Source of the DNA: Escherichia phage vB_EcoM_IME537
Direction: 5' to 3' (one strand)
DNA length: 64,000 nt
Sequence record: NC_054921.1
Shown here: piece by piece, positions 1-64,000 of the stretch
How the letters are laid out: each line of letters begins with the position of its first letter
How positions within the stretch are numbered: the first letter of the stretch is position 1
Translations under genes and position numbers: made by a program
The notes under the pieces: generated by a model
Told to the model about the DNA's origin: nothing
What the model saw: only the letters and a program-made list of their open reading frames with translations
Databases searched by the model: none

Positions 1-209
1 AAGTCCATTAGATTATAATATGTAAAAGGCACCGGATTAACATCACTAGTCACAAGCACGTAATTAGCAACTGCTATAATTTCGTTGTTTTTAACGAATA
101 CAAACCGTGATTGATGCGAATGACCTGGACCTGCGTTTTCACGATTAATGATATAACACTGGGCACCTTTATATTTGTACGTGTCTTTGCACTTGTGCAT
201 TTGATAAAG
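1..209 (-). CDS. hypothetical protein, 5' partial at window edge (61.2-position ORF)
   Basis: Minus-strand ORF starting at ATG near 209 (MLYQMHKCKD...) and running off the window start. Confidence 0.3.
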
Positions 210-211
210 CA

Positions 212-505
212 TTATTCACCTACCACTTCAGCGATGATATTTTTATTATTGAAGTTTTTATCGCAATACAAAACATAATTATACTGCATTACACCACCAG
301 ACTTAAGCTGTTTTTGTACTTCAGCTTTCATTTCAGGACGATCACGCTCAACGATATTCATAATATCCGCTTCAATTTGAGTTTCAACCTCAGTCTGATC
401 TGCAGTCATAGACCACTCACACAAATCTTTATCATAACCTGCCATAGCAGGCTGAGCAGTACAAGAAGCCAAAGCAAAAATTGCAGCAAAAACAAATTTT
501 TTCAT
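212..505 (-). CDS. sp: Spackle-like periplasmic protein (inhibitor of gp5 lysozyme, superinfection exclusion)
   Basis: 97 aa with N-terminal signal peptide MKKFVFAAIFALASCTAQPAMA; size and position between 41 and 61 match T4 sp (61.3) as I recall it. Confidence 0.55.
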   Translation of the reverse strand: MKKFVFAAIFALASCTAQPAMAGYDKDLCEWSMTADQTEVETQIEADIMNIVERDRPEMKAEVQKQLKSGGVMQYNYVLYCDKNFNNKNIIAEVVGE

Positions 506-563
506 GATAATCTCCTCAGTAGTTTATGTTTATAATAGTATCTCAATTTCCAACAAAAGTAAA

Positions 564-818
564 CTATTTTATTTCCTCAAGTTCGTTAATCAATAAAAGT
601 TCTCTGACGCTAAAAACAAAGAAAAATGTGTTCCCATCAACCAGAGCATGACCGCTAATAGAACACCCTCTGCGGAATTTAGAAACTTCACAATCTAGAA
701 CTGTAAAGGGTTTTAATCCTATGACTTTAGCTGTGCGTCTATTCAGTTCACAACCACTTGCGAATTTTTCCAAATCTTCTTCTGATTTAAACTGATATTC
801 TCTATTAACTAGCATCAT
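564..818 (-). CDS. hypothetical protein (61.x region)
   Basis: 84 aa ORF preceded by an early promoter cassette. Confidence 0.45.
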   Translation of the reverse strand: MMLVNREYQFKSEEDLEKFASGCELNRRTAKVIGLKPFTVLDCEVSKFRRGCSISGHALVDGNTFFFVFSVRELLLINELEEIK

Positions 819-847
819 TTTCTTTTCTCCGCGATTAGCTGATAGAA

Positions 848-880
848 TTACTATAACACAACTCTATCAGCTTGTAAACT
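848..880 (-). promoter_or_regulatory. T4-type early promoter (GTTTAC -35, 18 bp spacer, TATAGT -10)
   Basis: Minus strand reads GTTTACaagctgatagagttgtgtTATAGT. Confidence 0.5.
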
Positions 881-902
881 ACTATTTTACTAGCATCAAT
901 AA

Positions 903-1166
903 CTATTTCTCTAACTTGACGATTTTACGAAAGTATCTTTTGCATTGACGAATCTGTCGCTTCGTAGGGCGCACAGCAAACTTAATAAATTCCACTCGAC
1001 CAAATGGAGGGCTTTCTTCTGCTGGAATATCTAACACCAATTCCCACGTATCCGCAATAAGTGCCTTGAATTGAGTATTTTTCCTGACATTATATGGAGT
1101 AGGTTTAAATAAAACGATATGCATATTATCCTCGGCAATCCACTTCGCATACTTTCTTATCATCAA
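903..1166 (-). CDS. hypothetical protein (61.4-position)
   Basis: 87 aa ORF, basic C-terminus. Confidence 0.45.
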   Translation of the reverse strand: MMIRKYAKWIAEDNMHIVLFKPTPYNVRKNTQFKALIADTWELVLDIPAEESPPFGRVEFIKFAVRPTKRQIRQCKRYFRKIVKLEK

Positions 1167-1308
1167 TGAAAGCTTTAACTAAAGCTTTATTAACTTCAGC
1201 ATATTGAGTAGTAGCCCATTGAACGTCATCTTTCATCATTGTAATTTCTTTAGTAAACATGCTTTCATTCTTAAACCACCCCATAAAAACTACCTTTACC
1301 AATTCCAT
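1126..1308 (-). CDS. dmd: Dmd-like antitoxin (inhibitor of host RnlA/LsoA RNases)
   Basis: 60 aa ORF MELVKVVFMGWFKNESMF... immediately downstream of gene 41; matches length and position of T4 61.5/dmd from memory. Confidence 0.5.
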   Translation of the reverse strand: MELVKVVFMGWFKNESMFTKEITMMKDDVQWATTQYAEVNKALVKAFIDDKKVCEVDCRG

Positions 1309-1335
1309 AACAATCTCCTCATTTAACCAACAAGA

Positions 1336-1368
1336 CTACTATACCATAGTCTTGTCAGCTTGTAAACT
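1336..1368 (-). promoter_or_regulatory. T4-type early promoter
   Basis: Minus strand GTTTACaagctgacaagactatggTATAGT upstream of the dmd ORF. Confidence 0.5.
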
Positions 1369-2794
1369 AAAATTTTAATTCATTTGCCAAAGCATCTAAC
1401 TGGGCTCGAGTAGATTCATTTCTTTGATAGCGATTCTGCTCAGCTTGTATCTGTTGTGAACCTGCTACTTCGTTCACTTCGGTTGGAGTAGAATCTTGCT
1501 CAATTTCTACCCATTTTTGATTTCCTTTTTGAACACCCATCAAAAACTTATTCCATTTATTCTTATCACCATATCGTGATTTGATTTGCTTAATGAGTTG
1601 CTGTTCAGCCGCTGCTAACTCCTCGGTTTCAATGACCGCAAGCATAAAATCGGCTGTTGCTGGAAGACCGGCAGATTCTGCAATATCGCTCATGTTAACA
1701 TCAGAAGAATCCCAAGCTTGCTTACCAACCTGTGCTGCAGTCCAAAGAACAGTTTCGGTTTCAACAGCTAGAGCACGCAATTCCTCTGCGATAGCTTTAA
1801 CAGTTGTGTAACTATTTTCTGAGTAAACTCTGATGCGACAAGATTTACAAATACCTAGATAGTCGACAATAATGATTGTTGGAACAAAATTCTTCTTGAG
1901 CTTTAATTCGTTTAAAAGCGATCGAAATGTATTAGCGTCTGCTCCACCAGTAGGATACTGTTTAACGATTAAACGTCCAAGAGTAGATTTCTCACGCCAT
2001 TTTTCCATTTTTCCTTTATATTCAGCGTAAGAAATATGCCCATCATCAATGTCATCAAGAGAAACGTCAAGCATATTAGCATCAATACGTTTAGCACAGA
2101 CTTCTTCTGCCATTTCCATGGAAATGTAAAGAACATTATGACCGAGCTGTAAATAATCTGCTGCCAATGAACACAGACCTAATGACTTACCAACGTTAAC
2201 ACCAGCCATTAAAACGTTCAGTGTTCCAGTTTCAGCTCCGCCTTTAGTAATTTTATTTAGAATTTTGAGTTTAAATGGAACCTTACGAGCTTTATTCATA
2301 TAAGATAGCCAACGTGCTTCATAGTCATCCATCCAATCATGACCAACGTAACTATCAAATGAAATTGATAATGCTTGGCGCATGATGTCAGGAATAGCAC
2401 CAACATCCGGCATTTTCTTATTTCGTTTTTCCGGAGGAAGCTCAGCATTGGTTTGAATTTCAATTATTTTAGACGTAGCATTAAACATCGCCCTTTGCTG
2501 AACATATTTTTCTGTTTCTTTTACTAACCAGCTGTGGTCTTCCGGAGAATCGGTTAGTTTTGAAATAAGTGTTTTTACACCAGAATATTCTGTTTCAGTA
2601 AATGAACTATTTTCTAATGCAACATTTAACGCATTAATAGATGGAACGCTATGATACTCATTAACATGTGATTTAATTAATTTGAATGTATTTTTAGCTG
2701 GACCACTTTCAAAATATTCTGAATCCATATATGGCCAAACTTTTGAAAAATAAGCTTGATCAAATATGAGATGAGAAAGAATAATTTCTACCAC
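1367..2794 (-). CDS. 41: replicative DNA helicase gp41
   Basis: 475 aa, DnaB-family P-loop (GVNVGKSLGLCSLAADY); same length as T4 gp41; followed by uvsX and 43 in T4 order. Confidence 0.9.
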   Translation of the reverse strand: MVEIILSHLIFDQAYFSKVWPYMDSEYFESGPAKNTFKLIKSHVNEYHSVPSINALNVALENSSFTETEYSGVKTLISKLTDSPEDHSWLVKETEKYVQQRAMFNATSKIIEIQTNAELPPEKRNKKMPDVGAIPDIMRQALSISFDSYVGHDWMDDYEARWLSYMNKARKVPFKLKILNKITKGGAETGTLNVLMAGVNVGKSLGLCSLAADYLQLGHNVLYISMEMAEEVCAKRIDANMLDVSLDDIDDGHISYAEYKGKMEKWREKSTLGRLIVKQYPTGGADANTFRSLLNELKLKKNFVPTIIIVDYLGICKSCRIRVYSENSYTTVKAIAEELRALAVETETVLWTAAQVGKQAWDSSDVNMSDIAESAGLPATADFMLAVIETEELAAAEQQLIKQIKSRYGDKNKWNKFLMGVQKGNQKWVEIEQDSTPTEVNEVAGSQQIQAEQNRYQRNESTRAQLDALANELKF

Positions 2795-2803
2795 ACTTAC
2801 TCC

Positions 2804-3160
2804 TTAAAGAAATTTAAATTTTTTCTTTGACCTTTTATTAAATGCATCTTGTAGTTGCATTGTAATACATTTTTCTACATGAGGAGCTAACTCAGCTTTT
2901 CTTTCTTGGTCAAGAACAGCAAAGTCCATTACGACTTTTCCATCAACCCAATCTAATTTTGTCACATACACAATGTGTGTAGAACCATCTTCTAGTTTAA
3001 TGACAATCTCCTGGATAACATTTTCCATGGCAGATTTAATTATCTTAAGGGATTCATTAAAAAGACGTTCTTTTCTTTCTTCTTCCCCCTCCGAAGAGGG
3101 GGATTCGTCGATAATTTCTAAATCTAAATCATCTTTATTCATTAAATTCTTCCATATCAC
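2804..3160 (-). CDS. 40: gp40-position protein (head assembly accessory)
   Basis: 118 aa acidic ORF between 41 and uvsX, as in T4. Confidence 0.45.
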   Translation of the reverse strand: MIWKNLMNKDDLDLEIIDESPSSEGEEERKERLFNESLKIIKSAMENVIQEIVIKLEDGSTHIVYVTKLDWVDGKVVMDFAVLDQERKAELAPHVEKCITMQLQDAFNKRSKKKFKFL

Positions 3161-4316
3161 TTAACTGATCTAGGTCAGTTTCTAAATCAGCTGCTGATTT
3201 ACTTTTACTTTCTGGAGATTTAAATTTTTCAACCTTTGAGTTAATTAATTCATCAACTTCAGCTTCAACAATTTCATTGCTATCAATAGCACCTAACTGA
3301 TAAGCACGTTTAATAGCATCTCGGAATGGCTGATGTTTAAATAAAGGACCCCAGAATGTAGTGCAATTGGTATCTTTTGCACGCCAAGATTTTTCTTCGC
3401 GAATCATCTCGCCGGTTTCTTCGTCAAGAAATTCACGAGCATACCAGCCATTTTTAGGTTTTACTACAAATCCTAATTCAAGAGCCATATCTAACAATCC
3501 AGAATAAGGATCGATACCACCGTCAAATTTAACATCAATAAAGAATTTACTTTTTTCTTTAACGGTACGAGATTTTTCTACATTTAGAACAAATTGATAC
3601 CCCTGAAGATCAGAACCATCTTTAATCTGGCGCTTACCGATAATGAATACAGTATCAGCCGAATACATTACGCCTGTACCACCTGTCATCACGGTTTTAC
3701 TAAACATTTCAATTGTTTCAATTGTATGGTTAACCGCAACACATGGAATGTTTTTAATACTAAAATAAGGAGTAACGATACGGAATAATGACTTCAGTGA
3801 TTTAGCACGAGTCATATCTGCCACAGATTTTTCATTCAAGGCATCTTCCGTTTCTTTCTTAGAAGCCATATTACCGATTGAGTCGATGAATACAATAACT
3901 TTTTCACCACGCTCGATAGCTTCAAGCTGATTCACCATATCAATTTTCAGCTGTTCAACTGACTGGATTGGTGTATGAATTACTCGTTCCGGGTCAACTC
4001 CCATGGATCGCAAATAAGCTGGAGTAATACCAAATTCGCTATCATAGAATAAACAAACCGCATCAGGATATTTGTTCAAATACGCCGCAACCATAGTCAA
4101 AGACATATTTGATTTAAAGTGTTTAGAAGGACCTGCAAAAATAGTTAAACCAGACTGCATACCGCCATCAATCGCACCGGAAATAGCAATATTAAGCATT
4201 GGGATTTTTGTACGGATTACATCCTTTTCATTAAAGAATTTAGATGTAGTCAGTTCAGCAGTCATTTTAGAAGTGGAAGCTTTAATCAAACGGGATTTTA
4301 AATCTGCAATAGACAT
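3135..4316 (-). CDS. uvsX: UvsX recombinase (RecA/Rad51 family)
   Basis: 393 aa; Walker A GPSKHFKSN, near-identical to T4 UvsX over most of its length from memory. Confidence 0.92.
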   Translation of the reverse strand: MSIADLKSRLIKASTSKMTAELTTSKFFNEKDVIRTKIPMLNIAISGAIDGGMQSGLTIFAGPSKHFKSNMSLTMVAAYLNKYPDAVCLFYDSEFGITPAYLRSMGVDPERVIHTPIQSVEQLKIDMVNQLEAIERGEKVIVFIDSIGNMASKKETEDALNEKSVADMTRAKSLKSLFRIVTPYFSIKNIPCVAVNHTIETIEMFSKTVMTGGTGVMYSADTVFIIGKRQIKDGSDLQGYQFVLNVEKSRTVKEKSKFFIDVKFDGGIDPYSGLLDMALELGFVVKPKNGWYAREFLDEETGEMIREEKSWRAKDTNCTTFWGPLFKHQPFRDAIKRAYQLGAIDSNEIVEAEVDELINSKVEKFKSPESKSKSAADLETDLDQLSDMEEFNE

Positions 4317-4393
4317 TCATTTTTTCCATAGGCATCATTATATTTTCCTCACTGGTTAAAGATAGGGTAATTATAACACAATAAATTTAGGCA

Positions 4394-5242
4394 TTAATCA
4401 ACTGCTATTGGATGAATAGCATTAAACTTATGAAACGCTTCTGATTTTTCTTTGCGCGAAACACACATACGAAGAACCTTTAATGGCTCGTCTTCTTCAC
4501 CTAATGATTTTCGTTTTTCAATATTAGAAGTTTTCCAACGAGCTTGCTCTGGAAACTCTCTATTGATTTGCTCGAGCGCTCTATTATGTTTTGAATTACT
4601 ACGAATTGAACTACATCCGCCAGGAGCTTGTGCTTTTCCAGATACAACTAGATATTTGAACAAGGCCAAATGCGGATAACCTTGATTAATTAAATTGAGA
4701 AATGCATACATATCTTCGCATAAATCAATTTTTCCATACCCAATTTGTTCTGTTGTAAGTTTTCCGAGGTCATACCAGGTATTCGTGAATCCATATGAAT
4801 TTTCACGATAATTACCCCAAGATGAAGTAATTTTAAAAATAGGTAGACGAGCATGGCCATGATAATACCCGCAATCCATGGCATCTTTAACGTATTGAAT
4901 CAATTCATAGAACTGTTCACGGGTTAATTGATTAATTTTATCTACGCAGCGACGATCATCTTTCTTTCGCATTGAACTCATACGAATAGTAGTATCATCA
5001 TCGATCATCCAAATTCGTTGACCTGCATACATATCAGTAATTGCTTTACGAGTTCCAGCAATTCCATTTACATCATCGGGAATAACTACAATTTTAGCTC
5101 TAGACCCGTAAGCGTCATAATAAGCTTTTTCTTCGTGTTCACGTACTACAATATGAGGTTCATAATCAGTCGGAAACATATCAAGGGCAGAAACTGCCCC
5201 TACGCGTTGATAGCTTGGAATTACGAATTGAATCATTTCCAC
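4394..5242 (-). CDS. putative glycosyltransferase occupying the T4 beta-gt locus (T2/T6-type HMC glucosylation enzyme candidate)
   Basis: 282 aa ORF between uvsX and 42; contains DDD/DxD-like motif (WMIDDDTT); does not resemble T4 beta-gt (351 aa, MKIAIINMGNN...). Confidence 0.45.
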   Translation of the reverse strand: MEMIQFVIPSYQRVGAVSALDMFPTDYEPHIVVREHEEKAYYDAYGSRAKIVVIPDDVNGIAGTRKAITDMYAGQRIWMIDDDTTIRMSSMRKKDDRRCVDKINQLTREQFYELIQYVKDAMDCGYYHGHARLPIFKITSSWGNYRENSYGFTNTWYDLGKLTTEQIGYGKIDLCEDMYAFLNLINQGYPHLALFKYLVVSGKAQAPGGCSSIRSNSKHNRALEQINREFPEQARWKTSNIEKRKSLGEEDEPLKVLRMCVSRKEKSEAFHKFNAIHPIAVD

Positions 5243-5973
5243 TCACCGTTATAATCTTTTTTCGCAATATGAGTTTCGCCAGTTTTCCACCAATGGTCAA
5301 CCAAATAAAAATGACGAGAATACACATGAAGGCTTCCAACATTCCATATAATGGAACCTGCTTTATACTGACGAGTTGAATCACCTGCATTCAAATCAGA
5401 TACTAATTTATCTAGTACGTATTTTTGCCATGCATAATCATTACGGAATCCAAAGACCACGTCATTTGAACGCATGCTTACTACTGCATTGACTTTCTTA
5501 TCACGAATCAGGTACTGTACTGTATTCGTACACATGAAATCTGACATACCATCTTTGTTGTAGTCAAACTGCATGGATGGACGAGTATAAATCATGATAC
5601 CGCGGCGAGAATCAGGATTTTGACCAAGTTCAGCTAAACACATATCATACTGGGCATAGTTATCTTCTGACCAGATAGCCCAACCATAATTCGAGTTAAT
5701 TTCACCTTTAGAAGATGCTACCTGTTGCCAAATCTTTGGCGTTTCGCCTGGAATATCTTTAACAAACAGACTTTGAGACTTATACCATTCAAGTTCACGT
5801 TGAATGTATTCATCATTAAGAGCACCAAAAATAAAAGGTTCATCTGCTACAAATGATGCGCCAATAATTTCAATAGTTTTAACACCAGTTTTATCAACTA
5901 CGAAATCTTTTTCCTTTAATGCAATTCCCAAATGAAGACGGGTTTCTTCAACTGTCATAGAGTCATTAATCAT
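5233..5973 (-). CDS. 42: dCMP hydroxymethylase gp42
   Basis: 246 aa, thymidylate-synthase-like; near-identical to T4 gp42 from memory. Confidence 0.9.
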   Translation of the reverse strand: MINDSMTVEETRLHLGIALKEKDFVVDKTGVKTIEIIGASFVADEPFIFGALNDEYIQRELEWYKSQSLFVKDIPGETPKIWQQVASSKGEINSNYGWAIWSEDNYAQYDMCLAELGQNPDSRRGIMIYTRPSMQFDYNKDGMSDFMCTNTVQYLIRDKKVNAVVSMRSNDVVFGFRNDYAWQKYVLDKLVSDLNAGDSTRQYKAGSIIWNVGSLHVYSRHFYLVDHWWKTGETHIAKKDYNGEWK

Positions 5974-6126
5974 TTAAACCTCAATTGATACATTCATATT
6001 TAACTTGTAACAGTAATAAGCTCCAGCCTAAAATAATAGTTGGAATCATACAAGGAACTGCTACGCTATAGTATATACTTATTATAATCATCAAGATTAA
6101 AAGCAATACTGCTAAAATTTTGCTTT

Positions 6127-6378
6127 TCATTCCTTCTCTCTGATGATAATTACTTGATTTTGCTGTACAGATTTTTTAGTTTCACCCGCAATTGACCAAA
6201 TAAATGTAATAAACCAACCAATGATTGACCAGTTAAACAGTAAAGATGTGAAAAAGATTCCTACTGTCGATTTTGACCCACGCATCAAGGCGATGAACCA
6301 CGGAAGCATGTATATAATAATAGCCAACACACCTGAAACTAAAACCATAAAAATTGAACCTGCTACTAAAGTTTCCAT
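6127..6378 (-). CDS. imm: immunity (superinfection exclusion) membrane protein
   Basis: 83 aa, two hydrophobic segments; size and position between 42 and 43 as in T4. Confidence 0.75.
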   Translation of the reverse strand: METLVAGSIFMVLVSGVLAIIIYMLPWFIALMRGSKSTVGIFFTSLLFNWSIIGWFITFIWSIAGETKKSVQQNQVIIIREKE

Positions 6379-6385
6379 GTTTTCC

Positions 6386-6766
6386 TCACTTAGTCAAATT
6401 TTTTACACATGAATTATAAGAATTTACTACATACTCCATCGGAGCATTTTTACCTGTACGCCATTGGTAATTATTAGCCCAATTTGCCCAAAGTTCAGCG
6501 CAGTAGCTTTCAATTTTTTCTTCACGCGTAATCACATCTGAATTACGATATGCTTGTGCAGATTCATCTGGACGAATAGCTTCGTCAAAATTCGCCTGCA
6601 TTTGTTCTACTGTCTGTTTTGGAGCCTCTTTATAACACTTAACATTAGGATTATAAAATTTGCTTGAACAGTTTACAATTTTTCCTACATCAGACTGATT
6701 TACTACCGGTCCTTGAGCTACACAACCAGTAAGACCCAATGCAATAACCAAAATAGCGATTTTCAT
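6386..6766 (-). CDS. predicted lipoprotein (signal peptide with lipobox LTGC)
   Basis: Start at MKIAILVIALGLTGC; the longer ORF-track start (6877) reads through the upstream promoter cassette and is unlikely to be real. Confidence 0.5.
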   Translation of the reverse strand: MKIAILVIALGLTGCVAQGPVVNQSDVGKIVNCSSKFYNPNVKCYKEAPKQTVEQMQANFDEAIRPDESAQAYRNSDVITREEKIESYCAELWANWANNYQWRTGKNAPMEYVVNSYNSCVKNLTK

Positions 6767-6797
6767 TTCATTCTCCAAATCCGTATCAGTTGATAGT

Positions 6798-6831
6798 TGT
6801 ATAGTACCACGGAAGAACAGAGATGTAAACA
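6798..6831 (-). promoter_or_regulatory. T4-type early promoter cassette (PeSL-like, family A)
   Basis: Minus strand GTTTACatctctgttcttccgtggTACTAT; about 70 bp near-identical to 50505-50585. Confidence 0.55.
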
Positions 6832-6917
6832 GTTTTGTGAAAAAAATTTTTAATGAATTCCAGAGGTCCAGAATCATCTATTTTTCCTAAATATAGATTT
6901 ATATTACTTGTGTGAAA

Positions 6918-6935
6918 AAGGGACCCGGAGGTCCC
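6918..6935 (-). terminator. stem-loop terminator downstream of gene 43
   Basis: agggacccggaggtccct hairpin followed on the minus strand by a T-run. Confidence 0.5.
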
Positions 6936-6948
6936 TAGATTTATTCTA

Positions 6949-9645
6949 TCAGCCAAACAGGAAGTCTAACGAAGCTTTTTCCTCATAGTCCATACCTGCC
7001 GATTCACACATACCCGCAAGCGGTTTAACAAACGATTTTTGGAACAAAGTTGAGTAGTCAATCCAAGACAGTACATCAGAACGAATTTCTTTTGGAAGTT
7101 CCGTACCCGACGGCCAAGCAATGCATTTATCGCCAAATGGATTTCCCTCACGTAATGGAAGAACCATTACCTTATTTCCATCCAAAATTGGAGCTACACC
7201 TAAACCATTAACAGCTCGACGATAAGTTAGCACCCCACGAATATGGAACGGGCATTTAAACCCTGGCCAACCTTTATCATCATATTTCGCTATATCATTC
7301 GCGGTTTTTACTTCAGCAATAACTTTATAATCAAGTTGACGATATTCTTTCTCAAAGTTCTTATAGTATTCTTGGACAGACTCTTCGCCTTCCTGAAGAA
7401 TACGACGAATACTTTCTTCAAGAGCTTCTTGCACTGCTTTTGGTGTTGAACTCTGTTGAGTTTCCATACCCATGATTTTTAGATGCGGTTCAGCAAATCG
7501 CTTATCTTCCATATCATAAACGTTCAGAGCATAACGTTTTTTCGCTTTCCAAAATCCACCAACACCCTTTGAACCAAGCGGAGGACAAGAAATAGCTTCA
7601 CGGTCCATATGCATCAGATGCTCGCGGTTATTCATATAATCACATAACTCACGATATGCAACATCAATCATAGGTTCCATCTTTTTCTTACCGAACTGAT
7701 TCATGAATTCAACTAAATCATTTTGTTCTTTAAAGCGATCAAGACCTACTTTTTCAATTACTTTATCTACACAAACATATACCGAATCAGTATCACCTGC
7801 TGCGATGAAATCTTCACCATCAGTTCCACATACTTTATTCAGATATTCATTAATTTTACGAGCAATCCACTGAATACCAACTTGACCGAAAATTGTGATA
7901 GCAGTAGCATTTCGCAAATCATAGTAACGGAAATGAATATTACCAAGAGCACCATAAAGACTGTTAATAAGAATTTTACGGTTCAGCTGATTTGTGTTAG
8001 CAAGTGTAGCTGCTTTTTCACATTCTTCGATCAGACTATTAAGAACAGATTCAGTGTAATTCGATAATTCGTTTAAGAAATCATCATTGAACTTAACATA
8101 TCGTTCAACTTCTGGTTTAGTTGAACAAGACCCTGCACCTTTCATAATAATCTTTTTAATAGCTTCGGCATTCATTTCTTCAGCGAACATTTTCTTTTTC
8201 CAATCTTTACGTTGGAAAAATACTTTAGCGATTTCCTTTGGAATGATACCTTCTTGATGCTTATCATACATCCATCCATTCGGAGAACAAGAATATTCAT
8301 CACTTGGCTTAGGAGCTGTTCCTGCGATATATTCATGAATTGGATGAACTTTAAACTGTCCACGAATAGTCTCAGGACTAATGTTAACCTGACGAATAAT
8401 GCTAGGATACAGAGACGTCAAGTCAAAACTCATAATGTATCGACGAGCAATCGGTTTAGGTTCAAACACAAATGCACCTGGAAAACTCTGTTTAACGTGC
8501 GAACCTTGTTGAGGAATAACCTTATGTTCACCTTTCAGTGAGTTAAAAATAATAGCATCCCAAGTTTTAATAGGACTCATTACACCAGAAAAAGGCATTT
8601 TAGCGTAATAAGACATACTTAAAACTAGATCGATAAACCCACGAATTTTATCAATTGCTTGAACTGATTCTACGTCAATGATGTTATAACTAATGTATCG
8701 TTGATGATTAGTCTCACGAAGTTTATTAATAGGACCATCGTACGGCAATTTACCTTTTTTGGTTTCGTGCTGAGCAACTGATTCCAAAGAGAACGATGGC
8801 AAATTAGTAAATGCGAACTTCTTGTACAAATCTAAATAATCAAGAATAGATACGCCATCAATAGAATAAATTTCTTTGCTACCGTACATATTTTGAATTA
8901 GTTTAGATTTTACTCGACCGATTGGAGAGAAACGTTTCATACTGCGTTCACCGAGAACCATTTTAACACGATTCATGATATACGGAACGTCAAATCCCTC
9001 AATATTCCAACCAGTAAAAATAGCAGGTCGTTTCTGTTCCCAGAGATTAATATATTCCATGAGCATATCACGCTCATTATCAAATGGCATATAAATTACT
9101 CGGTCAAGAATTTCTTGAGGAACTTCATCACCACCTTCACAGTCAAGCTTAGCAGCTAACTTTGCATCCCATTTTGATACTGAGCCGTACATTGAATTCA
9201 ACAAATCAAAGACGTAAAAACGGTCGTCAATTGAATCATAATGAGTGATAGCATCAATTTCATATTCTGCTTTCATTGGGTCAGGAAATTTATCGCCAGT
9301 AACCTCAATGTCACAGTTAGCTACACGAACAAATTTTCGGTCATAAACAATTTCTGAACCATATGTATCACTGATATAAGCGAGTTTAAAATCGTTCATA
9401 CCGAGAGCTTCGAGACCGATGTCTTCCATTCGTTTCATCCAATCTCGTGCATCTTTCATTGATGGAAATTTTTGAGGAGCACAGTTTTTACCGTAAATGT
9501 CTTTGTATTTTGATTCTTCCTTACAGTGTCTAAACATAGTCGGAAGATATTCTACTTCACGAGTACGTTCCTTTCCGTTTTCATCAATATAACGTTCAAT
9601 AATGTTATTTCCGACTGTTTCAATAGAGATATAAAATTCTTTCAT
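6949..9645 (-). CDS. 43: DNA polymerase gp43 (family B, with 3'-5' exonuclease)
   Basis: 898 aa, same length as T4 gp43; conserved motifs incl. YGDTDS-like (AAGDTDS) and SLYPS. Confidence 0.95.
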   Translation of the reverse strand: MKEFYISIETVGNNIIERYIDENGKERTREVEYLPTMFRHCKEESKYKDIYGKNCAPQKFPSMKDARDWMKRMEDIGLEALGMNDFKLAYISDTYGSEIVYDRKFVRVANCDIEVTGDKFPDPMKAEYEIDAITHYDSIDDRFYVFDLLNSMYGSVSKWDAKLAAKLDCEGGDEVPQEILDRVIYMPFDNERDMLMEYINLWEQKRPAIFTGWNIEGFDVPYIMNRVKMVLGERSMKRFSPIGRVKSKLIQNMYGSKEIYSIDGVSILDYLDLYKKFAFTNLPSFSLESVAQHETKKGKLPYDGPINKLRETNHQRYISYNIIDVESVQAIDKIRGFIDLVLSMSYYAKMPFSGVMSPIKTWDAIIFNSLKGEHKVIPQQGSHVKQSFPGAFVFEPKPIARRYIMSFDLTSLYPSIIRQVNISPETIRGQFKVHPIHEYIAGTAPKPSDEYSCSPNGWMYDKHQEGIIPKEIAKVFFQRKDWKKKMFAEEMNAEAIKKIIMKGAGSCSTKPEVERYVKFNDDFLNELSNYTESVLNSLIEECEKAATLANTNQLNRKILINSLYGALGNIHFRYYDLRNATAITIFGQVGIQWIARKINEYLNKVCGTDGEDFIAAGDTDSVYVCVDKVIEKVGLDRFKEQNDLVEFMNQFGKKKMEPMIDVAYRELCDYMNNREHLMHMDREAISCPPLGSKGVGGFWKAKKRYALNVYDMEDKRFAEPHLKIMGMETQQSSTPKAVQEALEESIRRILQEGEESVQEYYKNFEKEYRQLDYKVIAEVKTANDIAKYDDKGWPGFKCPFHIRGVLTYRRAVNGLGVAPILDGNKVMVLPLREGNPFGDKCIAWPSGTELPKEIRSDVLSWIDYSTLFQKSFVKPLAGMCESAGMDYEEKASLDFLFG

Positions 9646-9703
9646 AGATATTCCTTAGTTTATAGCCCGAGTTATTAGGCTCTTGATATATTATACTCCA
9701 AAT

Positions 9704-9720
9704 AAGGGCCGAAGCCCCTT
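9704..9720 (-). other. UUCG-tetraloop RNA hairpin (GGGC-UUCG-GCCC) in 43 leader
   Basis: Plus strand gggccgaagcccc; this tetraloop hairpin class is well known in T4 intercistronic regions. Confidence 0.45.
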
Positions 9721-9722
9721 GC

Positions 9723-10091
9723 TTAATTACCAATCGTATATTTGGGAACGAGTTTCCATTCATGTTTTTGCTTAAAAGAAATAACTCGGAAGTTATTAGT
9801 TAAATCTTTCATAAAAGTTCTTTGACCTGGAGCGATTTCAATCAGTCCCCAATCTTCTAACAGCCATGCAATCGAATCACGACGAACTTCATCTTCTTCT
9901 GTCATTTCAACCTGGCGACCATCCATACGAAGCATTTCTTTAAAATGAACGATATAGTATAGTCCTTTTTTCTGGAGAATATGACAGGATTGATACAGAA
10001 CTTTATCTTTATTATTAGCAATTCCCATACGAGTCAAAGTTTCTTTAACTTTCAGAAAATCTTCAGGTTTTTTAAGAGTAATTTCAATCAT
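9723..10091 (-). CDS. regA: RegA translational repressor
   Basis: 122 aa, essentially identical to T4 RegA from memory. Confidence 0.9.
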   Translation of the reverse strand: MIEITLKKPEDFLKVKETLTRMGIANNKDKVLYQSCHILQKKGLYYIVHFKEMLRMDGRQVEMTEEDEVRRDSIAWLLEDWGLIEIAPGQRTFMKDLTNNFRVISFKQKHEWKLVPKYTIGN

Positions 10092-10092
10092 T

Positions 10093-10656
10093 TTACCATT
10101 CCAATGCTAGTTTTTTGAGTTGTTTCTGTTCTTTTACATTCTTAGTCACTTCTTTCAAAAAATCATCCGTGACTAAACCTTTTAGTTCTTTTAATACTAA
10201 AGAAAGTTTTCCATTTTTAGTAAGAATTGATTTATAGTTAATTGCATCATTTGTATTAACTTGATACCGCTTAGCAAGTAACTTAATAATCAATACTTCG
10301 GTAGAATCTTCAACCAGTTTTGCCCATTTACCATATCTTTTACCACGAGGAACAGCAGCCATTAGATAATTAAAATGGGCTTCATCGCTTAAACCTGATC
10401 CAATTAAATTCATAGCATATACAGCTGGCATGCACTCAGGAAATTGTGATAATGCATTCTCAACCATGTATTTTGAATAATCTTTTTGAGCAATAGAGCA
10501 TTTAGTTTTATTATTAATAGCTCCAATTATTTCAAAAAACTCATTTTCAGCTTTTTCCTTAAAAGAATCAGCAGCAGATTGGACAGCTGTCCAATCTTTT
10601 GAATACCAAGCAACTTGATGCTCGTTTAATTGAATATCATCTTCAAATAAGCTCAT
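10093..10656 (-). CDS. 62: clamp loader small subunit gp62
   Basis: 187 aa, position between regA and 44. Confidence 0.85.
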
Positions 10657-10657
10657 A

Positions 10658-11632
10658 TCACTTCCACTGCATTTCGCATGCCAATTGAATGAAAAGATAT
10701 GCTAAATGTAATTCCGTATTAGCCGCAATTCCATGATACTGGTTATTTTCACCAACAATTTCATACATACGAATAATACTTTGCGGAGTTACGCGTGTAT
10801 AAATTTCTTCGGCAAGTTTACCTACGAACCACGAATAATCAGCTGCATATTTTGGTGCTAAAGCTCTGAGCTGTTTAACATCTTTATTTTTGAGAGATTC
10901 AAGAACATCATCAATAGCACCACGATCGTTAGTAACCAGTGATAAAATACCAGCATCCAAAACACCTTTAGATGAATAACTATCGAGCTCGCCAATAGTT
11001 TTACGAAAATCAGGAAAATTCTTTTTAACCAAAGCTGCTACAACTTTCATATCAGCTATAGCAATTCCTTCACGCTTACAGATTTCAGTCAATCGCCGAA
11101 TCATCTGCTTCATCATTTCAATTTTATCTTCATCGGTCGGTTGACCGAACGTAATAACTCGACAGCGTGACTGAAGTGGTTTAATAATACCATCAATATT
11201 GTTAGCAGTAATAATAATACTACAGTTTGAACTATAAGCTTCCATAAAGGAACGAAGATGTCGCTGAGACTCTGCTAATCCTGAACGGTCAAATTCATCA
11301 ATGACGATTACTTTTTGACGGCCATCAAATGAAGCTGCACTAGCAAAATTGGTCAAAGGACCGCGAACGAAATCAATTTTACAATCTGACCCATTCACAA
11401 ACATCATATCAGCATTTACGTCATGACACAATGCTTTTGCTACGGTTGTTTTACCTGTTCCTGGAGAAGGAGAATGAAGAATAATATGTGGAATCTTACC
11501 TTTACTTGTAATAGATTTAAAGGTTTCTTTATCAAAGGCGGGAAGAATACATTCATCGATAGTAGATGGACGATATTTCTGTTCAAGAATGTGTTCTTTT
11601 TCATTTACAGTAATCATAATTTCCTCATTCAA
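10658..11632 (-). CDS. 44: clamp loader ATPase gp44 (AAA+)
   Basis: 324 aa; Walker [11 protein letters not shown], Walker B VIVIDEFD. Confidence 0.92.
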
Positions 11633-11649
11633 GTTTTAGTGTAAATTAT

Positions 11650-11667
11650 AAAGGGCCGAAGCCCTTT
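11650..11667 (-). other. UUCG-tetraloop RNA hairpin between 45 and 44
   Basis: aaagggccgaagcccttt. Confidence 0.45.
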
Positions 11668-11668
11668 A

Positions 11669-12355
11669 TTAAAAGTCGTGGGTAGAATCAGCTTCAAGAG
11701 CTACTACATAATTCGCGTGTTCACCTTCAAATTTAGCAGCACCTTGTTTACCTTTTGCCCAGAGCAGAAGTTTATAATTTCCTGGTTGCATTTTCATATT
11801 TGCCATATTGATAATGAAATTAAATGTATTTTCACCATCATAATCACCAAGAGTCAAAGAATATTTAACACGAGTCAAAGCAGAATCTTCTACTTTATTA
11901 AAACCGTTAATTACGATTTTACCTTCTTTTACTGTGATAGCAATTGTATCAATCTGCAGACCACGAGATACACGCAATAGCTGTTGAAGGTCTTCAGCTT
12001 TAATTTCAGTAACAACAGATGCTACCGGGAATGGAATTGGTTTATTAGGAGCAACTACTGTACTCGGATCGGCTGCTGGCCAAAAAATTGTTGAACGGGC
12101 ATCAGCAATTTTAATATTACCATCTTCTGACTGGGAAATTTCTGCATCATCATTAACTAGAGACAGAATACCGAGAAAACCGTTCAAATCGTAAATTGCT
12201 ACATCAAAATCAATAGTGTCAGAAATATTTGCTTCCGCATAAGTTGTACCATTAACCGCGCGAGTCATAATAAATTGACCGGATTTAAGCATAATACCAG
12301 AGTTAATAGTAGCGAAATTTTTAAGCAGAGCAGTAGTATCTTTAGACAGTTTCAT
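11669..12355 (-). CDS. 45: sliding clamp gp45
   Basis: 228 aa, near-identical to T4 gp45 from memory. Confidence 0.95.
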   Translation of the reverse strand: MKLSKDTTALLKNFATINSGIMLKSGQFIMTRAVNGTTYAEANISDTIDFDVAIYDLNGFLGILSLVNDDAEISQSEDGNIKIADARSTIFWPAADPSTVVAPNKPIPFPVASVVTEIKAEDLQQLLRVSRGLQIDTIAITVKEGKIVINGFNKVEDSALTRVKYSLTLGDYDGENTFNFIINMANMKMQPGNYKLLLWAKGKQGAAKFEGEHANYVVALEADSTHDF

Positions 12356-12410
12356 GTAATTTCCTTCAATTCAAATGAGATTTAATTTTATAACTAATTT
12401 AATAAAGCAA

Positions 12411-12800
12411 TTAACGATTAAAATCAGCAGCAATTGTTTCCGCAACAATTTGAGCAGCAACAATTAGACGTTCATCTGCATTACCGCAATAATTATCTTC
12501 AAGGCGTTCACCGCATGAAGTCATAATAAATTTAGCACCAGCATTTAGAGATTCTGCCGTATGTTTGCGCATCAGTTCAATCCATTTATCACTCACTTCA
12601 CGATCGATAGCTTCATAATATGCATGACGAGCAGGTGCAGATTTAATTTTGTTCTGAATAACTTCCATTGCGTTATCAGAAAGAGACAAAACCCATGCTC
12701 GACGAATTTTATTTTGGTTTTGTGGATTTGATTCAGAACGCACGTGTTTTGGCTGAATATCTTTTACATCAACAGTATAATTCACAGTAATTTTAGTCAT
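12411..12800 (-). CDS. rpbA: RNA polymerase-binding protein RpbA
   Basis: 129 aa, position between 46 and 45 as in T4. Confidence 0.7.
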
Positions 12801-12809
12801 AATACACCT

Positions 12810-12998
12810 TTAGTCATAATAATCAGTAACAGTCCAAGCATCATTTCTGTTGGACATTATTTTCGTATATTCTGATTTAAATGCATTCTTAAGCATAGAT
12901 TCAGTAACTATATGCTCTTCATTAGAAAAATTATTTCTCAGAATATATCGTTTTATTTCAGGAATAGTTAATAGATGCTGTCCAGTTGAATATTCCAT
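12810..12998 (-). CDS. hypothetical small protein (45.2-position)
   Basis: 62 aa ORF. Confidence 0.4.
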   Translation of the reverse strand: MEYSTGQHLLTIPEIKRYILRNNFSNEEHIVTESMLKNAFKSEYTKIMSNRNDAWTVTDYYD

Positions 12999-13053
12999 GT
13001 TTTTCCTCCATAGAGATTATACTCTAATAAATTAAAGCATAATCTCTTATAAA

Positions 13054-14736
13054 TTAAACCATTACAGTAAACCGACCAACTTTCTTCATTTGAAGATGCT
13101 GACCATATGCTTGTGGGTCATGGTCTCTATGTGAAATAACAAAAACATTAGTATTTTTTAAACTATCTAAAATAGTTGAAATAGCTTTTACACCTTCAAC
13201 ATCGGTTGCTGAATCAAAAACTTCATCGAGAATTAGTGTGTTTATTTTAACACCTGAAACTTTTTCAGCAATATCACGCCAAGTAAATAAAAGAGCAATA
13301 TCAATTCGTGCTTTTTCACCTTGACTAAATGAAGCATAACTAAAATCTTCACGACCACGGGATTTAATTGTCTCATTAAATTCTTCATCTAATGTAAACA
13401 CATAATCCGCTTCCATTATTTTAAGATAATGGTTAATCTGCTTATTAAATAATGGAATGTACTTTTTAATAATAGCACCTTTAATACCAGAATCTTTGAG
13501 CATGTCAGTCAAAATTCCTCTGTGGTATTTTTCCATTACTAAATTAGTTTTTGTCTTAACAATTTTATCAAGTTCTTCTTGAAGCAGTGCTATTTCATCA
13601 GCATGGTCAATAAACTCAGATGATGCTTTTTCTATAGCCGCTTTAACTTTTTTAGCTTTATCTACCGTCGTGATTAAGGATTGCTTTTTATTGCGAATAT
13701 CATTTGCCAACGTCTGCTGGGTTTTAATATTATCTCGGTATTCATCAACAAGAACTTTTAAATTATCACGATGTGTTGAAAGCTGTTCAAACGAATGCGT
13801 GCATTCAGAAACTTTATCTTTAATTTTAGAAACAACTTTATCACCGGAACTTAATTGTGACAAACAGGTTGGACATAATCCACCTTCGTGATACATATTA
13901 ATGACTTTATTATATGAGTCAATTTTTGATTTAATTAAAAATGCTTCTTGACCGATTTTATTAAATGCATCAGTCGGGTCTTCATCTAAAACAATATTAA
14001 CTAATCTTTCATTAGCTTCTTCTATTTCCGATTTTAGCGTTCTAGCTTCTTTTGCCAAATCATCGTACATATTCTGCAGACGAGTAAGGTTGTCACCAGA
14101 CAATTTTTTCTGGCGTTCAACATTATCATTATATATTTTAATTTGCTGGATAATACTATCTTTTTTAACATCAAGCACTTGGTTTTGTGAATTTAATTCA
14201 CGTATTAGTGCTTTATTAAGCTTATCCATTTCAGCTAATGTTCCTACCTCGAGCAGGTCTTCGACGAGTTTTCTTCTTGCAGGAGTGGATAGGCCCATAA
14301 AAGGGGTATATCCAGCCGTGCCGAGTACGACGATCTGTTTGAAACTGGCGTATGACATTCCGATAAGCTGTTCAAATTCTGCTTGGAAATCTTTACTGCT
14401 GGCAGATTCATTAAGACGTGTACCGTTAACGGTGATTTCGAAAACATTTGGTTTTTGTCCTCTTTTGATATAGTACTTTTTCTCATCATATTCCATCCAC
14501 AGCTCAACTAAAAGCTCTTTCTTATTTGTGCTGTTTATTAATTGGCCTTTCTTTACATCACGAAATGGCTTGCCAAAAAGCCCAAATGTGATGGCTTCTA
14601 ACATAGTAGACTTACCACCGCCATTTCGTCCAGTAATAAGAGTTTTTTGAACCTTATCTAATTGAATGTCAATAGGATTTCCACCTACTGACATTATATT
14701 TTGATACCTAACTCGGTTTAGTTTAAAATTCTTCAC
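13054..14736 (-). CDS. 46: recombination nuclease subunit gp46 (Rad50/SbcC-like ATPase)
   Basis: 560 aa; Walker A GRNGGGKST near N-terminus, coiled-coil middle with CPTC zinc hook, C-terminal LILDEVFD. Confidence 0.9.
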   Translation of the reverse strand: MKNFKLNRVRYQNIMSVGGNPIDIQLDKVQKTLITGRNGGGKSTMLEAITFGLFGKPFRDVKKGQLINSTNKKELLVELWMEYDEKKYYIKRGQKPNVFEITVNGTRLNESASSKDFQAEFEQLIGMSYASFKQIVVLGTAGYTPFMGLSTPARRKLVEDLLEVGTLAEMDKLNKALIRELNSQNQVLDVKKDSIIQQIKIYNDNVERQKKLSGDNLTRLQNMYDDLAKEARTLKSEIEEANERLVNIVLDEDPTDAFNKIGQEAFLIKSKIDSYNKVINMYHEGGLCPTCLSQLSSGDKVVSKIKDKVSECTHSFEQLSTHRDNLKVLVDEYRDNIKTQQTLANDIRNKKQSLITTVDKAKKVKAAIEKASSEFIDHADEIALLQEELDKIVKTKTNLVMEKYHRGILTDMLKDSGIKGAIIKKYIPLFNKQINHYLKIMEADYVFTLDEEFNETIKSRGREDFSYASFSQGEKARIDIALLFTWRDIAEKVSGVKINTLILDEVFDSATDVEGVKAISTILDSLKNTNVFVISHRDHDPQAYGQHLQMKKVGRFTVMV

Positions 14737-14946
14737 AAAAGATTCCTTTTAATGTATCTTTTAGACCATTCTATCATATCATCATAATCTAAAAAGTATT
14801 CATCAAATTCAGCCATGCAAACAACACCTTGTGCTGCTTTTGATGTGATATAAATTATTCCAACATATCTAGAATCTTCTTCGGTGTAATCAATATTTGC
14901 TATGAATTCATCGTTAATGTCAAATGTCGAAAACTTCACAGTATGC
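14733..14946 (-). CDS. hypothetical small acidic protein
   Basis: ORF track 14733..14996; internal Met (MHTVKF...) chosen to reduce overlap with the neighbouring ORF. Confidence 0.3.
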
Positions 14947-15183
14947 ATCCTTAATACAAGATACAGCCATATCTTGTAATGATTTAGGTGTGTCATTATC
15001 TAAAATGTTGAAGTTAAAAGATACAGCCCAGTCAGTGCAGACCGTAACCTTTTTAATACAATTATCTTCAACTTCTAGCGGTTCAAACCAATATTCAATA
15101 ATTTCTTTATGCCCAATATCATCTTTTACTTCGCATTCAAAATGCTGACTCATCATAACATTTTTAAATTCATCAAAAGTCAT
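14920..15183 (-). CDS. hypothetical protein
   Basis: 87 aa ORF between 47 and 46. Confidence 0.4.
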   Translation of the reverse strand: MTFDEFKNVMMSQHFECEVKDDIGHKEIIEYWFEPLEVEDNCIKKVTVCTDWAVSFNFNILDNDTPKSLQDMAVSCIKDAYCEVFDI

Positions 15184-16199
15184 TGTGTTGCCTCTACATA
15201 TAACTGATTTGCATATTGAATAAGTGCTTCGCGATCAGAATCAGTGATGTCTGGAATTGCATTAATGTATTCTTCCATCAATGTCTGAAGAGATTGAACT
15301 TCAACTTCTTCATTATCATCTGACTCAACAGAGTTATCAATCTTTGACACAACTCGTAATGAATGCACAACTTTTTCTAGTTCAGATTCGAACTTCGTCA
15401 GATTTTTGTCTACCTCAGTTACTATAACACGTACTGACAGATTTGTAAAATCTTTGTAGTCAATTTTTCCCTTAAATGGGTATTGAATTCGACGATGCCA
15501 AGTAGTGTTGTTTGGAATAAATTCCATTCGTTCTGTTTCTGTATCAAACATCCAGAACCCGCGAGGGTCATTCTCGTCACCTGCAGTTAGTGTCCATGGT
15601 GTCCCAATATATCTGACGTTAGCAGCCTCAGAGATAGTATGGAAGTGACCAGACCACACTTCTTTATAAGTCTTAAGGAAATCAGGTTCAAGACCGTGAG
15701 ATTTCATTCCTTTATAAAAATAAAATCCATTCAGTTCCCAGTGACCAACACAAAAAGAAGCAGATGAAGTTTTGATGTGTTCAAGAATTTCACCAGTATT
15801 TTCTTCACACATCCAAGGAATTAAATCAATCAAACATCCGTCAAAATCTACTGTAGTAGGCTTATCATATACTTTAACATTAGGATATTTAGCCAAAAGC
15901 TCAGTAGAAGCATTTGGAGTTAAAGTATTTTTAAAGTGCATATCATGGTTTCCTACAACAGTATGTAGGGTAATACCAGCATCATCAAGCATTTGAACTA
16001 TTTCACGGGCAAACTCCATAGTTTTATGTGTGATTGCTTTTCGCACATCAAAAATATCACCATATTGAATCCATGTAGTAATTCCATTTTTCTTAGAATA
16101 TTCTATCGCCTGCTTAATTCCATCCAACTGGATTGATTGAACCCACTCATCATCGGCTTTAACGCCTAAATGCCAATCACCTAAATTTAAAATTTTCAT
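15180..16199 (-). CDS. 47: recombination nuclease subunit gp47 (Mre11/SbcD-like phosphoesterase)
   Basis: 339 aa; metallophosphatase motifs (GDWHLG, GDIFD, GNHD). Confidence 0.9.
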   Translation of the reverse strand: MKILNLGDWHLGVKADDEWVQSIQLDGIKQAIEYSKKNGITTWIQYGDIFDVRKAITHKTMEFAREIVQMLDDAGITLHTVVGNHDMHFKNTLTPNASTELLAKYPNVKVYDKPTTVDFDGCLIDLIPWMCEENTGEILEHIKTSSASFCVGHWELNGFYFYKGMKSHGLEPDFLKTYKEVWSGHFHTISEAANVRYIGTPWTLTAGDENDPRGFWMFDTETERMEFIPNNTTWHRRIQYPFKGKIDYKDFTNLSVRVIVTEVDKNLTKFESELEKVVHSLRVVSKIDNSVESDDNEEVEVQSLQTLMEEYINAIPDITDSDREALIQYANQLYVEATQ

Positions 16200-16359
16200 A
16201 TATCAAGAACCGTCATTGAAATGCAAAATAAAATTATTGAAATAAATCCATCTGGAGTGCTAAAGAACCCAATCCAACATGCTCTAGCAAATAGATAAAA
16301 TGCAAGAAAAAGTATCACATATCCAAGAAATATCATTATATCAAACTCCGTATAAAGCT

Positions 16360-16377
16360 AAAGGGCCGAAGCCCTTT
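16360..16377 (-). other. UUCG-tetraloop RNA hairpin immediately after alpha-gt stop
   Basis: aaagggccgaagcccttt. Confidence 0.45.
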
Positions 16378-17578
16378 ATTTTGTAATAATGTCAAACTGT
16401 TCTTTAAAGCAGAAGCTTGAATCTTGGTGCTGATACAAAAATTCATAAGCTTTTTCACGTTCACGGTCATAAAGAGCTCGGTCAGATGACAGTTCTTTAA
16501 TACGTTCAAATGTTGATTCCATGTCATTTTCATCAAACCAAACGATACCGCTATCGTGCGAAATTAATGGAGTATTATCAACACGGAATTTTAAATTTTC
16601 GCCAGTAGATTTCCAAAATACTGGAATTGTTCCACATGCACCAAGCTCGAGATGAGTATATTCTAAAGAACGCTGTAGATATTTTTTATCTAATTTACTC
16701 AGCTGATAACCAAATCCGGATTTACTCATGCGTTCAAGCATTTCGCTATTTACATAACGGTCGAGAATTTGCGTCGGCAAATTAGGAGCAATTTTAATTT
16801 GGTCTACTTGATGAAGACGATAATACTCGTATGGAATTCCTTTTTCTTTAATAGGAATGAACGCTGGAGAACGTTCCAGACCTTCCATAATAGTACTTAG
16901 TCCTGCAGGTTTAAGATGTTTTTCGTGAAAATCAAACATCTGATAAAAGCCTTTCCATGTAGTAGTACGACCAATCCAACGATTGATATTCATGTTAATT
17001 TCAGAAACATCTTTCCAGTAGGTTGATCGAACCTTCGCAATATCCATGGGAGGCTGAAAGTTATATACGGTCGGTGCTTCTTCAATATCATCAAATAGAG
17101 AAACAGTTTCCGGATACCATTCTTTCATCAGAACTTTATTAAAATCACCATTATCAGAATGGCTAAAAATAACATCAGCCCGACGAACAGTTTCTTCTAA
17201 TCCCAAATTTCGACGCAAAGAAAGAGAAGAATGGTCATGCTGATAAACTACAACACGAACCGAAGGTTTAATGTTATCAATAATTTTTTTATAGTTATTA
17301 ATGGTGTCTTCTTCAACTGAAGTAGCAGGAACTGAATTGATAACTAGAATATCACAATCATTTACCAGCTTAAGCGTTTTATCGTATTCTTTTGCCAATA
17401 AAACCGGAATTGAAAATGATTTATAATCATGCGCGCAATTACGAGTAAATGATTTATCTTTAGCATAAACCAAAGTTACTTCATGACCATTTTTAATAAA
17501 CCAATCACGCTGCTCAAGAGAAAATTTAGTTACACCGCAACCTTCAAGACCTCGAGCCATAAAAATGCATACTTTCAT
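16376..17578 (-). CDS. agt: alpha-glucosyltransferase (HMC-DNA glucosylation)
   Basis: 400 aa, near-identical to T4 alpha-gt from memory. Confidence 0.88.
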   Translation of the reverse strand: MKVCIFMARGLEGCGVTKFSLEQRDWFIKNGHEVTLVYAKDKSFTRNCAHDYKSFSIPVLLAKEYDKTLKLVNDCDILVINSVPATSVEEDTINNYKKIIDNIKPSVRVVVYQHDHSSLSLRRNLGLEETVRRADVIFSHSDNGDFNKVLMKEWYPETVSLFDDIEEAPTVYNFQPPMDIAKVRSTYWKDVSEINMNINRWIGRTTTWKGFYQMFDFHEKHLKPAGLSTIMEGLERSPAFIPIKEKGIPYEYYRLHQVDQIKIAPNLPTQILDRYVNSEMLERMSKSGFGYQLSKLDKKYLQRSLEYTHLELGACGTIPVFWKSTGENLKFRVDNTPLISHDSGIVWFDENDMESTFERIKELSSDRALYDREREKAYEFLYQHQDSSFCFKEQFDIITK

Positions 17579-17618
17579 TTAATATCCTCATTGTTTTGGT
17601 TTATTTTACCAAAAATTT

Positions 17619-17636
17619 ATAAAGCAATATAGGAGC
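17619..17636 (-). other. RNA hairpin upstream of alpha-gt
   Basis: taggagccgaggctccta inverted repeat. Confidence 0.35.
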
Positions 17637-17821
17637 CGAGGCTCCTATCCGCATAATACGCCATACAGAGGCTCATTAGAGCTTCTAAATTTTATGCGCT
17701 TATATGTTATAGTTCCTTCTGCTTTAGCTTTATCGTGAGCCTCTTTAAAGCGTCTCATCATTTCTACTTTAGAGGAACGAATTTTATTATAATCTATTTC
17801 AGAAGTCTGGGTGTTCATCTT

Positions 17822-18028
17822 TCACAGTTGCCACCATTTTTTGACTTGATAAGAATCAACCCACACTTTCATATTAGGGTCTGCTCTTACAATAGGAGGA
17901 TTAACTTCTTTAATTGAACTATCATGGTATTCTTTTTCAGAAATTTTCACACAAAGATGACCGTTCAAAGATTCAGTAAATCCTGCATTAATTTTAAGAC
18001 GCTTGAATTTTACGTGTGTAAGCATCAA
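17822..18028 (-). CDS. hypothetical small protein
   Basis: 68 aa ORF. Confidence 0.35.
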   Translation of the reverse strand: MMLTHVKFKRLKINAGFTESLNGHLCVKISEKEYHDSSIKEVNPPIVRADPNMKVWVDSYQVKKWWQL

Positions 18029-18311
18029 TCATATCCTCAATCTGCGATCTAGTAGTCTTCCAAAGAATACTAATGAGTTCATCATTATATGGCTGTTTTA
18101 GAATATCCCGACTTTTCTTGATAGCATATTCGTATTGAGCAAAATTATTATTTTCAGCTGCAATTTGAGCGTGTTTATAAAGACGGTTCAGTTCGCGTTT
18201 ATTTTTAGACAATAACTTATTTGCTTTTCTTTCTGCTTCAAGACGGTTCTTTTCTTCAATAGAAGAAATAAGCTTTTCCACTTCATCATTAATTTCGGGT
18301 TTATCAGTCAT
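17994..18311 (-). CDS. hypothetical protein, predicted helical/coiled-coil
   Basis: 105 aa ORF. Confidence 0.4.
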   Translation of the reverse strand: MTDKPEINDEVEKLISSIEEKNRLEAERKANKLLSKNKRELNRLYKHAQIAAENNNFAQYEYAIKKSRDILKQPYNDELISILWKTTRSQIEDMIDAYTRKIQAS

Positions 18312-18312
18312 A

Positions 18313-18531
18313 TTATTTCTCTAATATAAAATAAAAATCATCATCTGTTAAATGATACCGATAGTTTAATTCTACACCATTAGATTTAAAAGCGGTATCA
18401 TACGGATTTTCTGGATCAATATCAATGTCAAGAGCTAAAACTTCCCTGAGATACATTTTAAGTAAATAGGGAATAGCTTCAACTTCAGGTATTTCTTCCA
18501 AGAATCCGGAGAGGTTAATCGTTAGCCTCAT
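18313..18531 (-). CDS. hypothetical small acidic protein
   Basis: 72 aa ORF. Confidence 0.4.
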
Positions 18532-19072
18532 ATAAAAAATCCAAACTAGGAGAATCGTCTACAACACTTTTCTTTTCAGCCCCTGGTGTTCTATAGGTTG
18601 ATTCTTCGTAATGCGTCATTTTATCGTAGATGTCTTGAATAAAAGTTTCATCTACTAACGCAACCATATCGTCGTCACGACTGTCATAGACATTGTGAAC
18701 GAAGTAACTGTATTTCTTTGCAACTTCCTTACGTTCTTTTTTAATACGTTGGACGAATGCATTAAAACAAGCTTGAGTTATATATGCATGTGGGTTTTTA
18801 TATTTCGTTTCATCAAAATTATGAAGTCCTTTAATAGAAGCTTCTATACCATCTGCAATCATTTCTTGTTTCCAAGACTGGGTGTATCCTGAAAAGTTGA
18901 AACGTTTAGATAAGCCTTCTGCAATAAGCATAATGGCTAATCCGATAGTATCATTCTGACGAACTACTTTATTTGGGTCTTTATTATTTGCTAATTCTGT
19001 TTTCCAATCAATAATAGCTTGTAAAAGCTCTTTATTGTTTACGTAATTATATTTAGGCTTAGTTTCTGACAT
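18515..19072 (-). CDS. 55: late-transcription sigma factor gp55
   Basis: Start at [13 protein letters not shown] (second Met of the track ORF); near-identical to T4 gp55 from memory. Confidence 0.9.
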
Positions 19073-19150
19073 TTTCACCTCTTAGCTCAATTCATAGATC
19101 TATTATATCATAATATTTGAAGATCTATCTTAAAGCATAGAGGATATCAG

Positions 19151-19420
19151 TTATCTAAGTAAACAGTATGCTTGGAACACTTTCTCCATCATCTTTTTAA
19201 ATTCATGAATATCTATGTAATGACTAGTTAAATCAGCATGATATAAAAAGTCTAAAAACTTTTCATGTGTGCTAACATATTCGCTTTCATTTAATTCAGA
19301 AACATGGCTTTCCCAATATCCAACACCAGTCTTATTTGGGAAAAATGAAATTTTCATATATTGGTCAACATAGAAAATTCCATAATTTTCAATAGTAATA
19401 GAAATATTAATAAATTTCAT
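19151..19420 (-). CDS. hypothetical protein
   Basis: 89 aa ORF. Confidence 0.4.
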   Translation of the reverse strand: MKFINISITIENYGIFYVDQYMKISFFPNKTGVGYWESHVSELNESEYVSTHEKFLDFLYHADLTSHYIDIHEFKKMMEKVFQAYCLLR

Positions 19421-19632
19421 ACATTCATCAACTTAGCCGCTTCAAGAGCTGCATCTAGTGAATCAAATTGGTCAACATATTCAATCAGTTTACCGTAATT
19501 GGCATATAACCACCATTGGCTAAATTCATACTCAAGGATGAATCCGTTTCCTTCAATTTGAGTTAAACCAATGCCGTTTGTATTTACTTCATATCCGGCA
19601 AGACGTAAATCGTTAATAAGAGCTTCGTTCAT
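19417..19632 (-). CDS. hypothetical protein
   Basis: 71 aa ORF. Confidence 0.4.
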   Translation of the reverse strand: MNEALINDLRLAGYEVNTNGIGLTQIEGNGFILEYEFSQWWLYANYGKLIEYVDQFDSLDAALEAAKLMNV

Positions 19633-19634
19633 AA

Positions 19635-19961
19635 TTATGCCTTAGTAATTTTCAGGTCAGCAAATTTTTTCTTGCGTTGATTTTTCATACGACGAATAGT
19701 TTTATCAGAAATTTCATGCTTTTGATAAGCTTTAGATTCTACACCAAAAGCTTTAACATCAAATTCTGACAAGATATATTGAACCATCAATTCACGGACA
19801 GTATTTCGTCCAATCTTCTGATCATTCTGTTTCATCGTCTGATGAAGCTCTTTTTCCCATTTATCCAAAATTTGAGGAGTTACAATATCGCCTTTTTCTA
19901 GCAGAGAAACTACTTTATCATATGCATAAGAATTGATAGCGTTTTTAATTTGAATAGTCAT
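19635..19961 (-). CDS. hypothetical protein
   Basis: 108 aa ORF, basic C-terminus. Confidence 0.4.
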   Translation of the reverse strand: MTIQIKNAINSYAYDKVVSLLEKGDIVTPQILDKWEKELHQTMKQNDQKIGRNTVRELMVQYILSEFDVKAFGVESKAYQKHEISDKTIRRMKNQRKKKFADLKITKA

Positions 19962-19999
19962 ACATTATCCTCAATTGCATTAAAATTTTATTATCCAAA

Positions 20000-20015
20000 A
20001 AGGGCCGAAGCCCTT
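20000..20015 (-). other. UUCG-tetraloop RNA hairpin
   Basis: aagggccgaagccctt. Confidence 0.45.
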
Positions 20016-20214
20016 ATTTAAATTGTTTGGCACCCTTCCAGCCTTCGTACATCATTGCGGCTGATATTAATATTGCCCCTGAACAGCTTGAATATTTGTG
20101 ATTCCAAAACCAGTTCAGAAAAACTTCGTCATCAATACCTTGGGCTATCATATTTTCAAAGAACTGACGACGAGCTTCGGCAATTCGTTGTGATAATTTA
20201 GATTCAGGATTCAT
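20014..20214 (-). CDS. hypothetical small protein
   Basis: 66 aa ORF. Confidence 0.35.
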   Translation of the reverse strand: MNPESKLSQRIAEARRQFFENMIAQGIDDEVFLNWFWNHKYSSCSGAILISAAMMYEGWKGAKQFK

Positions 20215-20430
20215 TTAAATTTTCCAGTTACCATTTTCATCAATGAATTTAATCCAGTCATTTACTGACCACTTGGTCGTATCGCCTTTTGGAGCAACAT
20301 TTAAAGTGTATAATCCTTGTTTAAAAAGCATTCGTTTGATATTCATATTTTCCTCAGCTATAACGATAACACTCGTTTGATTTGCGCTTAGCAACTCGTT
20401 GAGAAGTATTGTAATCAAAATCGTCATCAA
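20215..20430 (-). CDS. hypothetical small protein
   Basis: 71 aa ORF. Confidence 0.35.
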   Translation of the reverse strand: MMTILITILLNELLSANQTSVIVIAEENMNIKRMLFKQGLYTLNVAPKGDTTKWSVNDWIKFIDENGNWKI

Positions 20431-20647
20431 TGTAAACTGATTTTTTCAACTTTCTTACTTCACTGCGTAATTGACGATTTAGCTCATCTTTAACTTCTGA
20501 ATCAATGCCTTTCATTCTACGCCATTTATCTGAGCGAAAAATGTTTTCAACCATATCTTTATGACTTACACCATCAGGAGCTTTACGCTTTCCGAAATAG
20601 TCATAATCACGTACTTTTAAATCTTTACGACGATACGTTTTACCCAT
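20354..20647 (-). CDS. hypothetical basic protein
   Basis: Track ORF 20354..20692; internal Met (MGKTYRRKD...) chosen as start to avoid overlap. Confidence 0.3.
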   Translation of the reverse strand: MGKTYRRKDLKVRDYDYFGKRKAPDGVSHKDMVENIFRSDKWRRMKGIDSEVKDELNRQLRSEVRKLKKSVYIDDDFDYNTSQRVAKRKSNECYRYS

Positions 20648-20822
20648 GGAGTTTAATTTCCTTAGCAACTGAACTAAATACAGCACGGTCACAAATCATC
20701 TGTTTATGTAACTTAAGTATAAGATAATAAACTTCAAAACCGTTTACGTAAGTAACACGAACAACATTACCATTAATAAAATAATATTGTCCCTTTTTAA
20801 TTTCTTTATCAACCACAACCAT
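20640..20822 (-). CDS. hypothetical small protein
   Basis: 60 aa ORF preceded by an early promoter. Confidence 0.4.
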   Translation of the reverse strand: MVVVDKEIKKGQYYFINGNVVRVTYVNGFEVYYLILKLHKQMICDRAVFSSVAKEIKLHG

Positions 20823-20849
20823 ATCAAATCCTCAAAGGCAATTCATATG

Positions 20850-20883
20850 TTAATAATACCATAGTTTGAACTTCTTGTAAACA
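20850..20883 (-). promoter_or_regulatory. T4-type early promoter
   Basis: Minus strand GTTTACaagaagttcaaactatggTATTAT. Confidence 0.45.
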
Positions 20884-20963
20884 ACTTTGTGAAAACTATT
20901 TTAGGGAATGATAAGAAGGGAACGATAGCTTAGAATGGTAATATACAGAATGTGAGAAAGAAA

Positions 20964-20977
20964 GGCCCAGAGGGCCC
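20964..20977 (-). terminator. stem-loop terminator
   Basis: ggcccagagggccc hairpin followed by a T-rich run on the minus strand. Confidence 0.4.
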
Positions 20978-20980
20978 GTC

Positions 20981-21302
20981 TTAGTCTTCTATGATATCTC
21001 TATCATATCCAAGTGAAATGAGAGTTTCTTTGAAGTGTTTAATGTTCTTTTGTCTAGAATCATTGATGAAAATGACTGGATAACGAATGTTAAGAGATGT
21101 GAATCCAGCGCGTTTAGCAAGAGATACAATCAGCGGACGATCATACTCAATCTTACCATTATTTGTAAGAACTTTATAGAAAGTAAAAGGAGCATTGAGC
21201 TCCTTTAGAAGTTTTGTAACTGATTGACATCCAGGACAACGACCTACTTCATCTGGAATTCCATAGACTTCAATCTTATTCTTTAAGTTCGAGTTTTGTT
21301 CC
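20981..21302 (-). CDS. nrdH: glutaredoxin/NrdH-like redoxin (CPGC active site)
   Basis: CPGC motif in ...KIEVYGIPDEVGRCPGCQSV...; true start uncertain (possible GTG near 21302, or ATG near 21355). Confidence 0.45.
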
Positions 21303-21587
21303 ACGAGAAATAATTCCTTGATAAGCCCAGTATGGCGGGTTAACAGAATCATCGCCAGAATTTTCTTCAGGAAAATAAACCTGGATAACAAATCCAGATG
21401 CATCAAAGGTAAAATAAACCGTAGGTAATTCACCTAACAATTCAGCACGGTTATTAATTTCTTCGAGTTCTCGTTCTCGTCCAGCCCAAAAACTAGGATT
21501 TAGATTACATTCATAGAAATAATAGTCATTACCGAACATATCAAAACCCTTCCAACTCTCTACCACATACCGCTCAAAACTAATCAT
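21276..21587 (-). CDS. hypothetical protein
   Basis: 103 aa ORF. Confidence 0.4.
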   Translation of the reverse strand: MISFERYVVESWKGFDMFGNDYYFYECNLNPSFWAGRERELEEINNRAELLGELPTVYFTFDASGFVIQVYFPEENSGDDSVNPPYWAYQGIISRGTKLELKE

Positions 21588-21589
21588 AA

Positions 21590-21829
21590 TTAAGCCTTTT
21601 TATCAAGAACAGCATTCAGTTTGTTAGTAATTTTATCCAGACGCTCATTGAACTCGCTAGAAGACAGTCCTTTTTCTGGAGAAATTAAGCTAATCACGAA
21701 AAATATAGCAATAAAAGGAATAAGAAAAATAGCACCAACTGCCATAAACAAAAAGAACGTCACAGTTGTAAGAAAATCAGCTAAACCTTTACGAAATTTA
21801 TACATATTTACCCTTAATTTATTAACCAA
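21590..21829 (-). CDS. small membrane protein
   Basis: 79 aa with a long hydrophobic segment (FLTTVTFFLFMAVGAIFLIPFIAIFFVISLI). Confidence 0.45.
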   Translation of the reverse strand: MVNKLRVNMYKFRKGLADFLTTVTFFLFMAVGAIFLIPFIAIFFVISLISPEKGLSSSEFNERLDKITNKLNAVLDKKA

Positions 21830-21919
21830 GCATTGATAAGTACTAAACTATACTGCGAATAAAATTCTGGACCAAAATGAAAAATCATATCATTTATAGT
21901 ATCAATAATATAATTCAGT

Positions 21920-22390
21920 TTAATCATGTTTCCACACCCCATCGGTATTTGACCAAAGCCGCTGATTATCTGAACCTCGCCACAGCTTTTTGGTCGGAAG
22001 ATTTTTCTCATACTTCCCATCAATAATAACATCAACATATTTAAGCATTTCTAGTTGTTTAATATCTTCAAACTTATATCCTGTCCACAACCAAATGCTT
22101 TTATTCGGATAAAGATTTTTTACCGTTTGAACAATGCAATGAACATCATCTCGGTTATCAGGATAAAGAGGGTCTCCTCCAGTTATAGTTAATCCTTCTA
22201 TATAATCATTATTCAAACATTCAATTAATTGTTCTAGTGTTTCACCAGTGAATGGAACGCCATTTCTAGCATTCCATGTTGATTTATTATAACACCCTTC
22301 ACATTTATGCAAACACCCCGTAACGAAAAGAACGACCCTGCATCCAGGGCCATTTACAAAATCGCAGGGATAAAATCTATCGTAATTCAT
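21920..22390 (-). CDS. nrdG: anaerobic ribonucleotide reductase activase NrdG (radical SAM)
   Basis: 156 aa with CxxxCxxC cluster motif (CLHKCEGC). Confidence 0.88.
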   Translation of the reverse strand: MNYDRFYPCDFVNGPGCRVVLFVTGCLHKCEGCYNKSTWNARNGVPFTGETLEQLIECLNNDYIEGLTITGGDPLYPDNRDDVHCIVQTVKNLYPNKSIWLWTGYKFEDIKQLEMLKYVDVIIDGKYEKNLPTKKLWRGSDNQRLWSNTDGVWKHD

Positions 22391-23680
22391 TGGTGTTTAA
22401 CCCTATGCATGATTTCTTTATTTTTGCCGAGATTAAATCCGCGTTCATTCGGATTTCCCAAATAACCACAAGTTCTTCTTATTGTGTTCATCTTTTTAGG
22501 ATCAGTTTCTCCACAAACAGAACAAACAAATCCGTTTTCAGTAGGAGTCATTTCATGGGTACTTCCGCATGTAAAACATTTATCTACTGGCATATTAACA
22601 CCAAAATAATCTAAATGTTGTGCAGCATAATCCCATACAGCCTCAAGACCTTTTAGGTTATTTTTCATATCAGGAAGTTCAACATAAGAAATGTGACCAC
22701 CTGTCGCAATGAAATGATATGGGGCTTCGCGAGAAATCTTTTCAAACGGAGTAATATTTTCTTCTACTGAAACGTGGAAACTGTTAGTGTACCAGCCTTT
22801 ATCAGTAACATCCTTTACACTTCCATATTTTTCGGTATCAAGTTTACAGAAGCGATAGCACAGGTTTTCAGCAGGTGTAGAATACAAACTAAAAGCAAAA
22901 CCGGTTCTTTCAGTCCACTGCTTAAGATGAGCATTCATTTTAGTTAAAATTTCTTGTCCAATATCACGACCGACAAGAATATTCAATTCGTGAATACCAA
23001 TGTATCCTAAGGACACTGAACTTCTACCGTTTTTAAATAACTCAATTATATCGTCATCAGGTTTAAGACGAACCCCGAATGCGCCTTCTTGGTAAAGAAT
23101 AGGAGCAACAGTAGCTTTAACTCCTTTTAAGGAACTAATTCTACACATCAATGCTTCAAAACATAAATCCATTCGCTCATTGAACAATTCGGCAAATTTC
23201 TGTTCATTGAACTGTGTTCCAATATAAGAATCTAACGCAATGCGAGGAAGATTCAGTGTTACAACACCAAGATTATTACGTCCATCAAGAATTTCATTAC
23301 CAGTCGAATCTTTCCATACACTCAAGAAACTACGACAACCCATTGGAGAAACAGGAATAGATGAACCGGTGATAGCTTTATTGTTCTTAGCCGAAATGAT
23401 GTCAGGATACATTCTTTTGCTTGCACACTCTAGAGCAAGCTGCTTAATATCATAGTTCGGATCGTCTTTATAAAGATTAACACCTTCTTCAACGAACATA
23501 ACAAGTTTAGGGAAAATAGGAGTTATCCCATCACGACCGAGACCTTTAATACGATTTTTCAGAATTGCTTTCTGAATCATTCGTTCAGTCCAGTCAGTTC
23601 CCGTGCCAAATGTAATTGTTACAAAAGGCGTTTGTCCATTAGAGCTGAAAAGTGTATTTACTTCATCATTATATTCAGCA
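22387..23680 (-). CDS. nrdD: anaerobic ribonucleotide reductase NrdD, exon 2 (C-terminal part; 5' boundary approximate)
   Basis: Class III RNR C-terminal region incl. Zn-ribbon cysteines (CFTCGS...CSVCG) and glycyl-radical-type C-terminus; reading frame interrupted upstream by about 1 kb containing a homing endonuclease ORF. Confidence 0.8.
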
Positions 23681-24724
23681 TGAGTCGCAAATTCATGCCC
23701 GTTTATATGAAACAACAAAATTTGGATAGTCCATAGATATGCAACGTTCTTTTATAGTGCTAGGATGAAAATTTAGCGCTTTAGCTGCTTCTATATAAGA
23801 CGTATACTTAATACCGTCAACAACCACATATTCAGGAACTTTATGAATAGTAGTCTTAATACTCAAAACAAGAGGATGAGTTTCGACTTCACTTTCAGTG
23901 CAATTTAAATATTCCGCTGCTTTTTTAAAACTTCTAAAAGTTTTATTTTTAAGCTTTATCGATACTTGTTTTTTACTTTTTCGACTATTGATATTATTTT
24001 GCACATGTTCCTTAGATCTTCCGTTTTTAGCATAATATTCAGCTACAGAAGATTTTATATTGTTTTTATGAGATTCGGATAACACTTTACCCTTATGAGC
24101 ATCTCTTAATTTTTGAATATGTTCTTCAGTATCCGGATGCTTATAAAACTTTTTACCGCCTATGGATTTATTTAAACATTTTTTGCTATAAAAATATTTA
24201 CGTATGACCTCTTCTTCATGTTTTAATGCATCTTTATAACTATCAAATGTTTTTAAAATTATCCATTTAGTAGGTGTATCAGTTTTTAAGCGTTCATTTA
24301 TATACTTAGATGACGTTGTGTAAGTTTTCCAGTTTGTGGGCTTGTTTTTAATTGTTCTAAATTTTTTATAACCGATATAAATGTCGCCATTAGAAAACTT
24401 AACTAAGTATGTAAATGCGTCTTTATCTTTTATTTTAGTACAACGTCTTTTTATCCATTTCATTGTTTCACCTCGTATTCATAAGATAATCTTATTTATA
24501 CAAGATGACTGCTGCATGTCGCCATGCAGATTAGACTATATCTTCATCTTTCGATGCCGGCCGTTTCGAATAGCATTAGCTTCTATTCTACACCGCTACA
24601 TTCATCACGGTTAGTCGTTAGGCATTTAGTTCAAAAGAACATTTAGCACGGGATTGTCTACTAGAGAGGTTCCCCGTTTAGACCGGTTTTACATGAGCCT
24701 GAATTAAATTAACTCATAAGCTTG
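23681..24724 (-). mobile_element. group I self-splicing intron in nrdD (boundaries approximate, +/-20 nt)
   Basis: nrdD split into 181-aa and 443-aa ORFs; intervening GC-richer non-coding core (about 24470-24720) plus GIY-YIG endonuclease ORF; matches the known T4 nrdD (sunY) intron arrangement. Confidence 0.75.
23693..24463 (-). CDS. intron-encoded GIY-YIG homing endonuclease (I-TevII-like)
   Basis: 256 aa; N-terminal GIY-YIG module (FTYLVKFSNGDIYIGYKKF); located inside the nrdD intron. Confidence 0.8.
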   Translation of the reverse strand: MKWIKRRCTKIKDKDAFTYLVKFSNGDIYIGYKKFRTIKNKPTNWKTYTTSSKYINERLKTDTPTKWIILKTFDSYKDALKHEEEVIRKYFYSKKCLNKSIGGKKFYKHPDTEEHIQKLRDAHKGKVLSESHKNNIKSSVAEYYAKNGRSKEHVQNNINSRKSKKQVSIKLKNKTFRSFKKAAEYLNCTESEVETHPLVLSIKTTIHKVPEYVVVDGIKYTSYIEAAKALNFHPSTIKERCISMDYPNFVVSYKRA

Positions 24725-25249
24725 GAATGCATCGTATACGTCTTTTTCTGTTTTAGATTGGGCATAATTCAATGCATCAGCGATTTGCCATTTTTCTGCA
24801 TCCTCAATATGTTTTGCATAGGTGCGTTTAACATAAGGAGAAAGTACTTTATCTACATTCGCAAAAGTCGTTCCGCCATATTGATGAGAAGCAACCTGCG
24901 CAGTAATTTGTGCCATAATTGCAGTAGCAACGCCAATTGATTTAGGAGTTTCAATCTGCGCATTACCAAGCTTAAATCCGTTCTCAAGCATTCCTTTTAA
25001 ATCTACTAAACAACAATTAGTAAATGGAAGAGCAGGGGAATAATCAATATCGTGGAAATGGATAATTCCGCTTTCATGCGCTTTCATAATAAAAGACGGG
25101 ACCATATTTTTGGCAATGTGTTTAGACACAATACCAGCCATAAGGTCCCGTTGAGTTGGAAAAACACGAGAATCTTTATTAGCATTCTCGTTTAAAAGGT
25201 CTTTATTAGTTTTATGAATCAATCCTTCAATTTCTTTTTCAATTGTCAT
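24725..25249 (-). CDS. nrdD: anaerobic ribonucleotide reductase NrdD, exon 1 (N-terminal part; 3' boundary approximate)
   Basis: N-terminal NrdD region (MTIEKEIEGLIHKTNKDLL...); the ORF-track stop at 24704 lies inside the intron. Confidence 0.8.
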
Positions 25250-25719
25250 TTTAAACTCTTTCTAAGCTGCTTCTTAAATGAAGCTATTAATTGTGTTTTG
25301 GTGTCAGATTCATTATATTCAAATCCTCTTTGAAGCATCTCAGCTATCATTTCCTCTTTTCCTAAACGAGAAAATTCCTTTGATTTATCTCCAACAAAGT
25401 TAGGGTGAATATTATTTTGGGTGTAATCGGATTTTAAATAAGTAAGTAAATTTTCTAACCATTCAAGATAATCAACGCCTTGTCCCTTTAAGCCAGAACG
25501 ATTAAATTTGTGCTTCATTTGACCTTCCGCAGCATTGCAGAGATTACAGAGCAATCCACGTACCTTTCCTGCTTTTGGTCCATTTAATTCATGGTCATGG
25601 TCAAGGTGATTAGCTTGAACATCAGGATTTAGTTCTCGTTGGCAAATTAAGCATTTACCGTTTTGTGCATTATAAAATTTTTGTTTTTCTTCTTTGTATA
25701 ATTTGCCAGTCAATAACAT
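25246..25719 (-). CDS. 49: endonuclease VII (Holliday junction resolvase) gp49
   Basis: 157 aa, Zn-binding CxxC...CNLCN; near-identical to T4 endo VII from memory. Confidence 0.9.
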   Translation of the reverse strand: MLLTGKLYKEEKQKFYNAQNGKCLICQRELNPDVQANHLDHDHELNGPKAGKVRGLLCNLCNAAEGQMKHKFNRSGLKGQGVDYLEWLENLLTYLKSDYTQNNIHPNFVGDKSKEFSRLGKEEMIAEMLQRGFEYNESDTKTQLIASFKKQLRKSLK

Positions 25720-25756
25720 AATAAAACCCTTACCTTGAATAGATAAGGGTATTTAT

Positions 25757-25936
25757 TATTTTCAAGTATTGTAAAACATTCGATGCAATCGCTTATATTG
25801 TCGAATCATCTTTTTAGTAGGACGAGAATAAGTTCCTACACAAGTGGTCATATTAGGGTCAGTAGGACTTCCTTTAATAAAAAGTTTCCAGACTTTACCA
25901 CCATTTAGCTTTTCAGTATAAATCAATTCAGTTTTC
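25757..25936 (-). CDS. hypothetical small protein (below ORF-track threshold)
   Basis: Hand-translated about 59 aa ORF (MKTELIYTEKLNGGKVWKLF...). Confidence 0.25.
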
Positions 25937-25937
25937 A

Positions 25938-26402
25938 TTAGAATGGCCTATCAGAAAAAGAAATTTGAGTTTCAAGCCATTCAATATATTCTGCCGCAGC
26001 TTGCATCAAATTTCCTTCATAACCATCGTTGTTTTCTTGCGCAGCTAATTTAGCTAATGCATATGAAATGCGTTCACCCTGAAAAGCGGCTTTAGGTTTA
26101 TGAATAGCTTGATCAACTCGTTCTACAACTTCTTCAATTTCGCCATTTTCTACTGATTCAGTATTCCACAAGCACCAATACGTAATTGGCTTATCATAGA
26201 TGTTAATAACCTTTCCGTCAGAAAGTTCAATTTCAATAATTCCAGTATCAGGTTCTATGTCATCTTCACATTCTTTTACAAGTTCACGAACTTTAAAGAC
26301 AGTACCTGCACTAAGTTCCGGCCAGTAATTACACAGCCCCTTATCAGCACGATTAATTCTAAACCACTTATCTACTGTAATCATGTCCCATCTCCATATC
26401 AA
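25938..26402 (-). CDS. hypothetical acidic protein at the pin position (possible Lon-inhibitor PinA homolog)
   Basis: 154 aa ORF between 49 and nrdC; track start is TTG; assignment by position only. Confidence 0.3.
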   Translation of the reverse strand: MIWRWDMITVDKWFRINRADKGLCNYWPELSAGTVFKVRELVKECEDDIEPDTGIIEIELSDGKVINIYDKPITYWCLWNTESVENGEIEEVVERVDQAIHKPKAAFQGERISYALAKLAAQENNDGYEGNLMQAAAEYIEWLETQISFSDRPF

Positions 26403-26506
26403 TTATGTCATTTATTGTAGGTTCATTATATACTGTTTCTTCATCAGTGTAAACCGGTTCTTCCGGCTCTGGCTCTACAGTTTCCCATCTAACCGCCCAC
26501 CAAGGT

Positions 26507-26716
26507 TTAACCCCGAAGCTTATTAAGTTCTTCATAATCAATCCAGGATTCTAGTCCTGATGGCAAATCATATTCAATTTCCCAAAGAAGTTCTTCAATT
26601 TTCTGAAGACGATCTAATTCTTCAGCTGGAATAGTAACCATTGACGGAGTTCTTGATACATTAATATCGTAAATCATATTTACCCCAGTTTGACCATACA
26701 ATCGCCGTATTTCCAT
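26507..26716 (-). CDS. hypothetical small protein
   Basis: 69 aa ORF. Confidence 0.35.
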   Translation of the reverse strand: MEIRRLYGQTGVNMIYDINVSRTPSMVTIPAEELDRLQKIEELLWEIEYDLPSGLESWIDYEELNKLRG

Positions 26717-26895
26717 TTAGAAATAGACTTTTCACCGTTAGAATAATAAACTTCGAGTTTAGCACGGTTATTTTTAATTTGAATAATCTTTGCTGTCATC
26801 AAAGTTCCATATCCATAATAAACTGCAACTTCATCACCTACATATACCGCGCTTCCGCGGTAGTCATGGATATAATCAGTTCCTTCGAGCATCAT
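26680..26895 (-). CDS. hypothetical small protein
   Basis: 71 aa ORF. Confidence 0.35.
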   Translation of the reverse strand: MMLEGTDYIHDYRGSAVYVGDEVAVYYGYGTLMTAKIIQIKNNRAKLEVYYSNGEKSISKWKYGDCMVKLG

Positions 26896-27155
26896 TTGAA
26901 GTATTCCCGCAATTGGTCAAATCCACCAATATGACTTCCATCAGGAGCAAATACCTGAGGCATCGTCAATCCGATTTGAGTATCACGACCTAGTTTAGTC
27001 AGAAGCTCAGCAATTTTCTCATCATCAAAAACACCTTTTTCCGGCATAATGTTGATAAATTCAAACGGCTGTTTCTTCACGGTCAAAAGACGTTTTGCAT
27101 TATCACAATACACGCATTTATGAATGTTGCTATCATAACCATATACTTTAAACAT
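26892..27155 (-). CDS. nrdC: phage thioredoxin/glutaredoxin NrdC
   Basis: 87 aa, CVYC active site; near-identical to T4 NrdC from memory. Confidence 0.9.
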   Translation of the reverse strand: MFKVYGYDSNIHKCVYCDNAKRLLTVKKQPFEFINIMPEKGVFDDEKIAELLTKLGRDTQIGLTMPQVFAPDGSHIGGFDQLREYFK

Positions 27156-27223
27156 ATTATTCCTTAATTCCTAATACTTGTTTAAAAGTCTCGTCGTAAT
27201 CAAGACTTTGGCCCGTTTGTTCT

Positions 27224-27445
27224 TTATGTTTGTATAATATCACTTACTTCTGATAGCATATTTTTATATGAACGAGTTAAAGCTGATTTAAGCACGCTGT
27301 ATCTATCAGGAAATTTACCATGTTCATTATAATAAGCTATTGCTAATTCACGGACTGCCTTTTCAGCAGTCTCCATATATTCTTTACGCTTTGTCATTTT
27401 CTTCTCGGTCAAATCGATGTTTACAATGACGACATTTATATTCAA
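27224..27445 (-). CDS. hypothetical protein
   Basis: 73 aa ORF. Confidence 0.35.
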
Positions 27446-27701
27446 GCTCTGGTTTACGCCAGTTAATCAATTGGACCTGTTCAGTACCACATTTTGGGCA
27501 GTTCGGAACATTCTTAGAAGCCCTTTCGCGGCGTTCAACCATAACCATAATGGCATCCCAAGCAGGAGGTTTAAAGTCTAGATCGTCACAGCCATGAATC
27601 TTTCCACGCATTTCTAAATCGTCTTCTTCACCAGCCATAATAATTTTAATTAGACTGGAATTACTTGAAGCTGCAATATCTTCTAATAAGCGCTTTTTCA
27701 T
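27384..27701 (-). CDS. hypothetical protein with C-terminal zinc-ribbon (CPKC...CRHC)
   Basis: 105 aa; four-cysteine motif. Confidence 0.4.
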
Positions 27702-28627
27702 TTCAATACCTCAATAGCATTACGTAAACCATTTGCTTTGGCAGTTAAAGCCTTAAGAACTTTAGTATGCTCTTCAATCTGTTTTTCAACTTCAATTAAG
27801 CGTGTATTAAGATATTCGCGTTCTTCACTCAGGTTATCAATCTTTTCTACTTTAGGTTCTTTTACAACTGGCTTATATGTATTAGGGTTCTTCAGTTTAA
27901 TTAGAATGCGTGAACTGTATAACATTGAACCATTATCTTCGGTTTCGTCATACATTTCCACTACGTCCATCATCTCCACCATCGTGCAGAGTTTATAAGA
28001 CAACGAACGAATAGTTTTGTTATGCTTATTAATTTCTCTAGCTGTCATGGTGCCGAGATTACGTGAGTAATAATAAGGAACCTGGATATTAATTAATACT
28101 GATGAACCACCTGGCTTGTGTGTTACTTCATCAGCAATAACCCAGTCCTTAACATGAACTGTATTTGTACGGTCATCGCCCGCGGTAAATAGTTTACGAG
28201 CATGCTTAAAAAGCATATTCACTTGGTCATTGAATTGACAAGCGAATTTATCAGCAAATTTAGTTTCAGGAATGGTAGATAACCAATCAGCCAAATGGGT
28301 CTTTTTAACATCGTTAACAATAGTAAATTCAACCAAATCGGTTATAGATGTCGCAGATTTAATGAAGCTCGGCTTCATAAAGTTTTTAATGTTATCACTA
28401 GCTACAGTAGAAGATAACAGACGAGAACGTTTAAACCATTGAAGCAAATTGCCTAACGAATGAGAATAAGCGTTTTGAGTATCTTTACAGATATGATTTT
28501 CCTGGCCAACATATTGAAAGAAATCACGAAGAATATTATTGATTACTGCTCTGTGCCCAATCTGATAATTACGGTGTTTAGTAATAAGACTATCAAAATA
28601 ATCAATATAATGTTTACGAGTTTTCAT
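27698..28627 (-). CDS. hypothetical protein, member 1 of a four-gene tandem paralog family with C-terminal coiled-coil
   Basis: 309 aa; MKTR... start; C-terminal heptad-like segment ([29 protein letters not shown]). Confidence 0.5.
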   Translation of the reverse strand: MKTRKHYIDYFDSLITKHRNYQIGHRAVINNILRDFFQYVGQENHICKDTQNAYSHSLGNLLQWFKRSRLLSSTVASDNIKNFMKPSFIKSATSITDLVEFTIVNDVKKTHLADWLSTIPETKFADKFACQFNDQVNMLFKHARKLFTAGDDRTNTVHVKDWVIADEVTHKPGGSSVLINIQVPYYYSRNLGTMTAREINKHNKTIRSLSYKLCTMVEMMDVVEMYDETEDNGSMLYSSRILIKLKNPNTYKPVVKEPKVEKIDNLSEEREYLNTRLIEVEKQIEEHTKVLKALTAKANGLRNAIEVLK

Positions 28628-28679
28628 GTTCTTCTCACTTGGTTAATGATTTATACTCCGAGCCATCCTTGGCTTTAAA

Positions 28680-29711
28680 TTACTTAATTAACTGTAAAGC
28701 TTGTTCAAGACGATCCAGGCGATTAACAGATTCTTCCCAAATCCTTTTAGCCTGCTCATATTCTTTCTGTGCTTTATTAGAAATTTCTAGAACTTCTTTA
28801 TAAGCTTTTTCTAGTGCAATAACTTCTGGACGAATTTCTACCGGTTCAAGTGAATCATCAAGACATTCCATTAGTTCCTCAAGGGTAGTTTCTTCTTTAG
28901 GAGTATTCACAATTTCATCACATTTTTGTTGGTAAATTTCTTTATCAGTCGGTGAGTACGCGCACTTTACTTCACGGAGACTAACTACAATTTTATATCC
29001 TTCCCAACCGCACATATTCTTAAAAGGATAAGTATGAATATTTTCTACCGTTTCCATACAAAATAATGCAGTCTCTAATTGACGAGTTATATCACTAGCA
29101 ATTGAGAAAAATTTATTAATGTTCTTTTGATTAGCTTCTGGTGTAAAAAATCCATAATTCACAAAAATAGCTGCTTTATTTTTATCAAGTTCATATTCTT
29201 TTATGATAATCATGTCAGAAGCCCAAGGATGAATTTGACGATAATCACCATAGCATAATTTAGAAGCTGATTTTAGAATTTGCTTTTTGAAAAGTCTGAA
29301 ATTACTAATCCAACGACGAGTAAAAATATTCTCAGGGTCTTCTTTATTATTAAGATGATAAGAATTAACATCACCGAACCAATTATATCCTACTACATCT
29401 TTGGTTCGTTTAATTTCTTTCCCAAAATTACCAAGAATATCCTGATTAACTAAATATGAAAGAAGACGAGAACCTTTAAAGGTTTCCTTAATATCACCTT
29501 TATCTTCGCGACTAGAAATTTTATGAACTTCATGAATAAATTTGCTGGAAGAAACAATGCTTACATCAATATTATTGAGCCATTGATTGATAATGGAAAT
29601 AACGTTATTCTGACTAGACATAGGTTTAACTTTATCATCAATAACGCTATTAAATGATTTGATATATTCGTTACGAGTCATATTAATCTCCTCAGTAGAA
29701 AGTAAGAACAT
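28680..29711 (-). CDS. hypothetical protein, tandem paralog family member 2
   Basis: About 333-343 aa (start probably MTRNEYIKSF); C-terminal coiled-coil. Confidence 0.5.
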   Translation of the reverse strand: MFLLSTEEINMTRNEYIKSFNSVIDDKVKPMSSQNNVISIINQWLNNIDVSIVSSSKFIHEVHKISSREDKGDIKETFKGSRLLSYLVNQDILGNFGKEIKRTKDVVGYNWFGDVNSYHLNNKEDPENIFTRRWISNFRLFKKQILKSASKLCYGDYRQIHPWASDMIIIKEYELDKNKAAIFVNYGFFTPEANQKNINKFFSIASDITRQLETALFCMETVENIHTYPFKNMCGWEGYKIVVSLREVKCAYSPTDKEIYQQKCDEIVNTPKEETTLEELMECLDDSLEPVEIRPEVIALEKAYKEVLEISNKAQKEYEQAKRIWEESVNRLDRLEQALQLIK

Positions 29712-29738
29712 TATACCACATCCTTGTGGTAAAGTAAA

Positions 29739-30761
29739 CTAGTTCAGTGCATTTAGTGCATTGTTCAGTTTAGAACGTTGCTTCGTGAGATTTTTGACTT
29801 TTTCTTGAGCTTTTTCTAGCATCTTTTCAGCTTCTAGCACTTCATTAGTTGCTTTAACGAGTTCATCATCTACTGCCTTGATAGACTTCTCAATCGCATC
29901 TGCATGCCATTTTTCAACAGGTTTAAGACTCGGATTTTCAATAGGAAGAAAATTCACTTTATTGAATTTCCATGCATCTTTATTACCTGAACTATACATC
30001 CAAAATTTAGGATCGTTTGATGAGTAATTGGATAAATTTAAGTTATCTTGCACTTCCTGCTTTTTCTCTTGTGTGACTTCGTCCTTTCTCAAAAAATCGT
30101 ATTTAAATGAAACGATCATATCAAGTTCATATGTTGTTGTATGTTCCCAATTTCGCTCAAAATGAGGTAAAATCTTAGACTGAACAGCGGCAACAACATC
30201 CATATACTTAAATGCTTCTGTTAACTGCGATTTAAGGCATTCACAAATTGAAAGAGAATTTTTTGTATTAGGTTTAAAGCTAATTCGTGCAGTTCTATTA
30301 TTTTCTTTTAATGGTCTTACTTCCATCTGAAGAGTATAACCATCAAATTTCAGATTCTTTAAGTTAATATCAGAACCTTTTAATCGACTCGCAGTTGATA
30401 AAATTTGTTTTAATTGTTTACGGAATAGAGCAATAAATCTCCATTCAATACGATAATGATTTGGATTGAAAAATCCAGATGATAAATCGACCTTACTTTG
30501 ACCGACGCCTTGAACAAATAGAGGATTTTTATAATCAATAGTTTTACAGAAATCGGTGAGCTGCTCACGAGCCGTCATTTGCGTAATATACCCTGCTTCG
30601 CTAAAATTACGCACCCATTCACCGCTATTCGTATACTTAAAGTGATGAATAACACGATTAACTTTATCAGGGTCTAAATTATTTTCACACAAAAATGTCA
30701 TAACATCACGGGTATAGCTGGCATTACGAACCATATCTTCAATTTGAGAACGAGTTTTCAT
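29739..30761 (-). CDS. hypothetical protein, tandem paralog family member 3
   Basis: 340 aa; MKTRSQIEDM start; C-terminal coiled-coil (EAEKMLEKAQEKVKNLTKQRSKLNNALNALN). Confidence 0.5.
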   Translation of the reverse strand: MKTRSQIEDMVRNASYTRDVMTFLCENNLDPDKVNRVIHHFKYTNSGEWVRNFSEAGYITQMTAREQLTDFCKTIDYKNPLFVQGVGQSKVDLSSGFFNPNHYRIEWRFIALFRKQLKQILSTASRLKGSDINLKNLKFDGYTLQMEVRPLKENNRTARISFKPNTKNSLSICECLKSQLTEAFKYMDVVAAVQSKILPHFERNWEHTTTYELDMIVSFKYDFLRKDEVTQEKKQEVQDNLNLSNYSSNDPKFWMYSSGNKDAWKFNKVNFLPIENPSLKPVEKWHADAIEKSIKAVDDELVKATNEVLEAEKMLEKAQEKVKNLTKQRSKLNNALNALN

Positions 30762-30769
30762 GGTGTTCC

Positions 30770-31693
30770 TTAAGATTTAAGTAAATCAACAATTTTAATT
30801 AACTTTTCACGCTCAGATTTAGCTTTACTACTCAATCCAGATAGTCTGAAAATTTCATCATCATATTGCTGAATAGAAATATTTAGCTCTTCAATTTGCT
30901 TATTAAAATAATCAATTTGTTCAGAATGTTTTTCGTTACTACGAACTGGTACAGGTTTTGTAGGCAATTTAGTTGAACTGGATTCATCCGGGCGATAAAT
31001 TAAAATACAACTTGAACCAATCGGACATTTAGCACCAGACACATATTCTAATGTTCCGGCTTCTTTTAAAACTTCAAAAGCTAAACAGAGATGATGACCC
31101 ATATTGGCATAATCTGTAGAGTGAGCTCTGATGTAATAATCATCTCCACGAGTACTAAATTTAAAGCATTTAAGGTCTTCTGTATTATTGGTCTTAAAAA
31201 TCATTTGTTTATCTAGACCTTTAGCTAATCGAGCGCCTAATGCTAATAATCGTCGTTGATTTTTCCACAAATCCGCAATCATTTGATCGAATGATAATTT
31301 TGGCATTAGTCGACCATAAAGGTCATATCCTTTATTATAATTACGAAGGATTTCACTCGCATTAATGCGAGACAACGCTCCAATTTTATTAAGGGCTTTC
31401 ATAATGCGTTTAGATAAAAGCATTCCAGACCCGTTTGGTCGCTGTAAATGTTTTTCTAATCCAAATCCAATATCAACTTTAAACTTATCTAAAATTTCGG
31501 CATGAACATCTTTATCAATAACATTCAAATCCAAAGTTGGGTTAAATCTATGAAAAAATTTATCTGGCTCTCCACGACGAAGTACAGTCCATTCATTTGA
31601 TTTTTTATTAACTAAAGATTTAATTACTGCATTGACATTATTAATTGCTACTGACATATTTTCCTCACTCAATTTCAATTTTACTAAATACAC
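30770..31693 (-). CDS. hypothetical protein, tandem paralog family member 4
   Basis: About 295-307 aa; C-terminal coiled-coil (QIEELNISIQQYDDEIFRL...). Confidence 0.5.
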   Translation of the reverse strand: MYLVKLKLSEENMSVAINNVNAVIKSLVNKKSNEWTVLRRGEPDKFFHRFNPTLDLNVIDKDVHAEILDKFKVDIGFGLEKHLQRPNGSGMLLSKRIMKALNKIGALSRINASEILRNYNKGYDLYGRLMPKLSFDQMIADLWKNQRRLLALGARLAKGLDKQMIFKTNNTEDLKCFKFSTRGDDYYIRAHSTDYANMGHHLCLAFEVLKEAGTLEYVSGAKCPIGSSCILIYRPDESSSTKLPTKPVPVRSNEKHSEQIDYFNKQIEELNISIQQYDDEIFRLSGLSSKAKSEREKLIKIVDLLKS

Positions 31694-32072
31694 AGAATAT
31701 GATTGAACAGACTACATAAGCACCGCACACAGATTGAACTAATACCATCCCAAAGAACCAAACAATATTATCAAACAGTGTCTGTTTTACGTCGAAAGGA
31801 CGTAAACTTACAGTAATATTATCACCTTTTTCTATTGAAGAATACATCTCTGGGGAAATATATTCACTAAATCTATAACCGTCTTTGAGTTCATATACAG
31901 CAATAAACGATAAACTAGACCCTTTTCCTTGTGTTCCTGTAATGGTATTAACTACAGTAACATCATAATCTTTATAATGCATATAATCATTAATTGCGTA
32001 ATAACCGTATGCAATTGCTATACATAAACAACATATCAATAAATTCAATCTTTTAATTATCAACTGTTTCAT
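31665..32072 (-). CDS. predicted membrane protein (N- and C-terminal TM segments)
   Basis: 135 aa with hydrophobic segments at both ends. Confidence 0.45.
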   Translation of the reverse strand: MKQLIIKRLNLLICCLCIAIAYGYYAINDYMHYKDYDVTVVNTITGTQGKGSSLSFIAVYELKDGYRFSEYISPEMYSSIEKGDNITVSLRPFDVKQTLFDNIVWFFGMVLVQSVCGAYVVCSIIFCVFSKIEIE

Positions 32073-32127
32073 AATAATCTCAATTAAAAGGGCTTAGAAC
32101 CATTATACCATCCTTGGTATAAAGCAG

Positions 32128-32655
32128 TTATGCGAGTACCGTCTTTAACCGTTCTTCAAACTTCCGAAGAGTATTTTGGCGTTCAGCTCTTTGCTTTTTG
32201 TAAGTTTCAATACGCTCTGAAATGAGAGTGTATCGTTCATTTACTGATTCTTTCATAAAATCAGGAATTTCACGAGAAGCTTTAATCTCGTCAAATTTAT
32301 CAATAACAGCTTGCTCTTCAGCAATTAAGTTATCATACATTAAAATATCTTTCTTGATGAACTCAATATCTTCTTGAGTTACACGAGATAATTTAGATGC
32401 TTTATCCTTTTTGTACTGTTCGTTAGTATCACGAGACCAGTGTAATGTACGATTTTTATTCGTATTTTTGTAAATTTCTACAATACCGATCTCATCAATA
32501 ATAACGATCCAATTCCAACGGGATTTGTAAATTTGTCCTCCATCAACAATGATTTCACCTCCGATTGAGATGTCGTTAAAGAACTTGCTTTGTGCTTCAG
32601 ATTTAAATTTACCATCGTTGTAATTTACCAGGTTGAAAATATCTTTAGCGTTCAT
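32128..32655 (-). CDS. hypothetical protein
   Basis: 175 aa ORF directly downstream of an early promoter cassette. Confidence 0.45.
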   Translation of the reverse strand: MNAKDIFNLVNYNDGKFKSEAQSKFFNDISIGGEIIVDGGQIYKSRWNWIVIIDEIGIVEIYKNTNKNRTLHWSRDTNEQYKKDKASKLSRVTQEDIEFIKKDILMYDNLIAEEQAVIDKFDEIKASREIPDFMKESVNERYTLISERIETYKKQRAERQNTLRKFEERLKTVLA

Positions 32656-32681
32656 TTTCTGTTCCTCCGTAGTTGATAGTT

Positions 32682-32714
32682 GTATAGTACCACAGAGGAA
32701 CAGTCTTGTAAACC
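32682..32714 (-). promoter_or_regulatory. T4-type early promoter cassette (family A)
   Basis: Minus strand GTTTACaagactgttcctctgtggTACTAT. Confidence 0.5.
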
Positions 32715-32715
32715 A

Positions 32716-33030
32716 CTAAAAGAAACTTCTTTCACAATTTTTTCCACTGAACCATGCGCTCACTGCTTTCTTAGTCTCAGGAGCAGTGTTATCCATAAAC
32801 CATTCAAAGGCAGCCTTTTTATGATTCTGGAGGGCTTCTCGGGCTTTAATCTGCTCACGGTCTATTAACACTAACATATGAGCCTTTCTTGTCACCATGG
32901 GCTTCTTATGATTTTTTGAATACTCCCAGTCATTTGTCCATCGCATTGTCGTTGCGAACTGAAATACTGCTTCTTTAATTTTAGTTTCGTAAATTTCACG
33001 AGCCTTTGAGTATAACATCACTACCTCCAT
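32716..33030 (-). CDS. hypothetical protein
   Basis: 104 aa ORF. Confidence 0.4.
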   Translation of the reverse strand: MEVVMLYSKAREIYETKIKEAVFQFATTMRWTNDWEYSKNHKKPMVTRKAHMLVLIDREQIKAREALQNHKKAAFEWFMDNTAPETKKAVSAWFSGKNCERSFF

Positions 33031-33100
33031 TCACCAGTTTAATTCTAGTCATCTTTTTAATGGCAGTCCATATAATCTATTTCTGAACTGCCTTTTTGTC

Positions 33101-33820
33101 TTAGGATTCTTCTAAATGTCTTTTCTGAAAAGTTGATACCATACTACGATACGGTTCATTTGGATATCCGTGTTTTATAGCTTCCTTTGTAAATTTTCTC
33201 CATCCATATTTAGTTTCTTTCCAAAGCTCGAATAATTCATCTTCATACTGCCATATAGTTAAATGAGAACGCTTTGCAGCTTTAATTCCATTAATATGCT
33301 TTTCTTTTACTGCAGGATTGCTTAGTTTCTTTTTAATAATATTACTAACTTTTCTAACAAAAACTGGGTCCTTATATCGTTGCGAAGTTTTTATTGAAGT
33401 GTTTAATTTAGCTTCCGGCGTGGATGTAACCTCTTTCATCTTTTTCTTCATATGCTGTATATGATTAGGATTTTTCCATAAATTTATAGAATGCTTTTTG
33501 CATTTTATCCTAGTTTCATCTGCAACCTTTCCTCCTTCACCCCCGTATGACAGGTTAACACAGTTTTTTCCATATTTCAATTTACCTGCCATGATATATA
33601 ATATTTCAGCTTGTACCATTTTATCATAATTATCAAAAACTTCTAAAACCGTTTTTGATAATATGTGGTCATTTGACACTTTTACACGTTCTATATAATT
33701 TCCACTACCAACATACGAATCATTGATGTTATTAGTTATATGTCGACCATAATAGTATTTCTTAATACCTGTCTTTAAATTTAATATTTCAGTTTTATAG
33801 ATAGTAAAATATTTTTTCAT
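33101..33820 (-). CDS. free-standing Seg-like GIY-YIG homing endonuclease
   Basis: 239 aa; N-terminal GIY-YIG-like module (YFTIYKTEI...KKYYYGRH...YVGSG) resembling segB in this window; basic C-terminal DNA-binding region. Confidence 0.6.
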   Translation of the reverse strand: MKKYFTIYKTEILNLKTGIKKYYYGRHITNNINDSYVGSGNYIERVKVSNDHILSKTVLEVFDNYDKMVQAEILYIMAGKLKYGKNCVNLSYGGEGGKVADETRIKCKKHSINLWKNPNHIQHMKKKMKEVTSTPEAKLNTSIKTSQRYKDPVFVRKVSNIIKKKLSNPAVKEKHINGIKAAKRSHLTIWQYEDELFELWKETKYGWRKFTKEAIKHGYPNEPYRSMVSTFQKRHLEES

Positions 33821-34797
33821 TTTAATAATACCGTTTCAGCAATTTCTTCCCAACCGTTTTTATCGGTCATAATAAAGTCAGCAAGATAAAGAGCAGTACG
33901 CAGTGAAACATTGCGTAAACGATTAACATTGACTTTCATCCATGATAATGCTTTATAAGTTTCTTCATCAGAAAGACCGCGCTTTTGCATCATGTCGGTT
34001 GAAAGAATAACATCTTCAACCCTGACCATAATTTCTTCATTAGTGTGAACACCCAAATCCAAATAAACTGAGCGGGATACTAATGCTTGTAAATGTGGAG
34101 CAAGTTTAGTACCACGGTCTAATTCGCGGTCAATGTCAACGTTTGTGATAAAAACAATCGTTCCTTTAAATTCAAACTCACGCTCAATGCCTTTTTCTTC
34201 TAAGTAAGAAGATGCAGTGCTCCAGCAGACTTTACGGGTCTCTCCAGTGTCCAGAGCGGCTTTTAGAAGATTAAGAATGTCCATATCAGAGAAAACATCC
34301 ACATCATCAATCAAAAGGACAGAATTCTCTTCACGATTATTCCAAAGTTGTTCATAAAGACCGATACCGGAGATTTTACCGTTAATGCTTTTATATTCAA
34401 TGTATCCATTATCATTTGCTTTATTCAAAGCTTTATCTAAAGAATACGTTTTACCAATACCTGCTGCACCAGAGATAATTAATGAACGAATGTTTCCGTT
34501 AATAATACCATTCGTCATCATTCCCATAACATTAAATCTTTTATTAATGCGGGTTTTCATATCTTCATATGATTCTTTAACTTCTTCAACTTTTACACCA
34601 TCATATGAAATGTCTGATTTGTAAACCCAAACACCGCGACGTTTACCGTCAATTTCAACAAAAACTTTACCATCTCCTTGTGCATCTACCGGAGCATTAT
34701 CTGGGAACCATTCACCTAAGAGCTCAAAAGTTCCAGAGATTTCTTTACCGAAGTAGATACCCTTATTGATAGTTACAGTTTTCATTTTATTCTCCAA
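33817..34797 (-). CDS. P-loop ATPase (AAA+-like)
   Basis: 326 aa; Walker A GAAGIGKT, Walker B VLLIDDVDVF. Confidence 0.55.
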   Translation of the reverse strand: MENKMKTVTINKGIYFGKEISGTFELLGEWFPDNAPVDAQGDGKVFVEIDGKRRGVWVYKSDISYDGVKVEEVKESYEDMKTRINKRFNVMGMMTNGIINGNIRSLIISGAAGIGKTYSLDKALNKANDNGYIEYKSINGKISGIGLYEQLWNNREENSVLLIDDVDVFSDMDILNLLKAALDTGETRKVCWSTASSYLEEKGIEREFEFKGTIVFITNVDIDRELDRGTKLAPHLQALVSRSVYLDLGVHTNEEIMVRVEDVILSTDMMQKRGLSDEETYKALSWMKVNVNRLRNVSLRTALYLADFIMTDKNGWEEIAETVLLK

Positions 34798-34818
34798 TTT
34801 TACATTTGTTTTGATAGG

Positions 34819-34852
34819 GTAATAGTATCACACTACTACCCTGCTGTAAACA
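34819..34852 (-). promoter_or_regulatory. T4-type early promoter cassette (family B)
   Basis: Minus strand GTTTACagcagggtagtagtgtgaTACTAT. Confidence 0.5.
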
Positions 34853-34854
34853 AT

Positions 34855-35118
34855 TTATTTTAATGTTCGCCAAATTTTTACTGCTTCGCGACGAGATACT
34901 TCTACAGCTCCAAGTTCTACAGCTTTTTGGCGTCGCCGAGCGTGTAAGTCATAATGTTTAATGCGTTTATCTTGAAACCAAGAACGTTTCATTCCTATTG
35001 CTTCTGCCATTTCGTGAAGCTCTTCAATATCTCCATCAGTGAACATATGACAATTTTTAGTTGGATGACCGCGAAGTTTCCATCCATGATTCATTAAAAC
35101 ATCTACGTAAACTGTCAT
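34855..35118 (-). CDS. DUF4031-like small protein
   Basis: 87 aa; MTVYVD...CHMF.D...EELH.MA..IG..R.WFQ...HYDL pattern as I recall for DUF4031. Confidence 0.45.
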   Translation of the reverse strand: MTVYVDVLMNHGWKLRGHPTKNCHMFTDGDIEELHEMAEAIGMKRSWFQDKRIKHYDLHARRRQKAVELGAVEVSRREAVKIWRTLK

Positions 35119-35264
35119 TGATTCTTCTCCAAATAAGTTTCGATAATTTTCTGAGCGAGATAAACTGCATTATCTTCAGTTGCATCTTCTAAGAAACTTT
35201 CAAAACACTCTGAAATTTCTTCTGTGTCAATCAACTTTTTTACTTCAATTGGTGTAATTTTCAT
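35115..35264 (-). CDS. hypothetical small protein
   Basis: Track ORF 35115..35333; start moved to MKITPIEVKK downstream of the promoter -10 element. Confidence 0.3.
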   Translation of the reverse strand: MKITPIEVKKLIDTEEISECFESFLEDATEDNAVYLAQKIIETYLEKNQ

Positions 35265-35298
35265 TTTGTTTTTCCGTTTAAGTGTTTGTTTTGATAGT

Positions 35299-35323
35299 TG
35301 TATAGTACCATAAGCCCGAAGGC
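35299..35323 (-). promoter_or_regulatory. promoter -10-like element fused to a UUCG hairpin (partial cassette)
   Basis: gttgtatagtacca family-A -10 segment followed by agcccgaaggct hairpin; no GTTTAC -35. Confidence 0.3.
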
Positions 35324-35329
35324 TCCCTA

Positions 35330-36343
35330 TCATTTATAATAACTTCGGTGGTTTTCAAGATAGACCTTCTCAAGGAAGTCATCCCAGAAACTCATGTCTA
35401 CTGTTTTAGGCATACCGTTCTTAGAAGCTTCAGTAGATGCTGCTTCTACTTGATCGACCACATCTTCCAAAAACTCTTGAACCGTTTTAAATGGATGTTT
35501 ACCCAACTTCACGTCAAGAATAAATGGAGCGTCTTGAAGTGGATAAACCAAGTCACCAGTTTTGTAAATTTCCAATAGTTGAAGTCCACCACGACAAGCA
35601 TGGCTCAGAGCTTTCCAGTCAATACCTTCGTTGGCTTCGGCCTTACGGGCACGTTCACCATATTCAGCATCTAATTTGTTCAGTGACTGCTTAAGCTCAA
35701 TAAGAGAAAGCGTTGTCTGATATTTACGACCCAACACAGTGTAGAACATTTGCGGGCCTGTTTTCTCATAATTATGGAACACCCATTCACAGAACTCGTT
35801 TTCTGGAAGACGATGCTTAATATCTTCAACTTTAGTGCGACGAAGTCTATCAGGGATTCCTTCTTGATAGTCGACCCACTGGTCAGGGATTTGATTAACT
35901 ACTTTCAATACATCACGTAATGCGGCCAAACGAGAACCCTTGACACCGTATTTAGAAGCTTGCTTACGGACATATCCTAAATAGGATTTCATGTTAGTCG
36001 TATAAAAACGAGAACGGTTGTCTTGAATAAACTTCCACACATCAGGCAAATCAGATTTAACCACTAGCTCAGGTGGAGTGTGAAGCATATCTAATGCTAC
36101 AGTTTCACCATCTGCTGCTAATTTAAAGAAATACTTAAGACTGTATAGTTCATGGTCAATATCATCTTTAGTGTTTTTAGATGATGTGTTGTTAGTGTTT
36201 TTACTCATGTGCTCTTTAACGTTTCCAATAAGAATATCACGAGCAGGAGGAACAAAGATTTCTTTAAAATCTACATCAGATTCTGGTGTAGAAGTTCCAT
36301 AAAGATGACTACCAAAATAACTTTTCATTACTGTTTTCATCAT
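35330..36343 (-). CDS. putative nucleotidyltransferase (Pol-beta superfamily-like)
   Basis: 337 aa; N-terminal GS...G.S..SDVDF motif (YFGSHLYGTSTPESDVDFKEIF) followed by a helical domain. Confidence 0.45.
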   Translation of the reverse strand: MMKTVMKSYFGSHLYGTSTPESDVDFKEIFVPPARDILIGNVKEHMSKNTNNTSSKNTKDDIDHELYSLKYFFKLAADGETVALDMLHTPPELVVKSDLPDVWKFIQDNRSRFYTTNMKSYLGYVRKQASKYGVKGSRLAALRDVLKVVNQIPDQWVDYQEGIPDRLRRTKVEDIKHRLPENEFCEWVFHNYEKTGPQMFYTVLGRKYQTTLSLIELKQSLNKLDAEYGERARKAEANEGIDWKALSHACRGGLQLLEIYKTGDLVYPLQDAPFILDVKLGKHPFKTVQEFLEDVVDQVEAASTEASKNGMPKTVDMSFWDDFLEKVYLENHRSYYK

Positions 36344-36801
36344 TCAGCCTTATATTCAATAACAGGACACACTTTAGCTTTACGAGCTTTTAAAAATTCA
36401 ACGATAATCGATTTCTTGGGTTGAATAGGAGGTAAACCTTTATACGCCCTATCAATGTTTTCTACGTGTAAAGCATAATCCTTTTTCCATTTATAATCTT
36501 TATATTTTTCACGCAAATGTGCAGGAATAACAAATGAACCGATAATAAGTAAAACAACAAAAAGCGCAAGTATAAATGCCGATGGAAGAAGAATCCATAA
36601 ACTACCGAAAATAAGCCAACGTTGTAGGCTTTCTGCACAAATAATTGTTAGCCCTACGAGTATAGCACATCCAAAAATAGAAACGAAAAATGTAGGAATG
36701 GCAATAGACCAAAAATATGCGCATAGTGTCTTAGGTCGTTGCCATTCATCGTTAAACAATTTGAATAATTTATAGTGCCAAGAGTTTTCATTAATAATCA
36801 T
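36340..36801 (-). CDS. predicted multi-pass membrane protein
   Basis: 153 aa with three or four hydrophobic segments. Confidence 0.45.
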   Translation of the reverse strand: MIINENSWHYKLFKLFNDEWQRPKTLCAYFWSIAIPTFFVSIFGCAILVGLTIICAESLQRWLIFGSLWILLPSAFILALFVVLLIIGSFVIPAHLREKYKDYKWKKDYALHVENIDRAYKGLPPIQPKKSIIVEFLKARKAKVCPVIEYKAE

Positions 36802-36803
36802 AA

Positions 36804-37325
36804 TTATCCTTTCATTGAAGGTGTAACAGTTGTTAAATACTTAATCATAGCCTCAGCTTCTGATTTTGATAATGAAATTTCTCCATTGTTTTGACGAATA
36901 GAAATAAAATCCGGATGACGGTCACCACCAGCTTTTAAAACACACATATAAGTATCAGTTTCATCTTCAATATTTGAAATGATTGAAGCAGTTCCACATG
37001 AATGCGGTTTTTGATAAATCAATACAGCTTTTCTTCCGCCATTTGACTGTTCATAAACTTTTAATACATCAAACAAATCACTTCTTTTATCAATAGCTAA
37101 AATGTTATTTTCATCTTCAATGTTAAATCCTTCGGATACTTCATAAAGTGTCACCCATAAATCGCCAATATCAATAACAGCGTTCACTTTTCCATGACTT
37201 TCAAGAGCATGACAAATTTTCTTGATTTCGTCATAACTCATTTTAATAATATCATCTCCTTGACTAAGAAAGATGTCATTTTTAAATTCAACACGAATTA
37301 AACCGCTTCCACTTGAAATAAACAT
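36804..37325 (-). CDS. hypothetical protein
   Basis: 173 aa ORF. Confidence 0.4.
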   Translation of the reverse strand: MFISSGSGLIRVEFKNDIFLSQGDDIIKMSYDEIKKICHALESHGKVNAVIDIGDLWVTLYEVSEGFNIEDENNILAIDKRSDLFDVLKVYEQSNGGRKAVLIYQKPHSCGTASIISNIEDETDTYMCVLKAGGDRHPDFISIRQNNGEISLSKSEAEAMIKYLTTVTPSMKG

Positions 37326-37480
37326 ATTTCCTCACTTTGAAATCATAGTTGGAATAACAGAATCAAGATAAGTCTTTAGCGCAATAGCTTCGTCTTTGGT
37401 AAATGTGACAATATGTGCTCGAGAATCATCAATTTGACGAATAGTTAAGACATCTCCTTCTTCATAGCATTTTGATACAT

Positions 37481-37873
37481 TTAAAACAGTTTCATCATTC
37501 TGATCGCACTGATCGCAAGCGTTAGTAATAATAGCATTGCAATTTTAAGCCATTTTAAACTATGTTTTCTTTCATTAGAATAATAAAAATATTTAATGTA
37601 AGTTATAAAATTATCCCAATTATTAATTGATAAGCATATTGACTCGCTTTCAATGTTAAATCCTGGGCATAAAGAATAGAAATGAATTTTATGCTCATCA
37701 TTAATGCTTACAATTTTATCAGTATAAGGATATTCAATTTGGGTTAAATGAATGATTTCACTAGGCGTAAAATATAGCATATCGTCTTCTTGCGTCAAAC
37801 GATACATGTTATTTACTTTTTCTATAGCCAATTCACCAAAAAGCGGACTAACTTCTAGTACTAATCGTTTCAT
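37481..37873 (-). CDS. hypothetical protein with C-terminal hydrophobic segment
   Basis: Track ORF 37481..37894; start moved to MKRLVLEV. Confidence 0.35.
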   Translation of the reverse strand: MKRLVLEVSPLFGELAIEKVNNMYRLTQEDDMLYFTPSEIIHLTQIEYPYTDKIVSINDEHKIHFYSLCPGFNIESESICLSINNWDNFITYIKYFYYSNERKHSLKWLKIAMLLLLTLAISAIRMMKLF

Positions 37874-37874
37874 A

Positions 37875-38153
37875 TTAATCCTTTTTATTGGCACGAATTT
37901 GTTCTAAAATTTTAGAATATTCCTTTGTATCAGATTTACGTACAATTGATACACTATAAGGCATACTATCGGTGTCTTTTATAAAGCGTTCCAAATGACA
38001 CTCTAACAAAATTTCTGGATTATAAATCGTGTACATCAAATTACCTGTTGCTCCACGATATTGGCAGATTTCTACTGATTGAACACCATTCCATAATTTT
38101 GTTAAAACTAAATCACCTACTTCTAATTTAGGAAAGCCCATGTTATTCACCAA
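37875..38153 (-). CDS. hypothetical protein
   Basis: 92 aa ORF. Confidence 0.4.
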   Translation of the reverse strand: MVNNMGFPKLEVGDLVLTKLWNGVQSVEICQYRGATGNLMYTIYNPEILLECHLERFIKDTDSMPYSVSIVRKSDTKEYSKILEQIRANKKD

Positions 38154-38328
38154 TTAAAGTTTCAATATAAGAATCAAGATTTACTTTAGCTTCTTCCATA
38201 AGAGTTTTGTATTTAATCTTGTTAGCATGTCCGGAGAAAGCTGATTCATCAATAATTGTTGATGTATGAACAGCTTTACTATACGTCTCAATTAATTCTC
38301 TTAATTTAAAAGCCTGCTCACTTGTCAT
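38143..38328 (-). CDS. small helical protein (paralog family with 38493-38666, 38656-38850, 38853-39071)
   Basis: 61 aa; MTSEQAFKLRELIETYSKAV... pattern shared with neighbours. Confidence 0.4.
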   Translation of the reverse strand: MTSEQAFKLRELIETYSKAVHTSTIIDESAFSGHANKIKYKTLMEEAKVNLDSYIETLIGE

Positions 38329-38438
38329 TACATACTCCTTTGAATAATATCAATAATGTTATTCACCAGATTATAAGTAAACATTGGGTAATTATATTGA
38401 ATCATCACATACACAACAAACAAAACTTTCATTCTCTT

Positions 38439-38471
38439 CTCCTTGGCAGTTGACAAGATTACTATACCATA
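38439..38471 (-). promoter_or_regulatory. T4-type early promoter
   Basis: Minus strand GTTTACaagttggcaaggttatggTATAGT. Confidence 0.45.
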
Positions 38472-38492
38472 ACCTTGCCAACTTGTAAACCA

Positions 38493-38666
38493 TTAAATGA
38501 CGTTTTCAATAAAATTCTGAAGCTTTGTATGAGCATCAACCATGATTTTCATTTCTTCTTTGGCGAAAGCTGTACCTCTTTCCCGAGCAGAACACTCATA
38601 GTCAGAAACTGCATTAGCATATTCTTCAATTAGTTTCATTAAAAACATCTGCTTTTCAGTTTTCAT
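38493..38666 (-). CDS. small helical protein (below ORF-track threshold)
   Basis: Hand-translated about 57 aa ORF MKTEKQMFLMKLIEEYANAV... Confidence 0.25.
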   Translation of the reverse strand: MKTEKQMFLMKLIEEYANAVSDYECSARERGTAFAKEEMKIMVDAHTKLQNFIENVI

Positions 38667-38850
38667 TATTCCACCTAATCATTTCAAGATATTGAACTAA
38701 CTTAGCTTTGGATTTATCCAAATCCTTTTTAGCTGCTTCTATACCGTCGTATGAATATCCTTCACAATGCTCAACTGCCAATTGATATGAATCTATTTCA
38801 ATATCACGTGCTAATTTAATGATTTTTTCAAACTGTTCGCGTGTTAGCAT
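38656..38850 (-). CDS. small helical protein
   Basis: 64 aa; MLTREQFEKIIKLARDIEIDSYQLAV... Confidence 0.4.
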   Translation of the reverse strand: MLTREQFEKIIKLARDIEIDSYQLAVEHCEGYSYDGIEAAKKDLDKSKAKLVQYLEMIRWNNEN

Positions 38851-38852
38851 AA

Positions 38853-39071
38853 TTAAACTCTCGTATTATGATCGATAATTTCATCAAGAAACATATCTAA
38901 CGCTTCTACAGCATTATCAACTTTAGCTTCAAGTTCTTCAATACCTGATAAGGCAAAGTTAATGCGTTCCTCATCTGCTTTACGAATTGAAGCCACTAAT
39001 TCCTTGATTTTATCCGCTTGTTCGATACTAATCATTATTCCACCACATATGAAAGAGAGAATATTGCACAC
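38853..39071 (-). CDS. small helical protein
   Basis: 72 aa; ...[22 protein letters not shown]... Confidence 0.4.
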
Positions 39072-39223
39072 GCCATGTGAGTTGCAACTTCATCACACAT
39101 ATTATAACGTTTCTTAAGAAGTTCTACAAGTTCTTCACTAGTAACTTCATCCATGTCGACGAAAAAATCACCATTAATGATGACGTAGATATTTCCTTCT
39201 TGATTGAGTGCTTCAATTTTCAT
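39035..39223 (-). CDS. hypothetical small acidic protein
   Basis: Track ORF 39035..39268; start moved to MKIEALNQ downstream of the promoter. Confidence 0.3.
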
Positions 39224-39248
39224 GATGTTCTCCTCTTTATCCGATGGT

Positions 39249-39282
39249 TGTATAGTATCACAGCTCAAATGGAAAGTAAACC
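39249..39282 (-). promoter_or_regulatory. T4-type early promoter
   Basis: Minus strand GTTTACtttccatttgagctgtgaTACTAT. Confidence 0.45.
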
Positions 39283-39318
39283 GGTAAAATGAAAAAAGTC
39301 TCCCGAAGGAGACTAATG

Positions 39319-39705
39319 TTATTCGAGGGAAAGAAGATACTTACTCTGGTAAAACATTCCAGTAATATCATCTATCGTGCTTTGAATGGCTGGAGGCATT
39401 TCTTTATAAATGCTGTTAGATTGGTCTAGTATACGATCAATCATTTTAATTGTGTCGGTAGGAAGTTTACTGGCATCCGGAATTGACGGCGTGTATTTTC
39501 TACCAGAATACCCCAAATATTGCTCACCAAATTTATCAATCAAATCTGGCAACTCGGAGAAAATAAAATCGTATGCTTTGTGTCTAGCATAATTTTTAGT
39601 TTCAAAATGCGCAGAATGAAAATAAGCTTGTGCAGCCATTAATAAACCTAAGTATTCATCTGCCTTTGAAGGTTTTCCACTTTGTGAAAAGTCGCTGAAT
39701 TTCAT
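39319..39705 (-). CDS. hypothetical protein (rI.-1 position)
   Basis: 128 aa ORF immediately downstream of rI. Confidence 0.4.
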
Positions 39706-39995
39706 TCAGTCTCCAATTTAATGTTCATAATTCTAGCGTATGATTGTGCCATCTCCGCGCCTCGCTCTATACATTCAAAATCGGAAGAGCACGGGTCATT
39801 TTTATAAGTCGTTCGCATAAAACTATAGAACTGTTCAGATGATTCTACGCTTTTGTTTTCAAAAAGCATATAAACGTGTCTAATACCAGATTCCATAAAT
39901 TTATCAAAATGAGGATCGGCATTCGCTTCAATCGGTGGAGATAAAGCAAACGCTAATCCTAGCATGGCAAATAGTGCCGTTGCTTTTAAGGCCAT
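39702..39995 (-). CDS. rI: lysis inhibition regulator RI
   Basis: 97 aa with N-terminal signal-anchor; near-identical to T4 RI from memory. Confidence 0.88.
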   Translation of the reverse strand: MALKATALFAMLGLAFALSPPIEANADPHFDKFMESGIRHVYMLFENKSVESSEQFYSFMRTTYKNDPCSSDFECIERGAEMAQSYARIMNIKLETE

Positions 39996-40007
39996 AAAGG
40001 CCTCCTA

Positions 40008-40220
40008 TCATTTTTGTCCTGTATTTACTTTATGCCGATGCACGGCCTTAACTTTATCAAGGTATTTTTCAAAATTTCGCAATCTAGTATAGTCTGCCGG
40101 AGATTGGTTGAGTGATACTTCTCGACGCAAAGCTGAAATGATATTTCCAACTTCCCTACGAATTTCATCTAATTGAAGAACAGTAAGATTGCGAAGTTGC
40201 TTTTCAGTTAATTGTAGCAT
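40008..40220 (-). CDS. hypothetical protein (rI.1 position)
   Basis: 70 aa basic ORF. Confidence 0.4.
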
Positions 40221-40262
40221 ATATACCCCTTTAGTTAGATAAACCTATTTATAACTTTTGCA

Positions 40263-40844
40263 CTAACCGAGCTTTTTAGTTAATTCATTCCAATGTTTTC
40301 TACACAAAGAAACATAAATTTCATCACCAATACAGATTTGATTACCTTCTTTAACGGGTGTTCCATCTTCCATTAATCGAGCTGTCATAATAGCTTTTTT
40401 ACCACAATGACAAACTGCCTTTAGTTCAATAAGTTTATCTGCAATCGCCAAAAGTTCTTTAGAACCTTCAAATAATTTTCCGGCGAAATCAGTCCTTAGA
40501 CCATAGGCCATAACAGGAACATTATATGTATCAACAATTCGGCTCAATTGATGCACCTGTTCAGTTTTTAAAAACTGGGCTTCATCTACAAATACGCAAT
40601 GAATATCTTTTTGTGCTTCAGCCCATTTATAGAACTCGAAAATATCCATATCATCTGTAATAATATTTGCTTCCTGCTTAATTCCAATGCGAGAAACGAC
40701 TTCACAGACAGAATCGCGAGTATCAATAGCAGGCTTAAGAACTAATACACTCATTCCGCGCTCTTTATAATTATGCGCAGCAGTCAAAAGAGAAGCAGAT
40801 TTTCCAGCATTCATTGCTGCATAAGTAAAAATTAAACTCGCCAT
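40263..40844 (-). CDS. tk: thymidine kinase
   Basis: 193 aa; P-loop AAMNAGKS and Zn-binding cysteines; same length as T4 Tk. Confidence 0.9.
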   Translation of the reverse strand: MASLIFTYAAMNAGKSASLLTAAHNYKERGMSVLVLKPAIDTRDSVCEVVSRIGIKQEANIITDDMDIFEFYKWAEAQKDIHCVFVDEAQFLKTEQVHQLSRIVDTYNVPVMAYGLRTDFAGKLFEGSKELLAIADKLIELKAVCHCGKKAIMTARLMEDGTPVKEGNQICIGDEIYVSLCRKHWNELTKKLG

Positions 40845-40853
40845 ATCACCTTC

Positions 40854-41039
40854 TTAAAGCGTATTCACATAAGCTATTAATTCGTTTTCTTTCTTATCAA
40901 ACCGATCAGCAAATTCTTCTTGCTGTTCGGGAGATAGCGGGCCGTATTCATCATAAAAGGTGTTTGCTTCTGTATGCTCATCTAGAAGTTCATGGATAAG
41001 CTCAAACAATTTATCTTTTTGTTCTTTACTCAGACTCAT
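40854..41039 (-). CDS. hypothetical small acidic protein (tk.1 position)
   Basis: 61 aa ORF. Confidence 0.4.
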   Translation of the reverse strand: MSLSKEQKDKLFELIHELLDEHTEANTFYDEYGPLSPEQQEEFADRFDKKENELIAYVNTL

Positions 41040-41205
41040 ATATTAATTTCCAGGAGTTTTAAAATAATTCGCTTTTGCTTAAATATTTCCATAGTTAAAT
41101 GACCAGTATCTTTTTGACCGATTCCAATGGCAAAACCTTTATTGACAGCGAGTTCAATTAAATTATCAAGCTCACGTAACACTTCATACTGTAACTCAGA
41201 ACTAT

Positions 41206-41418
41206 TCATTTCGGTTTACCTTCTTTAACGAAATCTGGATAAGGATAAAATCCCGAATAAAATCCTTCACCTTTATGATTGATGCATCCTTTATTAGAAC
41301 AATAGCACCAATAATCGAAATCACAAGCCATTTCATCGTTGCATAAAGCAAAAACAACTGGCCATTTACACTTTTCACAATGGGCATTTTTAAGAATACT
41401 AGTTTGGCTCATAACCAT
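41206..41418 (-). CDS. hypothetical cysteine-rich small protein
   Basis: 70 aa, multiple Cys/His (CEKCKW...CYCSNKGCINH). Confidence 0.4.
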   Translation of the reverse strand: MVMSQTSILKNAHCEKCKWPVVFALCNDEMACDFDYWCYCSNKGCINHKGEGFYSGFYPYPDFVKEGKPK

Positions 41419-41636
41419 GTAACCTTTAAGCAGTATTCTTCTACATGCTGTTTACGACCTTTCTTATCAATAAAGGTATATTCAACGAATGTTCCAATGT
41501 AGTCTTTATCTACGTCATGTGGACTATTAATTGGGCATTTAGTACGGCAAATGCGTTCCCATTGACGAATAATTACTGCCTTATTCTTTGGGTCATATGG
41601 ATGTGGATAATGTATATTCATAATAATGGTTCCCAA
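41409..41636 (-). CDS. hypothetical protein
   Basis: 75 aa ORF. Confidence 0.35.
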   Translation of the reverse strand: MGTIIMNIHYPHPYDPKNKAVIIRQWERICRTKCPINSPHDVDKDYIGTFVEYTFIDKKGRKQHVEEYCLKVTWL

Positions 41637-42085
41637 TCAACAATCACAATTTCTAATTTAGAGGAATATGTATCTAAAATCCCCTCAATAATATCCCAGT
41701 TCCCTTTACCTATGCCTGCACCAATCCTAGGCATATAGATTGTAGGTTTAATCAGTTTATTTTCACCAAACTCATTTAATTCTAACATACAATTCATTAA
41801 AGCGGAATACTCAAAATTTGGCCCTGGTTGAAATTGAGTATAAAGGTTGAAGCAATACGCTTTATGAGTCCTAAAGTATTTTTCATAGACTGAGTAAGAA
41901 CCAAGTTTAGTTACATCACCCCATTCAGTCTGTAATTTATCAGCTTCCAAAATTTTAGGGAAAGCTTTGGTTAATTGACCCGCTACGCCTGAACCCATAG
42001 TATGAAAACAATTGCATCCATGCGCAATATTTTTACCTTCAGCGAAAAGGGCGACAATATCGCCCTTGATATATTTTACAATCAT
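41618..42085 (-). CDS. macro-domain protein (predicted ADP-ribose binding/hydrolase)
   Basis: 155 aa; macro-domain-like motifs (GDIV...IAHGCNC...GSGVAG...PRIGAGIG). Confidence 0.55.
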   Translation of the reverse strand: MIVKYIKGDIVALFAEGKNIAHGCNCFHTMGSGVAGQLTKAFPKILEADKLQTEWGDVTKLGSYSVYEKYFRTHKAYCFNLYTQFQPGPNFEYSALMNCMLELNEFGENKLIKPTIYMPRIGAGIGKGNWDIIEGILDTYSSKLEIVIVDWEPLL

Positions 42086-42429
42086 CTAGTACTCAATCCT
42101 CGATTATAAGAATCTACCAAACGGTCAACCATTGAATGACAAGCGGCTTTATCTTTCTCCTCCGCAACTGAACATTCTAAGGTATTCCACTTTTTAGCAT
42201 ATCGTTTTAATAATGTATCGTTTTTGTATCTGCTTGATTTATCTCTTTCTCCGTCTTTATATGCATATATTAATTTCTGCGCAAATTCAGCTTGGCATGC
42301 TTTATTTTTCCCACAATAATCTGCCGCAGTGCGATTTACATACTCTCTAATTTCAGTATATGATGTATTTGCTAACGCAGAAGCAGAAAATGAAATTAAT
42401 CCTATACATAAAACCAAAATTTTAGTCAT
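42082..42429 (-). CDS. vs: Vs (valyl-tRNA synthetase modifier)-position secreted protein
   Basis: 115 aa with signal peptide; size and position between tk and regB match T4 vs. Confidence 0.55.
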   Translation of the reverse strand: MTKILVLCIGLISFSASALANTSYTEIREYVNRTAADYCGKNKACQAEFAQKLIYAYKDGERDKSSRYKNDTLLKRYAKKWNTLECSVAEEKDKAACHSMVDRLVDSYNRGLSTR

Positions 42430-42967
42430 TTACTATTTCCAAAAGTTTATTATTTTTAAGGTAATTAGCCTTTTCTAGGACTTCAGAAGCATATTTAGAA
42501 CCTGCTTTAACATTCCATCCCGAATTATAAGAGGATATTGCCTTTCTTATATCGCCCTTATGTATATTTAACCAATAAGAAAGTTCAATGTACGCCCAGG
42601 AAGCTGAATTGGACCGTTTATTCAACATTCTTTTTATTTCAGCATCGGTCATATTATAACCAAGTTCCTTAACTCTCGCTCGCATAGTAGGCAAATAATT
42701 TTGGAACATTCCATAAGCGTGATGCTTTGGTTTAGATTTTAAATTAACTCCGGCAGAGCTTTCTTGCCATAAAATAGCAGCCATTATATGACCTAATCCA
42801 CCCTTGTGGATATTTTTATGTGTTTTATATTTTCCATCCTTAGAAAATTGTTCCCCGAATTGATACGCGTAACGCATGTTATCGAGTTGGACATTACTGA
42901 AAGTATGCTCGGAGCTATGTGCCATCATTGAAATGGCCAATAGACCAGCGAGTAGTGCTTTTCTCAT
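42422..42967 (-). CDS. secreted lytic-transglycosylase-like protein (vs.1 position)
   Basis: 181 aa; signal peptide; SLT-like catalytic region (LWQESS...). Confidence 0.5.
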   Translation of the reverse strand: MRKALLAGLLAISMMAHSSEHTFSNVQLDNMRYAYQFGEQFSKDGKYKTHKNIHKGGLGHIMAAILWQESSAGVNLKSKPKHHAYGMFQNYLPTMRARVKELGYNMTDAEIKRMLNKRSNSASWAYIELSYWLNIHKGDIRKAISSYNSGWNVKAGSKYASEVLEKANYLKNNKLLEIVND

Positions 42968-42974
42968 GCTTACC

Positions 42975-43436
42975 TCATTGAGTTTTAATTACTGCTTTAG
43001 AAGCCTTTCCTGGTAAACGACGACTGTTGATAATTGCCATCCTACATTGAAGTGACGGGTCTTTGAACTTCGCGTTAGGTTTACAAACTGTAAATCCAAG
43101 CCAAAGATTTCCATCTGTGATTTCTAAACGTCCAGGACGATATTCAACCCCATCAATAAAATCCTCGTCAATGTCAGGACGCGGAGGCATACTCAGGAAT
43201 TCATTAACTTCTAAAACATGGTCTTTTATTTTGTGGAATAATTCAAAAACATATGTCTCATCAATCTCCCGTTGAATTGCACGGTCAAGAAGATGCTGAG
43301 AATATTTTAGATGAAACGATGAGACCCCTGCTGCTTTTGATGCCTCACGAATCTCATTGTTAATTTGACGAAACTCCGACTCAAAGTGACGACGAAGCTT
43401 ATTTCGACGGATAAAAACTTCTGTATTGATAGTCAT
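42975..43436 (-). CDS. regB: RegB endoribonuclease
   Basis: 153 aa, near-identical to T4 RegB from memory. Confidence 0.88.
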   Translation of the reverse strand: MTINTEVFIRRNKLRRHFESEFRQINNEIREASKAAGVSSFHLKYSQHLLDRAIQREIDETYVFELFHKIKDHVLEVNEFLSMPPRPDIDEDFIDGVEYRPGRLEITDGNLWLGFTVCKPNAKFKDPSLQCRMAIINSRRLPGKASKAVIKTQ

Positions 43437-43460
43437 ATTATTCTCCTCTTAACTGATAGA

Positions 43461-43494
43461 AAAATTATACCACAGTCAAGAGGAAAAGTAAACA
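43461..43494 (-). promoter_or_regulatory. T4-type early promoter upstream of regB
   Basis: Minus strand GTTTACttttcctcttgactgtggTATAAT. Confidence 0.55.
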
Positions 43495-43495
43495 G

Positions 43496-43816
43496 TTATT
43501 CTTTAAATCTAATCAATTTATTCATAGACTTTGAAACTTCTGCACGAACCTCATGTAGATTTTTGAGCTGTTCAAGACGCTGCTCATAGTAAGCAATTTC
43601 ATCTTCTTCGAGACAGTCCTGTGAATCTTCTTTAAGATAACGTGCATAGTCCTGGAAAGCGTTACGAACTACTTCCTGGAAGTCATCAAGACTTTGAATT
43701 TTCTTAGGAGCAACAGATACACGACGAGGGGCAGTATAATACTCATAACCAAACCCTGCGCTTAATTGGGCCATTAATATTTTTCCTCTGGTTGGAACAC
43801 AGCACGGCAAGCCCAC
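43496..43816 (-). CDS. hypothetical protein (vs.3 position)
   Basis: 106 aa ORF. Confidence 0.4.
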
Positions 43817-44076
43817 ATACTGGCTTCTTTGAGCTTCGTTTTAGCAATAGTTAACTGATCGATGCTTTCAGCATAATTCTTCGCGAATTCATAGTCTTCG
43901 CAATTATTTAGCACTTCCCAGAATTCGTCATATAAAGCATCAAAGATAAGTCCTAAACGAACTTCAGCGTCTTTAATAGCATTTACTTTACCGATTTTCT
44001 CTTCAGTGTGCGGCTTATAACCTTTAATATCTTCAATCATATTTGACTTCCTCACCAGTACATAAATCGTATTCAA
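43774..44076 (-). CDS. hypothetical protein
   Basis: 100 aa ORF. Confidence 0.4.
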
Positions 44077-44254
44077 CTAAACGAATAGGTTCATGAATTC
44101 CATATCCTTGAACAGAAATTTCTGTCGTAGGATAAATTCCATCAATATCGCCCATATTCCACGCTTCATTAAATTGCTGTTCGCCTGAATTACTAAACCA
44201 CTCGGCGAAAGCATTTAGCACATCTTCAGAACCTTCAATAATTATCTTTGCCAT
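44033..44254 (-). CDS. hypothetical small acidic protein
   Basis: 73 aa ORF. Confidence 0.4.
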   Translation of the reverse strand: MAKIIIEGSEDVLNAFAEWFSNSGEQQFNEAWNMGDIDGIYPTTEISVQGYGIHEPIRLVEYDLCTGEEVKYD

Positions 44255-44616
44255 TACAAACTCTCAGTAAAGGTACGAGCAATAACGTCGCGTTGCTGTT
44301 CCGGAGTCAGAGAGTTAAAGCGAACTGCGTATCCGGATACACGGATGGTCAGCTGCGGATATTTTTCCGGATGCTTAACTGCATCTTCCAGAGTTTCACG
44401 ACGCAGAACGTTTACGTTCAGGTGTTGACCACCCTCAATTTTAACTGTAGGCTGTGTTTCAATTTCAATTTCACGGGCATGCAAACCATAGAAAATTTCT
44501 GGGTCTACAAAAGAGTCCTCTTTAAAGGTTTTAGAGACAATAATTCGTGCTTGAATACCATCTTCAAAATAAATAGTACCTTTATGTGTGCCTTCAAGAA
44601 TTTGATATGCTTTCAT
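44254..44616 (-). CDS. autonomous glycyl-radical cofactor (GrcA/YfiD-like)
   Basis: 120 aa; C-terminal glycyl-radical signature RVSGYAVRF and a C-terminal about 60 aa that match my recollection of E. coli GrcA; local GC content visibly higher than flanking phage DNA. Confidence 0.7.
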
Positions 44617-44623
44617 ATAAACC

Positions 44624-45004
44624 TCAATTAGAAAATAAATTTATCCAAGATTGTTCTTTAATTAAAAATGGCTCAGAATCATATGCCATTAAACTCTGTG
44701 TGATTAGTCCTTTAAAAGGCCCATCAATAAATTCCATGGTAAAGTATGGAATTTTATTCATTAATCTCGCATTAGGAGCAGTACATAAAACTCTGCATCC
44801 TTTGAATACGCCTTTTTGCAATTTGTATTGCTTAGGATAAAATTCGCTTAAAATGTTATTTTTTGCCAAAATTTCAAAATGATTCACCAATTTATTTTTA
44901 ATAGTTTTTGGTGAAAAATAAAGATATTCGAAAAGCTGAGTGTCTGTCATCATTGCATTCCGATTACGAAAAACTGTGGACGAGTAATACCACCAATGCA
45001 GCAT
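44624..45004 (-). CDS. hypothetical protein
   Basis: 126 aa ORF. Confidence 0.4.
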
Positions 45005-45540
45005 TTACTATTGCAGCAGTGTTGCACAGTTTCAATATGAATATCGTAAATTTTATCCATATCAGGAGATTTAACAGGCTCATCGATTATATACAAAATT
45101 CGAGAAAGCGATAAACCTCTGAACTTGCTACCTCTATTACCAACAAAACTACGGACAGAATCAGTAAATAAACGGAATCGAATATCATCGCTAGAATAAC
45201 GAGAAAATTCTTTTTTAATGCGGCCCGCAGAAATTTTAGCGTAAGCTGAAGTATTAGAAAGAACAATAACTGTTCCACCATCATACAACCAATTAGCGGC
45301 AAAATTAGTTACTGCAGTTGATTTACCAGATTGTCTGCCACCATCTAAACGAAGTGTACAATATTCTTTAAATAAATGCGACGAATCAGGTACATAAAAT
45401 CCACTATTACAAATTTCTTCTACTCTAGCATCAGAATGGTGTGTAAAAGCATTCATCAGGGATAGATAAGGACCAGTTAAAAATGTTCTCATTTTATTCT
45501 CTCTAAATTTGGGCCATTCCATGGCGCATGAATTGTCCAT
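44950..45540 (-). CDS. P-loop NTPase-like hypothetical protein
   Basis: 196 aa; Walker A GGRQSGKST, Walker B-like LYIIDEP. Confidence 0.45.
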   Translation of the reverse strand: MDNSCAMEWPKFRENKMRTFLTGPYLSLMNAFTHHSDARVEEICNSGFYVPDSSHLFKEYCTLRLDGGRQSGKSTAVTNFAANWLYDGGTVIVLSNTSAYAKISAGRIKKEFSRYSSDDIRFRLFTDSVRSFVGNRGSKFRGLSLSRILYIIDEPVKSPDMDKIYDIHIETVQHCCNSKCCIGGITRPQFFVIGMQ

Positions 45541-45633
45541 TTCTGTATTTACCCATTACCGCACTTGGGCTCGACCTTATTACAGGTTGGCGGGAATCCC
45601 TCACAGAATCATGAGGTCCAGGTTGTTCCCATG

Positions 45634-46107
45634 TTATTTGAACGATTTAACGTACTGAATAGAACCTTTACTATTCACGAAAGCGATTTTACCATTTTTA
45701 TTATACATGGTAGCAGTACGCTGATAACCATAAGTTTGTTTACCAGATTGATAACCAACTAATGCGAAATTATCTTCACCCATTTTATTCTGTTTAGCGC
45801 GAATACGTTCATGTCCATGCGCCATAAGAACCTTAGCATCACCAGTTGCAATGGATCGACGAGTTTTTTCATCTTCAACTGTATTAACAAAATCATCAAA
45901 TGAATCAAATTTAGCATGAGATTTATTATACAGTTTTCCATCTACTGCATAATTATATCCCTGTACATCCATCTCAACTTCTGTACCATCATCTAATACA
46001 GCAGTAATTTTCTGTCCTTTTTTAAATTTCAAAAGATCAGTAAAAGATTCAGCAATAATTTGAGAATTAATAGCTGCTTCAGTAATAAATTCTTGATATG
46101 TTTTCAT
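45634..46107 (-). CDS. internal-protein-like head protein with capsid-targeting leader (ipIII/ipII locus)
   Basis: 157 aa; N-terminal MKTYQEFITEAA matches the T4 internal-protein capsid targeting sequence; located next to e. Confidence 0.55.
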   Translation of the reverse strand: MKTYQEFITEAAINSQIIAESFTDLLKFKKGQKITAVLDDGTEVEMDVQGYNYAVDGKLYNKSHAKFDSFDDFVNTVEDEKTRRSIATGDAKVLMAHGHERIRAKQNKMGEDNFALVGYQSGKQTYGYQRTATMYNKNGKIAFVNSKGSIQYVKSFK

Positions 46108-46147
46108 ATGTTTCCTTTAAATGTAAATATTTTAATTAGTAACTGTG

Positions 46148-46181
46148 AATATACTATCACAGTTCTAGGAGAAAGTAAACA
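46148..46181 (-). promoter_or_regulatory. T4-type early promoter
   Basis: Minus strand GTTTACtttctcctagaactgtgaTAGTAT. Confidence 0.45.
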
Positions 46182-46184
46182 ACT

Positions 46185-46715
<531 letters not shown>

Positions 46716-47171
46716 TTAAAAGAGGTTGTTCATTATTCGGTAAAGTGAAGGACCCATCACATATTGCCACTGAGTACGAGGAATAAGAGCAAAAGCGTCC
46801 ATCTCTGGAATCATAACGCCATCTTTATTTTCAAAATAAGACTCGCAATGGCAATTTCTAAACATCTCATGCTCTACTGGAATCGTATAATAAAATAACT
46901 GTAAGTCTTTATTACTAGAATATTTAAATACACCTAGGTCTTCTAGAAGGTCTGGATTATAATTGCTAAAACCAGTCTCTTCTAAACATTCTCTTCGTGC
47001 TGCATCTAGTACGCTTAAATCAGAATTTTCTACGCGGCCCTTTGGGATATCCCAGCGATGTGCCATCATTCCAGGCTTACGAGAACCAGTAACCCGTCCC
47101 ATGAATAAATCTTTATCTTCGGTCATAAAGATAATACCAGCTGATAGTGTTTTCATTTTAATTTCCTGCAT
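46716..47171 (-). CDS. nudE: Nudix hydrolase NudE (e.1)
   Basis: 151 aa; Nudix box GRVENSDLSVLDAARRECLEETG. Confidence 0.8.
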   Translation of the reverse strand: MQEIKMKTLSAGIIFMTEDKDLFMGRVTGSRKPGMMAHRWDIPKGRVENSDLSVLDAARRECLEETGFSNYNPDLLEDLGVFKYSSNKDLQLFYYTIPVEHEMFRNCHCESYFENKDGVMIPEMDAFALIPRTQWQYVMGPSLYRIMNNLF

Positions 47172-47641
47172 TCAGTGATAAAGTTATTTAAATTTTGAGT
47201 ATATTTCTTTTCATCAAAAATCTTTTGTTGTCTGCGTAGCCGCCATGGCATTTCAATGAACGTGTACCATATCCCAGATAATATTGCTGCTGTAAAAATA
47301 TTAACAAGTATGGTTAAAAGAATCCAATCTCCTATTCTGTCCATTGGATTTTTTATAAAAAAGTAAAATACGAATGATGTCACAGGAAGACTAATAATAT
47401 ACCACAGAATCATAATCTTATCTGTGAACCAATCAGCGTTCGTTAATTTAGCGCGACCATTATGAATACACACGAATTTATCATCTGTTGCAGTAGATGG
47501 CTTAACTGGTTGATATCCCATTCTAAACTCCCTAATCAGCAAATTTTTCATATCTTCGGAACAGCCATTCCAGTCAACTCTATCAACTGGAATGCCATCA
47601 TCCCCATCATCTAAATCATACCAGCGAGTTTTTAAAATCAT
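47153..47641 (-). CDS. membrane protein, tandem family with shared C-terminal motif
   Basis: 162 aa; two C-terminal-half TM segments; ends ...FITECRKLK. Confidence 0.45.
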   Translation of the reverse strand: MILKTRWYDLDDGDDGIPVDRVDWNGCSEDMKNLLIREFRMGYQPVKPSTATDDKFVCIHNGRAKLTNADWFTDKIMILWYIISLPVTSFVFYFFIKNPMDRIGDWILLTILVNIFTAAILSGIWYTFIEMPWRLRRQQKIFDEKKYTQNLNNFITECRKLK

Positions 47642-48000
47642 CTGATTTTCCTACAATCACTTACAAACTCTTTCATTGATTCATTTTCAATATAAGACAT
47701 GTAGTTATTATATTCTTTTAATTGTATTTTGTAATCCTTTTTTCTTTGCCAATTTATTTTAAAATTATCATAATGAAAATATAACATGGTACCAAAGAAT
47801 GAAAATAATGAAATCGCTATAGTAAAACGAAGTTCACTCCAAACCTCTGTTATAATTGCTGAACCATCGATGTTTAAAATAATACAGTCAATCATTAATC
47901 CAATAAGACTACCCGCAAGAGCTGTAAATACTGATACAGCAAGAATTAATAGTGCCTCAGGAAACGAATATTTGACTTTATTTAGTTTTGGCTTTTGCAT
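47638..48000 (-). CDS. membrane protein, tandem family member
   Basis: 120 aa; two TM segments; ends ...FVSDCRKIR. Confidence 0.45.
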   Translation of the reverse strand: MQKPKLNKVKYSFPEALLILAVSVFTALAGSLIGLMIDCIILNIDGSAIITEVWSELRFTIAISLFSFFGTMLYFHYDNFKINWQRKKDYKIQLKEYNNYMSYIENESMKEFVSDCRKIR

Positions 48001-48395
48001 CGTGATTCCTTAACAAATTTCATAATTTCATCAAATTCATACGCAGCAAGTTTAAGCTGATGTTCTTTTTTAATCTTTTTGCACTGGGCTTTCCACTCAC
48101 GTACGCGTTTACGATAATGTCTTCCTTGATACCAGTATCCTACCCAATTTACAGGTACTAATAAAAGCGGAATTATTAATGGAAGAATTAGTGTTGCTCC
48201 AAATATTGCACCAGATTCAATATCAGTCATAACGTCTATAACCATTCCAGCAATCAGCAGAATCACAAATGATACAGCTACCACAGGACCTATTAATACA
48301 TCAGTAGGAATTAGCTGACGCTTTAGTTCATACTTCACAGGTTTACTTGGAAGGTATAGTGATGGCTTTGACATATTCTCTACATTCCTTAACAA
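47982..48395 (-). CDS. membrane protein, tandem family member
   Basis: 137 aa; two TM segments; ends ...FVKESRCKSQN. Confidence 0.45.
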   Translation of the reverse strand: MLRNVENMSKPSLYLPSKPVKYELKRQLIPTDVLIGPVVAVSFVILLIAGMVIDVMTDIESGAIFGATLILPLIIPLLLVPVNWVGYWYQGRHYRKRVREWKAQCKKIKKEHQLKLAAYEFDEIMKFVKESRCKSQN

Positions 48396-48957
48396 ATTTT
48401 TCTAGTAATAAATCGCTTTCAAAATTAGGATTTTCCACGAATTTATCAAAAAGATCATCAACAATAGTCAAGATATTCTTTTTACTAAGAATACGCTTAT
48501 TTTCATATTTTGTTTCAGAATCAACTATAAGAGTAAAGAAATATTTCTTTCCCTGAAATTTTACCGTAGTATCAATATAGAACAAATTTGACTTTTGTAA
48601 ATTACGTTTAAACCATGCATCACTTAAACTATAAACGCCAAGATAATCATAATCGTCGTTTAAATAACAAACCGTCCATTCAGGAGAAATGAAATCAGTA
48701 AATTCAACATCAAAATCACACGTCAATGAATGAATTGATTCAATACTGTTAATGAGTATTCCAGGACGTATTAAAGACTTTTTACCTCTAGAAAATCTTC
48801 CAGAAAGACTTTCATCAGTTTCATATGAAGACCCCCAATAGTAATTACGTCCTTCTGCCATACGTTTAAGAGCATTTAGTAATTGGTCTGGAACATCAAC
48901 CTGTCTTTGGAACTCTTCAAACATTGAATTGAAATCACTTTGCATTTTCATTTTCAT
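48343..48957 (-). CDS. hypothetical soluble protein sharing the C-terminal motif
   Basis: 204 aa; C-terminal ...FVKECREYVKAITIPSK. Confidence 0.45.
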   Translation of the reverse strand: MKMKMQSDFNSMFEEFQRQVDVPDQLLNALKRMAEGRNYYWGSSYETDESLSGRFSRGKKSLIRPGILINSIESIHSLTCDFDVEFTDFISPEWTVCYLNDDYDYLGVYSLSDAWFKRNLQKSNLFYIDTTVKFQGKKYFFTLIVDSETKYENKRILSKKNILTIVDDLFDKFVENPNFESDLLLEKFVKECREYVKAITIPSK

Positions 48958-48976
48958 TCCTATTTACTCCAAGTAT

Positions 48977-48994
48977 AAGGGGCCGAAGCCCCTT
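48977..48994 (-). other. UUCG-tetraloop RNA hairpin
   Basis: aaggggccgaagcccctt. Confidence 0.45.
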
Positions 48995-48998
48995 ATCA

Positions 48999-49592
48999 TT
49001 ATTTCAGAGAATTAATGTATTCCTGAACATCGGCAGAGGTAGTTTCAACCCCGGAAATATTACCGTTAAAGGTTTCAACTCGAGCAAGAGTATCTTCAAT
49101 ATCAACCTTAGTCAGTGCTGCGATTTCAACTACATCATCAGCAGTACTAATTCCAAGGGCATTTGCCGCACGAGTTTCACGGATATATTCCAATTTAACT
49201 GCAAGTTCTTGGCGAGCATCATCTAACTCAACTACTTTCTTGGCGATTTCAATTCGCATTTCAGCATAACCATCAGCTTTAGTAGTCAACTGCTCAGCTG
49301 TTCGACGATATAGTAAACCGAGCTTAGCATGCATTGTTACATCTTGACCTTCGGAAAGAAGTTTGCGAATTTCACGCTCTTTTGATTCGGCTTGTCGATT
49401 CTTTTCGATAACAAGTTCACGAATACGTTTTTCTTCATTAATAGATTTAACAGAAGCAGTTTTTAGGTCTTTAATTTTATCAAGAAGTTTTGCTGCTGCA
49501 GCAGTATACTGTTCTTCGACAGATAGATTTTTAGCCATAGCAGAACCAAGTTTAGTGCGAATAAACTCAACAATTTTCTTCAGTGTGTTCAT
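48999..49592 (-). CDS. coiled-coil protein (possible PspA/IM30-like fold)
   Basis: 197 aa, largely helical heptad-like sequence; similarity to PspA is pattern-level only. Confidence 0.35.
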
Positions 49593-49635
49593 AGTATTTC
49601 CTTAGGTTAATTGAGATTTAAAATCTGCGGAAGAA

Positions 49636-50166
49636 TTATATCCCATTATTTGAGAGATGTAAACTATTTTTAATTTTACAAATTCGTTCAGCTTCATCGA
49701 TAGCAGCATTAATAATGCTTTTAGCTATAGGAGTACTAATACTAGTAGCTTTTACACTTAACACGATTTCTTTATCTTTACCAGGCCAACCCCACGATTT
49801 TTCACCGTGAGTGCCTTTAATTACAGCAGACACCTCAAGTGAGCATCCATTATCACATGTTTTTACATTAACAACCCAAGGGTCACTTTTCTCAATCGGT
49901 TTCTCAATCGGTTTATCCCAGTAAATATTAAGAATACGTGGAACATCAAATTTGGCAGGACAAATCTTAACCGTAAGACCTTCGCTTTCTAGCCAATTAA
50001 TAAGAGGGCGTTCATACAGGCGACGATGTGGGCTTGGGATTCGACAAGCCTTATGTCCGTTGCTTGCGGCTTCACTAAGCTGTTCTAATACCTGCTTTTG
50101 CATTATTGATAAAATACCATCAAAAGATCTTTCGGAAGTTTCATTCAGTTCGGTATAAAGAGACAT
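49636..50166 (-). CDS. hypothetical protein
   Basis: 176 aa ORF. Confidence 0.4.
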   Translation of the reverse strand: MSLYTELNETSERSFDGILSIMQKQVLEQLSEAASNGHKACRIPSPHRRLYERPLINWLESEGLTVKICPAKFDVPRILNIYWDKPIEKPIEKSDPWVVNVKTCDNGCSLEVSAVIKGTHGEKSWGWPGKDKEIVLSVKATSISTPIAKSIINAAIDEAERICKIKNSLHLSNNGI

Positions 50167-50221
50167 AACAGTTTCCTCAAATTATAGGCTCATAATATCT
50201 CAATCATGAGCCTATGTAAAC

Positions 50222-50485
50222 TTATTTCATATTATTGAAATATTCTTCTGCGATTTCGTCGTTATCATGGTAAACTTTAGAAGACAGTTTAACATAACCT
50301 TCAGCAGTGAACATGTTAATCACAACCTTTACAGTATACCACTGACCGTCTTCATTACCCATTACTGCATAAGTTTCAAACATCGGATGGTCAGGACCGA
50401 TAACTTTAATATCATTCACTGTACGACCGAAATCTTCTGAAACACATTTCATAAAGAAGTTGAACAGTTCGCCGTAATTATCCAT
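50222..50485 (-). CDS. hypothetical small acidic protein
   Basis: Start at MDNYGELF; the longer track ORF (to 50680) reads through the upstream promoter cassette. Confidence 0.4.
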   Translation of the reverse strand: MDNYGELFNFFMKCVSEDFGRTVNDIKVIGPDHPMFETYAVMGNEDGQWYTVKVVINMFTAEGYVKLSSKVYHDNDEIAEEYFNNMK

Positions 50486-50524
50486 TTCATTCTCCAAGTT
50501 GTTTTCTGTATCAGTAGTTGATAG

Positions 50525-50558
50525 TTGTATAGTACCATGGAAGAACAGAGATGTAAAC
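50525..50558 (-). promoter_or_regulatory. T4-type early promoter cassette (family A; near-duplicate of 6798-6831)
   Basis: Minus strand GTTTACatctctgttcttccatggTACTAT. Confidence 0.55.
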
Positions 50559-50699
50559 AGTTTTGTGAAAAAAAAAAATTTTAAAAAGTTTTGGGGAATT
50601 CTAGGGCAGGGAGGGGCAATTAAAAGATAGGATAATATATTATAAAGGGTATAAACTAAATGATGCCTAGAGAGGTCCAAAAAGGCCTAGATACCAAAA

Positions 50700-50726
50700 A
50701 GCCCCAACCTTTCGGCTGGGGCTAAG
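50700..50726 (-). terminator. rho-independent terminator
   Basis: gccccaacctttcggctggggc hairpin followed by TTTTT on the minus strand. Confidence 0.6.
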
Positions 50727-50730
50727 AATG

Positions 50731-51204
50731 TTATTTAATTTGTTTAGCAGACCAAATGCGGTCTTTGATAATTTTTTGGATGTCTTCAACATACTCAAGA
50801 GAGTGAGCATGCGGGTTATCTTTGAAACTATAAGCACGAGCTAACTTTTGGCCTTCAGTTTTGATTACTAAAAGCTCTTTAAGGATAGCTTCATATTTAG
50901 AAATAATTCCTTTAACAATATTTTTTTCTTGTGCAGCTTTAGGATCTGCTTTAGGAGCAGGTTTACCCGAAGCCTTTGCAAAAGCAGCGCCAGTAGCAAC
51001 TAAACTTTTCCAGGCCATACTAACTGCATTTCCCGTAAATCCTTCTGCTTTCATGTCGCGAGCAAACTGGAATCGTGATTCGTCAGAAGCATCTTTATAG
51101 GAATATTTACCCGCTGCAATGGCTGCTTTTGCGACAGCTTGAATTTCGGTGCTAGATGCTTCATTTAACACCGCTTCATTTAAAAATTGAGCATATGATT
51201 TCAT
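50731..51204 (-). CDS. hypothetical protein with variant capsid-targeting-like leader
   Basis: 157 aa; N-terminus MKSYAQFLNEA resembles the MKTYQEFIAEA internal-protein leader; Ala/Lys-rich. Confidence 0.4.
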   Translation of the reverse strand: MKSYAQFLNEAVLNEASSTEIQAVAKAAIAAGKYSYKDASDESRFQFARDMKAEGFTGNAVSMAWKSLVATGAAFAKASGKPAPKADPKAAQEKNIVKGIISKYEAILKELLVIKTEGQKLARAYSFKDNPHAHSLEYVEDIQKIIKDRIWSAKQIK

Positions 51205-51253
51205 CTTATTTCCTGTTCTAATTCGTGGATTTAATATATTATATTTATACTAA

Positions 51254-51280
51254 AAAGCCCCAACCTTTCGGTCGGGGCTA
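51254..51280 (-). terminator. rho-independent terminator (near-duplicate of 50700-50726)
   Basis: gccccaacctttcggtcggggc hairpin followed by TTTTT on the minus strand. Confidence 0.6.
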
Positions 51281-51284
51281 AGCC

Positions 51285-51586
51285 TTGCGGCAACCTTGTA
51301 GGGGTTCCACCTGCTAAGGCAAGTGTTTGTACGAAACGCCGGGATTCGAACCCGGTTATTAAGTAGTTGACGCTACTCAATATTTTTAAAAGGCCATATC
51401 TCGACCATATCCGAACGTTCCGTCAAAAACGCTACTCGGCTTACGGCAAAGATATTTCCTCGAATCGATAATTCGGTGCGCCGTTTCTGCTGTGATAGTA
51501 AAGAGCCAGAACACAGTAAAACTGTGGGAGGAAACTATACTCCAGGGAACATCAGTCCGACGACTTACCGGTAGCGACCCGGTTTC
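51285..51586 (-). ncRNA. stable small RNA region (T4 species 1/2, rnaC/rnaD-like) distal to tRNA-Arg
   Basis: About 300 nt without ORF, GC-richer, containing a tRNA-like T-arm (ccgggttcgaatcccgg on the minus strand); position matches the T4 rnaC/rnaD locus. Internal boundaries not resolved. Confidence 0.45.
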
Positions 51587-51937
51587 TTAATATTCTTTTA
51601 AAGAATCAATATATTCACGGCGTTTACGCCACAAATCAATTGCTTCATACGCGGATTCAGCATTTCGAATTAGCCGGCATTTATGTAAAGACTTATGATT
51701 TTGATATTGTGTAGATAACGGAATTGTATCTAAAAGGTCTTTACGATCAAAATATTCGTAACCATCTAAACCAAATGAACGATTTTTGAGAAATTGCCAA
51801 TGACCATATTCGTTTTCGACATAAACATAATCTGCATGCTGATAAAGCAAATTAATTACACGTTCAGAAATAACAGTATCATTATGATTAAAATAGAATG
51901 TTAAATCATGAACTACTAAATAAACATTACCTTTCAT
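51587..51937 (-). CDS. hypothetical protein
   Basis: 116 aa ORF between tRNA-Arg and the small-RNA region. Confidence 0.4.
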   Translation of the reverse strand: MKGNVYLVVHDLTFYFNHNDTVISERVINLLYQHADYVYVENEYGHWQFLKNRSFGLDGYEYFDRKDLLDTIPLSTQYQNHKSLHKCRLIRNAESAYEAIDLWRKRREYIDSLKEY

Positions 51938-51955
51938 ATTTTCCTCACTTATAAT

Positions 51956-52031
51956 TGGTCGAGGCAGTAGGGATCGAACCTACGACCTAGGACTTAGAAG
52001 GTCCTTGCTCTTCCTTCTGAGCTATGCCCCG
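51956..52031 (-). tRNA. tRNA-Arg (anticodon UCU)
   Basis: Cloverleaf by hand: acceptor CGGGGCA/TGCCTCG, anticodon loop CTTCTAA, T-arm GGTTCGATCC. Confidence 0.8.
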
Positions 52032-52034
52032 TAA

Positions 52035-52700
52035 TTAAAATTTCATTTTTCGACCTTTAAACCATCCTTCTGGAATTGGGTCAGTTTTCTTAATACGTTT
52101 AGAAACTTTTTCATCTAATGAATGAATCCACATCATACCAAATTGGGAATTCTTTTCTCCTTTCTGGTGATTATTTTTAGCGTGAATTTCTTTCATTTTA
52201 TTAATAGTTTCAGGAGTATGATGCTTATTTAAAAATCTGCTATTATTTAAAAATTTTTCCTTGTATTCAGGAGTTGACCACAAACGTTTAAATACATTTG
52301 AACCAATTTTACGATATTTTTCTTGAAGTAAAATATCATTTTCAAAACGTGATTTAAACGATTTAGCTCCTTTTAAGCTAGCATCTTTCTTCTGGTTTAG
52401 CATCCCAGGAATATTTATATGGTCCCATCCACCTTCACCGCCAAGTTTTAAATTATACACATCTGGTCTATTTAAAAACTCTTCTGTGACAATATTTTTC
52501 TCGGCTTCAAGCATAGATTCTTTATCATCAAAATACTCTAATATTTCTTTAGAGAAATTTTCTATACCATACTTGTCTTGGGCTCTTTTTAATAATTTAC
52601 CAGAACCCATATATCCATCATCTAAATTTTCGGTAGAATGCACACCAATATAAATTTTATTATTAATTTTATTTGTTATTTTATAAGTGTAATGGAACAT
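52035..52700 (-). CDS. segB: SegB GIY-YIG homing endonuclease within the tRNA cluster
   Basis: 221 aa; GIY-YIG module (YTYKITNKINNKIYIGVH...GYMGSG); located between tRNA-Arg and tRNA-Ile as in T4. Confidence 0.8.
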   Translation of the reverse strand: MFHYTYKITNKINNKIYIGVHSTENLDDGYMGSGKLLKRAQDKYGIENFSKEILEYFDDKESMLEAEKNIVTEEFLNRPDVYNLKLGGEGGWDHINIPGMLNQKKDASLKGAKSFKSRFENDILLQEKYRKIGSNVFKRLWSTPEYKEKFLNNSRFLNKHHTPETINKMKEIHAKNNHQKGEKNSQFGMMWIHSLDEKVSKRIKKTDPIPEGWFKGRKMKF

Positions 52701-52741
52701 AAATATCTCCTATTTCTAAGAGTATTTATGTTCCCAAAATA

Positions 52742-52813
52742 TGGCCCTGGGTGGAATTGAACCACCATCTGGCGATTATGAGTCGCTTGCTTGAACCTTC
52801 CAGCTACAGGGCC
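52742..52813 (-). tRNA. tRNA-Ile (anticodon CAU)
   Basis: Acceptor GGCCCTG/CAGGGCC; anticodon loop CTCATAA. Confidence 0.8.
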
Positions 52814-52819
52814 TTGATA

Positions 52820-52892
52820 TGCTGATTGACGGAATCGAACCGCCGACATCCTCATTACAAGTGAGGTGCTCTACCTACTGAGCTAAATCAGC
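52820..52892 (-). tRNA. tRNA-Thr (anticodon UGU)
   Basis: Acceptor GCTGATT/AATCAGC; anticodon loop CTTGTAA. Confidence 0.8.
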
Positions 52893-52899
52893 GAAATTA

Positions 52900-52986
52900 C
52901 GGAGGCGATAGGATTTGAACCTATGAGTCGCCGGAGCGACTGCCGGTTTTCAAGACCGGTGCATTAAACCACTCTGCCACGCCTCC
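52900..52986 (-). tRNA. tRNA-Ser (anticodon UGA), long variable arm
   Basis: Acceptor GGAGGCG/CGCCTCC; anticodon loop CTTGAAA; 87 nt. Confidence 0.8.
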
Positions 52987-52988
52987 AG

Positions 52989-53062
52989 TCTCCGCGGCAG
53001 GATTTGAACCTGCGACATTCTGCTCCCAAAGCAGACGCTCTACCAAACTGAGCTACACGGAG
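52989..53062 (-). tRNA. tRNA-Pro (anticodon UGG)
   Basis: Acceptor CTCCGTG/CGCGGAG; anticodon loop TTTGGGA. Confidence 0.8.
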
Positions 53063-53074
53063 TAAATTAAATTT

Positions 53075-53146
<72 letters not shown>

Positions 53147-53151
53147 AAATT

Positions 53152-53238
53152 TGGTGCGAGAAGTGGGACTCGAACCCACAAGGAAATCATTCCGCAGCAT
53201 TTTAAGTGCTGTGCCTTTACCAATTTGGCCATTCTCGC
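53152..53238 (-). tRNA. tRNA-Leu (anticodon UAA), long variable arm
   Basis: Acceptor GCGAGAA/TTCTCGC; anticodon loop CTTAAAA; 87 nt. Confidence 0.8.
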
Positions 53239-53239
53239 G

Positions 53240-53312
53240 CTGGGAATAAAGGACTCGAACCTTTGCATCCTGGAATCAAAATCCAGTGCCTTACCAACTT
53301 GGCTAATTCCCA
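53240..53312 (-). tRNA. tRNA-Gln (anticodon UUG)
   Basis: Acceptor TGGGAAT/ATTCCCA; anticodon loop TTTTGAT. Confidence 0.8.
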
Positions 53313-53409
53313 ATTATTAACAAAGGCTCTTAAGCAAGAACCCTTGATGATAGAGGGTATTAATCAGTGCGATATGAGTTAATAATAACAAATAATTCTT
53401 AAAGCATAT

Positions 53410-53697
53410 TTACCATTTATAATAATACATATTTACGATGCATTCAAGACCCAAAGGATTCTTGAAAATATCATATTCAAGAGGACCTTTTTCTGTTTCA
53501 ATAAAGAAATCAAAATTTACTGTATTAAATTTACGTTCTTCCTTCACTAATTTAACTTGAGAAGATGAACGGTCAATGTAAACCTTTTCAACTTCAAAAC
53601 ATGTTAAAATGCCATAATCATCAATCAAAGCTTTAGCCGCGTCTTGATCATATTTATATCCATTTTCAATGGATGATACTTTCGCATAAAGAATCAT
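53410..53697 (-). CDS. hypothetical protein
   Basis: 95 aa ORF. Confidence 0.4.
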   Translation of the reverse strand: MILYAKVSSIENGYKYDQDAAKALIDDYGILTCFEVEKVYIDRSSSQVKLVKEERKFNTVNFDFFIETEKGPLEYDIFKNPLGLECIVNMYYYKW

Positions 53698-53699
53698 TA

Positions 53700-54083
53700 T
53701 CAGCCTTCATCAACAATAGTGTGAGTATGGGCATTTACGATTTGCCACCAGTCAAAACTATCGCCAAATCGTTTTGATTTATTGTCTTCAATAATTTGGC
53801 GTAATTCATCTTCTGTTTCAGCATACGCAATCAAATCATCATATCCACCACGAGGATAATAATTATCACCTGCAAAAAGTAAAAAGTTTGGTTTAATGTT
53901 ATTGAACTCTTCAAGAGTAATAACTTTTCCTGACGGTTGAACAATCTCTACATATTTATATCCCAATTTTTGAGCAGCATCTACTGCTTCAAGCAGGGTA
54001 TCATGAGCCCATCCAATTTGGCAATCTGGCTTTTCAGATGGATTAGCCTGATAATCCGCGTACACTTTATACATTCTATTCAC
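53700..54083 (-). CDS. hypothetical protein
   Basis: 127 aa ORF. Confidence 0.4.
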   Translation of the reverse strand: MNRMYKVYADYQANPSEKPDCQIGWAHDTLLEAVDAAQKLGYKYVEIVQPSGKVITLEEFNNIKPNFLLFAGDNYYPRGGYDDLIAYAETEDELRQIIEDNKSKRFGDSFDWWQIVNAHTHTIVDEG

Positions 54084-54261
54084 CTTTAGAAATTTTATCC
54101 ATAACGATAGCGATTAAACCAATTAAAAATGCTACTACAAGTGAAAAAACATTTTCTGCTGTAGTCAATAATCCGCATATAAATCCAACAAACATTGAAA
54201 AACTAAAAGCGGAAACAGAAATTGCAATAGCAACATTTCGAATTAATTCACAACGTTTCAT
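54076..54261 (-). CDS. small membrane protein
   Basis: 61 aa, two hydrophobic segments; GAGGAG RBS and early promoter upstream. Confidence 0.45.
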   Translation of the reverse strand: MKRCELIRNVAIAISVSAFSFSMFVGFICGLLTTAENVFSLVVAFLIGLIAIVMDKISKGE

Positions 54262-54286
54262 TTTATTCTCCTCAGTAGTTGATAGG

Positions 54287-54320
54287 GTAATAGTATCACT
54301 ACCCTATCTAAAAGTAAACT
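54287..54320 (-). promoter_or_regulatory. T4-type early promoter cassette (family B)
   Basis: Minus strand GTTTACttttagatagggtagtgaTACTAT. Confidence 0.5.
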
Positions 54321-54553
54321 TATTTTTTACGAAAAATTGATTTATTTTCTGCTGCCCATTTTTCAATAACTGCAGCAGGACCAGTAACAACAATTTTATC
54401 ACCGTAATCTTCTGCGGCGAGTTGACCGAAATTATCTAATGCATCACGAAGAACTCCATGAGGCATTTCACCCATTTTATCTTTCTTACCAGTGTAAATA
54501 AACTCAACTTTTACATCAGCCGCTTCATTGATAAATTCTTTGAAAGTTTTCAT
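54320..54553 (-). CDS. internal protein (ipI-locus, capsid-targeting leader MKTFKEFINEA)
   Basis: About 77 aa from MKTFKEFINEAADVK; the track start (54619) reads through the promoter cassette. Confidence 0.5.
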   Translation of the reverse strand: MKTFKEFINEAADVKVEFIYTGKKDKMGEMPHGVLRDALDNFGQLAAEDYGDKIVVTGPAAVIEKWAAENKSIFRKK

Positions 54554-54584
54554 TTTGATTTCCATTTGGTTTTGTTTTGATAGG

Positions 54585-54618
54585 GTAATAGTATCACAAC
54601 TAAAACTCCATGTAAACA
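54585..54618 (-). promoter_or_regulatory. T4-type early promoter cassette (family B)
   Basis: Minus strand GTTTACatggagttttagttgtgaTACTAT. Confidence 0.5.
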
Positions 54619-54629
54619 ACTTTATGAAA

Positions 54630-54887
54630 TTATTTCAAATCTTCTAATCGTTTCTTCATCTTAGAACCATTTTTAGCAATTTCTCCTGCATCGGAGCATA
54701 ATGCTAAAAGTGCTTTAACTTTAGTTTGGTCTCCTTTAAAAGATGAAGGATCGACTGCAGCAGCAAGTTCTTTAATACGAGAGAAAAGACGCTCAGCTTC
54801 AGCTAAAGCCATTCCAAGCTTTACTTCCATACCGTGAGAAGATTCAGTGATAGTAGTTTTTGTAGCAAACTCTTTGAAAGTTTTCAT
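54630..54887 (-). CDS. internal protein (ipI-locus, capsid-targeting leader MKTFKEFATK)
   Basis: 85 aa; N-terminal MKTFKEFA leader. Confidence 0.5.
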   Translation of the reverse strand: MKTFKEFATKTTITESSHGMEVKLGMALAEAERLFSRIKELAAAVDPSSFKGDQTKVKALLALCSDAGEIAKNGSKMKKRLEDLK

Positions 54888-54913
54888 TTTATTTTCCTAA
54901 TTAATTTTGATGA

Positions 54914-54948
54914 GGTAATAATATCACTACCTCATCAGTATGTAAACA
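54914..54948 (-). promoter_or_regulatory. T4-type early promoter cassette (family B variant)
   Basis: Minus strand GTTTACatactgatgaggtagtgaTATTAT. Confidence 0.45.
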
Positions 54949-54959
54949 ACTTTGTGAAA

Positions 54960-55656
<697 letters not shown>

Positions 55657-55657
<1 letters not shown>

Positions 55658-56382
55658 TATAGTACCTTTAGTGTATTTTTAATTTTAGAAAAAAGTTCTT
55701 CAAGAGAACCATCGTTTGTAATTACTAAATCACCATCACGAATTGGCAATCCAGCTTCTGTAATATGTGTATCATTGGATTTTTGACCAGGACGAACTAC
55801 ATGAATTACTGTAGCACCCATCGCCCTAGCCGCATCCATTTCATGATCTTGACGAGTATCAGGAACGATATAATAATCATAACCTGAGTTAAATTTATCA
55901 AGATAATCTAAAGCAAATAATTTTACCCAATACATGCGGTCGAAGTTATTAACAATCAAATCCGTACCTAGGGCTTGCATCAGACGACGGACTGACCATT
56001 GATCTTCAATATTATTTATAACGTCAATAATCTTGTTACATGCTACGGAATCAACTGATTCTTGTCCTTCGTCCTCAAAAACACACACCCCCTTAATTGG
56101 GCTTTTACCGTTAAGATAGCAAAATGCTTGTTCCATAATCGTGATTACTTCTGATTTAGTCAGATTTAAATTAGTCTCACGATCATAGTCAATTCCTTCA
56201 AACTCTTTACGAGTTAAGCAAGGATAGTCAGTGTTTTCTGCAAATACACCCCATGCATAAGCCAATGCATCTTTAATAGGACCAGCAAGTTGATATTTAA
56301 CTGCAGAATAATTATTCATGATAAAATCTGCAGTAGTATCTTTTCCACTACGCTTTACACCACTTAAAAAGATTAGTTTCAT
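55657..56382 (-). CDS. 1: dNMP kinase gp1
   Basis: 241 aa; P-loop GVKRSGKDT; near-identical to T4 gp1 from memory. Confidence 0.9.
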
Positions 56383-56431
56383 ATGTTTCTCCTCAAATTT
56401 AGTTAAGATTATAACACATGAAACTGAAGCA

Positions 56432-56962
56432 TTAAACTTCTGCTATAATTTTGCCATCTTTTTCTACTTGAAAATACGTATAAGGAATCGTTGCTGTACA
56501 TACTAAAGCTGGGTCTGAATCTTCAGTGTAGCTAAATTCTACTTCAGACAGGTCAGAAACCCAAGGCTTATAAAAATTTATTGACATCACGATTTCAGTT
56601 TTACTATTATCTAAAATGTAAAGCGTAATGTATTCAGGACCTGTTTTTTGGGCAGTATTTTCACCTGTAAGATAGTTGCTAGTTCCTAGCATCCATTCAT
56701 ACATTCCTATCCACGACTTAAGCTCTTCATCAACTATAAATCTCACAATGAGTGGGTCGTACTCAAATGTAACACCTGGACGTTGTGCTCGGCCCAGTCC
56801 AAACGGCCCAGTCACGGTATCAGTAACAGGTATTCTAATTCCTGGAATAGGAACTGATTGAGCATTTAAAGTAAAAGCAGATGTAGTATTACTATGTGGT
56901 ATTGATACTACAAAGTTAGTTGTATTTGCTTGGTTAAAAATTTGTTGTAGTGCTTGCGACAT
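56432..56962 (-). CDS. 3: tail sheath stabiliser / tail completion gp3
   Basis: Start at MSQALQQIF with GAGGAA RBS (176 aa); the track start (57043) is an upstream extension. Confidence 0.75.
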   Translation of the reverse strand: MSQALQQIFNQANTTNFVVSIPHSNTTSAFTLNAQSVPIPGIRIPVTDTVTGPFGLGRAQRPGVTFEYDPLIVRFIVDEELKSWIGMYEWMLGTSNYLTGENTAQKTGPEYITLYILDNSKTEIVMSINFYKPWVSDLSEVEFSYTEDSDPALVCTATIPYTYFQVEKDGKIIAEV

Positions 56963-57068
56963 ATATTCCTCATAATGCTTTATAAATGTTGGTGGTATAA
57001 TGGGTCTAAGTCCCTTCCATTCAATTCCAATTAGAACAAACAATAGAAAAGAATGGAAGATAATAGAA

Positions 57069-57893
57069 TTAGATATTTGACCAGACTTTGTTTGCAGAGA
57101 AACGTTTTCCTTTTGAAACGAACTGCTGAAGTGGCATCAACACAACGTTCGCCCAGTCTTTCGGGGCGATTTCAACAAGGCTACCCATGATATTACCAGG
57201 TATATATGCCTTAATCATTTGGTCTGCACCCCTAAATCCTTTCACTTGACTCCAATCAATTTTTAATTTCGTTTTATTAGTAATAGTAGGTGTATTTGAA
57301 TATTGCTTTAAAAGCTCTTCTAGAAACTGTTGACGAGCTTTAGGTGGAATATAGTGCAAGTTCAATCCATACATTAAATTATGTTTACCTAAACCGAGGT
57401 AAATTATCAAAGGAAATTTATCCCAATAAGGAAGAGTTTCTTTGTGTTTAGCATCGTAAGCAAAAGCATATATTCGTCCCGGCTGCGGGCGAACAACTTT
57501 ATGTCCTTTTACCTGCTTAATAGTTTCAGCAAACCACTTTCTGGTTTTATTATTAATTGCTGCGCCTTCATTACGAATTTTATCACGCAATGTTTGTCTG
57601 AATGAATTTATCATAAGCAGTTGTCTTTCTTGCTTATTGAGTTTATTCATTGGTTTTGATTCAAGCTTTTGAATCTTTTCGGCTGTTTTAATTCCTGAAG
57701 CATATTTTGACATTGCCGAAGTAAACGTAGAGTATTTGATTCCTCTTTCTTCAGCAAATTGCTTTCCTGTCATTCCTTTTGCTTTGGCCTTTTTGTATTC
57801 AAGACCTATCTGAATCCATTTCTTTTCGTTTAATGATTGCTTAACCTTTGGAACTTGGGGAGTGCTTTCATTAATTATTTGAAAAATAGCCAT
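57069..57893 (-). CDS. 2: DNA end-protection protein gp2
   Basis: 274 aa, same length as T4 gp2; basic protein. Confidence 0.85.
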
Positions 57894-58345
57894 TATGCCC
57901 CCTTAAAGCCAAGAGCTCGTAATCCATCTTCTGTTAGAATTCTAAATTTTATTCCACGCTTTTCAGCTAACGATTGTGCTGCTTTCCATTTGTCAGTATT
58001 AACTGAATATGTATAAATTTCATTCATAAATCTTTTCTTCGCTGCGGTTGTTAGATGTGCTGGTTTAACTGGTGGTTGTGTTTCTTTTTTAGGCTTTATT
58101 TCAATAAAAAATTCTTGTCCAGAAGAATCTTTCATCCAAATATCCATGAAGTATCTACGTTTTTTCCCTTCTGCATTACAAAAATAAGGAATTACTGCTG
58201 TTTCACTGCCCCATGCAATAATTTCTGGATTTTTATCTAACCATTCAAAAAAGAATTTTTCCCAATTTGATCTATACGTAATTTTTTTAGGGTCACCTCT
58301 ATATTTTGATATATTTTTAGGAACCCATTTTCCAGAATATGCCAT
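57893..58345 (-). CDS. 4: head completion protein gp4
   Basis: 150 aa, same length and position as T4 gp4. Confidence 0.85.
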
Positions 58346-58352
58346 TGGATTC

Positions 58353-58379
58353 TCCTTATAAATAGATAATATATTTATA
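58353..58379. promoter_or_regulatory. divergent late promoters (TATAAATA) for gene 53 (plus) and gene 4 (minus)
   Basis: Plus strand TATAAATA at about 58353-58360; a second TATAAATA on the minus strand at about 58371-58378. Confidence 0.55.
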
Positions 58380-58392
58380 AACAGGAGGGCCC

Positions 58393-58983
58393 ATGCTCTT
58401 TACATTTTTTGATCCGATTGAATATGCGGCCAAAACGGTGAATAAAAACGCGCCGACTATTCCTATGACAGATATTTTTAGAAACTATAAAGACTATTTC
58501 AAACGCGCTCTTGCGGGATACCGCTTACGTACTTATTATATTAAAGGTTCACCACGCCCGGAAGAATTAGCAAATGCTATATATGGAAATCCACAGTTGT
58601 ATTGGGTTTTATTGATGTGTAATGATAATTATGATCCGTATTATGGATGGATTACTTCACAGGAAGCTGCTTATCAAGCATCTATACAAAAATACAAAAA
58701 TGTAGGTGGAGACCAAATAGTATATCATGTGAATGAGAATGGTGAAAAATTTTATAATTTAATATCATACGATGATAATCCATATGTTTGGTATGATAAA
58801 GGCGATAAAGCTAGAAAATATCCTCAATATGAAGGAGCACTTGCTGCGGTCGATACGTATGAAGCTGCTGTTCTTGAAAATGAAAAACTTCGTCAAATAA
58901 AAATAATAGCAAAATCAGACATCAATTCATTTATGAACGACCTTATACGTATAATGGAGAAATCTTATGGAAATGATAAGTAA
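58393..58983 (+). CDS. 53: baseplate wedge protein gp53
   Basis: 196 aa, same size and position as T4 gp53. Confidence 0.85.
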   Translation: MLFTFFDPIEYAAKTVNKNAPTIPMTDIFRNYKDYFKRALAGYRLRTYYIKGSPRPEELANAIYGNPQLYWVLLMCNDNYDPYYGWITSQEAAYQASIQKYKNVGGDQIVYHVNENGEKFYNLISYDDNPYVWYDKGDKARKYPQYEGALAAVDTYEAAVLENEKLRQIKIIAKSDINSFMNDLIRIMEKSYGNDK

Positions 58984-60694
58984 TAACCTCAACTGGTTTG
59001 TTGGTGTTGTTGAAGATAGAATGGACCCATTAAAATTAGGTCGTGTTCGTGTTCGTGTGGTTGGTCTGCATCCACCCCAAAGAGCGCAAGGCGATGTAAT
59101 GGGTATTCCAACCGATAAATTGCCATGGATGTCAGTTATTCAACCTATAACTTCTGCAGCAATGTCTGGAATTGGAGGTTCTGTTACAGGACCAGTAGAA
59201 GGAACTAGAGTTTATGGTCATTTTTTAGACAAATGGAAAACTAACGGAATTGTCCTTGGCACGTATGGTGGGATAGTTCGCGAAAAACCTAATAGACTTG
59301 AAGGATTTTCTGACCCAACTGGGCAGTATCCTAGACGTCTAGGAAATGATACTAACGTATTAAACCAAGGCGGAGAAGTAGGATATGATTCGTCTTCTAA
59401 TATTATCCAAGATAGCAATCTAGACACTGCGATAAATCCTGATGATAGACCATTATCAGAGATTCCAACTGATGATAATCCAAATATGTCAATGGCTGAA
59501 ATGCTTCGCCGTGATGAAGGATTAAGACTAAAAGTTTATTGGGATACCGAAGGATATCCGACAATTGGTATTGGTCATCTTATCATGAAGCAGCCAGTTC
59601 GTGATATGACCCAAATTAATAAAGTTTTATCAAAACAAGTTGGTCGTGAAATTACCGGAAATCCAGGTTCTATTACAATGGAAGAAGCGGTAACTTTATT
59701 TGAACGCGATTTGGCTGATATGCAACGTGACATTAAATCACATTCTAAAGTTGGCCCAGTTTGGAAAGCAGTTAATCGTTCTCGTCAAATGGCGTTAGAA
59801 AATATGGCATTCCAAATGGGCGTTGGTGGCGTAGCTAAATTTAACACAATGTTAACTGCTATGTTAGCCGGAGATTGGGAAAAAGCATATAAAGCCGGTC
59901 GTGATTCATTGTGGTATCAACAAACAAAAGGCCGTGCATCCCGTGTTACCATGATTATTCTTACAGGGAATTTGGAATCATACGGTATTGAAGTGAAAAC
60001 GCCAGCTAGGTCTTTGTCTGCAATGGCTGCTACTGTAGCAAAGTCTTCTGACCCGGCTGACCCTCCTATTCCGAATGATTCGAGAATTTTATTCAAAGAA
60101 CCTGTTTCTTCATATAAAGGTGAATATCCGTATGTTCACACAATGGAAACTGAAAGCGGTCATATTCAGGAATTTGATGATACCCCTGGGCAAGAACGAT
60201 ACAGATTAGTTCATCCGACTGGAACGTATGAGGAAGTATCACCATCAGGAAGAAGAACAAGAAAAACCGTTGATAATTTGTATGATATAACAAATGCTGA
60301 TGGTAATTTTTTAGTAGCCGGCGATAAAAAGACTAACGTTGGTGGATCAGAAATTTATTACAACATGGATAATCGTCTTCACCAAATAGATGGAAGCAAC
60401 ACAATATTTGTGCGTGGCGATGAAACTAAGACAGTTGAAGGTAATGGAACTATCCTAGTTAAAGGTAATGTTACTATTGTAGTTGAAGGTAATGCTGACA
60501 TTACAGTTAAAGGGGATGCTACTACTTTAGTTGAAGGAAATCAAACTAATACAGTAAATGGAAATCTTTCTTGGAAAGTTGCTGGGACAGTTGATTGGGA
60601 CGTTGGTGGTGATTGGACAGAAAAAATGGCATCTATGAGTTCTATTTCATCTGGTCAATACACAATTGATGGATCGAGGATTGACATTGGCTAA
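58967..60694 (+). CDS. 5: baseplate hub/cell-puncturing protein gp5 with lysozyme domain
   Basis: 575 aa; internal lysozyme domain paralogous to e (EMLRRDEGLRLKVYWDTEGYPTIGIGHL); C-terminal VxGxxxxx beta-helix repeats. Confidence 0.92.
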   Translation: MEMISNNLNWFVGVVEDRMDPLKLGRVRVRVVGLHPPQRAQGDVMGIPTDKLPWMSVIQPITSAAMSGIGGSVTGPVEGTRVYGHFLDKWKTNGIVLGTYGGIVREKPNRLEGFSDPTGQYPRRLGNDTNVLNQGGEVGYDSSSNIIQDSNLDTAINPDDRPLSEIPTDDNPNMSMAEMLRRDEGLRLKVYWDTEGYPTIGIGHLIMKQPVRDMTQINKVLSKQVGREITGNPGSITMEEAVTLFERDLADMQRDIKSHSKVGPVWKAVNRSRQMALENMAFQMGVGGVAKFNTMLTAMLAGDWEKAYKAGRDSLWYQQTKGRASRVTMIILTGNLESYGIEVKTPARSLSAMAATVAKSSDPADPPIPNDSRILFKEPVSSYKGEYPYVHTMETESGHIQEFDDTPGQERYRLVHPTGTYEEVSPSGRRTRKTVDNLYDITNADGNFLVAGDKKTNVGGSEIYYNMDNRLHQIDGSNTIFVRGDETKTVEGNGTILVKGNVTIVVEGNADITVKGDATTLVEGNQTNTVNGNLSWKVAGTVDWDVGGDWTEKMASMSSISSGQYTIDGSRIDIG

Positions 60695-61223
60695 TATACT
60701 TCCAATGAGCGCTGATTTAGGAGAATCCATGGAAGGTTCTTCTATCGACGTCACCTTTACCGCTCAATTAGAAACAGGTGAAACGTTAGTATCTATAAAT
60801 ATAACTAGTTACGAAGAAACTCCTGGGGTTTTAGTAGAAGAAAATCGTTTATATGGAACGTATGAATCTGTGTTTGGATTTGGAAATGACGCATTGAAAT
60901 ATCGTTTAGATGATGAATTTAAAACTGCTGCTTCATGGGAAGACCTTCCAACTGATTCTAATACTCAGTTATATCTATGGAAAGCTCCTCAAAACCTCCA
61001 GAAGACATTCACTTATGAAGTAACATTAATATATGACTACCAAGAACAAAGTGAATCTGGAGGTTCTGGCAGTAATTCTAGGTCATCTTCTGATACTACT
61101 GAACCAACGGATCCTCCTGCTCCAATAAGAAAAACTCTTGTTAAAAATTACACAAAAACTATAGTTGGAAATTGGAGCCGTTGGGCTAATAAATTGAGAA
61201 GCTACGTATATGAGAGGCAATAA
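60666..61223 (+). CDS. 5.1: gp5.1-position baseplate-associated protein
   Basis: 185 aa ORF (start may be the internal Met near 60705). Confidence 0.6.
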
Positions 61224-61516
61224 TGTCAGGATTAAGTTATGATAAGTGTGTTACTGCTGGCCATGAAGCATGGCCTCCAACAGTTGTGAATGCTACACAA
61301 AGTAAAGTATTCACTGGAGGAATTGCTGTTCTCGTAGCAGGTGATCCAATTACAGAACATACAGAAATTAAAAAGCCATATGAAACACATGGCGGAGTGA
61401 CACAACCTAGAACTTCTAAGGTATATGTCACTGGAAAGAAAGCTGTTCAAATGGCTGATCCAATATCATGCGGTGATACTGTGGCTCAGGCATCATCTAA
61501 AGTATTCATTAAATAG
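61223..61516 (+). CDS. 5.4: PAAR-repeat spike tip protein gp5.4
   Basis: 97 aa; same size and position as T4 gp5.4. Confidence 0.8.
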
Positions 61517-61524
61517 GATTTAAA

Positions 61525-63507
61525 ATGGCAAATACCCCTGTAAATTATCAATTAACAAGAACAACAAATGCTATTCCCGAGATATTCGTCGGGGGTACAT
61601 TTGCTGAAATAAAACAAAACCTCATTGAATGGCTTAATGGCCAAAATGAATTTTTGGATTATGATTTTGAAGGCTCAAGATTAAACGTTCTGTGTGACCT
61701 TTTAGCTTATAATACATTATACATTCAGCAGTTTGGTAATGCTGCCGTATATGAAAGCTTTATGCGTACTGCTAACTTACGTAGTTCAGTAGTTCAAGCG
61801 GCGCAAGATAATGGATATTTACCTACTTCAAAATCAGCTGCTCAAACTGAAATTATGCTAACTTGTACAGACGCATTGAATAGAAATTACATTACTATTC
61901 CTCGTGGTACTCGCTTTTTAGCATATGCAAAAGATACTTCTGTTAATCCTTATAACTTTGTCTCTACCGAAGATGTTATTGCTATTCGTGATAAAAATAA
62001 CCAGTATTTTCCACGTTTAAAATTAGCCCAGGGACGTATAGTAAGAACTGAAATCATTTATGATAAATTAACACCTATTATCATTTATGACAAAAATATA
62101 GATAGAAACCAAGTTAAACTATACGTTGATGGAGCAGAATGGATTAACTGGACAAGAAAGTCAATGGTTCATGCTGGTTCTACATCAACAATTTACTACA
62201 TGCGTGAAACTATTGATGGAAATACTGAATTTTATTTTGGTGAAGGTGAGATTTCTGTTAACGCGGCAGAAGGAGCATTGACCGCTAATTATATTGGAGG
62301 TCTTAAACCTACCCAGAACTCTACGATTGTTATTGAGTACATCAGTACTAACGGTGCAGATGCGAATGGTGCAGTCGGATTTTCATACGCAGATACATTA
62401 ACAAATATAACTGTCATCAATATTAACGAAAATCCAAATGATGACCCAGATTTTGTTGGGGCAGATGGCGGCGGCGATCCAGAAGATATTGAGCGTATTC
62501 GCGAATTGGGTACTATTAAACGCGAAACCCAGCAACGCTGCGTAACTGCAACCGACTATGATACATTCGTCTCAGAAAGATTCGGTTCTATTATTCAAGC
62601 GGTTCAGACTTTCACTGATTCTACTAAACCTGGTTATGCATTTATTGCTGCTAAACCTAAATCAGGACTATATTTAACTACTGTACAACGTGAAGATATT
62701 AAAAATTATCTAAAAGATTATAATTTAGCTCCTATTACACCATCAATTATTTCTCCTAATTATCTTTTTGTTAAGACTAATTTAAAAGTCACATATGCTT
62801 TAAATAAGCTGCAAGAATCAGAACAGTGGCTAGAAGGTCAAATAATTGATAAAATTGATCGTTATTATACCGAAGACGTAGAAATTTTTAATTCATCTTT
62901 CGCTAAATCTAAGATGTTGACATATGTAGATGATGCAGATCATTCTATCATTGGCTCATCCGCGACAATTCAAATGGTACGTGAAGTACAAAACTTCTAT
63001 AAAACGCCTGAAGCGGGTATTAAATACAATAATCAAATAAAAGATCGTTCTATGAAATCTAATACGTTTTCATTTAATTCTGGACGAAAAGTTGTAAATC
63101 CTGATACTGGTTTAGAAGAAAATGTATTATATGACGTTCGTATAGTATCAACAGACCGAGATTCTAAAGGAATTGGTAAAGTTATTATTGGTCCATTTGC
63201 TTCGGGTGATGTTACAGAAAATGAAAACATTCAGCCATATACAGGCAATGATTTTAATAAATTAGCAAGTTCCGATGGACGTGACAAATACTATGTTATC
63301 GGTGAAATAAATTATCCAGCTGACATGATTTATTGGAATATCGCTAAAATTAATTTAACATCCGATAAATTTGAGGTTCAGACTATTGAGCTATATTCTG
63401 ATCCAATAGACGATGTTATTTTCACGCGCGATGGTTCACTGATTGTATTTGAAAATGATTTACGTCCACAATACTTAACTATCGATTTGGAGCCTATATC
63501 ACAATGA
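61525..63507 (+). CDS. 6: baseplate wedge protein gp6
   Basis: 660 aa, same size and position as T4 gp6. Confidence 0.9.
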   Translation: MANTPVNYQLTRTTNAIPEIFVGGTFAEIKQNLIEWLNGQNEFLDYDFEGSRLNVLCDLLAYNTLYIQQFGNAAVYESFMRTANLRSSVVQAAQDNGYLPTSKSAAQTEIMLTCTDALNRNYITIPRGTRFLAYAKDTSVNPYNFVSTEDVIAIRDKNNQYFPRLKLAQGRIVRTEIIYDKLTPIIIYDKNIDRNQVKLYVDGAEWINWTRKSMVHAGSTSTIYYMRETIDGNTEFYFGEGEISVNAAEGALTANYIGGLKPTQNSTIVIEYISTNGADANGAVGFSYADTLTNITVININENPNDDPDFVGADGGGDPEDIERIRELGTIKRETQQRCVTATDYDTFVSERFGSIIQAVQTFTDSTKPGYAFIAAKPKSGLYLTTVQREDIKNYLKDYNLAPITPSIISPNYLFVKTNLKVTYALNKLQESEQWLEGQIIDKIDRYYTEDVEIFNSSFAKSKMLTYVDDADHSIIGSSATIQMVREVQNFYKTPEAGIKYNNQIKDRSMKSNTFSFNSGRKVVNPDTGLEENVLYDVRIVSTDRDSKGIGKVIIGPFASGDVTENENIQPYTGNDFNKLASSDGRDKYYVIGEINYPADMIYWNIAKINLTSDKFEVQTIELYSDPIDDVIFTRDGSLIVFENDLRPQYLTIDLEPISQ

Positions 63508-64000
63508 CAGTAAAAGCACCTTCAGTCACTAGTCTCAGAATTTCCAAGTTATCCGCAAATCAGGTGCAAGTACGCTGGGATGACGTTGGTGCTAATTTCT
63601 ACTATTTTGTAGAAATCGCTGAGACAAAAACAGACTCGGGGGAAAATCTCCCGAGTAATCAATACAGATGGATTAACTTAGGATATACTGCAAATAACAG
63701 CTTCTTTTTTGATGATGCCGACCCATTGACATCATACATTATTAGAGTAGCCACAGCTGCGCAAGATTTTGAGCAGTCTGATTGGATTTATACCGAAGAG
63801 TTTGAAACTTTTGCTACAAATGCTTATACATTTCAAAACATGATTGAAATGCAATTAGCCAATAAATTCATTCAGGAAAAATTTACTCTTAATAATTCTG
63901 ATTATGTTAATTTTAACAATGACACTATAATGGCTGCGTTGATGAATGAATCATTTCAGTTCAGCCCATCATATGTTGACGTTTCATCAATAAGCAATTT
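63504..64000 (+). CDS. 7: baseplate wedge protein gp7 (5' part; continues beyond window)
   Basis: ATG at 63504 overlapping the gp6 stop; open frame to the window end (MTVKAPSVTSLRISKL...). Confidence 0.75.
   Translation, partial: MTVKAPSVTSLRISKLSANQVQVRWDDVGANFYYFVEIAETKTDSGENLPSNQYRWINLGYTANNSFFFDDADPLTSYIIRVATAAQDFEQSDWIYTEEFETFATNAYTFQNMIEMQLANKFIQEKFTLNNSDYVNFNNDTIMAALMNESFQFSPSYVDVSSISN

Follow-up and report, generated by a model that had tools for sequence, protein, structure and literature searches.

In a 64,000-nucleotide stretch of the genome of Escherichia phage vB_EcoM_IME537 (NC_054921.1; hereafter, the window), a promoter-containing sequence occurs in four copies, two of which are near-identical. 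We conclude that this cassette very probably represents an 'A' sub-family of the T-even early promoters, forming a complete expression unit of ~105 bp, and that it works in the way proposed below. Both this class of cassette and its likely role as a point of recombination have already been described, and the cassettes are thus ordinary, known biology. The window is from a Tequatrovirus, with 95-98% identity to many T4-like coliphages; its gene order is colinear with T4 at ~24-74 kb, and the minus strand carries essentially all of the genes. The positions of the four copies and of neighboring features are listed in Table 1.

Table 1. Family-A cassettes and neighboring features in the window
Feature	Position	Strand	Description
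Family-A cassette copy 1 (imm.1)	6764..6868	-	TTTACA-17-TACTAT with TG; aligned with T4, RB32, HY01, ZN18
Copy 1 UP region	~6830-6855	-	A/T-rich
Copy 1 -35	6830-6824	-	G+TTTACA, then 17-bp spacer
Copy 1 extended -10	TGG 6809-6807, TACTAT 6806-6801	-	
Copy 1 start block	SD GGAG 6776-6773, ATG 6766-6764	-	
imm.1	6386..6766	-	Gene behind copy 1; 126 aa, lipoprotein-like N-terminus, DUF5481
Gene 43 terminator hairpin	6914..6936	-	AGGGACCTCCGGGTCCCT + TTTTT, stem 6919-6936
Family-A cassette copy 2 (e.8)	50483..50610	-	
Copy 2 -35	50557-50552	-	TTTACA
Copy 2 -10	50534-50529	-	TACTAT, TGG ahead
Copy 2 start block	SD GGAG 50495-50492, ATG 50485-50483	-	
e.8	50222..50485	-	Gene behind copy 2; 87 aa, unknown function
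Terminator hairpin upstream of copy 2	50691..50726	-	Stem 50700-50723
Terminator repeat, second copy	51247..51282	-	3' end of rnaC-like RNA region
Family-A cassette copy 3 (nrdC.8)	32655..32740	-	Within nrdC.9 3' end (last codons)
Copy 3 -35 and -10	-35 32712-32707; -10 32689-32684	-	
Copy 4	35291..35329	-	Degraded hybrid, between nrdC.11 and 49-aa ORF
Module inserted relative to T4/RB32	34855..35264	-	49-aa ORF 35115..35264 and 87-aa DUF4031 ORF 34855..35118
Family-B early promoter for nrdC.10	34786..34860	-	-35 34850-34845; -10 34827-34822

A comparison of the window with itself revealed that the sequence at 6788-6846 (copy 1) is identical to that at 50516-50574 (copy 2) at 58 of 59 positions (blastn-short E 1e-26). 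A second exact block, a 15-mer covering the SD and the start codon, lies at 6764-6778 and 50483-50497, and when three small indels are allowed for, the homology runs for ~105 bp, from a GAATTC (at ~6863 and ~50605) to the ATG. The original prediction, that 6781-6855 and 50505-50585 are near-identical, was therefore borne out, and the shorter copies that it placed at 32663-32714 and 35290-35320 proved to be real: copy 3 matches over 32671-32703 (31 of 33 nucleotides identical) and copy 4 over 35291-35311 (21 of 21). The repeats found in this self-alignment, which had been suggested as a check, are significant beyond the promoter hexamers. On the minus strand of the window, 18 early-promoter-like sites have a mean in-register identity of 49% (sd 7%). 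The pair formed by copies 1 and 2 is the top outlier among them, with 84% over 70 ungapped nucleotides, which is far above the mean; the similarity of the two therefore exceeds what promoter hexamers alone contribute. All four copies share a single orientation, along early transcription. The promoters stand 25-45 nt 5' of an SD and ATG, which were found in four copies out of four, and each copy lies, as had been claimed, directly 5' of an accessory ORF. The genes downstream belong to families of unknown function throughout.

On the minus strand, copies 1 and 2 read, in order, GAATTC, the A/T tract TAAAAATTTTTTTCACAAAAC, (G)TTTACA, 17 bp, TGG-TACTAT, ACAACTATCAAC, a leader, and TTGGAGAATGAAATG. 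The A/T-rich tract of the family reads TAAAAATTTTTTCACAAAAC; its start region, ACAACTATCAAC, is followed by a leader of 25-35 nt and then by the SD/start block GGAGAAUGAAAUG, and GGAGAATGAAATG, which comprises the SD and the start, is common to copies 1 and 2 (15/15). The TAAAAATTTTTTTCACAAAAC tract precedes the -35 element of copies 1 and 2, while copy 3 has a weaker UP element and copy 4 has none. A consensus scan called promoters at 6829..6801 (copy 1), 50557..50529 (copy 2), and 32712..32684 (copy 3), in each case with a TG ahead of the -10 element, and called no promoter at copy 4 (35291-35311), where the -10 element is present and the -35 element is absent. GTTTAC and TACTAT, which had been ascribed to every copy, thus occur together in copies 1-3, but not in copy 4, which lacks the -35 element and the A/T tract. 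The spacer, originally given as 18 bp, is the conventional 17 bp once TTTACA is taken to be the -35 hexamer. The cassettes had also been expected to create artefactual N-terminal ORF extensions, and three of them do: the mechanically called ORF 6386..6877 (163 aa) is imm.1 (126 aa) extended through its promoter, ORF 50222..50680 (152 aa) is an extension of e.8 (87 aa), and ORF 35115..35333 (72 aa), at copy 4, is an extension of the 49-aa ORF. Copy 3 is the exception, since the overlap there is with the genuine 3' end of nrdC.9.

Early promoters of T4 consist of UP, -35, TGn, and -10 elements with extra consensus regions (PMC2988021, Hinton 2010 review), and the consensus of PST/T4 promoter/stem-loop elements (PeSLs) is TTTACW-N17-TAYWAT, with AT-rich sequence upstream and an SD and ATG downstream (PMC4122927, Comeau et al. 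2014). The features of early promoters (-35 and -10 elements at 17 +/- 1 bp, TGn, position, and orthology) were found in copies 1-3. The anatomy, which fits TTTACW-N17-TAYWAT with an A/T tract, SD, and ATG, supports the reading of the repeat as a PeSL-type early-promoter cassette. The 18 promoters of the window yield the consensus GTTTAC...TGTGaTAttAT..cctATcaa, which covers much of the family-A core; the 'invariant' core is therefore largely the consensus of the class. The spacer segment GTTCTTCC(A/G)TGG is invariant at two loci, and its invariance is not accounted for by known sigma-70 contacts. In U76612.1, an older and partial T4 record, a terminator and -35 and -10 elements, labelled 'early promoter 54.4', are annotated at the cassette in front of nrdC.10, and -35/-10 signals are annotated at the nrdC.8 cassette. 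A promoter is annotated at the imm.1-side cassette in the record of phage Lutter. No promoter features were present in the stretches examined of the complete T4 records NC_000866 and AF158101, and a literature search for T4 transcription-start data covering imm.1 gave nothing usable.

Copy 1 is located between the terminator of gene 43 and imm.1. This terminator lies ~90 bp 5' of the copy 1 -35 element and does not abut the cassette; the orthologous site carries a 'terminator' annotation in phages NBG2 and Lutter. The terminator upstream of copy 2 is ~143 bp away. Inside copies 1 and 2, no stem-loop beyond those of shuffled controls was found (z -0.18 and -0.37), and a 5'-terminal 5-bp hairpin, UAUCA...UGAUA, was not significant. 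The interval that separates copy 1 from the gene 43 terminator contains, at 6886-6912 on the minus strand, the motif TATAAATC, which matches seven of the eight positions of the late-promoter sequence TATAAATA, and a second promoter is annotated at this position in the Lutter record. It may be that imm.1 owns an additional, later-acting promoter there. Nearby, between imm and gene 42, there is a 49-aa hydrophobic ORF (5981-6130, minus strand), which is named 42.1 in RB32 and is unannotated in the T4 reference record.

Other early promoters of the window fall into families B and C. In these (-10 elements at 54290, 54918, 34822, 50192, 850, 1338, and 38461; minus strand), the spacer pairs with the first ~10 transcribed bases, which places the -10 element in the loop of a hairpin, and the arms vary between copies yet stay complementary. 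The hairpins that were folded, at 54290 and 54918, had z values of -3.1 and -4.0. Stem-loops that overlap the -10 element in RB49/phi1 are mentioned in the PeSL papers. At T-even IP loci, repeated promoter-containing intergenic motifs have been described (Repoila et al. 1994, as summarised in PMC2839356). The IP locus of the window has family-B promoters at 54290, 54588, and 54918, two of which drive IP-like genes and one a 61-aa ORF.

In copy 3, the spacer (32703-32689) can pair with the SD region (32673-32659) to give a 15-bp hairpin with the -10 element in its loop (-28 kcal/mol, z -4.5; no T-run). Because the copy 3 spacer is complementary to the SD, RNA reading through from nrdC.9 would, as judged from folding, bury the nrdC.8 SD in this hairpin, while RNA begun at copy 3's own promoter would miss the 5' arm and leave the SD free. 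The stem is invariant and so has no covariation support. According to one interpretation, family A, through its invariant start region and spacer, marks a co-regulated immediate-early subset of genes that has an input of its own (for instance, the shut-off of early promoters or selective stimulation by Alt), and its nrdC.8 variant acts as an early-promoter translational gate. We regard this as doubtful. If it were true, gating of an SD by promoter choice, in T4 so far a matter of late promoters only, would extend to early promoters.

A related possibility is that family A constitutes a dedicated regulon, with the 20-mer TGGTACTATACAACTATCAA or the spacer GTTCTTCCATGG as a candidate operator. 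Possible inputs are the activity that shuts off early promoters, stimulation dependent on Alt, and MotB; published accounts give no mechanism for the shut-off and describe Alt as acting on some early promoters only, through undefined positions (PMC2988021, PMC3014915). The 20-mer is exact at the cassette loci of T4, RB32, HY01, and ZN18, and at 19 of the 21 sites found within three mismatches in five genomes, despite flanking spacers that vary by locus. In a search that started from the exact 20-mer itself, it lay 5' of at least eight different genes across Tequatrovirus contigs; in IMG/VR contigs it fronts at least four genes beyond those of the cassette loci. However, much of the 20-mer (TG-n-TAxxAT...CTATCAA) is the consensus of all 18 promoters, families B and C included, and neither a candidate binding protein nor a palindrome was found. 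We consider a dedicated regulon quite unlikely, and retain the view of family A as an early-promoter sub-family.

The four window copies sit at sites that are orthologous in T4, RB32, HY01, and ZN18, and IMG/VR contigs also carry the cassettes at these loci; T4 itself has the cassette at imm.1, e.8, and nrdC.8, plus a fourth complete copy 5' of nrdC.10. A search with the 105-bp cassette returned 3497 places in 544 phage records, or ~6-8 per genome, and all of the cassette-bearing records are from T4-like phages of enterobacteria. Over a 53-nt core, the imm.1 and e.8 cassettes differ by a mean of 3.29 mismatches within genomes (n=7) and by 3.26 between genomes; mismatches range from 1 to 6, and the window, with a single one, is at the low end. 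When cassettes are compared over their full length, identity is 88% for orthologues and 69% for paralogues, and variation is restricted to the 6-7 nt immediately 3' of the -35 element. By these sequence comparisons, copies 1 and 2 are paralogues of ancient origin whose positions are conserved between orthologues, and their identity at 58 of 59 positions is no sign of recent duplication. Since mismatches within and between genomes are equally frequent, recent duplication was rejected as the principal reason for the identity.

One could also suppose that gene conversion between paralogous cassettes, continuing within each genome (concerted evolution), keeps copies 1 and 2 near-identical. At the imm.1 locus, the variable block has two alleles, each of which resembles the block of another locus: AAGACTG (T4, RB32, and two IMG/VR contigs) is nrdC.8-like, and ATCYCYG (the window, HY01, and ZN18) is e.8-like. 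In addition, one contig joins a T4-type upstream flank to an e.8-type block, and several loci have a CTA/ACT indel of the leader in common. These observations would favor conversion, but the core mismatches within and between genomes and the greater identity of orthologues over full cassettes leave room for rare historical exchanges at most, and no within-genome homogenisation of the copies was found over the 53-nt core in seven genomes. The two imm.1-locus alleles are compatible with such rare exchange and not with ongoing homogenisation, and we judge gene conversion to be decidedly improbable as the cause. The notion of a small mobile element (MITE-like, or recently transposed or duplicated) that has spread in the genome as the cassette has next to no likelihood and was rejected: the dispersed copies do have sharp boundaries, and in one IMG/VR contig (L026) an nrdC.8-type cassette, SD included, fronts an unrelated 37-aa ORF, but the four sites are orthologous to those in T4, RB32, HY01, and ZN18, terminal inverted repeats and target-site duplications are absent around the cassette, its orientation is single, and it has no linked transposase or endonuclease. 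Ancient paralogy of conserved early promoters is thus the reading that we adopt.

The degraded copy 4 lies at the nrdC.11|nrdC.10 junction, for which four states are known across the relatives compared. In T4 and RB32, the family-A cassette is intact and there is no insert. The T4 nrdC.10 cassette is complete, consisting of a terminator (GGGAGCCTTCGGGCTCCC-T7), the UP element, GTTTAC, TGGTACTAT, and GGAGAATAAAATG, and the T4/RB32/HY01 orthologue is canonical in that its UP element is directly abutted by the terminator. In HY01, a promoter-ORF161-terminator module has been placed at the T-tract of the terminator. At an IMG/VR locus (L021), ORF49 and ORF87 follow an A cassette that is intact, and the sequence changes over precisely at CTATCAA|AACAAAC. 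Finally, the window and ZN18 have the L021-type insert together with a 52-bp deletion that took the T-tract, the UP element, the -35 element, and most of the spacer, and the terminator stem is now fused to TATGG-TACTAT. Copy 4 of the window accordingly joins the stem of the nrdC.11 terminator (35325-35312, without a T-run) to TGG-TACTAT-ACAACTATCAA (35310-35291), and past CTATCAA the leader becomes that of family B (AACAAAC...). The family-B promoter at nrdC.10 takes the place of T4's family-A cassette and delimits the inserted module on its right-hand side. The left crossover of copy 4 is exactly at CTATCAA, and the 52-bp deletion came afterwards, which supports PeSL-type shuffling at the level of the junction.

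A comparison of two IMG/VR loci (L016 and L017), together with the window at 35291-35329, revealed deletion of the T-tract, UP element, and -35 element at two separate loci in a ZN18-type genome, each of which now has a terminator stem joined directly to the spacer/-10. Recurrent deletion of this kind would turn 'terminate and restart' into read-through. Between nrdC.10 and nrdC.9, the window has an ORF for a seg-like GIY-YIG endonuclease (33101-33820, minus strand) that is absent from T4 and HY01, and its nrdD contains a 1047-bp insertion (23666-24714) relative to HY01, ZN18, and RB32. The latter is presumably an I-TevII-type intron, which is also in T4. Both are typical homing-element polymorphisms.

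Exchanges of modules at promoters were also seen elsewhere. In relatives, modules have been inserted or replaced through crossovers between the -10 element and the SD/ATG or in the adjoining terminator or T-tract. A 267-bp ORF is inserted in front of imm.1 in HY01 and ZN18, at the cassette sequence ATGAAAAT; the limits of the e.7 replacement are the promoters at 49635 and 50192; and indels at the IP locus end 9-11 bp from -10 hexamers. The positions of these junctions appear to fit the PeSL model, which they support without extending it. Terminators are involved as well: 36-bp direct repeats (50691-50726 and 51247-51282; 92%) bracket the insertion of ORF157, which is absent from T4, and a note at this ORF in the RB32 GenBank record reads 'flanked by 34 bp imperfect direct repeat'. 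The N-terminus of the 157-aa product (50731-51204, minus strand), MKSYAQFLNEA, resembles the capsid-targeting sequence MKTYQEFIAEA of IPII/IPIII, and the ORF is preceded by the late-promoter-like TATAAATA. It is probably an additional internal-protein gene, inserted through recombination in the terminator.

To determine whether indels are concentrated at early promoters in general, the window was compared with T4, HY01, ZN18, and RB32 by chained blastn (a comparison of ~50 kb), which yielded 22 variable sites. Five of these are within 75 bp of an early promoter. This number is significant against a uniform null (P 0.007), but no enrichment was found over a gene-boundary null (5/22; P 0.36-0.9), about one in five gene boundaries having an early promoter. 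The remaining indels are for the most part insertions of homing endonucleases or introns, or bear no relation to promoters. A general enrichment of breakpoints at early promoters, significant against the uniform null only, was rejected. The modular gene shuffling that had been suggested for the cassettes is thus supported at single junctions (nrdC.11|nrdC.10, imm.1, e.7, and the IP locus) and not by an excess of indels over that expected from gene boundaries.

With respect to function, we infer the following course of events from the anatomy of the cassettes. The A/T tract TAAAAATTTTTTCACAAAAC would act as an UP element for the alpha C-terminal domains of RNA polymerase, and, from established T4 biology, the unmodified host sigma-70 polymerase would fire the cassettes immediately after infection, so that each accessory gene (imm.1, e.8, and nrdC.8, as well as nrdC.10 in T4) would receive an immediate-early transcript of its own. 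The consensus of strong RegB/S1 cleavage sites is GG*AGRAYARAA (PMC3014915), and the shared SD GGAGAAUGAAA (GGAGAAUAAAA in T4) fits it. Messages from the cassettes would therefore probably be inactivated by RegB, within minutes. At the DNA level, the phage recombination system would use the cassettes as patches of homology, since each genome has 6-8 stretches of 50-105 bp that are near-identical in sequence.

Recognition of the cassette corrects three over-extended ORF calls in the window, and the true start codons and the predicted immediate-early class follow for imm.1, e.8, nrdC.8, and the 49-aa ORF. The window also supplies base-resolved examples of module exchange at promoter and terminator homology, among them the four-state nrdC.11|nrdC.10 series, and these include a secondary deletion that joined a terminator stem to a -10 element. 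No long-standing question is made newly testable by these cassettes.

The predicted copy 3 gate can be compared with those of T4 e, soc, 49, and I-TevI (PMC3014915), in which, as in copy 3, the SD is in the 3' arm of a hairpin and the promoter is inside it. The T4 gates delay expression by means of late promoters, whereas the promoter internal to copy 3 is early; furthermore, the copy 3 gate is a prediction from folding only, unlike the T4 ones. The motifs of IP loci are repeats of T4-type early promoters beside small, highly variable genes, and family B of the window is likewise; family A is a separate sequence sub-family and does not occur at IP loci.

Compared with T4 early promoters as a class, family A has the same UP element, GTTTAC -35 element, 17-bp spacing, TGn and TAxxAT, and conserved positions flanking the start. 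Like family-A cassettes, the T4 early promoters stand before early non-essential genes on the early-transcribed strand. Nothing essential differs between the two; what family A shares beyond the class consensus is ~105 bp that include the spacer, leader, SD, and ATG (imm.1/e.8). As to PeSLs (PMC2839356, PMC4122927), these join an A/T tract and an early promoter to an SD and a start codon (ATG), and are repeats of hyperplastic regions, as family A is. Their stem-loop is contiguous, whereas copies 1 and 2 lack one and have terminators 90-143 bp upstream; the term 'early promoter' therefore fits these copies better than a strict composite PeSL. In copy 3, the stem-loop is formed by the spacer and the SD and lacks a T-run, unlike the PeSL norm, and in copy 4, the stem abuts the -10 element, is truncated, and is without a T-run. 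The mini-circles mapped for RB49 (PMC2839356, Arbiol et al. 2010, on RB49/phi1) are not known from T-evens or from the present phage, and enrichment at indels beyond the gene-boundary expectation was not found in the present window; PeSLs of the nt-1/KVP40 pair are also treated by Comeau et al. 2014 (PMC4122927). On the other side of the comparison, PeSL systems contain 'half' or degraded elements beside indels, and copy 4 is alike, and the crossovers of RB49 mini-circles (PMC2839356), which map between the -10 element and the ATG or to the terminator/AT-rich region, are at the same positions as those described here. Taken from the sequences, this comparison supports the placement of family A among the T-even PeSLs sensu Comeau et al. 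2014, with a stem-loop component that is atypical.

Follow-up and report, generated by a model that had tools for sequence, protein, structure and literature searches.

Tandem nrdC.3 to nrdC.6 genes of a T4-like phage as a probable diverging paralog family with heptad-repeat tails and a proposed counter-defence role

We consider it somewhat probable that nrdC.3 to nrdC.6 belong to a single paralog family, old and fast to diverge, and that they make up an array of oligomeric inhibitors that counter host defences and differ in their targets; counter-defence activity is published for one member (T4 nrdC.5) and proposed here for the other three. The window analysed, 64,000 nucleotides of Tequatrovirus DNA from Escherichia phage vB_EcoM_IME537 (NC_054921.1), carries all four as consecutive minus-strand open reading frames, which a sequence-only reading had placed at 27698-31693 and described as 300-340 aa genes. 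The four frames are indeed there, but the end at 31693 is a mechanical GTG extension of the nrdC.6 frame, whose true start is ATG 31657; starting at ATG 29711 would be a further extension that lacks support. Shine-Dalgarno sequences back starts at ATG 28627, ATG 29681, ATG 30761 and ATG 31657, from which the proteins measure 295-340 aa. With these starts, nrdC.3 occupies 27698..28627 (minus strand, 309 aa; PHROG 1435, E 1.6e-115), nrdC.4 28680..29681 (minus strand, 333 aa, Shine-Dalgarno GAGGAG; PHROG 1435, E 2.8e-166), nrdC.5 29739..30761 (minus strand, 340 aa) and nrdC.6, in its full-length form, 30770..31657 (minus strand, 295 aa, GAGG before the ATG; PHROG 2257, E 6.7e-150).

The suggestion that these frames correspond to nrdC.x ORFs of T4 was confirmed and made specific. 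T4 proteins searched against the window by tblastn gave identities of 62% for nrdC.3, 91% for nrdC.4, 94% for nrdC.5 and 95% for nrdC.6 (over T4 residues 1-259), and gene order and strand are kept as in T4, between nrdC.2 and nrdC.7 and downstream of nrdC. On these sequence comparisons the four genes are orthologues of T4 nrdC.3, nrdC.4, nrdC.5 and nrdC.6. NrdC.5 matched the full length of the Pfam DUF7235 (PF23882) model with 435.8 bits (gathering threshold 30), while the same scan returned no DUF7235 match for NrdC.3, NrdC.4 or NrdC.6 of the window. Precomputed annotations assign PF26897 to every NrdC.4 homologue and to P0056, an NrdC.5-NrdC.3 fusion, and PF26899 to every NrdC.6 homologue; our local Pfam scan found no PF26897 match in window NrdC.3 or NrdC.4. 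The spacer between nrdC.5 and nrdC.4 holds a promoter-like site (29710..29738, minus strand; TTTACT, 17 nt, TG-TATAAT, with an extended -10), a pattern match only, with 10/12 consensus positions; the total of such sites in a consensus scan across the region was not above shuffle expectation. Many phage GenBank records call these genes thioredoxin, and the genes adjoin nrdC, so that they might be read as redox or nucleotide-metabolism proteins working with nrdC, nrdD and nrdG. We give this reading almost no credence. Neither Pfam nor NCBIfam yields a thioredoxin or glutaredoxin match, the CxxC motif is absent from all four proteins, and the predicted fold in AF2 models of NrdC.4 and NrdC.6 is unlike thioredoxin. 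The label is thus unfounded and effectively refuted, and it appears that the naming of the genes as "nrdC.x" was carried over into the annotation.

The proposal that the four genes are tandem, diverged paralogs is supported by sequence or profile for three of them, and nrdC.6 is a probable paralog on predicted structure, common motifs and the tail; this family-level link is a new point. NrdC.3 and NrdC.4 are clear homologues at the sequence level: BLASTP aligns them at 24% identity over 270 aa (E 2e-7), hhalign gives a probability of 98%, both fall in one PHROG (1435), and the nrdC.4 profile picks up an nrdC.3 representative at E 7e-7 in a search of 1.84 billion proteins. In hhalign, NrdC.4 and NrdC.5 align over 183-297 columns at 81-93% probability (E 4e-7 to 1e-5); the paralogs are no more than about 24% identical to NrdC.5. 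The related N-termini reported earlier hold for three genes (MKTRKHYIDYF, MTRNEYIKSF, MKTRSQIEDM) but not for nrdC.6, which begins MSVAINNVNAV.

An expected alignment among all four therefore held only in part, since the nrdC.6 profile was not significant against the other three in hhalign (probability 0.1-4%). One may then ask whether nrdC.6 is a paralog at all, or whether its likeness to the other three goes no further than a generic tail of the coiled-coil type and a common alpha/beta topology, so that the array would hold three paralogs and an unrelated neighbour. PHROGs and Pfam do hold it as a separate family (PHROG 2257 / PF26899), and the Foldseek TM-scores behind its structural link are just 0.37-0.43 and the rmsd values large. 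Against this, Foldseek matched the NrdC.4 model to the NrdC.6 model of JS10 with probability 1.00 and E 1.3e-4, about nine intermediate matches are common to the NrdC.4 and NrdC.6 models (E 1e-7 to 1e-3), and secondary-structure elements follow one another in an identical order in the two AF2 models, so that the shared fold proposed earlier finds support in these two predictions. Three motifs are moreover collinear between nrdC.4 and nrdC.6 (SRLLSYLVNxDIL / LSRxNAxxIL, GYxWFGD / GYDLYGR and ILKSASKLxxGD / LLALGARLAKGxD), the tail has the same heptad register and terminal motif as in the other three, and the gene sits in the same syntenic array across genera. We see only a slight chance that nrdC.6 is unrelated; its tie to the family is one of predicted structure, common motifs and tail.

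In the AF2 models (pLDDT 84.9 for NrdC.4 and 78.5 for NrdC.6), the predicted alpha/beta core of NrdC.4 covers aa 119-235 (28977..29327, minus strand) and runs through a helix pair, a beta hairpin, a long helix and a second beta hairpin. The equivalent predicted core of NrdC.6, aa 123-221 (30995..31291, minus strand), comprises H123-132, H134-144, E165-170, E173-178, H186-199, E204-209 and E217-221 and includes a near-invariant patch, NQRRLLALGARLAKGxDKQMxFKTNN. Each of the four proteins has a predicted three-part architecture, in which a variable N-terminal helical domain is followed by the alpha/beta core with its conserved helix pair and then by a flexible linker with a [KE]-P-V motif, which joins the core to a C-terminal heptad helix. 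The same fold may reach further. Unannotated 300-375 aa proteins of other Straboviridae (Acj61 p120/p121, Enterobacter IME523, Pectobacterium PM2, Erwinia Cronus, Yersinia fHe-Yen9-01 and Serratia PS2/CBH8) match both the NrdC.4 and the NrdC.6 models with Foldseek probabilities of 0.66-1.00, mostly 1.00, at just 11-17% sequence identity, and HMMs built here did not detect them. In Acinetobacter phage Acj61 the pair p120/p121 is a syntenic tandem just downstream of nrdC, and in both proteins the motif L-[AN]-K-A-L occurs within a heptad-like helix, which is terminal in one and near the end in the other.

All four window proteins end in a helix with sharp 3.5-residue periodicity, as had been noted from the sequence, and this helix measures 48-58 residues; the AF2 models of NrdC.4 and NrdC.6 also show long terminal helices. 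Family-averaged hydrophobicity peaks at 3.5 and not 3.6 residues (permutation P at most 0.0005 in three families and 0.007 for nrdC.6). Among 64 ORFs of the window the four tails rank 1, 2, 4 and 5, and by combinatorial count the chance that four specified ORFs all fall in the top five of 64 is about 8e-6. The NrdC.3 helix covers aa 262-309 (27701..27844, minus strand; P = 0.0005, rank 4/64) and ends LRNAIEVLK. That of NrdC.4, aa 285-333 (28683..28829, minus strand), ends LEQALQLIK, is modelled as a single helix at 285-332 and ranks 1/64, its periodicity being reached in 0/2000 permutations. The NrdC.5 helix, aa 283-340 (29742..29915, minus strand; ending LNNALNALN), was likewise reached in 0/2000 permutations and ranks 2/64; against PDB sequences this tail gave weak matches only, among them the coiled-coil-type chains keratin 5 and haemoglobin linker L1. 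In NrdC.6 the tail, aa 245-295 (30773..30925, minus strand; P = 0.007, rank 5/64), is predicted as two helices, 245-271 and 277-294 (pLDDT about 90), split by SGLSS, and ends LIKIVDLLKS. Judging from this periodicity, the C-terminal heptad helix most likely drives oligomerisation.

Such tails could also zip the four proteins together into a single hetero-oligomeric complex with one function, of which the anti-Dsr1 activity would be one read-out. The heptad modules are near-identical: their register counted from the C-terminus is equal, they close on a conserved L-x-x-A-[ILV]-x-x-L-[KN] pattern, and [KE]-P-V precedes the coil. In addition, nrdC.3 to nrdC.6 are adjacent, co-oriented and tightly spaced. 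Members are, however, lost independently in viable natural phages. Intact copies per phage range from 1 to 4 and vary between and within genera, in line with the copy-number variation anticipated across T-even phages: RB69 has 3 copies and lacks nrdC.4, VR26 and C6 have 3 each and lack nrdC.3, Pinarejo has 3 and lacks nrdC.6, and ACG-C40 keeps 1 intact copy, nrdC.6. In addition, plasmid-supplied nrdC.5 alone complements the anti-Dsr1 defect, in a mutant phage that possibly still carried other paralogs (PMC9391042). We regard a single hetero-oligomeric complex as quite unlikely.

Contrary to the sequence-only reading, the function of these genes is not wholly obscure. T4 nrdC.5 restores infection and plating on Dsr1-carrying cells (Srikant, Guegler and Laub 2022; PMC9391042), in experiments that paired the allele of T4 itself with ECOR17 Dsr1. 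Its window orthologue (DUF7235, PHROG 2351) is 94% identical over its full length and lies at the same genomic position, and from that identity it probably shares the anti-Dsr1 function; it differs from T4 NrdC.5 at about 19 positions, clustered around residues 181-225 and in the tail. Because nrdC.5 is known to disarm Dsr1, nrdC.3, nrdC.4 and nrdC.6 are good candidates for further immune inhibitors; nrdC.3 and nrdC.4 are its sequence-detectable paralogs. An inhibitor family had been offered as an example of what the tandem might be, and it is borne out so far for one member, with inhibitors of OLD (gp49.2) and Septu (NrdC.1) as neighbours in T4. Both neighbours belong to the same early, non-essential, highly plastic T4 segment around nrdC and, like NrdC.5, are single-gene inhibitors found by loss or amplification, but they are small, unrelated proteins of 80-106 aa that lack the three-part architecture. 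In the window, tblastn found no 49.2 or 49.3, and nrdC.1 is frameshifted relative to T4. The region is accessory, as had been supposed: the supplementary data of bioRxiv 2025.11.20.689424 report transposon insertions at 79-97 of 82-101 sites per gene for T4 nrdC.3 to nrdC.6, all non-essential, and no significant effect of these genes in one conditional HIDEN-SEQ comparison (q = 1.0).

In the explanation we favour, these early proteins, dispensable in laboratory hosts, would inhibit host anti-phage proteins stoichiometrically. NrdC.5 would most likely neutralise the SIR2-type NADase Dsr1 by binding it and holding it inactive, a route suggested by the DSAD1-DSR2 pair, and NrdC.3, NrdC.4 and NrdC.6 would present different variable surfaces on the same scaffold to other targets. 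We infer direct binding, oligomerisation and the anti-defence role of nrdC.3, nrdC.4 and nrdC.6. DSAD1, from SPbeta-like phages, shuts off the single-gene defence-associated sirtuin NADase DSR2; in published structures it fills the sensor pocket where the tail tube protein binds (PMC10973363). It is the best mechanistic analogy, with no sequence or fold similarity to it found in the NrdC family. The family may also bear a weak fold resemblance, itself a new point, to tail terminator and tail completion proteins (lambda gpU, SPP1 gp17-like, T5 p142, GTA, phage 812 and Mu). A doubtful extension, to which we assign a small probability, is that the alpha/beta core mimics a tail-tube or tail-terminator fold, such that early, coiled-coil-oligomerised decoys pre-occupy immune sensor pockets. 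Those pockets would belong to host proteins whose usual triggers are virion proteins made late, and the paralogs would differ in the sensor whose recognition they imitate or block. The blocking of Dsr1 by NrdC.5 would then be the earliest known example, a counterpart to DSAD1, which mimics the tail tube protein when it acts on DSR2.

Alternatively, the proteins could act indirectly, as enzymes or as nucleic-acid or protein maskers that hide a phage trigger or repair damage, with the Dsr1 effect arising from activator masking or NAD+ compensation. The trigger and mechanism of Dsr1 are poorly characterised (PMC13464706), and phage NAD+-restoring pathways counter DSR1. Furthermore, the polar patch of NrdC.6 (N133 Q134 R135 R136 ... 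R143 ... D149 K150 Q151) is near-invariant across homologues 41-96% identical, and from this conservation it could be a site of catalysis or of nucleic-acid binding instead of a variable surface for partners. The patch has no sequence counterpart in NrdC.3 or NrdC.5, though, and no enzyme-family match was found in Pfam, NCBIfam, PADLOC or PDB sequences; we judge indirect action unlikely, if deserving of some weight.

Several features of the family's evolution bear on the inhibitor-array explanation. First, the nrdC.4 profile matched only 7 representative clusters among 1.84 billion proteins, and the nrdC.3 to nrdC.6 family is confined to T4-like phages. Second, pairwise dN/dS against T4 is 0.13-0.30 for nrdC.3 to nrdC.6 and 0.00-0.04 for gene 49 and nrdC; being above the housekeeping neighbours but below 1, these values give no sign of gene-wide positive selection. 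Lastly, the ends of window nrdC.3 are 77-93% identical to T4 and its middle 23-57%, while residues 31-150 are 83-97% identical to RB69 NrdC.3; on these identities, nrdC.3 is a recombinant mosaic whose ends are conserved and whose middle has been exchanged.

The four consecutive ORFs were identified by mapping T4 proteins onto the ORFs of the window, which belongs to the T4-like genus Tequatrovirus. As the sequence-only reading had guessed, they are T4 nrdC.x ORFs, namely the orthologues of nrdC.3 (27698-28627, 309 aa, 62% identity to T4), nrdC.4 (28680-29681, 333 aa, 91% identity), nrdC.5 (29739-30761, 340 aa, 94% identity) and nrdC.6 (30770-31657, 295 aa, 95% identity over T4 residues 1-259), all on the minus strand. 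The array is flanked by nrdC.2 and nrdC.7 and lies downstream of the glutaredoxin-like gene nrdC (26892-27155); its 4.2-kb stretch matches 658 phage records, the best at 97.7%. A Shine-Dalgarno sequence is present upstream of the ATG at 28627, 29681, 30761 and 31657, and none precedes the alternative upstream starts at ATG 29711 and GTG 31693. The right-hand end had been placed at 31693, which is therefore 36 nt too far. The reference T4 nrdC.6 CDS (NC_000866, 12067-12894, 275 aa) is frameshifted close to the 3' terminus, and most of the coiled-coil tail is missing from it; the full-length form is found in the window, in nearly all homologues (295-296 aa), in the T4 record KJ477684 and in the T4 annotation of the HIDEN-SEQ study, where nrdC.6 is 891 nt. 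In a promoter and terminator scan, counts did not exceed shuffle expectation, with the exception of one good early-promoter-like site.

The proposal that the four genes are tandem paralogs was examined by sequence, profile and structure comparison. Pairwise BLASTP among the four proteins found a single pair, nrdC.3 and nrdC.4 (24% identity over 270 residues, E 2e-7), and the other pairs needed profiles or structure. These two proteins also aligned with an hhalign probability of 98% and share PHROG 1435, and when a NrdC.4 profile was searched against 1.84 billion representative proteins it returned 7 clusters only, NrdC.3 among them (E 7e-7). By sequence comparison, nrdC.3 and nrdC.4 are clearly paralogs. 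The relationship of nrdC.4 to nrdC.5 is probably also one of paralogy, with a profile-profile probability of 81-93% (E 4e-7 to 1.3e-5) over 183-297 collinear columns and a weak match of both proteins to PHROG 26858. For nrdC.6, a rival explanation is that it is unrelated to the other three, which would fit its probability of at most 4% against the other family profiles; predicted structures point the other way. The AlphaFold2 (AF2) models of NrdC.4 (pLDDT 84.9) and NrdC.6 (pLDDT 78.5) have an identical order of elements. Each starts with a helical N-terminal domain and a helix pair, continues with a long helix flanked on either side by a beta hairpin, and closes with a low-confidence linker leading into a long terminal helix. 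In a Foldseek search of BFVD, the NrdC.4 model matched NrdC.6 of phage JS10 (E 1.3e-4, probability 1.00), and both models matched the same group of uncharacterised Straboviridae proteins, from IME523, PM2, Acinetobacter phage Acj61 (E5E4A1 and E5E4A2), fHyAci03, Cronus, fHe-Yen9-01, PS2 and CBH8. In the non-significant hhalign alignment of nrdC.6, three motifs nonetheless line up: LSRxNAxxILxNYNK with SRLLSYLVNxDILxxFGK, GYDLYGR with GYxWFGD, and NQRRLLALGARLAKGxD with xxxxILKSASKLxxGD. We accept the four genes as paralogs, with nrdC.6 tentatively joined to the others by predicted structure. Since the inter-gene DNA repeats are in-register remnants of just 14-23 nt, the duplications are old, and recent gene conversion between the paralogs was rejected.

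Each protein had also been said to end in a coiled coil, and the tails bear this out. An initial ad-hoc heptad score barely exceeded shuffles and was replaced by Fourier analysis with a permutation test, applied to hydrophobicity averaged across each family for the final 48-58 residues. All four families showed a sharp peak at a period of 3.5 residues, clearly above that at 3.6 (P ≤0.0005 for NrdC.3, NrdC.4 and NrdC.5; 0.007 for NrdC.6). Ranked for heptad periodicity among the 64 window ORFs of at least 120 aa, the four tails came 1, 2, 4 and 5; by combinatorial count, the chance of four specified ORFs all falling within the top five is ~8e-6. AF2 models the NrdC.4 tail as one 48-residue helix and that of NrdC.6 as two (245-271 and 277-294). 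At the C-terminus the best heptad register reads "...abcde" in NrdC.3, NrdC.4 and NrdC.5 and "...abcdef", one residue longer, in NrdC.6. All four share the terminal motif L-x-x-A/V-[ILV]-x-x-L-[KN] and a [KE]-P-V motif directly before the terminal helix. The deposited RB69 nrdC.5 (AY303349, about 5700-5990) ends in a non-helical tail, and the coil is missing only because of a frameshift: it can be read in another frame (...LFNAMNALKS), with the expected ending ...QLQYSKLFNAMNALKS. We also considered nrdC.8 (32128-32655, minus strand, 175 aa) as a fifth family member. Its helical tail is free of Pro and Gly (...LRKFEERLKTVLA) and ranks 10 of 64 for heptad periodicity, and a 175-aa protein of Klebsiella phage KPV15 weakly matched both the NrdC.4 and NrdC.6 models in Foldseek; with an hhalign probability below 1%, its membership is not supported.

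Homologue and profile searches confined the family to T4-like phages. The Acj61 relatives E5E4A1 and E5E4A2, assigned by length and adjacency to genes p120 and p121, stand in tandem just downstream of nrdC in a phage of a different subfamily, and both carry a heptad-like helix with LNKAL or LAKAL at or near the C-terminus; they were not detected by HMMs of the three families. The array is old. Copy number varies across T-even phages from one to four: Tequatrovirus has four copies, RB69 has three (without nrdC.4), and VR26 and C6 have three (without nrdC.3). Within Tequatrovirus, Pinarejo has lost nrdC.6, and ACG-C40 keeps nrdC.6 as its sole intact copy after a deletion from inside nrdC.5 to inside nrdC.3. 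A metagenomic protein is a deletion fusion, nrdC.5(146-272)-nrdC.3(129-309), joined at a short FN..VN microhomology, and NrdC.6 of Shigella phage Sf25 contains an internal duplication of 83 residues. Identity of the window nrdC.3 to T4 is 77-93% at the two ends and falls to 23-57% in the middle; to RB69, a phage of another genus, its residues 31-150 show 83-97% identity. A tblastn search across records revealed two allele classes. Judged from these alignments, nrdC.3 is an inter-genus mosaic. Relative to T4, the four genes had dN/dS values of 0.13-0.30, compared with 0.00-0.04 in gene 49 and nrdC, a pattern indicative of relaxed or partly diversifying selection; because dN/dS is below 1, gene-wide positive selection on nrdC.3-nrdC.6 was rejected. 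Between genera, the N-terminal domain and beta-sheet region are most variable, and the helix pair and tail are conserved.

Function libraries contributed little. The sole Pfam match was DUF7235 (NrdC.5), which carries no function; searches of NCBIfam and PADLOC, and three profile searches of the PDB, came back empty or with noise uninformative on function. Hundreds of GenBank and UniProt entries label NrdC.2-NrdC.6 homologues "thioredoxin", a label that appears to have been propagated from gene names. The four proteins gave no thioredoxin profile match and have no CxxC motif, and the NrdC.4 and NrdC.6 models show a different fold, which refutes a redox role. The published record is more telling. 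A T4 deletion mutant fails to plate on E. coli with the ECOR17 sirtuin defence Dsr1, and T4 nrdC.5 has anti-Dsr1 activity (Srikant, Guegler, Laub, eLife 2022, PMC9391042). T4 nrdC.3-nrdC.6 are non-essential, with 79-97 of the 82-101 sites in each gene hit by transposons, and in the same study the neighbouring NrdC.1 is a Septu inhibitor (bioRxiv 2025.11.20.689424); another neighbour, gp49.2, is an OLD inhibitor according to a separate published study. DSR1 itself "remains poorly characterized" (PMC13464706). Literature searches turned up nothing on DUF7235, nor any additional mention of a function for nrdC.3, nrdC.4 or nrdC.6. The sequence-only interpretation is largely borne out; of its functional part, a possible family of inhibitors with different partners, only the role of one of the four genes, nrdC.5, is proven.

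We somewhat favor a model in which the four proteins share one scaffold, are made early and are dispensable, and act as oligomers to inhibit host immune proteins, with different targets. The conserved tail would provide oligomerisation and avidity, and the variable N-terminal and beta-sheet surfaces would set target specificity; NrdC.5 would bind Dsr1 and keep it inactive, and NrdC.3, NrdC.4 and NrdC.6 would act on other targets. Direct binding, oligomerisation and the roles of these last three are what we infer. That the four instead form one hetero-oligomeric complex is made less likely by phages that have lost individual members independently, and a near-invariant polar patch in NrdC.6 suggests indirect or enzymatic action as another alternative. 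In the sister system DSR2, which senses the phage tail tube protein, the phage inhibitor DSAD1 mimics that protein and acts by filling the sensor pocket that it uses (PMC10973363). By analogy, the family might serve as decoys made early and folded like a virion protein, an attractive idea for that reason that we consider improbable; unrelated small folds score equally in virion-fold resemblance.

It was already known that these genes are T4 ORFs and that one has a published anti-defence role. In our literature search, nrdC.3-nrdC.6 were not described as a single family that shares a fold and a register-conserved coiled-coil tail, nor was its reach to remote Straboviridae at the same position or the mosaic nature of nrdC.3; at the family level, Pfam and PHROGs split the four genes into three. 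We class the finding with tandem phage counter-defence genes. Placing NrdC.5 in a four-member family yields a structural hypothesis for this inhibitor, in which a common scaffold would combine variable surfaces with a conserved tail for oligomerisation, and makes nrdC.3, nrdC.4 and nrdC.6 three candidates for inhibiting further defence systems, some of which may be unknown. Natural material for specificity swaps is at hand in the mosaic nrdC.3 alleles, in phages that carry between one and four copies, and in the remote Acinetobacter phage relatives. Correcting the "thioredoxin" mis-annotation in hundreds of phage genomes is relevant to picking T4-like phages for therapy.

Further observations concern neighbouring loci and Acj61. 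T4 protein mapping found no counterpart of 49.2 or 49.3 in the window; between 49.1 and nrdC (26507-26895, minus strand) two small ORFs replace them, one of PHROG 3402, "antitoxin from a toxin-antitoxin system" (26507-26716), and one of PHROG 2112 (26680-26895), an arrangement shared with ACG-C40 and Pinarejo. The window nrdC.1 (27160-27445, minus) is frameshifted relative to T4, with residues 1-55 at 27397-27233 and residues 54-80 at 27240-27160 in another frame; the ORF stops early at 27224, which may reflect either a true truncation or an error in the sequence. The Lon protease inhibitor gene pin (25762-26402, minus) is interrupted: T4 Pin residues 1-146 map to 26384-25947 and residues 144-161 to 25818-25765, about 130 nt further on, and a separate 58-aa ORF of PHROG 3272 occupies the 3' part (25762-25938, minus). 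Between nrdC.9 (32716-33030) and the AAA-type nrdC.10 (33817-34797) lies a 239-aa homing endonuclease (33101-33820, minus; PHROG 314, E 1.4e-30); in ACG-C40, Pinarejo and RB69 this position is empty of genes. Acj61 contains a second tandem duplicate pair at 9028-11322, p076 and p077, both of 372 aa and annotated "putative copy". In the same phage, at 1229-3938, a nicotinamide phosphoribosyltransferase adjoins a ribose-phosphate pyrophosphokinase, and the two may form an NAD+-restoring pathway.

Follow-up and report, generated by a model that had tools for sequence, protein, structure and literature searches.

The T4 Pnk–Rnl1 pathway, in which phage-encoded enzymes repair tRNA breaks inflicted by the host, counters the PrrC anticodon nuclease and in its classical form needs no nucleotide addition, unlike the repair proposed for RlaP proteins, which is invoked solely where the nuclease excises nucleotides, as RloC-type enzymes do (PMC12776372). 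Two Pseudomonas RlaPs (PfRlaP and PaRlaP) add one or two NMPs to an RNA 3'-OH, and in the PfRlaP crystal structure the C-terminal helical domain and the nucleotidyltransferase (NTase) domain form an RNA-binding cleft; the same 2025 preprint assigned T4 NrdC.11 to RlaP cluster 5 (PMC12776372). A second described system is the promoter/stem-loop (PeSL) shuffling mechanism, where a terminator hairpin and a strong early promoter lie between small non-essential genes, promoter-derived repeats bound indels, and related phages differ in the insert found at one junction (PMC2839356, PMC4122927).

Gene layout and early promoters

The window (the whole 64-kb stretch of DNA that was analysed) is from a Tequatrovirus, with 97% identity to genomes of this genus across the region, and the locus is part of the nrdC–tk hyperplastic region. 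The three adjacent minus-strand ORFs singled out in a first-pass annotation are real, and the domains it gave them (AAA+ ATPase, DUF4031 and Pol-beta-type NTase) were all correct. They are nrdC.10, a DUF4031 gene and nrdC.11, with nrdC.10 and nrdC.11 being the names these genes carry in the RB32, AR1 and RB14 annotation (many GenBank records misname genes of this locus 'thioredoxin'). A fourth gene, orf49, lies between DUF4031 and nrdC.11 and was missing from that trio. The features are:

33101–33820, minus strand: seg-like homing endonuclease ORF, 239 aa (phrog_314, E = 1e-30)
33817–34785, minus strand: nrdC.10, AAA+ ATPase, 322 aa (start at the ATG at 34785)
34779–34830, no strand: imperfect direct repeat, right-hand copy, covering the -10 element, leader and ATGAAA
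34822–34851, minus strand: T4-type early promoter GTTTACA-N17-TACTAT, driving nrdC.10 (motif scan)
34855–35118, minus strand: DUF4031 (PF13223) protein, 87 aa, second cassette gene (Pfam)
35115–35264, minus strand: orf49, acidic 49-aa protein, first cassette gene (phrog_6888)
35258–35310, no strand: imperfect direct repeat, left-hand copy, 480 bp from the right-hand copy
35313–35327, minus strand: remnant of a UUCG-tetraloop terminator hairpin (comparison with RB32)
35330–36343, minus strand: nrdC.11, RlaP-family (PF10127) Pol-beta nucleotidyltransferase, 337 aa (Pfam, phrog_388)
36340–36801, minus strand: membrane protein ORF, 153 aa, in the mobD position (phrog_944; noted as 'replaces mobD' in RB32)

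The membrane protein ORF shares 4 nt with the start of nrdC.11 and in transcription terms is upstream of this gene, not downstream as it had been described. Overlaps of 4 nt with the upstream neighbour are found for the nrdC.11, orf49 and DUF4031 genes alike, and the seg-like ORF overlaps the nrdC.10 stop by the same length. NrdC.10 had been given as 326 aa from a TTG start, but this codon overlaps the Shine–Dalgarno sequence GGAG, and the ATG at 34785 gives the 322-aa version annotated in ZN18 and RB32. The orf49 protein has a net charge of about -7, and the stop of its gene overlaps the DUF4031 start as ATGA. Translation of orf49 probably begins at the ATG at 35264, giving 49 aa; a longer 72-aa ORF (35115–35333) covers orf49, with phrog_6888 matching residues 24–72 of this version. 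This longer ORF reaches into the hairpin and the remnant of a -10 element and is probably not translated from its own start.

A scan with the T4 early-promoter motif (GTTTAC-N17-19-TAYWAT) returned 16 matches in the 64-kb window, all on the minus strand, compared with 0.22 expected. The sole full early promoter within 33817–36343 is the one directly upstream of nrdC.10, and the nearest match further upstream is at 39252–39281. The earlier claim of a separate early promoter in front of each gene is correct for nrdC.10 alone of the four genes and wrong for the other three.

The NrdC.11 and NrdC.10 proteins

NrdC.11 matches PF10127 (RlaP) with 43.8 bits (cut-off 23, E = 3.2e-11) over residues 7–136, an alignment which takes in the N-terminal NTase half of the protein and positions 23–143 of 249 in the profile, and PF10127 was present in all 120 of the NrdC.11 homologs among the matches listed. 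We looked for the Pol-beta NTase signature, hG[GS] followed after 9–13 residues by DxD plus a third carboxylate, and found FGSHLYGTSTPESDVDF, with G11-S12 and D23-x-D25, and D85 within VALDML as the third carboxylate, all invariant in the homolog alignment. The protein is 96% identical to its phage T2 homolog and has no sequence relative in the PDB by sequence or profile search. Like the characterised RlaPs it scores above the Pfam threshold, carries the GS...DxD...D signature and has a size of about 340 aa, but it belongs to cluster 5 whereas the characterised enzymes are in cluster 1a, and it lacks the adjoining RNA ligase which gave the family its name. In ZN18 and RB32 the annotation shows no ligase over roughly 6 kb upstream and 4 kb downstream of nrdC.11, and a vibriophage homolog sits between rIIB and dda. 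T4 has its RNA ligase and Pnk genes in other parts of the genome.

By family membership, NrdC.11 most likely extends the 3' ends of broken RNA by nucleotide addition, and Pnk–Rnl1 tRNA repair is the likely pathway that it feeds. The enzyme would put one or two NMPs on the 3'-OH left once an RNA has been cut and trimmed, such as a tRNA 5' half shortened by an RloC-type anticodon nuclease, after which the phage kinase-phosphatase and RNA ligase would reseal a functional tRNA. It should be noted that nrdC.11–mobD.3 can be deleted in T4 under laboratory conditions (PMC9825161). The hunch of an RNA-repair role in the first-pass annotation fits the NTase, as a member of RlaP/PF10127, though not a three-gene module (see below), and its remark that no function had been characterised is outdated for the NTase family (PMC12776372).

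Structure predictions were made for NrdC.10 and the DUF4031 protein. NrdC.10 (phrog_1250) begins with a beta-rich domain (about residues 1–65), after which come the alpha/beta core and helical lid of an AAA+ fold. In the 322-aa numbering, Walker A is at 106–113, Walker B at 160–163, sensor-1 FITN at 212–215, an SRS arginine box resembling the clamp-loader SRC motif at 237–239, and sensor-2 LRxVSLRT at 290–297; GAxGxGKT, DDVD, FITN, SRS and LRxVSLRT do not vary among 23 homologs (55–89% identity). Scores against the Pfam AAA models were each under the gathering cut-off, and among solved structures the closest folds are those of MoxR-type NorQ/CbbQ, NtrC-type activators and DnaA/ORC/RFC/RuvB. 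Compared with other AAA+ ATPases the beta-rich domain is particular to the NrdC.10 family, and it is absent from many distant homologs and the jumbo-phage versions.

A literature search turned up no functional studies of nrdC.10, which is a widely conserved T4-superfamily gene. The neighbours of distant homologs include UvsW (53 loci), UvsY-like (32), UvsX/RecA-like (27) and gp32-like (15) genes, and another setting is between nrdAB and topoisomerase II. Because distant homologs sit among recombination and replication genes, a tentative view of NrdC.10 is that it acts on complexes of DNA metabolism as an ATP-driven remodeller or loader, and not as a partner of the NTase. A 355-aa gene directly downstream of distant nrdC.10 homologs was considered as a divergent RlaP and rejected, as it had no Pfam or PHROG match.

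The orf49–DUF4031 cassette and its junction

The DUF4031 protein matches PF13223 over its full length (77.7 bits, cut-off 25.6, E = 8e-22) and its predicted structure has a pLDDT of 92.6. PF13223 numbers over 7,000 representatives at the 50% identity level, and every residue conserved across the family is found in the window protein. D6, H24, D28, H35, Q49, H55-Y56-D57 and R63 are near-invariant, with D6, H24, H55, Y56 and D57 conserved at ≥99% across 147 representatives, and the protein looks like a small enzyme or a ligand binder. The family is almost wholly single-domain, and when fusion proteins were sought the members of 170–257 aa had no second Pfam domain. Foldseek returned nothing against viral structures (BFVD) at E ≤ 0.001, PDB sequence searches with NrdC.10, DUF4031 and NrdC.11 gave no meaningful match, and a literature search turned up no functional studies of DUF4031 / PF13223.

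Together, orf49 and DUF4031 are a 480-bp translationally coupled cassette which is absent from RB32, T6 and AR1 (88% coverage in the genome comparison). It is bracketed by direct repeats 480 bp apart (D1, 26 nt at 81%; D2, 22 nt at 77%), of which the left keeps an extended -10 element, TGGTACTAT, and has lost the -35 element. In RB32, nrdC.11 is followed by a perfect UUCG hairpin (GGGAGCC-TTCG-GGCTCCC) with a T-run and then an early promoter before nrdC.10; compared with this, the 3' arm of the window hairpin is shortened to GGCT and the T-run is absent. The cassette DNA is 88–92% identical to that of PG7-like phages but identity falls to 67–73% in the flanks (nrdC.10, nrdC.11 and the intergenic region beside the cassette), and therefore the cassette moves laterally. 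Cassettes in T4-likes occupy two positions, and DUF4031 there is accompanied by an orf49 homolog in every case but one (locus L141). The suggestion that a small acidic upstream ORF is a general companion of DUF4031 was rejected, with the pairing confined to T4-likes.

The nrdC.11/nrdC.10 junction is an insertion hot spot, ranging from 111 to 1673 bp over 32 loci with 23 ORF clusters and up to three early promoters. Among four minimal junctions from related phages (111–118 bp), three have both the hairpin and the promoter intact and one the hairpin only. This variation matches the published PeSL mechanism (PMC2839356, PMC4122927), and at the sequence level the locus resembles PeSL cassettes in the features given above. 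When compared with an intact PeSL, however, the window hairpin is truncated and the left promoter cut down to the -10 element, with the promoter at 34822–34851 intact, and the left border would therefore be a PeSL scar. We suggest that recombination inside a PeSL-type junction between nrdC.11 and nrdC.10 brought the cassette in, and that the insertion would have wrecked the terminator hairpin and -35 element and given nrdC.10 a fresh early promoter, with the cassette probably exchanged laterally among T4-like genera.

A more ambitious proposal joins two claims, that the cassette is a mobile, self-contained accessory module neutralising a host defence and that NrdC.11, separately, protects against RloC-like nucleases. 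Under the first, DUF4031 would, in view of its near-invariant residues, be a ligand-binding protein or a small enzyme that depends on a metal, the acidic 49-aa protein would be a translationally coupled partner or inhibitor of DUF4031, and PeSL recombination would spread the pair among T4-like genera with host-defence neutralisation as the reason; under the second, T-even phages with NrdC.11 could withstand anticodon nucleases that excise nucleotides, RloC being an example. We regard the combination as distinctly unlikely.

Distribution of the genes and the question of co-function

The first-pass annotation had raised the possibility that the AAA+ ATPase, DUF4031 and the NTase form one module for nucleic-acid modification, RNA repair or counter-defence. 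The three genes are direct neighbours on the same strand, the NTase is from an RNA-repair-associated family (PMC12776372), and DUF4031 is always within about 2 kb of nrdC.10 in T4-likes, but the proposal fails the refutation test set out with it, namely a lack of co-occurrence of the trio in other phages. Most close relatives, including RB32, T6 and AR1, keep nrdC.10 and nrdC.11 without DUF4031, which is found in 325 of 50,697 phage records compared with 1310 for nrdC.10 and 1516 for NrdC.11. Non-T4 phages hold 70 of the 80 viral DUF4031 loci and none of these 70 carries nrdC.10 or NrdC.11; the neighbours there include methylases, recombinases, terminase/portal and DNA-modification genes, with no conserved neighbour and no RNA-repair genes across the 70 loci. 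Furthermore, half of the cassettes in T4-likes lie downstream of nrdC.10 and not between the genes, the cassette's history differs from that of its flanks, and a search of the five proteins against the PADLOC-DB defence and counter-defence HMMs gave no match at E ≤ 0.01 (an NCBIfam search also gave no match). The distribution data already go most of the way to refuting a three-gene module, which we find barely credible.

A smaller module might be imagined in which NrdC.10 is the ATP-dependent partner of NrdC.11 and the cassette an unrelated passenger. An example of a role for NrdC.10 in such a pair is the unfolding or presenting of damaged tRNA or ribosome-bound RNA. The nrdC.11 to nrdC.10 order on one strand is kept in 32 of 44 T-even-type loci, which could be due to function no less than to common descent, but a terminator hairpin and a separate promoter part the two genes in T4-type genomes, and the characterised Pseudomonas RlaPs work without an ATPase (PMC12776372). 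NrdC.11 was found within 8 kb at only three of 80 diverse nrdC.10 loci (30–77% identity), nrdC.10 is missing within 8 kb at 12 of 44 NrdC.11 loci, and in Vibrio phage D525, which carries both homologs, 68 kb separates them (positions 116 kb and 185 kb). Record counts for nrdC.10 and NrdC.11 by host genus (149 vs 286 in Klebsiella phages and 121 vs 59 in Vibrio phages) also give each gene without the other, and Nolan et al. 2006 reported nrdC.10 conserved in three of six genomes compared with nrdC.11 orthologs in all six. The synteny is confined to close T-even relatives and each gene also occurs alone, and we consider a two-gene partnership unlikely.

It is also conceivable that the function of orf49–DUF4031 is linked to that of NrdC.10, with a regulator or a substrate-modifying enzyme as examples of its role. 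All ten T4-like DUF4031 loci have nrdC.10 within 5 kb and indeed within about 2 kb, with the cassette either immediately upstream of nrdC.10 or 1.7–2 kb downstream, and this closeness may exceed what a permissive region would impose. On the other hand, about three quarters of the nrdC.10-bearing phage records lack DUF4031, which is abundant in unrelated phages without nrdC.10, and the surroundings of nrdC.10 are known to be hyperplastic and insertion-tolerant with many other small ORFs (PMC4122927); such a tie seems highly improbable.

The best explanation overall, and the one we think likely, is that the locus holds three genetically independent units, an RlaP, an AAA+ remodeller and a PeSL-inserted cassette, and not one module. 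As nrdC.10 and nrdC.11 are long-known and independently inherited T4-family genes with a mobile cassette between them here, the finding is largely ordinary, and its practical worth is mostly a correction of the record for the module reading and the 'thioredoxin' mislabels. An ATPase–DUF–NTase look-alike of an operon should not be taken as a defence or counter-defence module, and the locus is a clean case of probable promoter/stem-loop-mediated gene exchange between phage genera. It also raises the questions of what activity resides in the enzyme-like conserved site of DUF4031, what role is played by the widely conserved NrdC.10 AAA+ ATPase, placed amid recombination and replication genes in distant T4-likes, and whether the T4 RlaP (NrdC.11) may extend classical tRNA repair to nucleotide-removing nucleases.

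The nrdC.11–nrdC.10 locus and its genes

Across its 4.4 kb, the region shares 97% identity with Tequatrovirus genomes, such as those of Yersinia phage ZN18 and NIC06P2, and it is collinear with the nrdC-tk region of RB32, T6, AR1 and RB14, whose annotations name the two large genes nrdC.10 and nrdC.11. These are familiar T-even ORFs, and for one of them a family assignment has been published; they are listed here with the neighbouring features.

33101–33820, minus strand: seg-like homing endonuclease ORF, 239 aa (phrog_314)
33817–34785, minus strand: nrdC.10, AAA+ ATPase, 322 aa
34855–35118, minus strand: DUF4031 (PF13223) protein, 87 aa
35115–35264, minus strand: orf49, acidic, 49 aa from the likely start (ORF 35115–35333; phrog_6888)
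35330–36343, minus strand: nrdC.11, RlaP-type nucleotidyltransferase (NTase), 337 aa
36340–36801: membrane-protein ORF, 153 aa
51956–53312, minus strand: T4-type cluster of eight tRNAs (Arg-tct, Met/Ile-cat, Thr-tgt, Ser-tga, Pro-tgg, Gly-tcc, Leu-taa and Gln-ttg)

The first-pass annotation had recognised three minus-strand ORFs of 326, 87 and 337 aa, and these are genuine and correctly placed, except that the start of the first was wrong and a fourth gene was overlooked. nrdC.10 starts at the ATG at 34785, giving the 322 aa annotated in the reference genomes; the 326-aa reading was rejected, as its TTG start overlaps the Shine-Dalgarno GGAG. The overlooked gene, orf49, has its most likely start at the ATG at 35264, because the phrog_6888 match is limited to residues 24–72 of the longer ORF, and its stop overlaps the DUF4031 start (ATGA). 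We note that the ‘thioredoxin’ label carried by nrdC.10, nrdC.11 and other nrdC.x ORFs in many deposited T4-like genomes is a mis-annotation which apparently spread from the gene-name prefix nrdC, and that further mis-annotations in those GenBank records include ‘clamp loader’, ‘HNH homing endonuclease’ and ‘transcriptional regulator FleQ’. Upstream of the membrane-protein ORF, a minus-strand ORF (36804–37325) matches the recently defined Pfam families T4_y05I_N (E=2e-34) and T4_y05I_C (E=5e-23), which are labelled ‘putative transcription factor’.

Chance alone would give 0.22 matches to the early-promoter motif GTTTAC-N17-19-TAYWAT in the window; there are 16, and every one is on the minus strand. 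The sole copy within the locus lies before nrdC.10 (34822–34851), with the next upstream at 39252–39281. A 4-nt overlap links each of nrdC.11, orf49 and DUF4031 to the gene before it. The claim of a separate early promoter in front of every gene therefore fails. GC skew changes sign near 58 kb of the window, where the leftward early region gives way to plus-strand genes.

Distribution of the genes amongst phages

The three genes do not belong together. The earlier reading of the ATPase, DUF4031 protein and NTase as one co-functioning unit is not supported by co-occurrence, counts and neighbourhoods across phages, where each gene is found without the others. NrdC.11 lies within 8 kb at only 3/80 nrdC.10 loci (IMG/VR, 30–77% identity), all three from close T-even relatives, and of 44 NrdC.11 loci (57–96% identity), 32 are followed on the same strand by nrdC.10, while the other 12 lack it within 8 kb. 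Amongst 50,697 deposited phage genomes, nrdC.10 is carried by 1,310 records, NrdC.11 by 1,516 and DUF4031 by 325; NrdC.11 is in excess in Klebsiella phage records (286 versus 149) and nrdC.10 in those of Vibrio phages (121 versus 59), which indicates that each occurs without the other. Both homologs are present in Vibrio phage D525, 68 kb apart, with rIIB and dda flanking the NTase, and nrdAB and topoisomerase II flanking the ATPase. Similarly, nrdC.10, NrdC.11 or orf49 is found near DUF4031 in only 10 of 80 viral loci, all T4-like, with the other 70 in unrelated phages having heterogeneous neighbours and no RNA-repair gene among them.

The recurrent neighbours of distant nrdC.10 homologs are the UvsW helicase (53 loci), a UvsY-like mediator (32), UvsX/RecA-like proteins (27) and gp32-like proteins (15). 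In environmental T4-like contigs, nrdC.10 has a UvsY-like gene on one side and uvsW on the other, and a conserved 355-aa protein that matches nothing in Pfam or PHROG comes next. NrdC.10 is most likely an independent ATP-driven remodeller, and this neighbourhood in distant relatives hints, with low confidence, at a role in DNA metabolism or recombination. Many of the distant homologs, including those of 350-kb jumbo coliphages, align only from about residue 63–79 onward (compared loci L008–L087 plus phage records ph0011 and Turkey3), which makes the N-terminal beta-rich domain a lineage-specific addition.

The junction hot spot and the orf49–DUF4031 cassette

Across 32 loci, the gap between nrdC.11 and nrdC.10 varies from 111 to 1,673 bp and holds 23 ORF clusters and as many as three early promoters, which marks this junction as a general hot spot. 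All four of the minimal junctions (111–118 bp) have a UUCG hairpin and three have a motif-matching promoter. The commonest occupant is not DUF4031 but an 84-aa hydrophobic, membrane-like ORF (18/32 gap loci, including L097, L101, L104–L106 and L110–L114), and other recurrent small ORFs are of 62, 71, 76 and 161 aa. This pattern matches the modular shuffling mediated by promoter/stem-loop junctions (PeSLs) described for T4-type hyperplastic regions (PMC2839356, PMC4122927).

RB32-type genomes have a perfect hairpin (GGGAGCC-TTCG-GGCTCCC) after nrdC.11, then a T-run and a T4 early promoter (GTTTACA-N17-TACTAT) driving nrdC.10, which would make the two genes separate transcription units. The window has lost the hairpin's 3' arm and the -35 element on the nrdC.11 side and keeps only the extended -10 element (TGGTACTAT) and leader, and this remnant is followed by orf49, DUF4031, a second and complete early promoter (34822–34851) and nrdC.10. 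The orf49–DUF4031 cassette is flanked by imperfect direct repeats, 480 bp apart, that take in the -10 element, the leader and the start codon. The cassette DNA is 88–92% identical to that of PG7-like phages, but identity drops to 67–73% in the neighbouring intergenic region, nrdC.10 and nrdC.11, a sharp step that shows recent lateral transfer. In T4-like contigs the pair is found at two sites, directly upstream of nrdC.10 (5 loci) or 1.7–2 kb downstream (5 loci), and is a mobile accessory pair. At one locus (L141), DUF4031 is preceded not by orf49 but by an 88-aa ORF with a CxxC...CEDCEEPIPEQRRKA segment, which may resemble a DksA/TraR-type zinc finger.

The seg-like ORF, which has no Pfam hit and overlaps the nrdC.10 stop by 4 nt, is found at the same position in only one of the 44 related NrdC.11 loci (L089), with only weak matches (29–31%) some 4–6 kb upstream of nrdC.11 in L092 and L106; given this rarity, it seems to be a further mobile insertion. 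The neighbouring nrdC.10 shares 99% identity with relatives in which nrdC.11 shares 95–96%, and this higher identity beside the ORF might reflect endonuclease-driven co-conversion.

NrdC.11, its probable role in RNA end repair, and DUF4031

The suggestion of an RNA-repair composition fits the NTase, which falls in the RlaP family, but a module that includes the ATPase and DUF4031 is not supported. NrdC.11 scores 43.8 bits against Pfam RlaP (PF10127; gathering score 23) and has a Pol-beta NTase signature (G11-S12...D23-x-D25...D85) which is invariant among homologs. The view that no function is characterised is out of date for this NTase family, in which T4 NrdC.11 is explicitly listed (PMC12776372) and which takes its name from a link with RNA ligases. 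In work on two Pseudomonas RlaPs, the enzymes add one or two NMPs onto RNA 3'-OH ends, with damaged RNA preferred, and they have been proposed as an antidote to nucleotide-excising ribotoxins such as RloC (2025 preprint, PMC12776372); among the repair NTases of jumbo phages, RlaP is also described as the most common (PMC7824862). From its family membership, NrdC.11 probably extends trimmed RNA 3' ends in T4-like phages, after which the phage end-healing and sealing enzymes would restore functional tRNA. T4 nrdC.11–mobD.3 can be deleted in laboratory conditions (PMC9825161), which fits a conditional, host-dependent role. We note that T4 record OL964745.1 (Escherichia phage T4, 159,752 bp), which looks like a genome-reduced derivative, retains only the last 12% of nrdC.11, in agreement with the reported deletability.

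At 50% identity, the DUF4031 family comprises 7,324 representatives, nearly all single-domain, and we found nothing in the literature on its function. Conservation across 147 representatives is at least 97% for residues D6, H24, D28, H35, Q49, H55-Y56-D57 and R63, a pattern which suggests an enzyme or ligand-binding site. The residual interest of the locus lies in the activities of DUF4031 and NrdC.10, and in testing the RlaP hypothesis in T4.

Follow-up and report, generated by a model that had tools for sequence, protein, structure and literature searches.

The open reading frame (ORF) studied here is tk.4 of a T4-type phage (Tequatrovirus), a gene that has been renamed adfM (anti-DarT factor, macrodomain). 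DarTG systems halt phages via ADP-ribosylation of phage DNA, and we consider it probable that the Tk.4 macrodomain undoes the marks that DarT2 leaves on that DNA, with an active site like that of SCO6735, a macrodomain of Streptomyces coelicolor. Published work has already described this gene as well as its part in counter-defence, so neither is new here. Coordinates refer to the window, i.e., the whole 64,000-nucleotide stretch of Escherichia phage vB_EcoM_IME537 (NC_054921.1) that was analysed, and the relevant features are as follows:

40263..40844: thymidine kinase (Pfam TK, 205.7 bits)
41409..41621: tk.3 homologue (DUF7202, 70 aa)
41618..41621, minus strand: ATGA overlap of the tk.4 stop and tk.3 start, which reads TTATTATGAATAT; the CDS annotated in NC_054928 begins there
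41618..42085, minus strand: tk.4/adfM CDS, a single macrodomain of 155 aa (ORF listing, homology)
41696..41731, minus strand: second glycine-rich loop PRIGAGIGKGNW, residues 119-130, putatively diphosphate-binding (alignment)
41834..41845, minus strand: L81-Y82-T83-Q84, with Q84 at the position of DarG K80, TARG1 K84 and SCO6735 Gln85
41975..41998, minus strand: first glycine-rich loop MGSGVAGQ, residues 30-37, part of the putative ADP-ribose-binding cleft (aligned to known macrodomains)
42008..42022, minus strand: H22-G23-C24-N25-C26 motif, with N25 corresponding to SCO6735 Asn27, PhiKZ AdfM Asn23 and the conserved DarG Asn
42082..42085, minus strand: ATGA overlap of the vs stop and tk.4 start, where the sequence reads ACTAGATGATTGT
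42082..42429, minus strand: vs (no Pfam match; in related Tequatrovirus genomes this neighbour carries the annotation vs, valyl-tRNA synthetase modifier)
42422..42967, minus strand: vs.1 (181 aa; SLT domain, 23.2 bits)
42975..43436, minus strand: regB (REGB_T4, 230 bits)
43464..43492, minus strand: sigma-70-like promoter match upstream of regB (TTTACT-17-TATAAT with TG), from a scan that as a whole was not above chance

The ORF listing of the window gives an ATG-started ORF with exactly the coordinates and length reported in a preliminary description of this DNA. That description had also placed it in the tk-vs interval, which is correct because the thymidine kinase gene lies on one side at 40263..40844, with vs on the other. 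Length alone is weak to modest evidence for a gene, because stop-free runs of at least 155 codons occurred in 23 of 2000 shuffles (20 kb, one frame; about 1%), so it is homology that decides. Over the 2 kb at 41000..43000, the window matches Escherichia phage vB_vPM_PD112 with 100% identity, and hundreds of Tequatrovirus genomes match this region with 95-99%.

Upstream of tk.4, the genes regB, vs.1 and vs (42082..43436, minus strand) belong with it to one tightly packed leftward gene string with the same order as in T4. These genes are context and lie outside the Tk.4 mechanism, although the ATGA overlap suggests that translation of vs and tk.4 may be coupled. No ADP-ribosyltransferase or darT was found among the neighbours of tk.4, i.e., vs, vs.1, regB, the DUF7202 gene and a zinc-binding ORF. 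Some of these neighbours have features of their own. The vs.1 product has a signal-peptide-like N-terminus (MRKALLAGLLAISMMAHS) and a lytic-transglycosylase (SLT) domain which barely exceeds the Pfam cut-off (23.2 vs 21.3 bits), and it is called hypothetical in RefSeq. As for vs, no other T4 gene showed so strong a depletion confined to minimal medium in a HIDEN-SEQ screen, and its deletion in T4 impaired plaque formation in that medium (bioRxiv 10.1101/2025.11.20.689424). Between tk and tk.4 (40854..41621) there are four small ORFs of 61 aa (DUF7438), 57 aa (no family), 70 aa (phage zinc-binding domain) and 70 aa (DUF7202, the Tk.3 homologue). The T4 interval has three (tk.1, tk.2 and tk.3), while Shigella phage Sf24 has all five; judged by ORF size and annotation, the window is missing tk.1 and has two additional ORFs between the tk.2 and tk.3 homologues.

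The protein is identical to Tk.4 of phage T4 (NP_049723.1) at all 155 residues. At the nucleotide level, 6 of 468 positions differ and all six differences are synonymous, which indicates purifying selection. The order regB-vs.1-vs-tk.4-tk.3 is common to the window and T4, and the two genes are orthologous. The window thus carries the very gene for T4 Tk.4, i.e., AdfM: protein sequence and vs/tk.3 locus agree, and the two phages differ here in those six synonymous positions and in the small ORFs from tk to tk.3. Because the proteins are identical, genetic results obtained with T4 transfer directly to the protein in the window.

Those results come from work on DarTG2. T4 without adfA and adfN stays fully resistant to this system (PMC11825919), so another factor was to be expected. 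[quoted passage not shown] In their words, it ‘seems likely’ that T4 AdfM takes ADP-ribose off DNA enzymatically, and their genetic evidence is that of a preprint using one DarTG2 system (bioRxiv 10.1101/2025.11.20.689424). A search of the available literature turned up no enzymatic assay of T4 Tk.4.

Protection by Tk.4 is not generic against ADP-ribosylating defences, because T4, which carries tk.4, is strongly restricted by CmdTAC, an mRNA ADP-ribosyltransferase system (PMC11618068). The preliminary description had suggested a counter-defence role against host ADP-ribosylating toxins, and this holds for DarTG2, given the T4 tk.4 genetics, but not as a general role, given that CmdTAC still restricts T4. 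We infer that the relevant substrate of Tk.4 is DNA (thymidine modified by DarT2), not the targets of ADP-ribosylating toxins in general. With that adjustment, the earlier interpretation of the ORF as an ADP-ribosylation-reversing, counter-defence macrodomain is supported.

Several methods agree on the fold. Tk.4 matches Pfam Macro (PF01661) with 27.7 bits (E=2.9e-6; gathering cut-off 22 bits) over profile positions 2-113 of 118, and it matches PHROG 335 with E=1.3e-65. A database search found 203 relatives, and an AlphaFold2 model built on 64 relatives (pLDDT 95.8, pTM 0.91) has the three-layer alpha/beta/alpha macro fold. When that model was compared with the PDB using Foldseek, the top matches were TARG1, Poa1p, BT1257 and DarG (E=6.6e-10 to 3e-7). 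Structure prediction and family comparison, which had been proposed as checks on the macro-domain assignment, thus both bear it out. An “ALC1/TARG1-like” macrodomain in this context is a member of the class that holds TARG1, DarG, SCO6735 and Poa1p. Whether sequence or structure is compared, the nearest neighbours of Tk.4 fall in this class and stand apart from the MacroD-like and viral types. From the Pfam, PHROG, AlphaFold2 and Foldseek evidence, Tk.4 is therefore a free-standing macrodomain of the ALC1/TARG1-like class.

Existing annotations describe the protein in other ways. Its sole NCBIfam match is antitoxin_DarG (NF048014), which it matches in the macro part only (profile positions 2-146 of 338) and with 30.3 bits, far under the curated cut-off of 250 bits. 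The features that go with NF048014 equivalogs are a score above that cut-off, a catalytic lysine, a C-terminal DarT-binding domain and an adjacent darT, and Tk.4 has none of them. Judged in this way, Tk.4 is not a DarG equivalog and is better described as a predicted SCO6735-like free-standing hydrolase. The T4 record carries the note ‘contains A1pp phosphatase motif’, RefSeq uses ‘phosphatase’, and the A1pp motif in tk.4 orthologues was reported in 2006 in a comparison of T4-like genomes (PMC1524935), so that the macro (A1pp) character of the protein was known before. We dropped ‘phosphatase’ (PHROG 335/RefSeq) as the primary function, as it is based solely on the historical name of the domain (A1pp).

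The active site was examined by aligning Tk.4 with 64 relatives and with characterised macrodomains. Macro-like glycine-rich motifs, as mentioned in the preliminary description, are present at residues 30-37 and 119-130. The first aligns with the MGKG/MGAG loop of DarG, TARG1 and PhiKZ AdfM, and among the relatives its G33 and A35 are invariant and M30 nearly so. In the second, P119, I121, G122 and G124 are invariant, and G122/G124 align with SCO6735 G126/G128. N25 and G23 occur in 64/64 family members and H22 in 60/64. Gln84 is likewise invariant (64/64), and its placement was agreed on by MAFFT, hmmsearch and hhalign.

What Tk.4 does not have is the catalytic lysine of DarG (K80), TARG1 (K84) and PhiKZ AdfM, a key residue located after a conserved Thr. 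Gln84 is found instead, and hhalign confirmed that it sits opposite the DarG lysine. The catalytic and binding residues that an alignment was expected to show are therefore present as far as Asn25, Gln84 and the glycine loops are concerned, but a lysine of the DarG/TARG1 type is not. Because Gln84 replaces that lysine, the comparison should be judged against an SCO6735-type site, which Tk.4 matches: its Q84 and N25 align with SCO6735 Q85 and N27 using MAFFT, hmmsearch and hhalign. SCO6735 removes ADP-ribose linked to thymidine in DNA and gives protection from DarT, and its activity is nearly abolished by N27S and lost with either Q85A or Q85E (PMC9411070). In the mechanism proposed in that study, Asn27 locks Gln85, which in turn places the distal ribose, and the reaction itself is carried out by an activated water (PMC9411070). 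SCO6735 also cleaves uracil-ADP-ribose on RNA. Mutation of the conserved Asn lowers the activity of PhiKZ AdfM as well (PMC13309987). Because SCO6735 is active with Gln85 at the same position, Gln84 in place of lysine would, by analogy, not be the signature of a dead enzyme, and the active site of Tk.4 would be of the unusual lysine-less SCO6735 type.

SCO6735 (PDB 5e3b) and its close homologue BT1257 of Bacteroides (2fg1/2afc) share with Tk.4 both the Gln at the catalytic-lysine position and the locking Asn, and SCO6735 is free-standing like Tk.4. They are the closest solved group by sequence (E=1.3e-9 with a single sequence, 8.7e-18 with a profile), with an identity to Tk.4 of about 25-29%. 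The SCO6735 sequence was taken from its PDB entry via BT1257, and its numbering reproduces the published H24, N27, K34, Q85 and K89; a direct PDB search for SCO6735 with a Tk.4 fragment returned the C-terminal loop only. There are also differences. The lysines with which SCO6735 positions DNA are not kept in Tk.4: K34 is replaced by Ser32 (Ala, Ser or Gly in the family), and the longer loop after the Gln, with G87 and K89, is missing. Furthermore, SCO6735 is encoded by a cellular, DNA-damage-inducible gene, whereas tk.4 is a phage gene. On these alignments, SCO6735 and not DarG is most likely the right model for the chemistry of Tk.4.

The account that we consider probable would then run as follows. 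In an infected cell with DarTG2, DarT2 would ADP-ribosylate thymidines in single-stranded phage DNA (TNTC motifs) and so block replication. Tk.4 would bind the ADP-ribose via both glycine-rich loops and hydrolyse the bond between ribose and thymine, with Gln84, held by Asn25, positioning the distal ribose and an activated water acting without a catalytic lysine. The DNA would be restored, making Tk.4 a phage-carried orphan ‘antitoxin’. We infer such Gln-based removal of ADP-ribose from DNA by analogy with SCO6735.

Other known systems share parts of this scheme. The DarG macrodomain (Thermus aquaticus 5m31/5m3e, Mycobacterium tuberculosis 5m3i) has the conserved Asn and glycine loops in common with Tk.4, and the biological logic (undoing DarT2) is the same, but DarG has Lys80 where Tk.4 has Gln84, and Tk.4 has neither the C-terminal DarT-binding domain nor a darT partner. 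PhiKZ gp104, a protein of chimalliviruses, was independently named AdfM (Cell Reports 2026) and removes DarT2-made ADP-ribose in vitro from the second T of TNTC (PMC13309987). It shares its name and anti-DarTG2 role with Tk.4, but it clearly resembles DarG (E=9.4e-25 with the M. tuberculosis protein) and, unlike Tk.4, has retained the lysine in its FPTK motif; a direct BLAST between gp104 and Tk.4 aligned only 23 residues (E=0.005). The two AdfM proteins are therefore separate macrodomain lineages doing the same job. They also differ in setting, as gp104 is imported into a phage nucleus, a compartment that T4 lacks. Human TARG1/OARD1 (4j5r, 2lgr) uses a Lys84/Asp125 dyad, where Tk.4 has Gln84 and Gly126. 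Within T4 itself, AdfN (gp30.3, NADAR) is a functional analogue, i.e., an orphan antitoxin-like hydrolase which reverses DNA ADP-ribosylation, but it has an unrelated NADAR fold, acts on DarT1-modified guanine and gives no protection against DarTG2 (PMC11825919). With tk.4/adfM, T-even phages are known to have separate answers to each DarTG branch: AdfN and AdfA for DarTG1, AdfM for DarTG2.

Tk.4 might instead protect mainly without catalysis, by binding DarT2 or by shielding target or ADP-ribosylated DNA in a stoichiometric block. Inactive SCO6735 (Q85A), DarG (K80A) and TARG1 (K84A) all inhibit DarT in vitro, and SCO6735, the closest characterised relative of Tk.4, is the strongest DarT inhibitor (PMC9411070), so Tk.4 may owe part of its protection to something other than enzymatic activity. 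Toxin binding seems to be how AdfA and AdfB work (PMC11825919), and the missing canonical lysine would also fit a protein that does not catalyse. However, Asn25, Gln84 and both glycine loops are invariant over 64 diverse relatives, which argues for catalysis that has been preserved by selection. Tk.4 also has no counterpart of the DarT-binding domain of DarG, and a hydrolase works whichever DarT2 variant left the mark, which suits a broad distribution among phages. We therefore regard a mainly non-catalytic role as unlikely. A primary substrate that is a small ADP-ribose derivative is quite improbable in our judgement, whether it be ADP-ribose-1''-phosphate (as for a Poa1p-like phosphatase), O-acetyl-ADP-ribose or an ADP-ribose-based immune signal. 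Such a substrate would agree with the ‘phosphatase; contains A1pp phosphatase motif’ annotation in T4 and RefSeq, with two T4-like metagenomic contigs in which RNA ligase 1 and polynucleotide kinase lie close to the homologue, and with the view of Iyer and colleagues that low-molecular-weight ADP-ribose derivatives are what most phage macro domains act on (PMC9503650). Yet the sole phenotype from the genome-wide screen is specific to DarTG2, which modifies DNA (bioRxiv 10.1101/2025.11.20.689424), and the Tk.4 profile is nearer to BT1257/SCO6735 (E=8.7e-18, 5.5e-14) than to wild-type Poa1p (E=1.8e-12). In Poa1p, moreover, Ser stands in place of the invariant Gln84, and Phe152 in place of Gly126. 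Among the Poa1p residues that have been probed in solved mutants, H23 is kept (H22), S30 corresponds to T29 and F152 to G126.

T4 encodes three ADP-ribosyltransferases (Alt, ModA and ModB), and a phage eraser would be their natural partner, so one can also imagine Tk.4 reversing or tuning the ADP-ribosylation (or RNAylation) of host proteins by these enzymes. Alt and the Mod enzymes modify arginine, however, and to our knowledge ALC1/TARG1-like macrodomains act on acidic residues, thymine or uracil, not on arginine. Nor does tk.4 adjoin alt or modA/modB. It is non-essential on plain E. coli K-12 and scored in the DarTG2 condition only (bioRxiv 10.1101/2025.11.20.689424). Reversal of Alt/Mod modification by Tk.4 finds no support here, and we consider it very improbable.

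Using tblastn, relatives of Tk.4 were found in 2,749 of 50,697 phage records, including phages of Escherichia, Klebsiella, Salmonella, Pseudomonas, Vibrio, Acinetobacter, Aeromonas, Campylobacter and Bacillus. The tblastn identities form distinct bands, with 219 records at 95% or more, 159 at 80-90% and 2361 below 60%. Sf24 shows how much tk.4 can differ between otherwise similar phages: its RegB, Vs.1, Vs, Tk.3, Tk and rI are 96-100% identical to those of the window, but its Tk.4 is only 57% identical. The Sf24 protein (L005:2501-2980) has 159 aa compared to 155, is nearly the same over its first ~33 residues, and keeps N25, Q84 and the glycine loops. We read this as an allele replacement: within Tequatrovirus, tk.4 behaves like a swappable cassette, as is typical of counter-defence genes. 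A wider idea, which we put forward tentatively and hold to be doubtful, is that Tk.4-type proteins form a lineage of their own among nucleic-acid ADP-ribose hydrolases, one that is carried by phages, has Gln/Asn in place of the lysine and is separate from the DarG-derived PhiKZ AdfM, with swapped alleles that may be tuned to DarT2 variants or to further substrates (e.g., uracil-ADP-ribose on RNA).

We also looked for bacterial relatives beside a darT gene, as these would point to Tk.4 as a captured antitoxin. Two homologues labelled ‘bacterial MAG’ (P0072 and P0118) sit in T4-like phage contigs, which carry Rnl1, a Dda-like helicase, Pnk and dCMP deaminase, and for this reason they are uninformative about a bacterial origin. 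In these contigs (L003:344-3739 and L004:1987-7941), the neighbours of the Tk.4 homologue differ from those in T4 and include RNA ligase 1 with a Dda-like helicase, or DNA ligase with polynucleotide kinase and an SLT protein, which shows that not all relatives have the vs-tk.4-tk.3 arrangement.

Transcription signals were scanned over 40000..46000. Promoter-like sites were not more frequent than chance (26 vs 23.7 +/- 4.6 in shuffles) and terminators were fewer than expected (2 vs 3.6), so transcription of tk.4 is deduced from gene packing only. The promoter match upstream of regB is a possible source of a transcript reaching tk.4.

At the left end of the window, the first 2.5 kb contains no visible homologue of 61.2 (adfA). 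This end (1..2800) is not collinear with NC_054928 (89716..): dmd occupies 1126..1308 and gene 41 occupies 1367..2794, while gene 41 is at 2465..3892 in NC_054928, so the two genes lie about 1.1 kb to the left of where they would be expected. Either there is an indel somewhere between the start of the window and 41000..43000, where it is identical to PD112, or the window belongs to a different Tequatrovirus.

Two further observations concern the tk.4 sequence itself. Codons 7-13 (42047..42067), within the 5' end of the gene, contain a perfect 8-9 bp hairpin, AAGGGCGATATTGTCGCCCTT, which looks terminator-like in a plus-strand scan. Its core, ATCAAGGGCGATATTGTCGCCCT, recurs without a nucleotide change in T4, in Sf24 and, at a greater distance, in Mosigvirus mobillu, synonymous positions included, while the flanks differ; this could reflect an RNA structure, a recombination boundary or chance. 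Codon 36 (41978..41980), inside the first glycine-rich loop, encodes Gly36 in both the window and the T4 reference, and a Ser36Gly change in tk.4 (106A>G) separates T4 sublines in a study of 48-year-old T4 stocks (PMC8573959).
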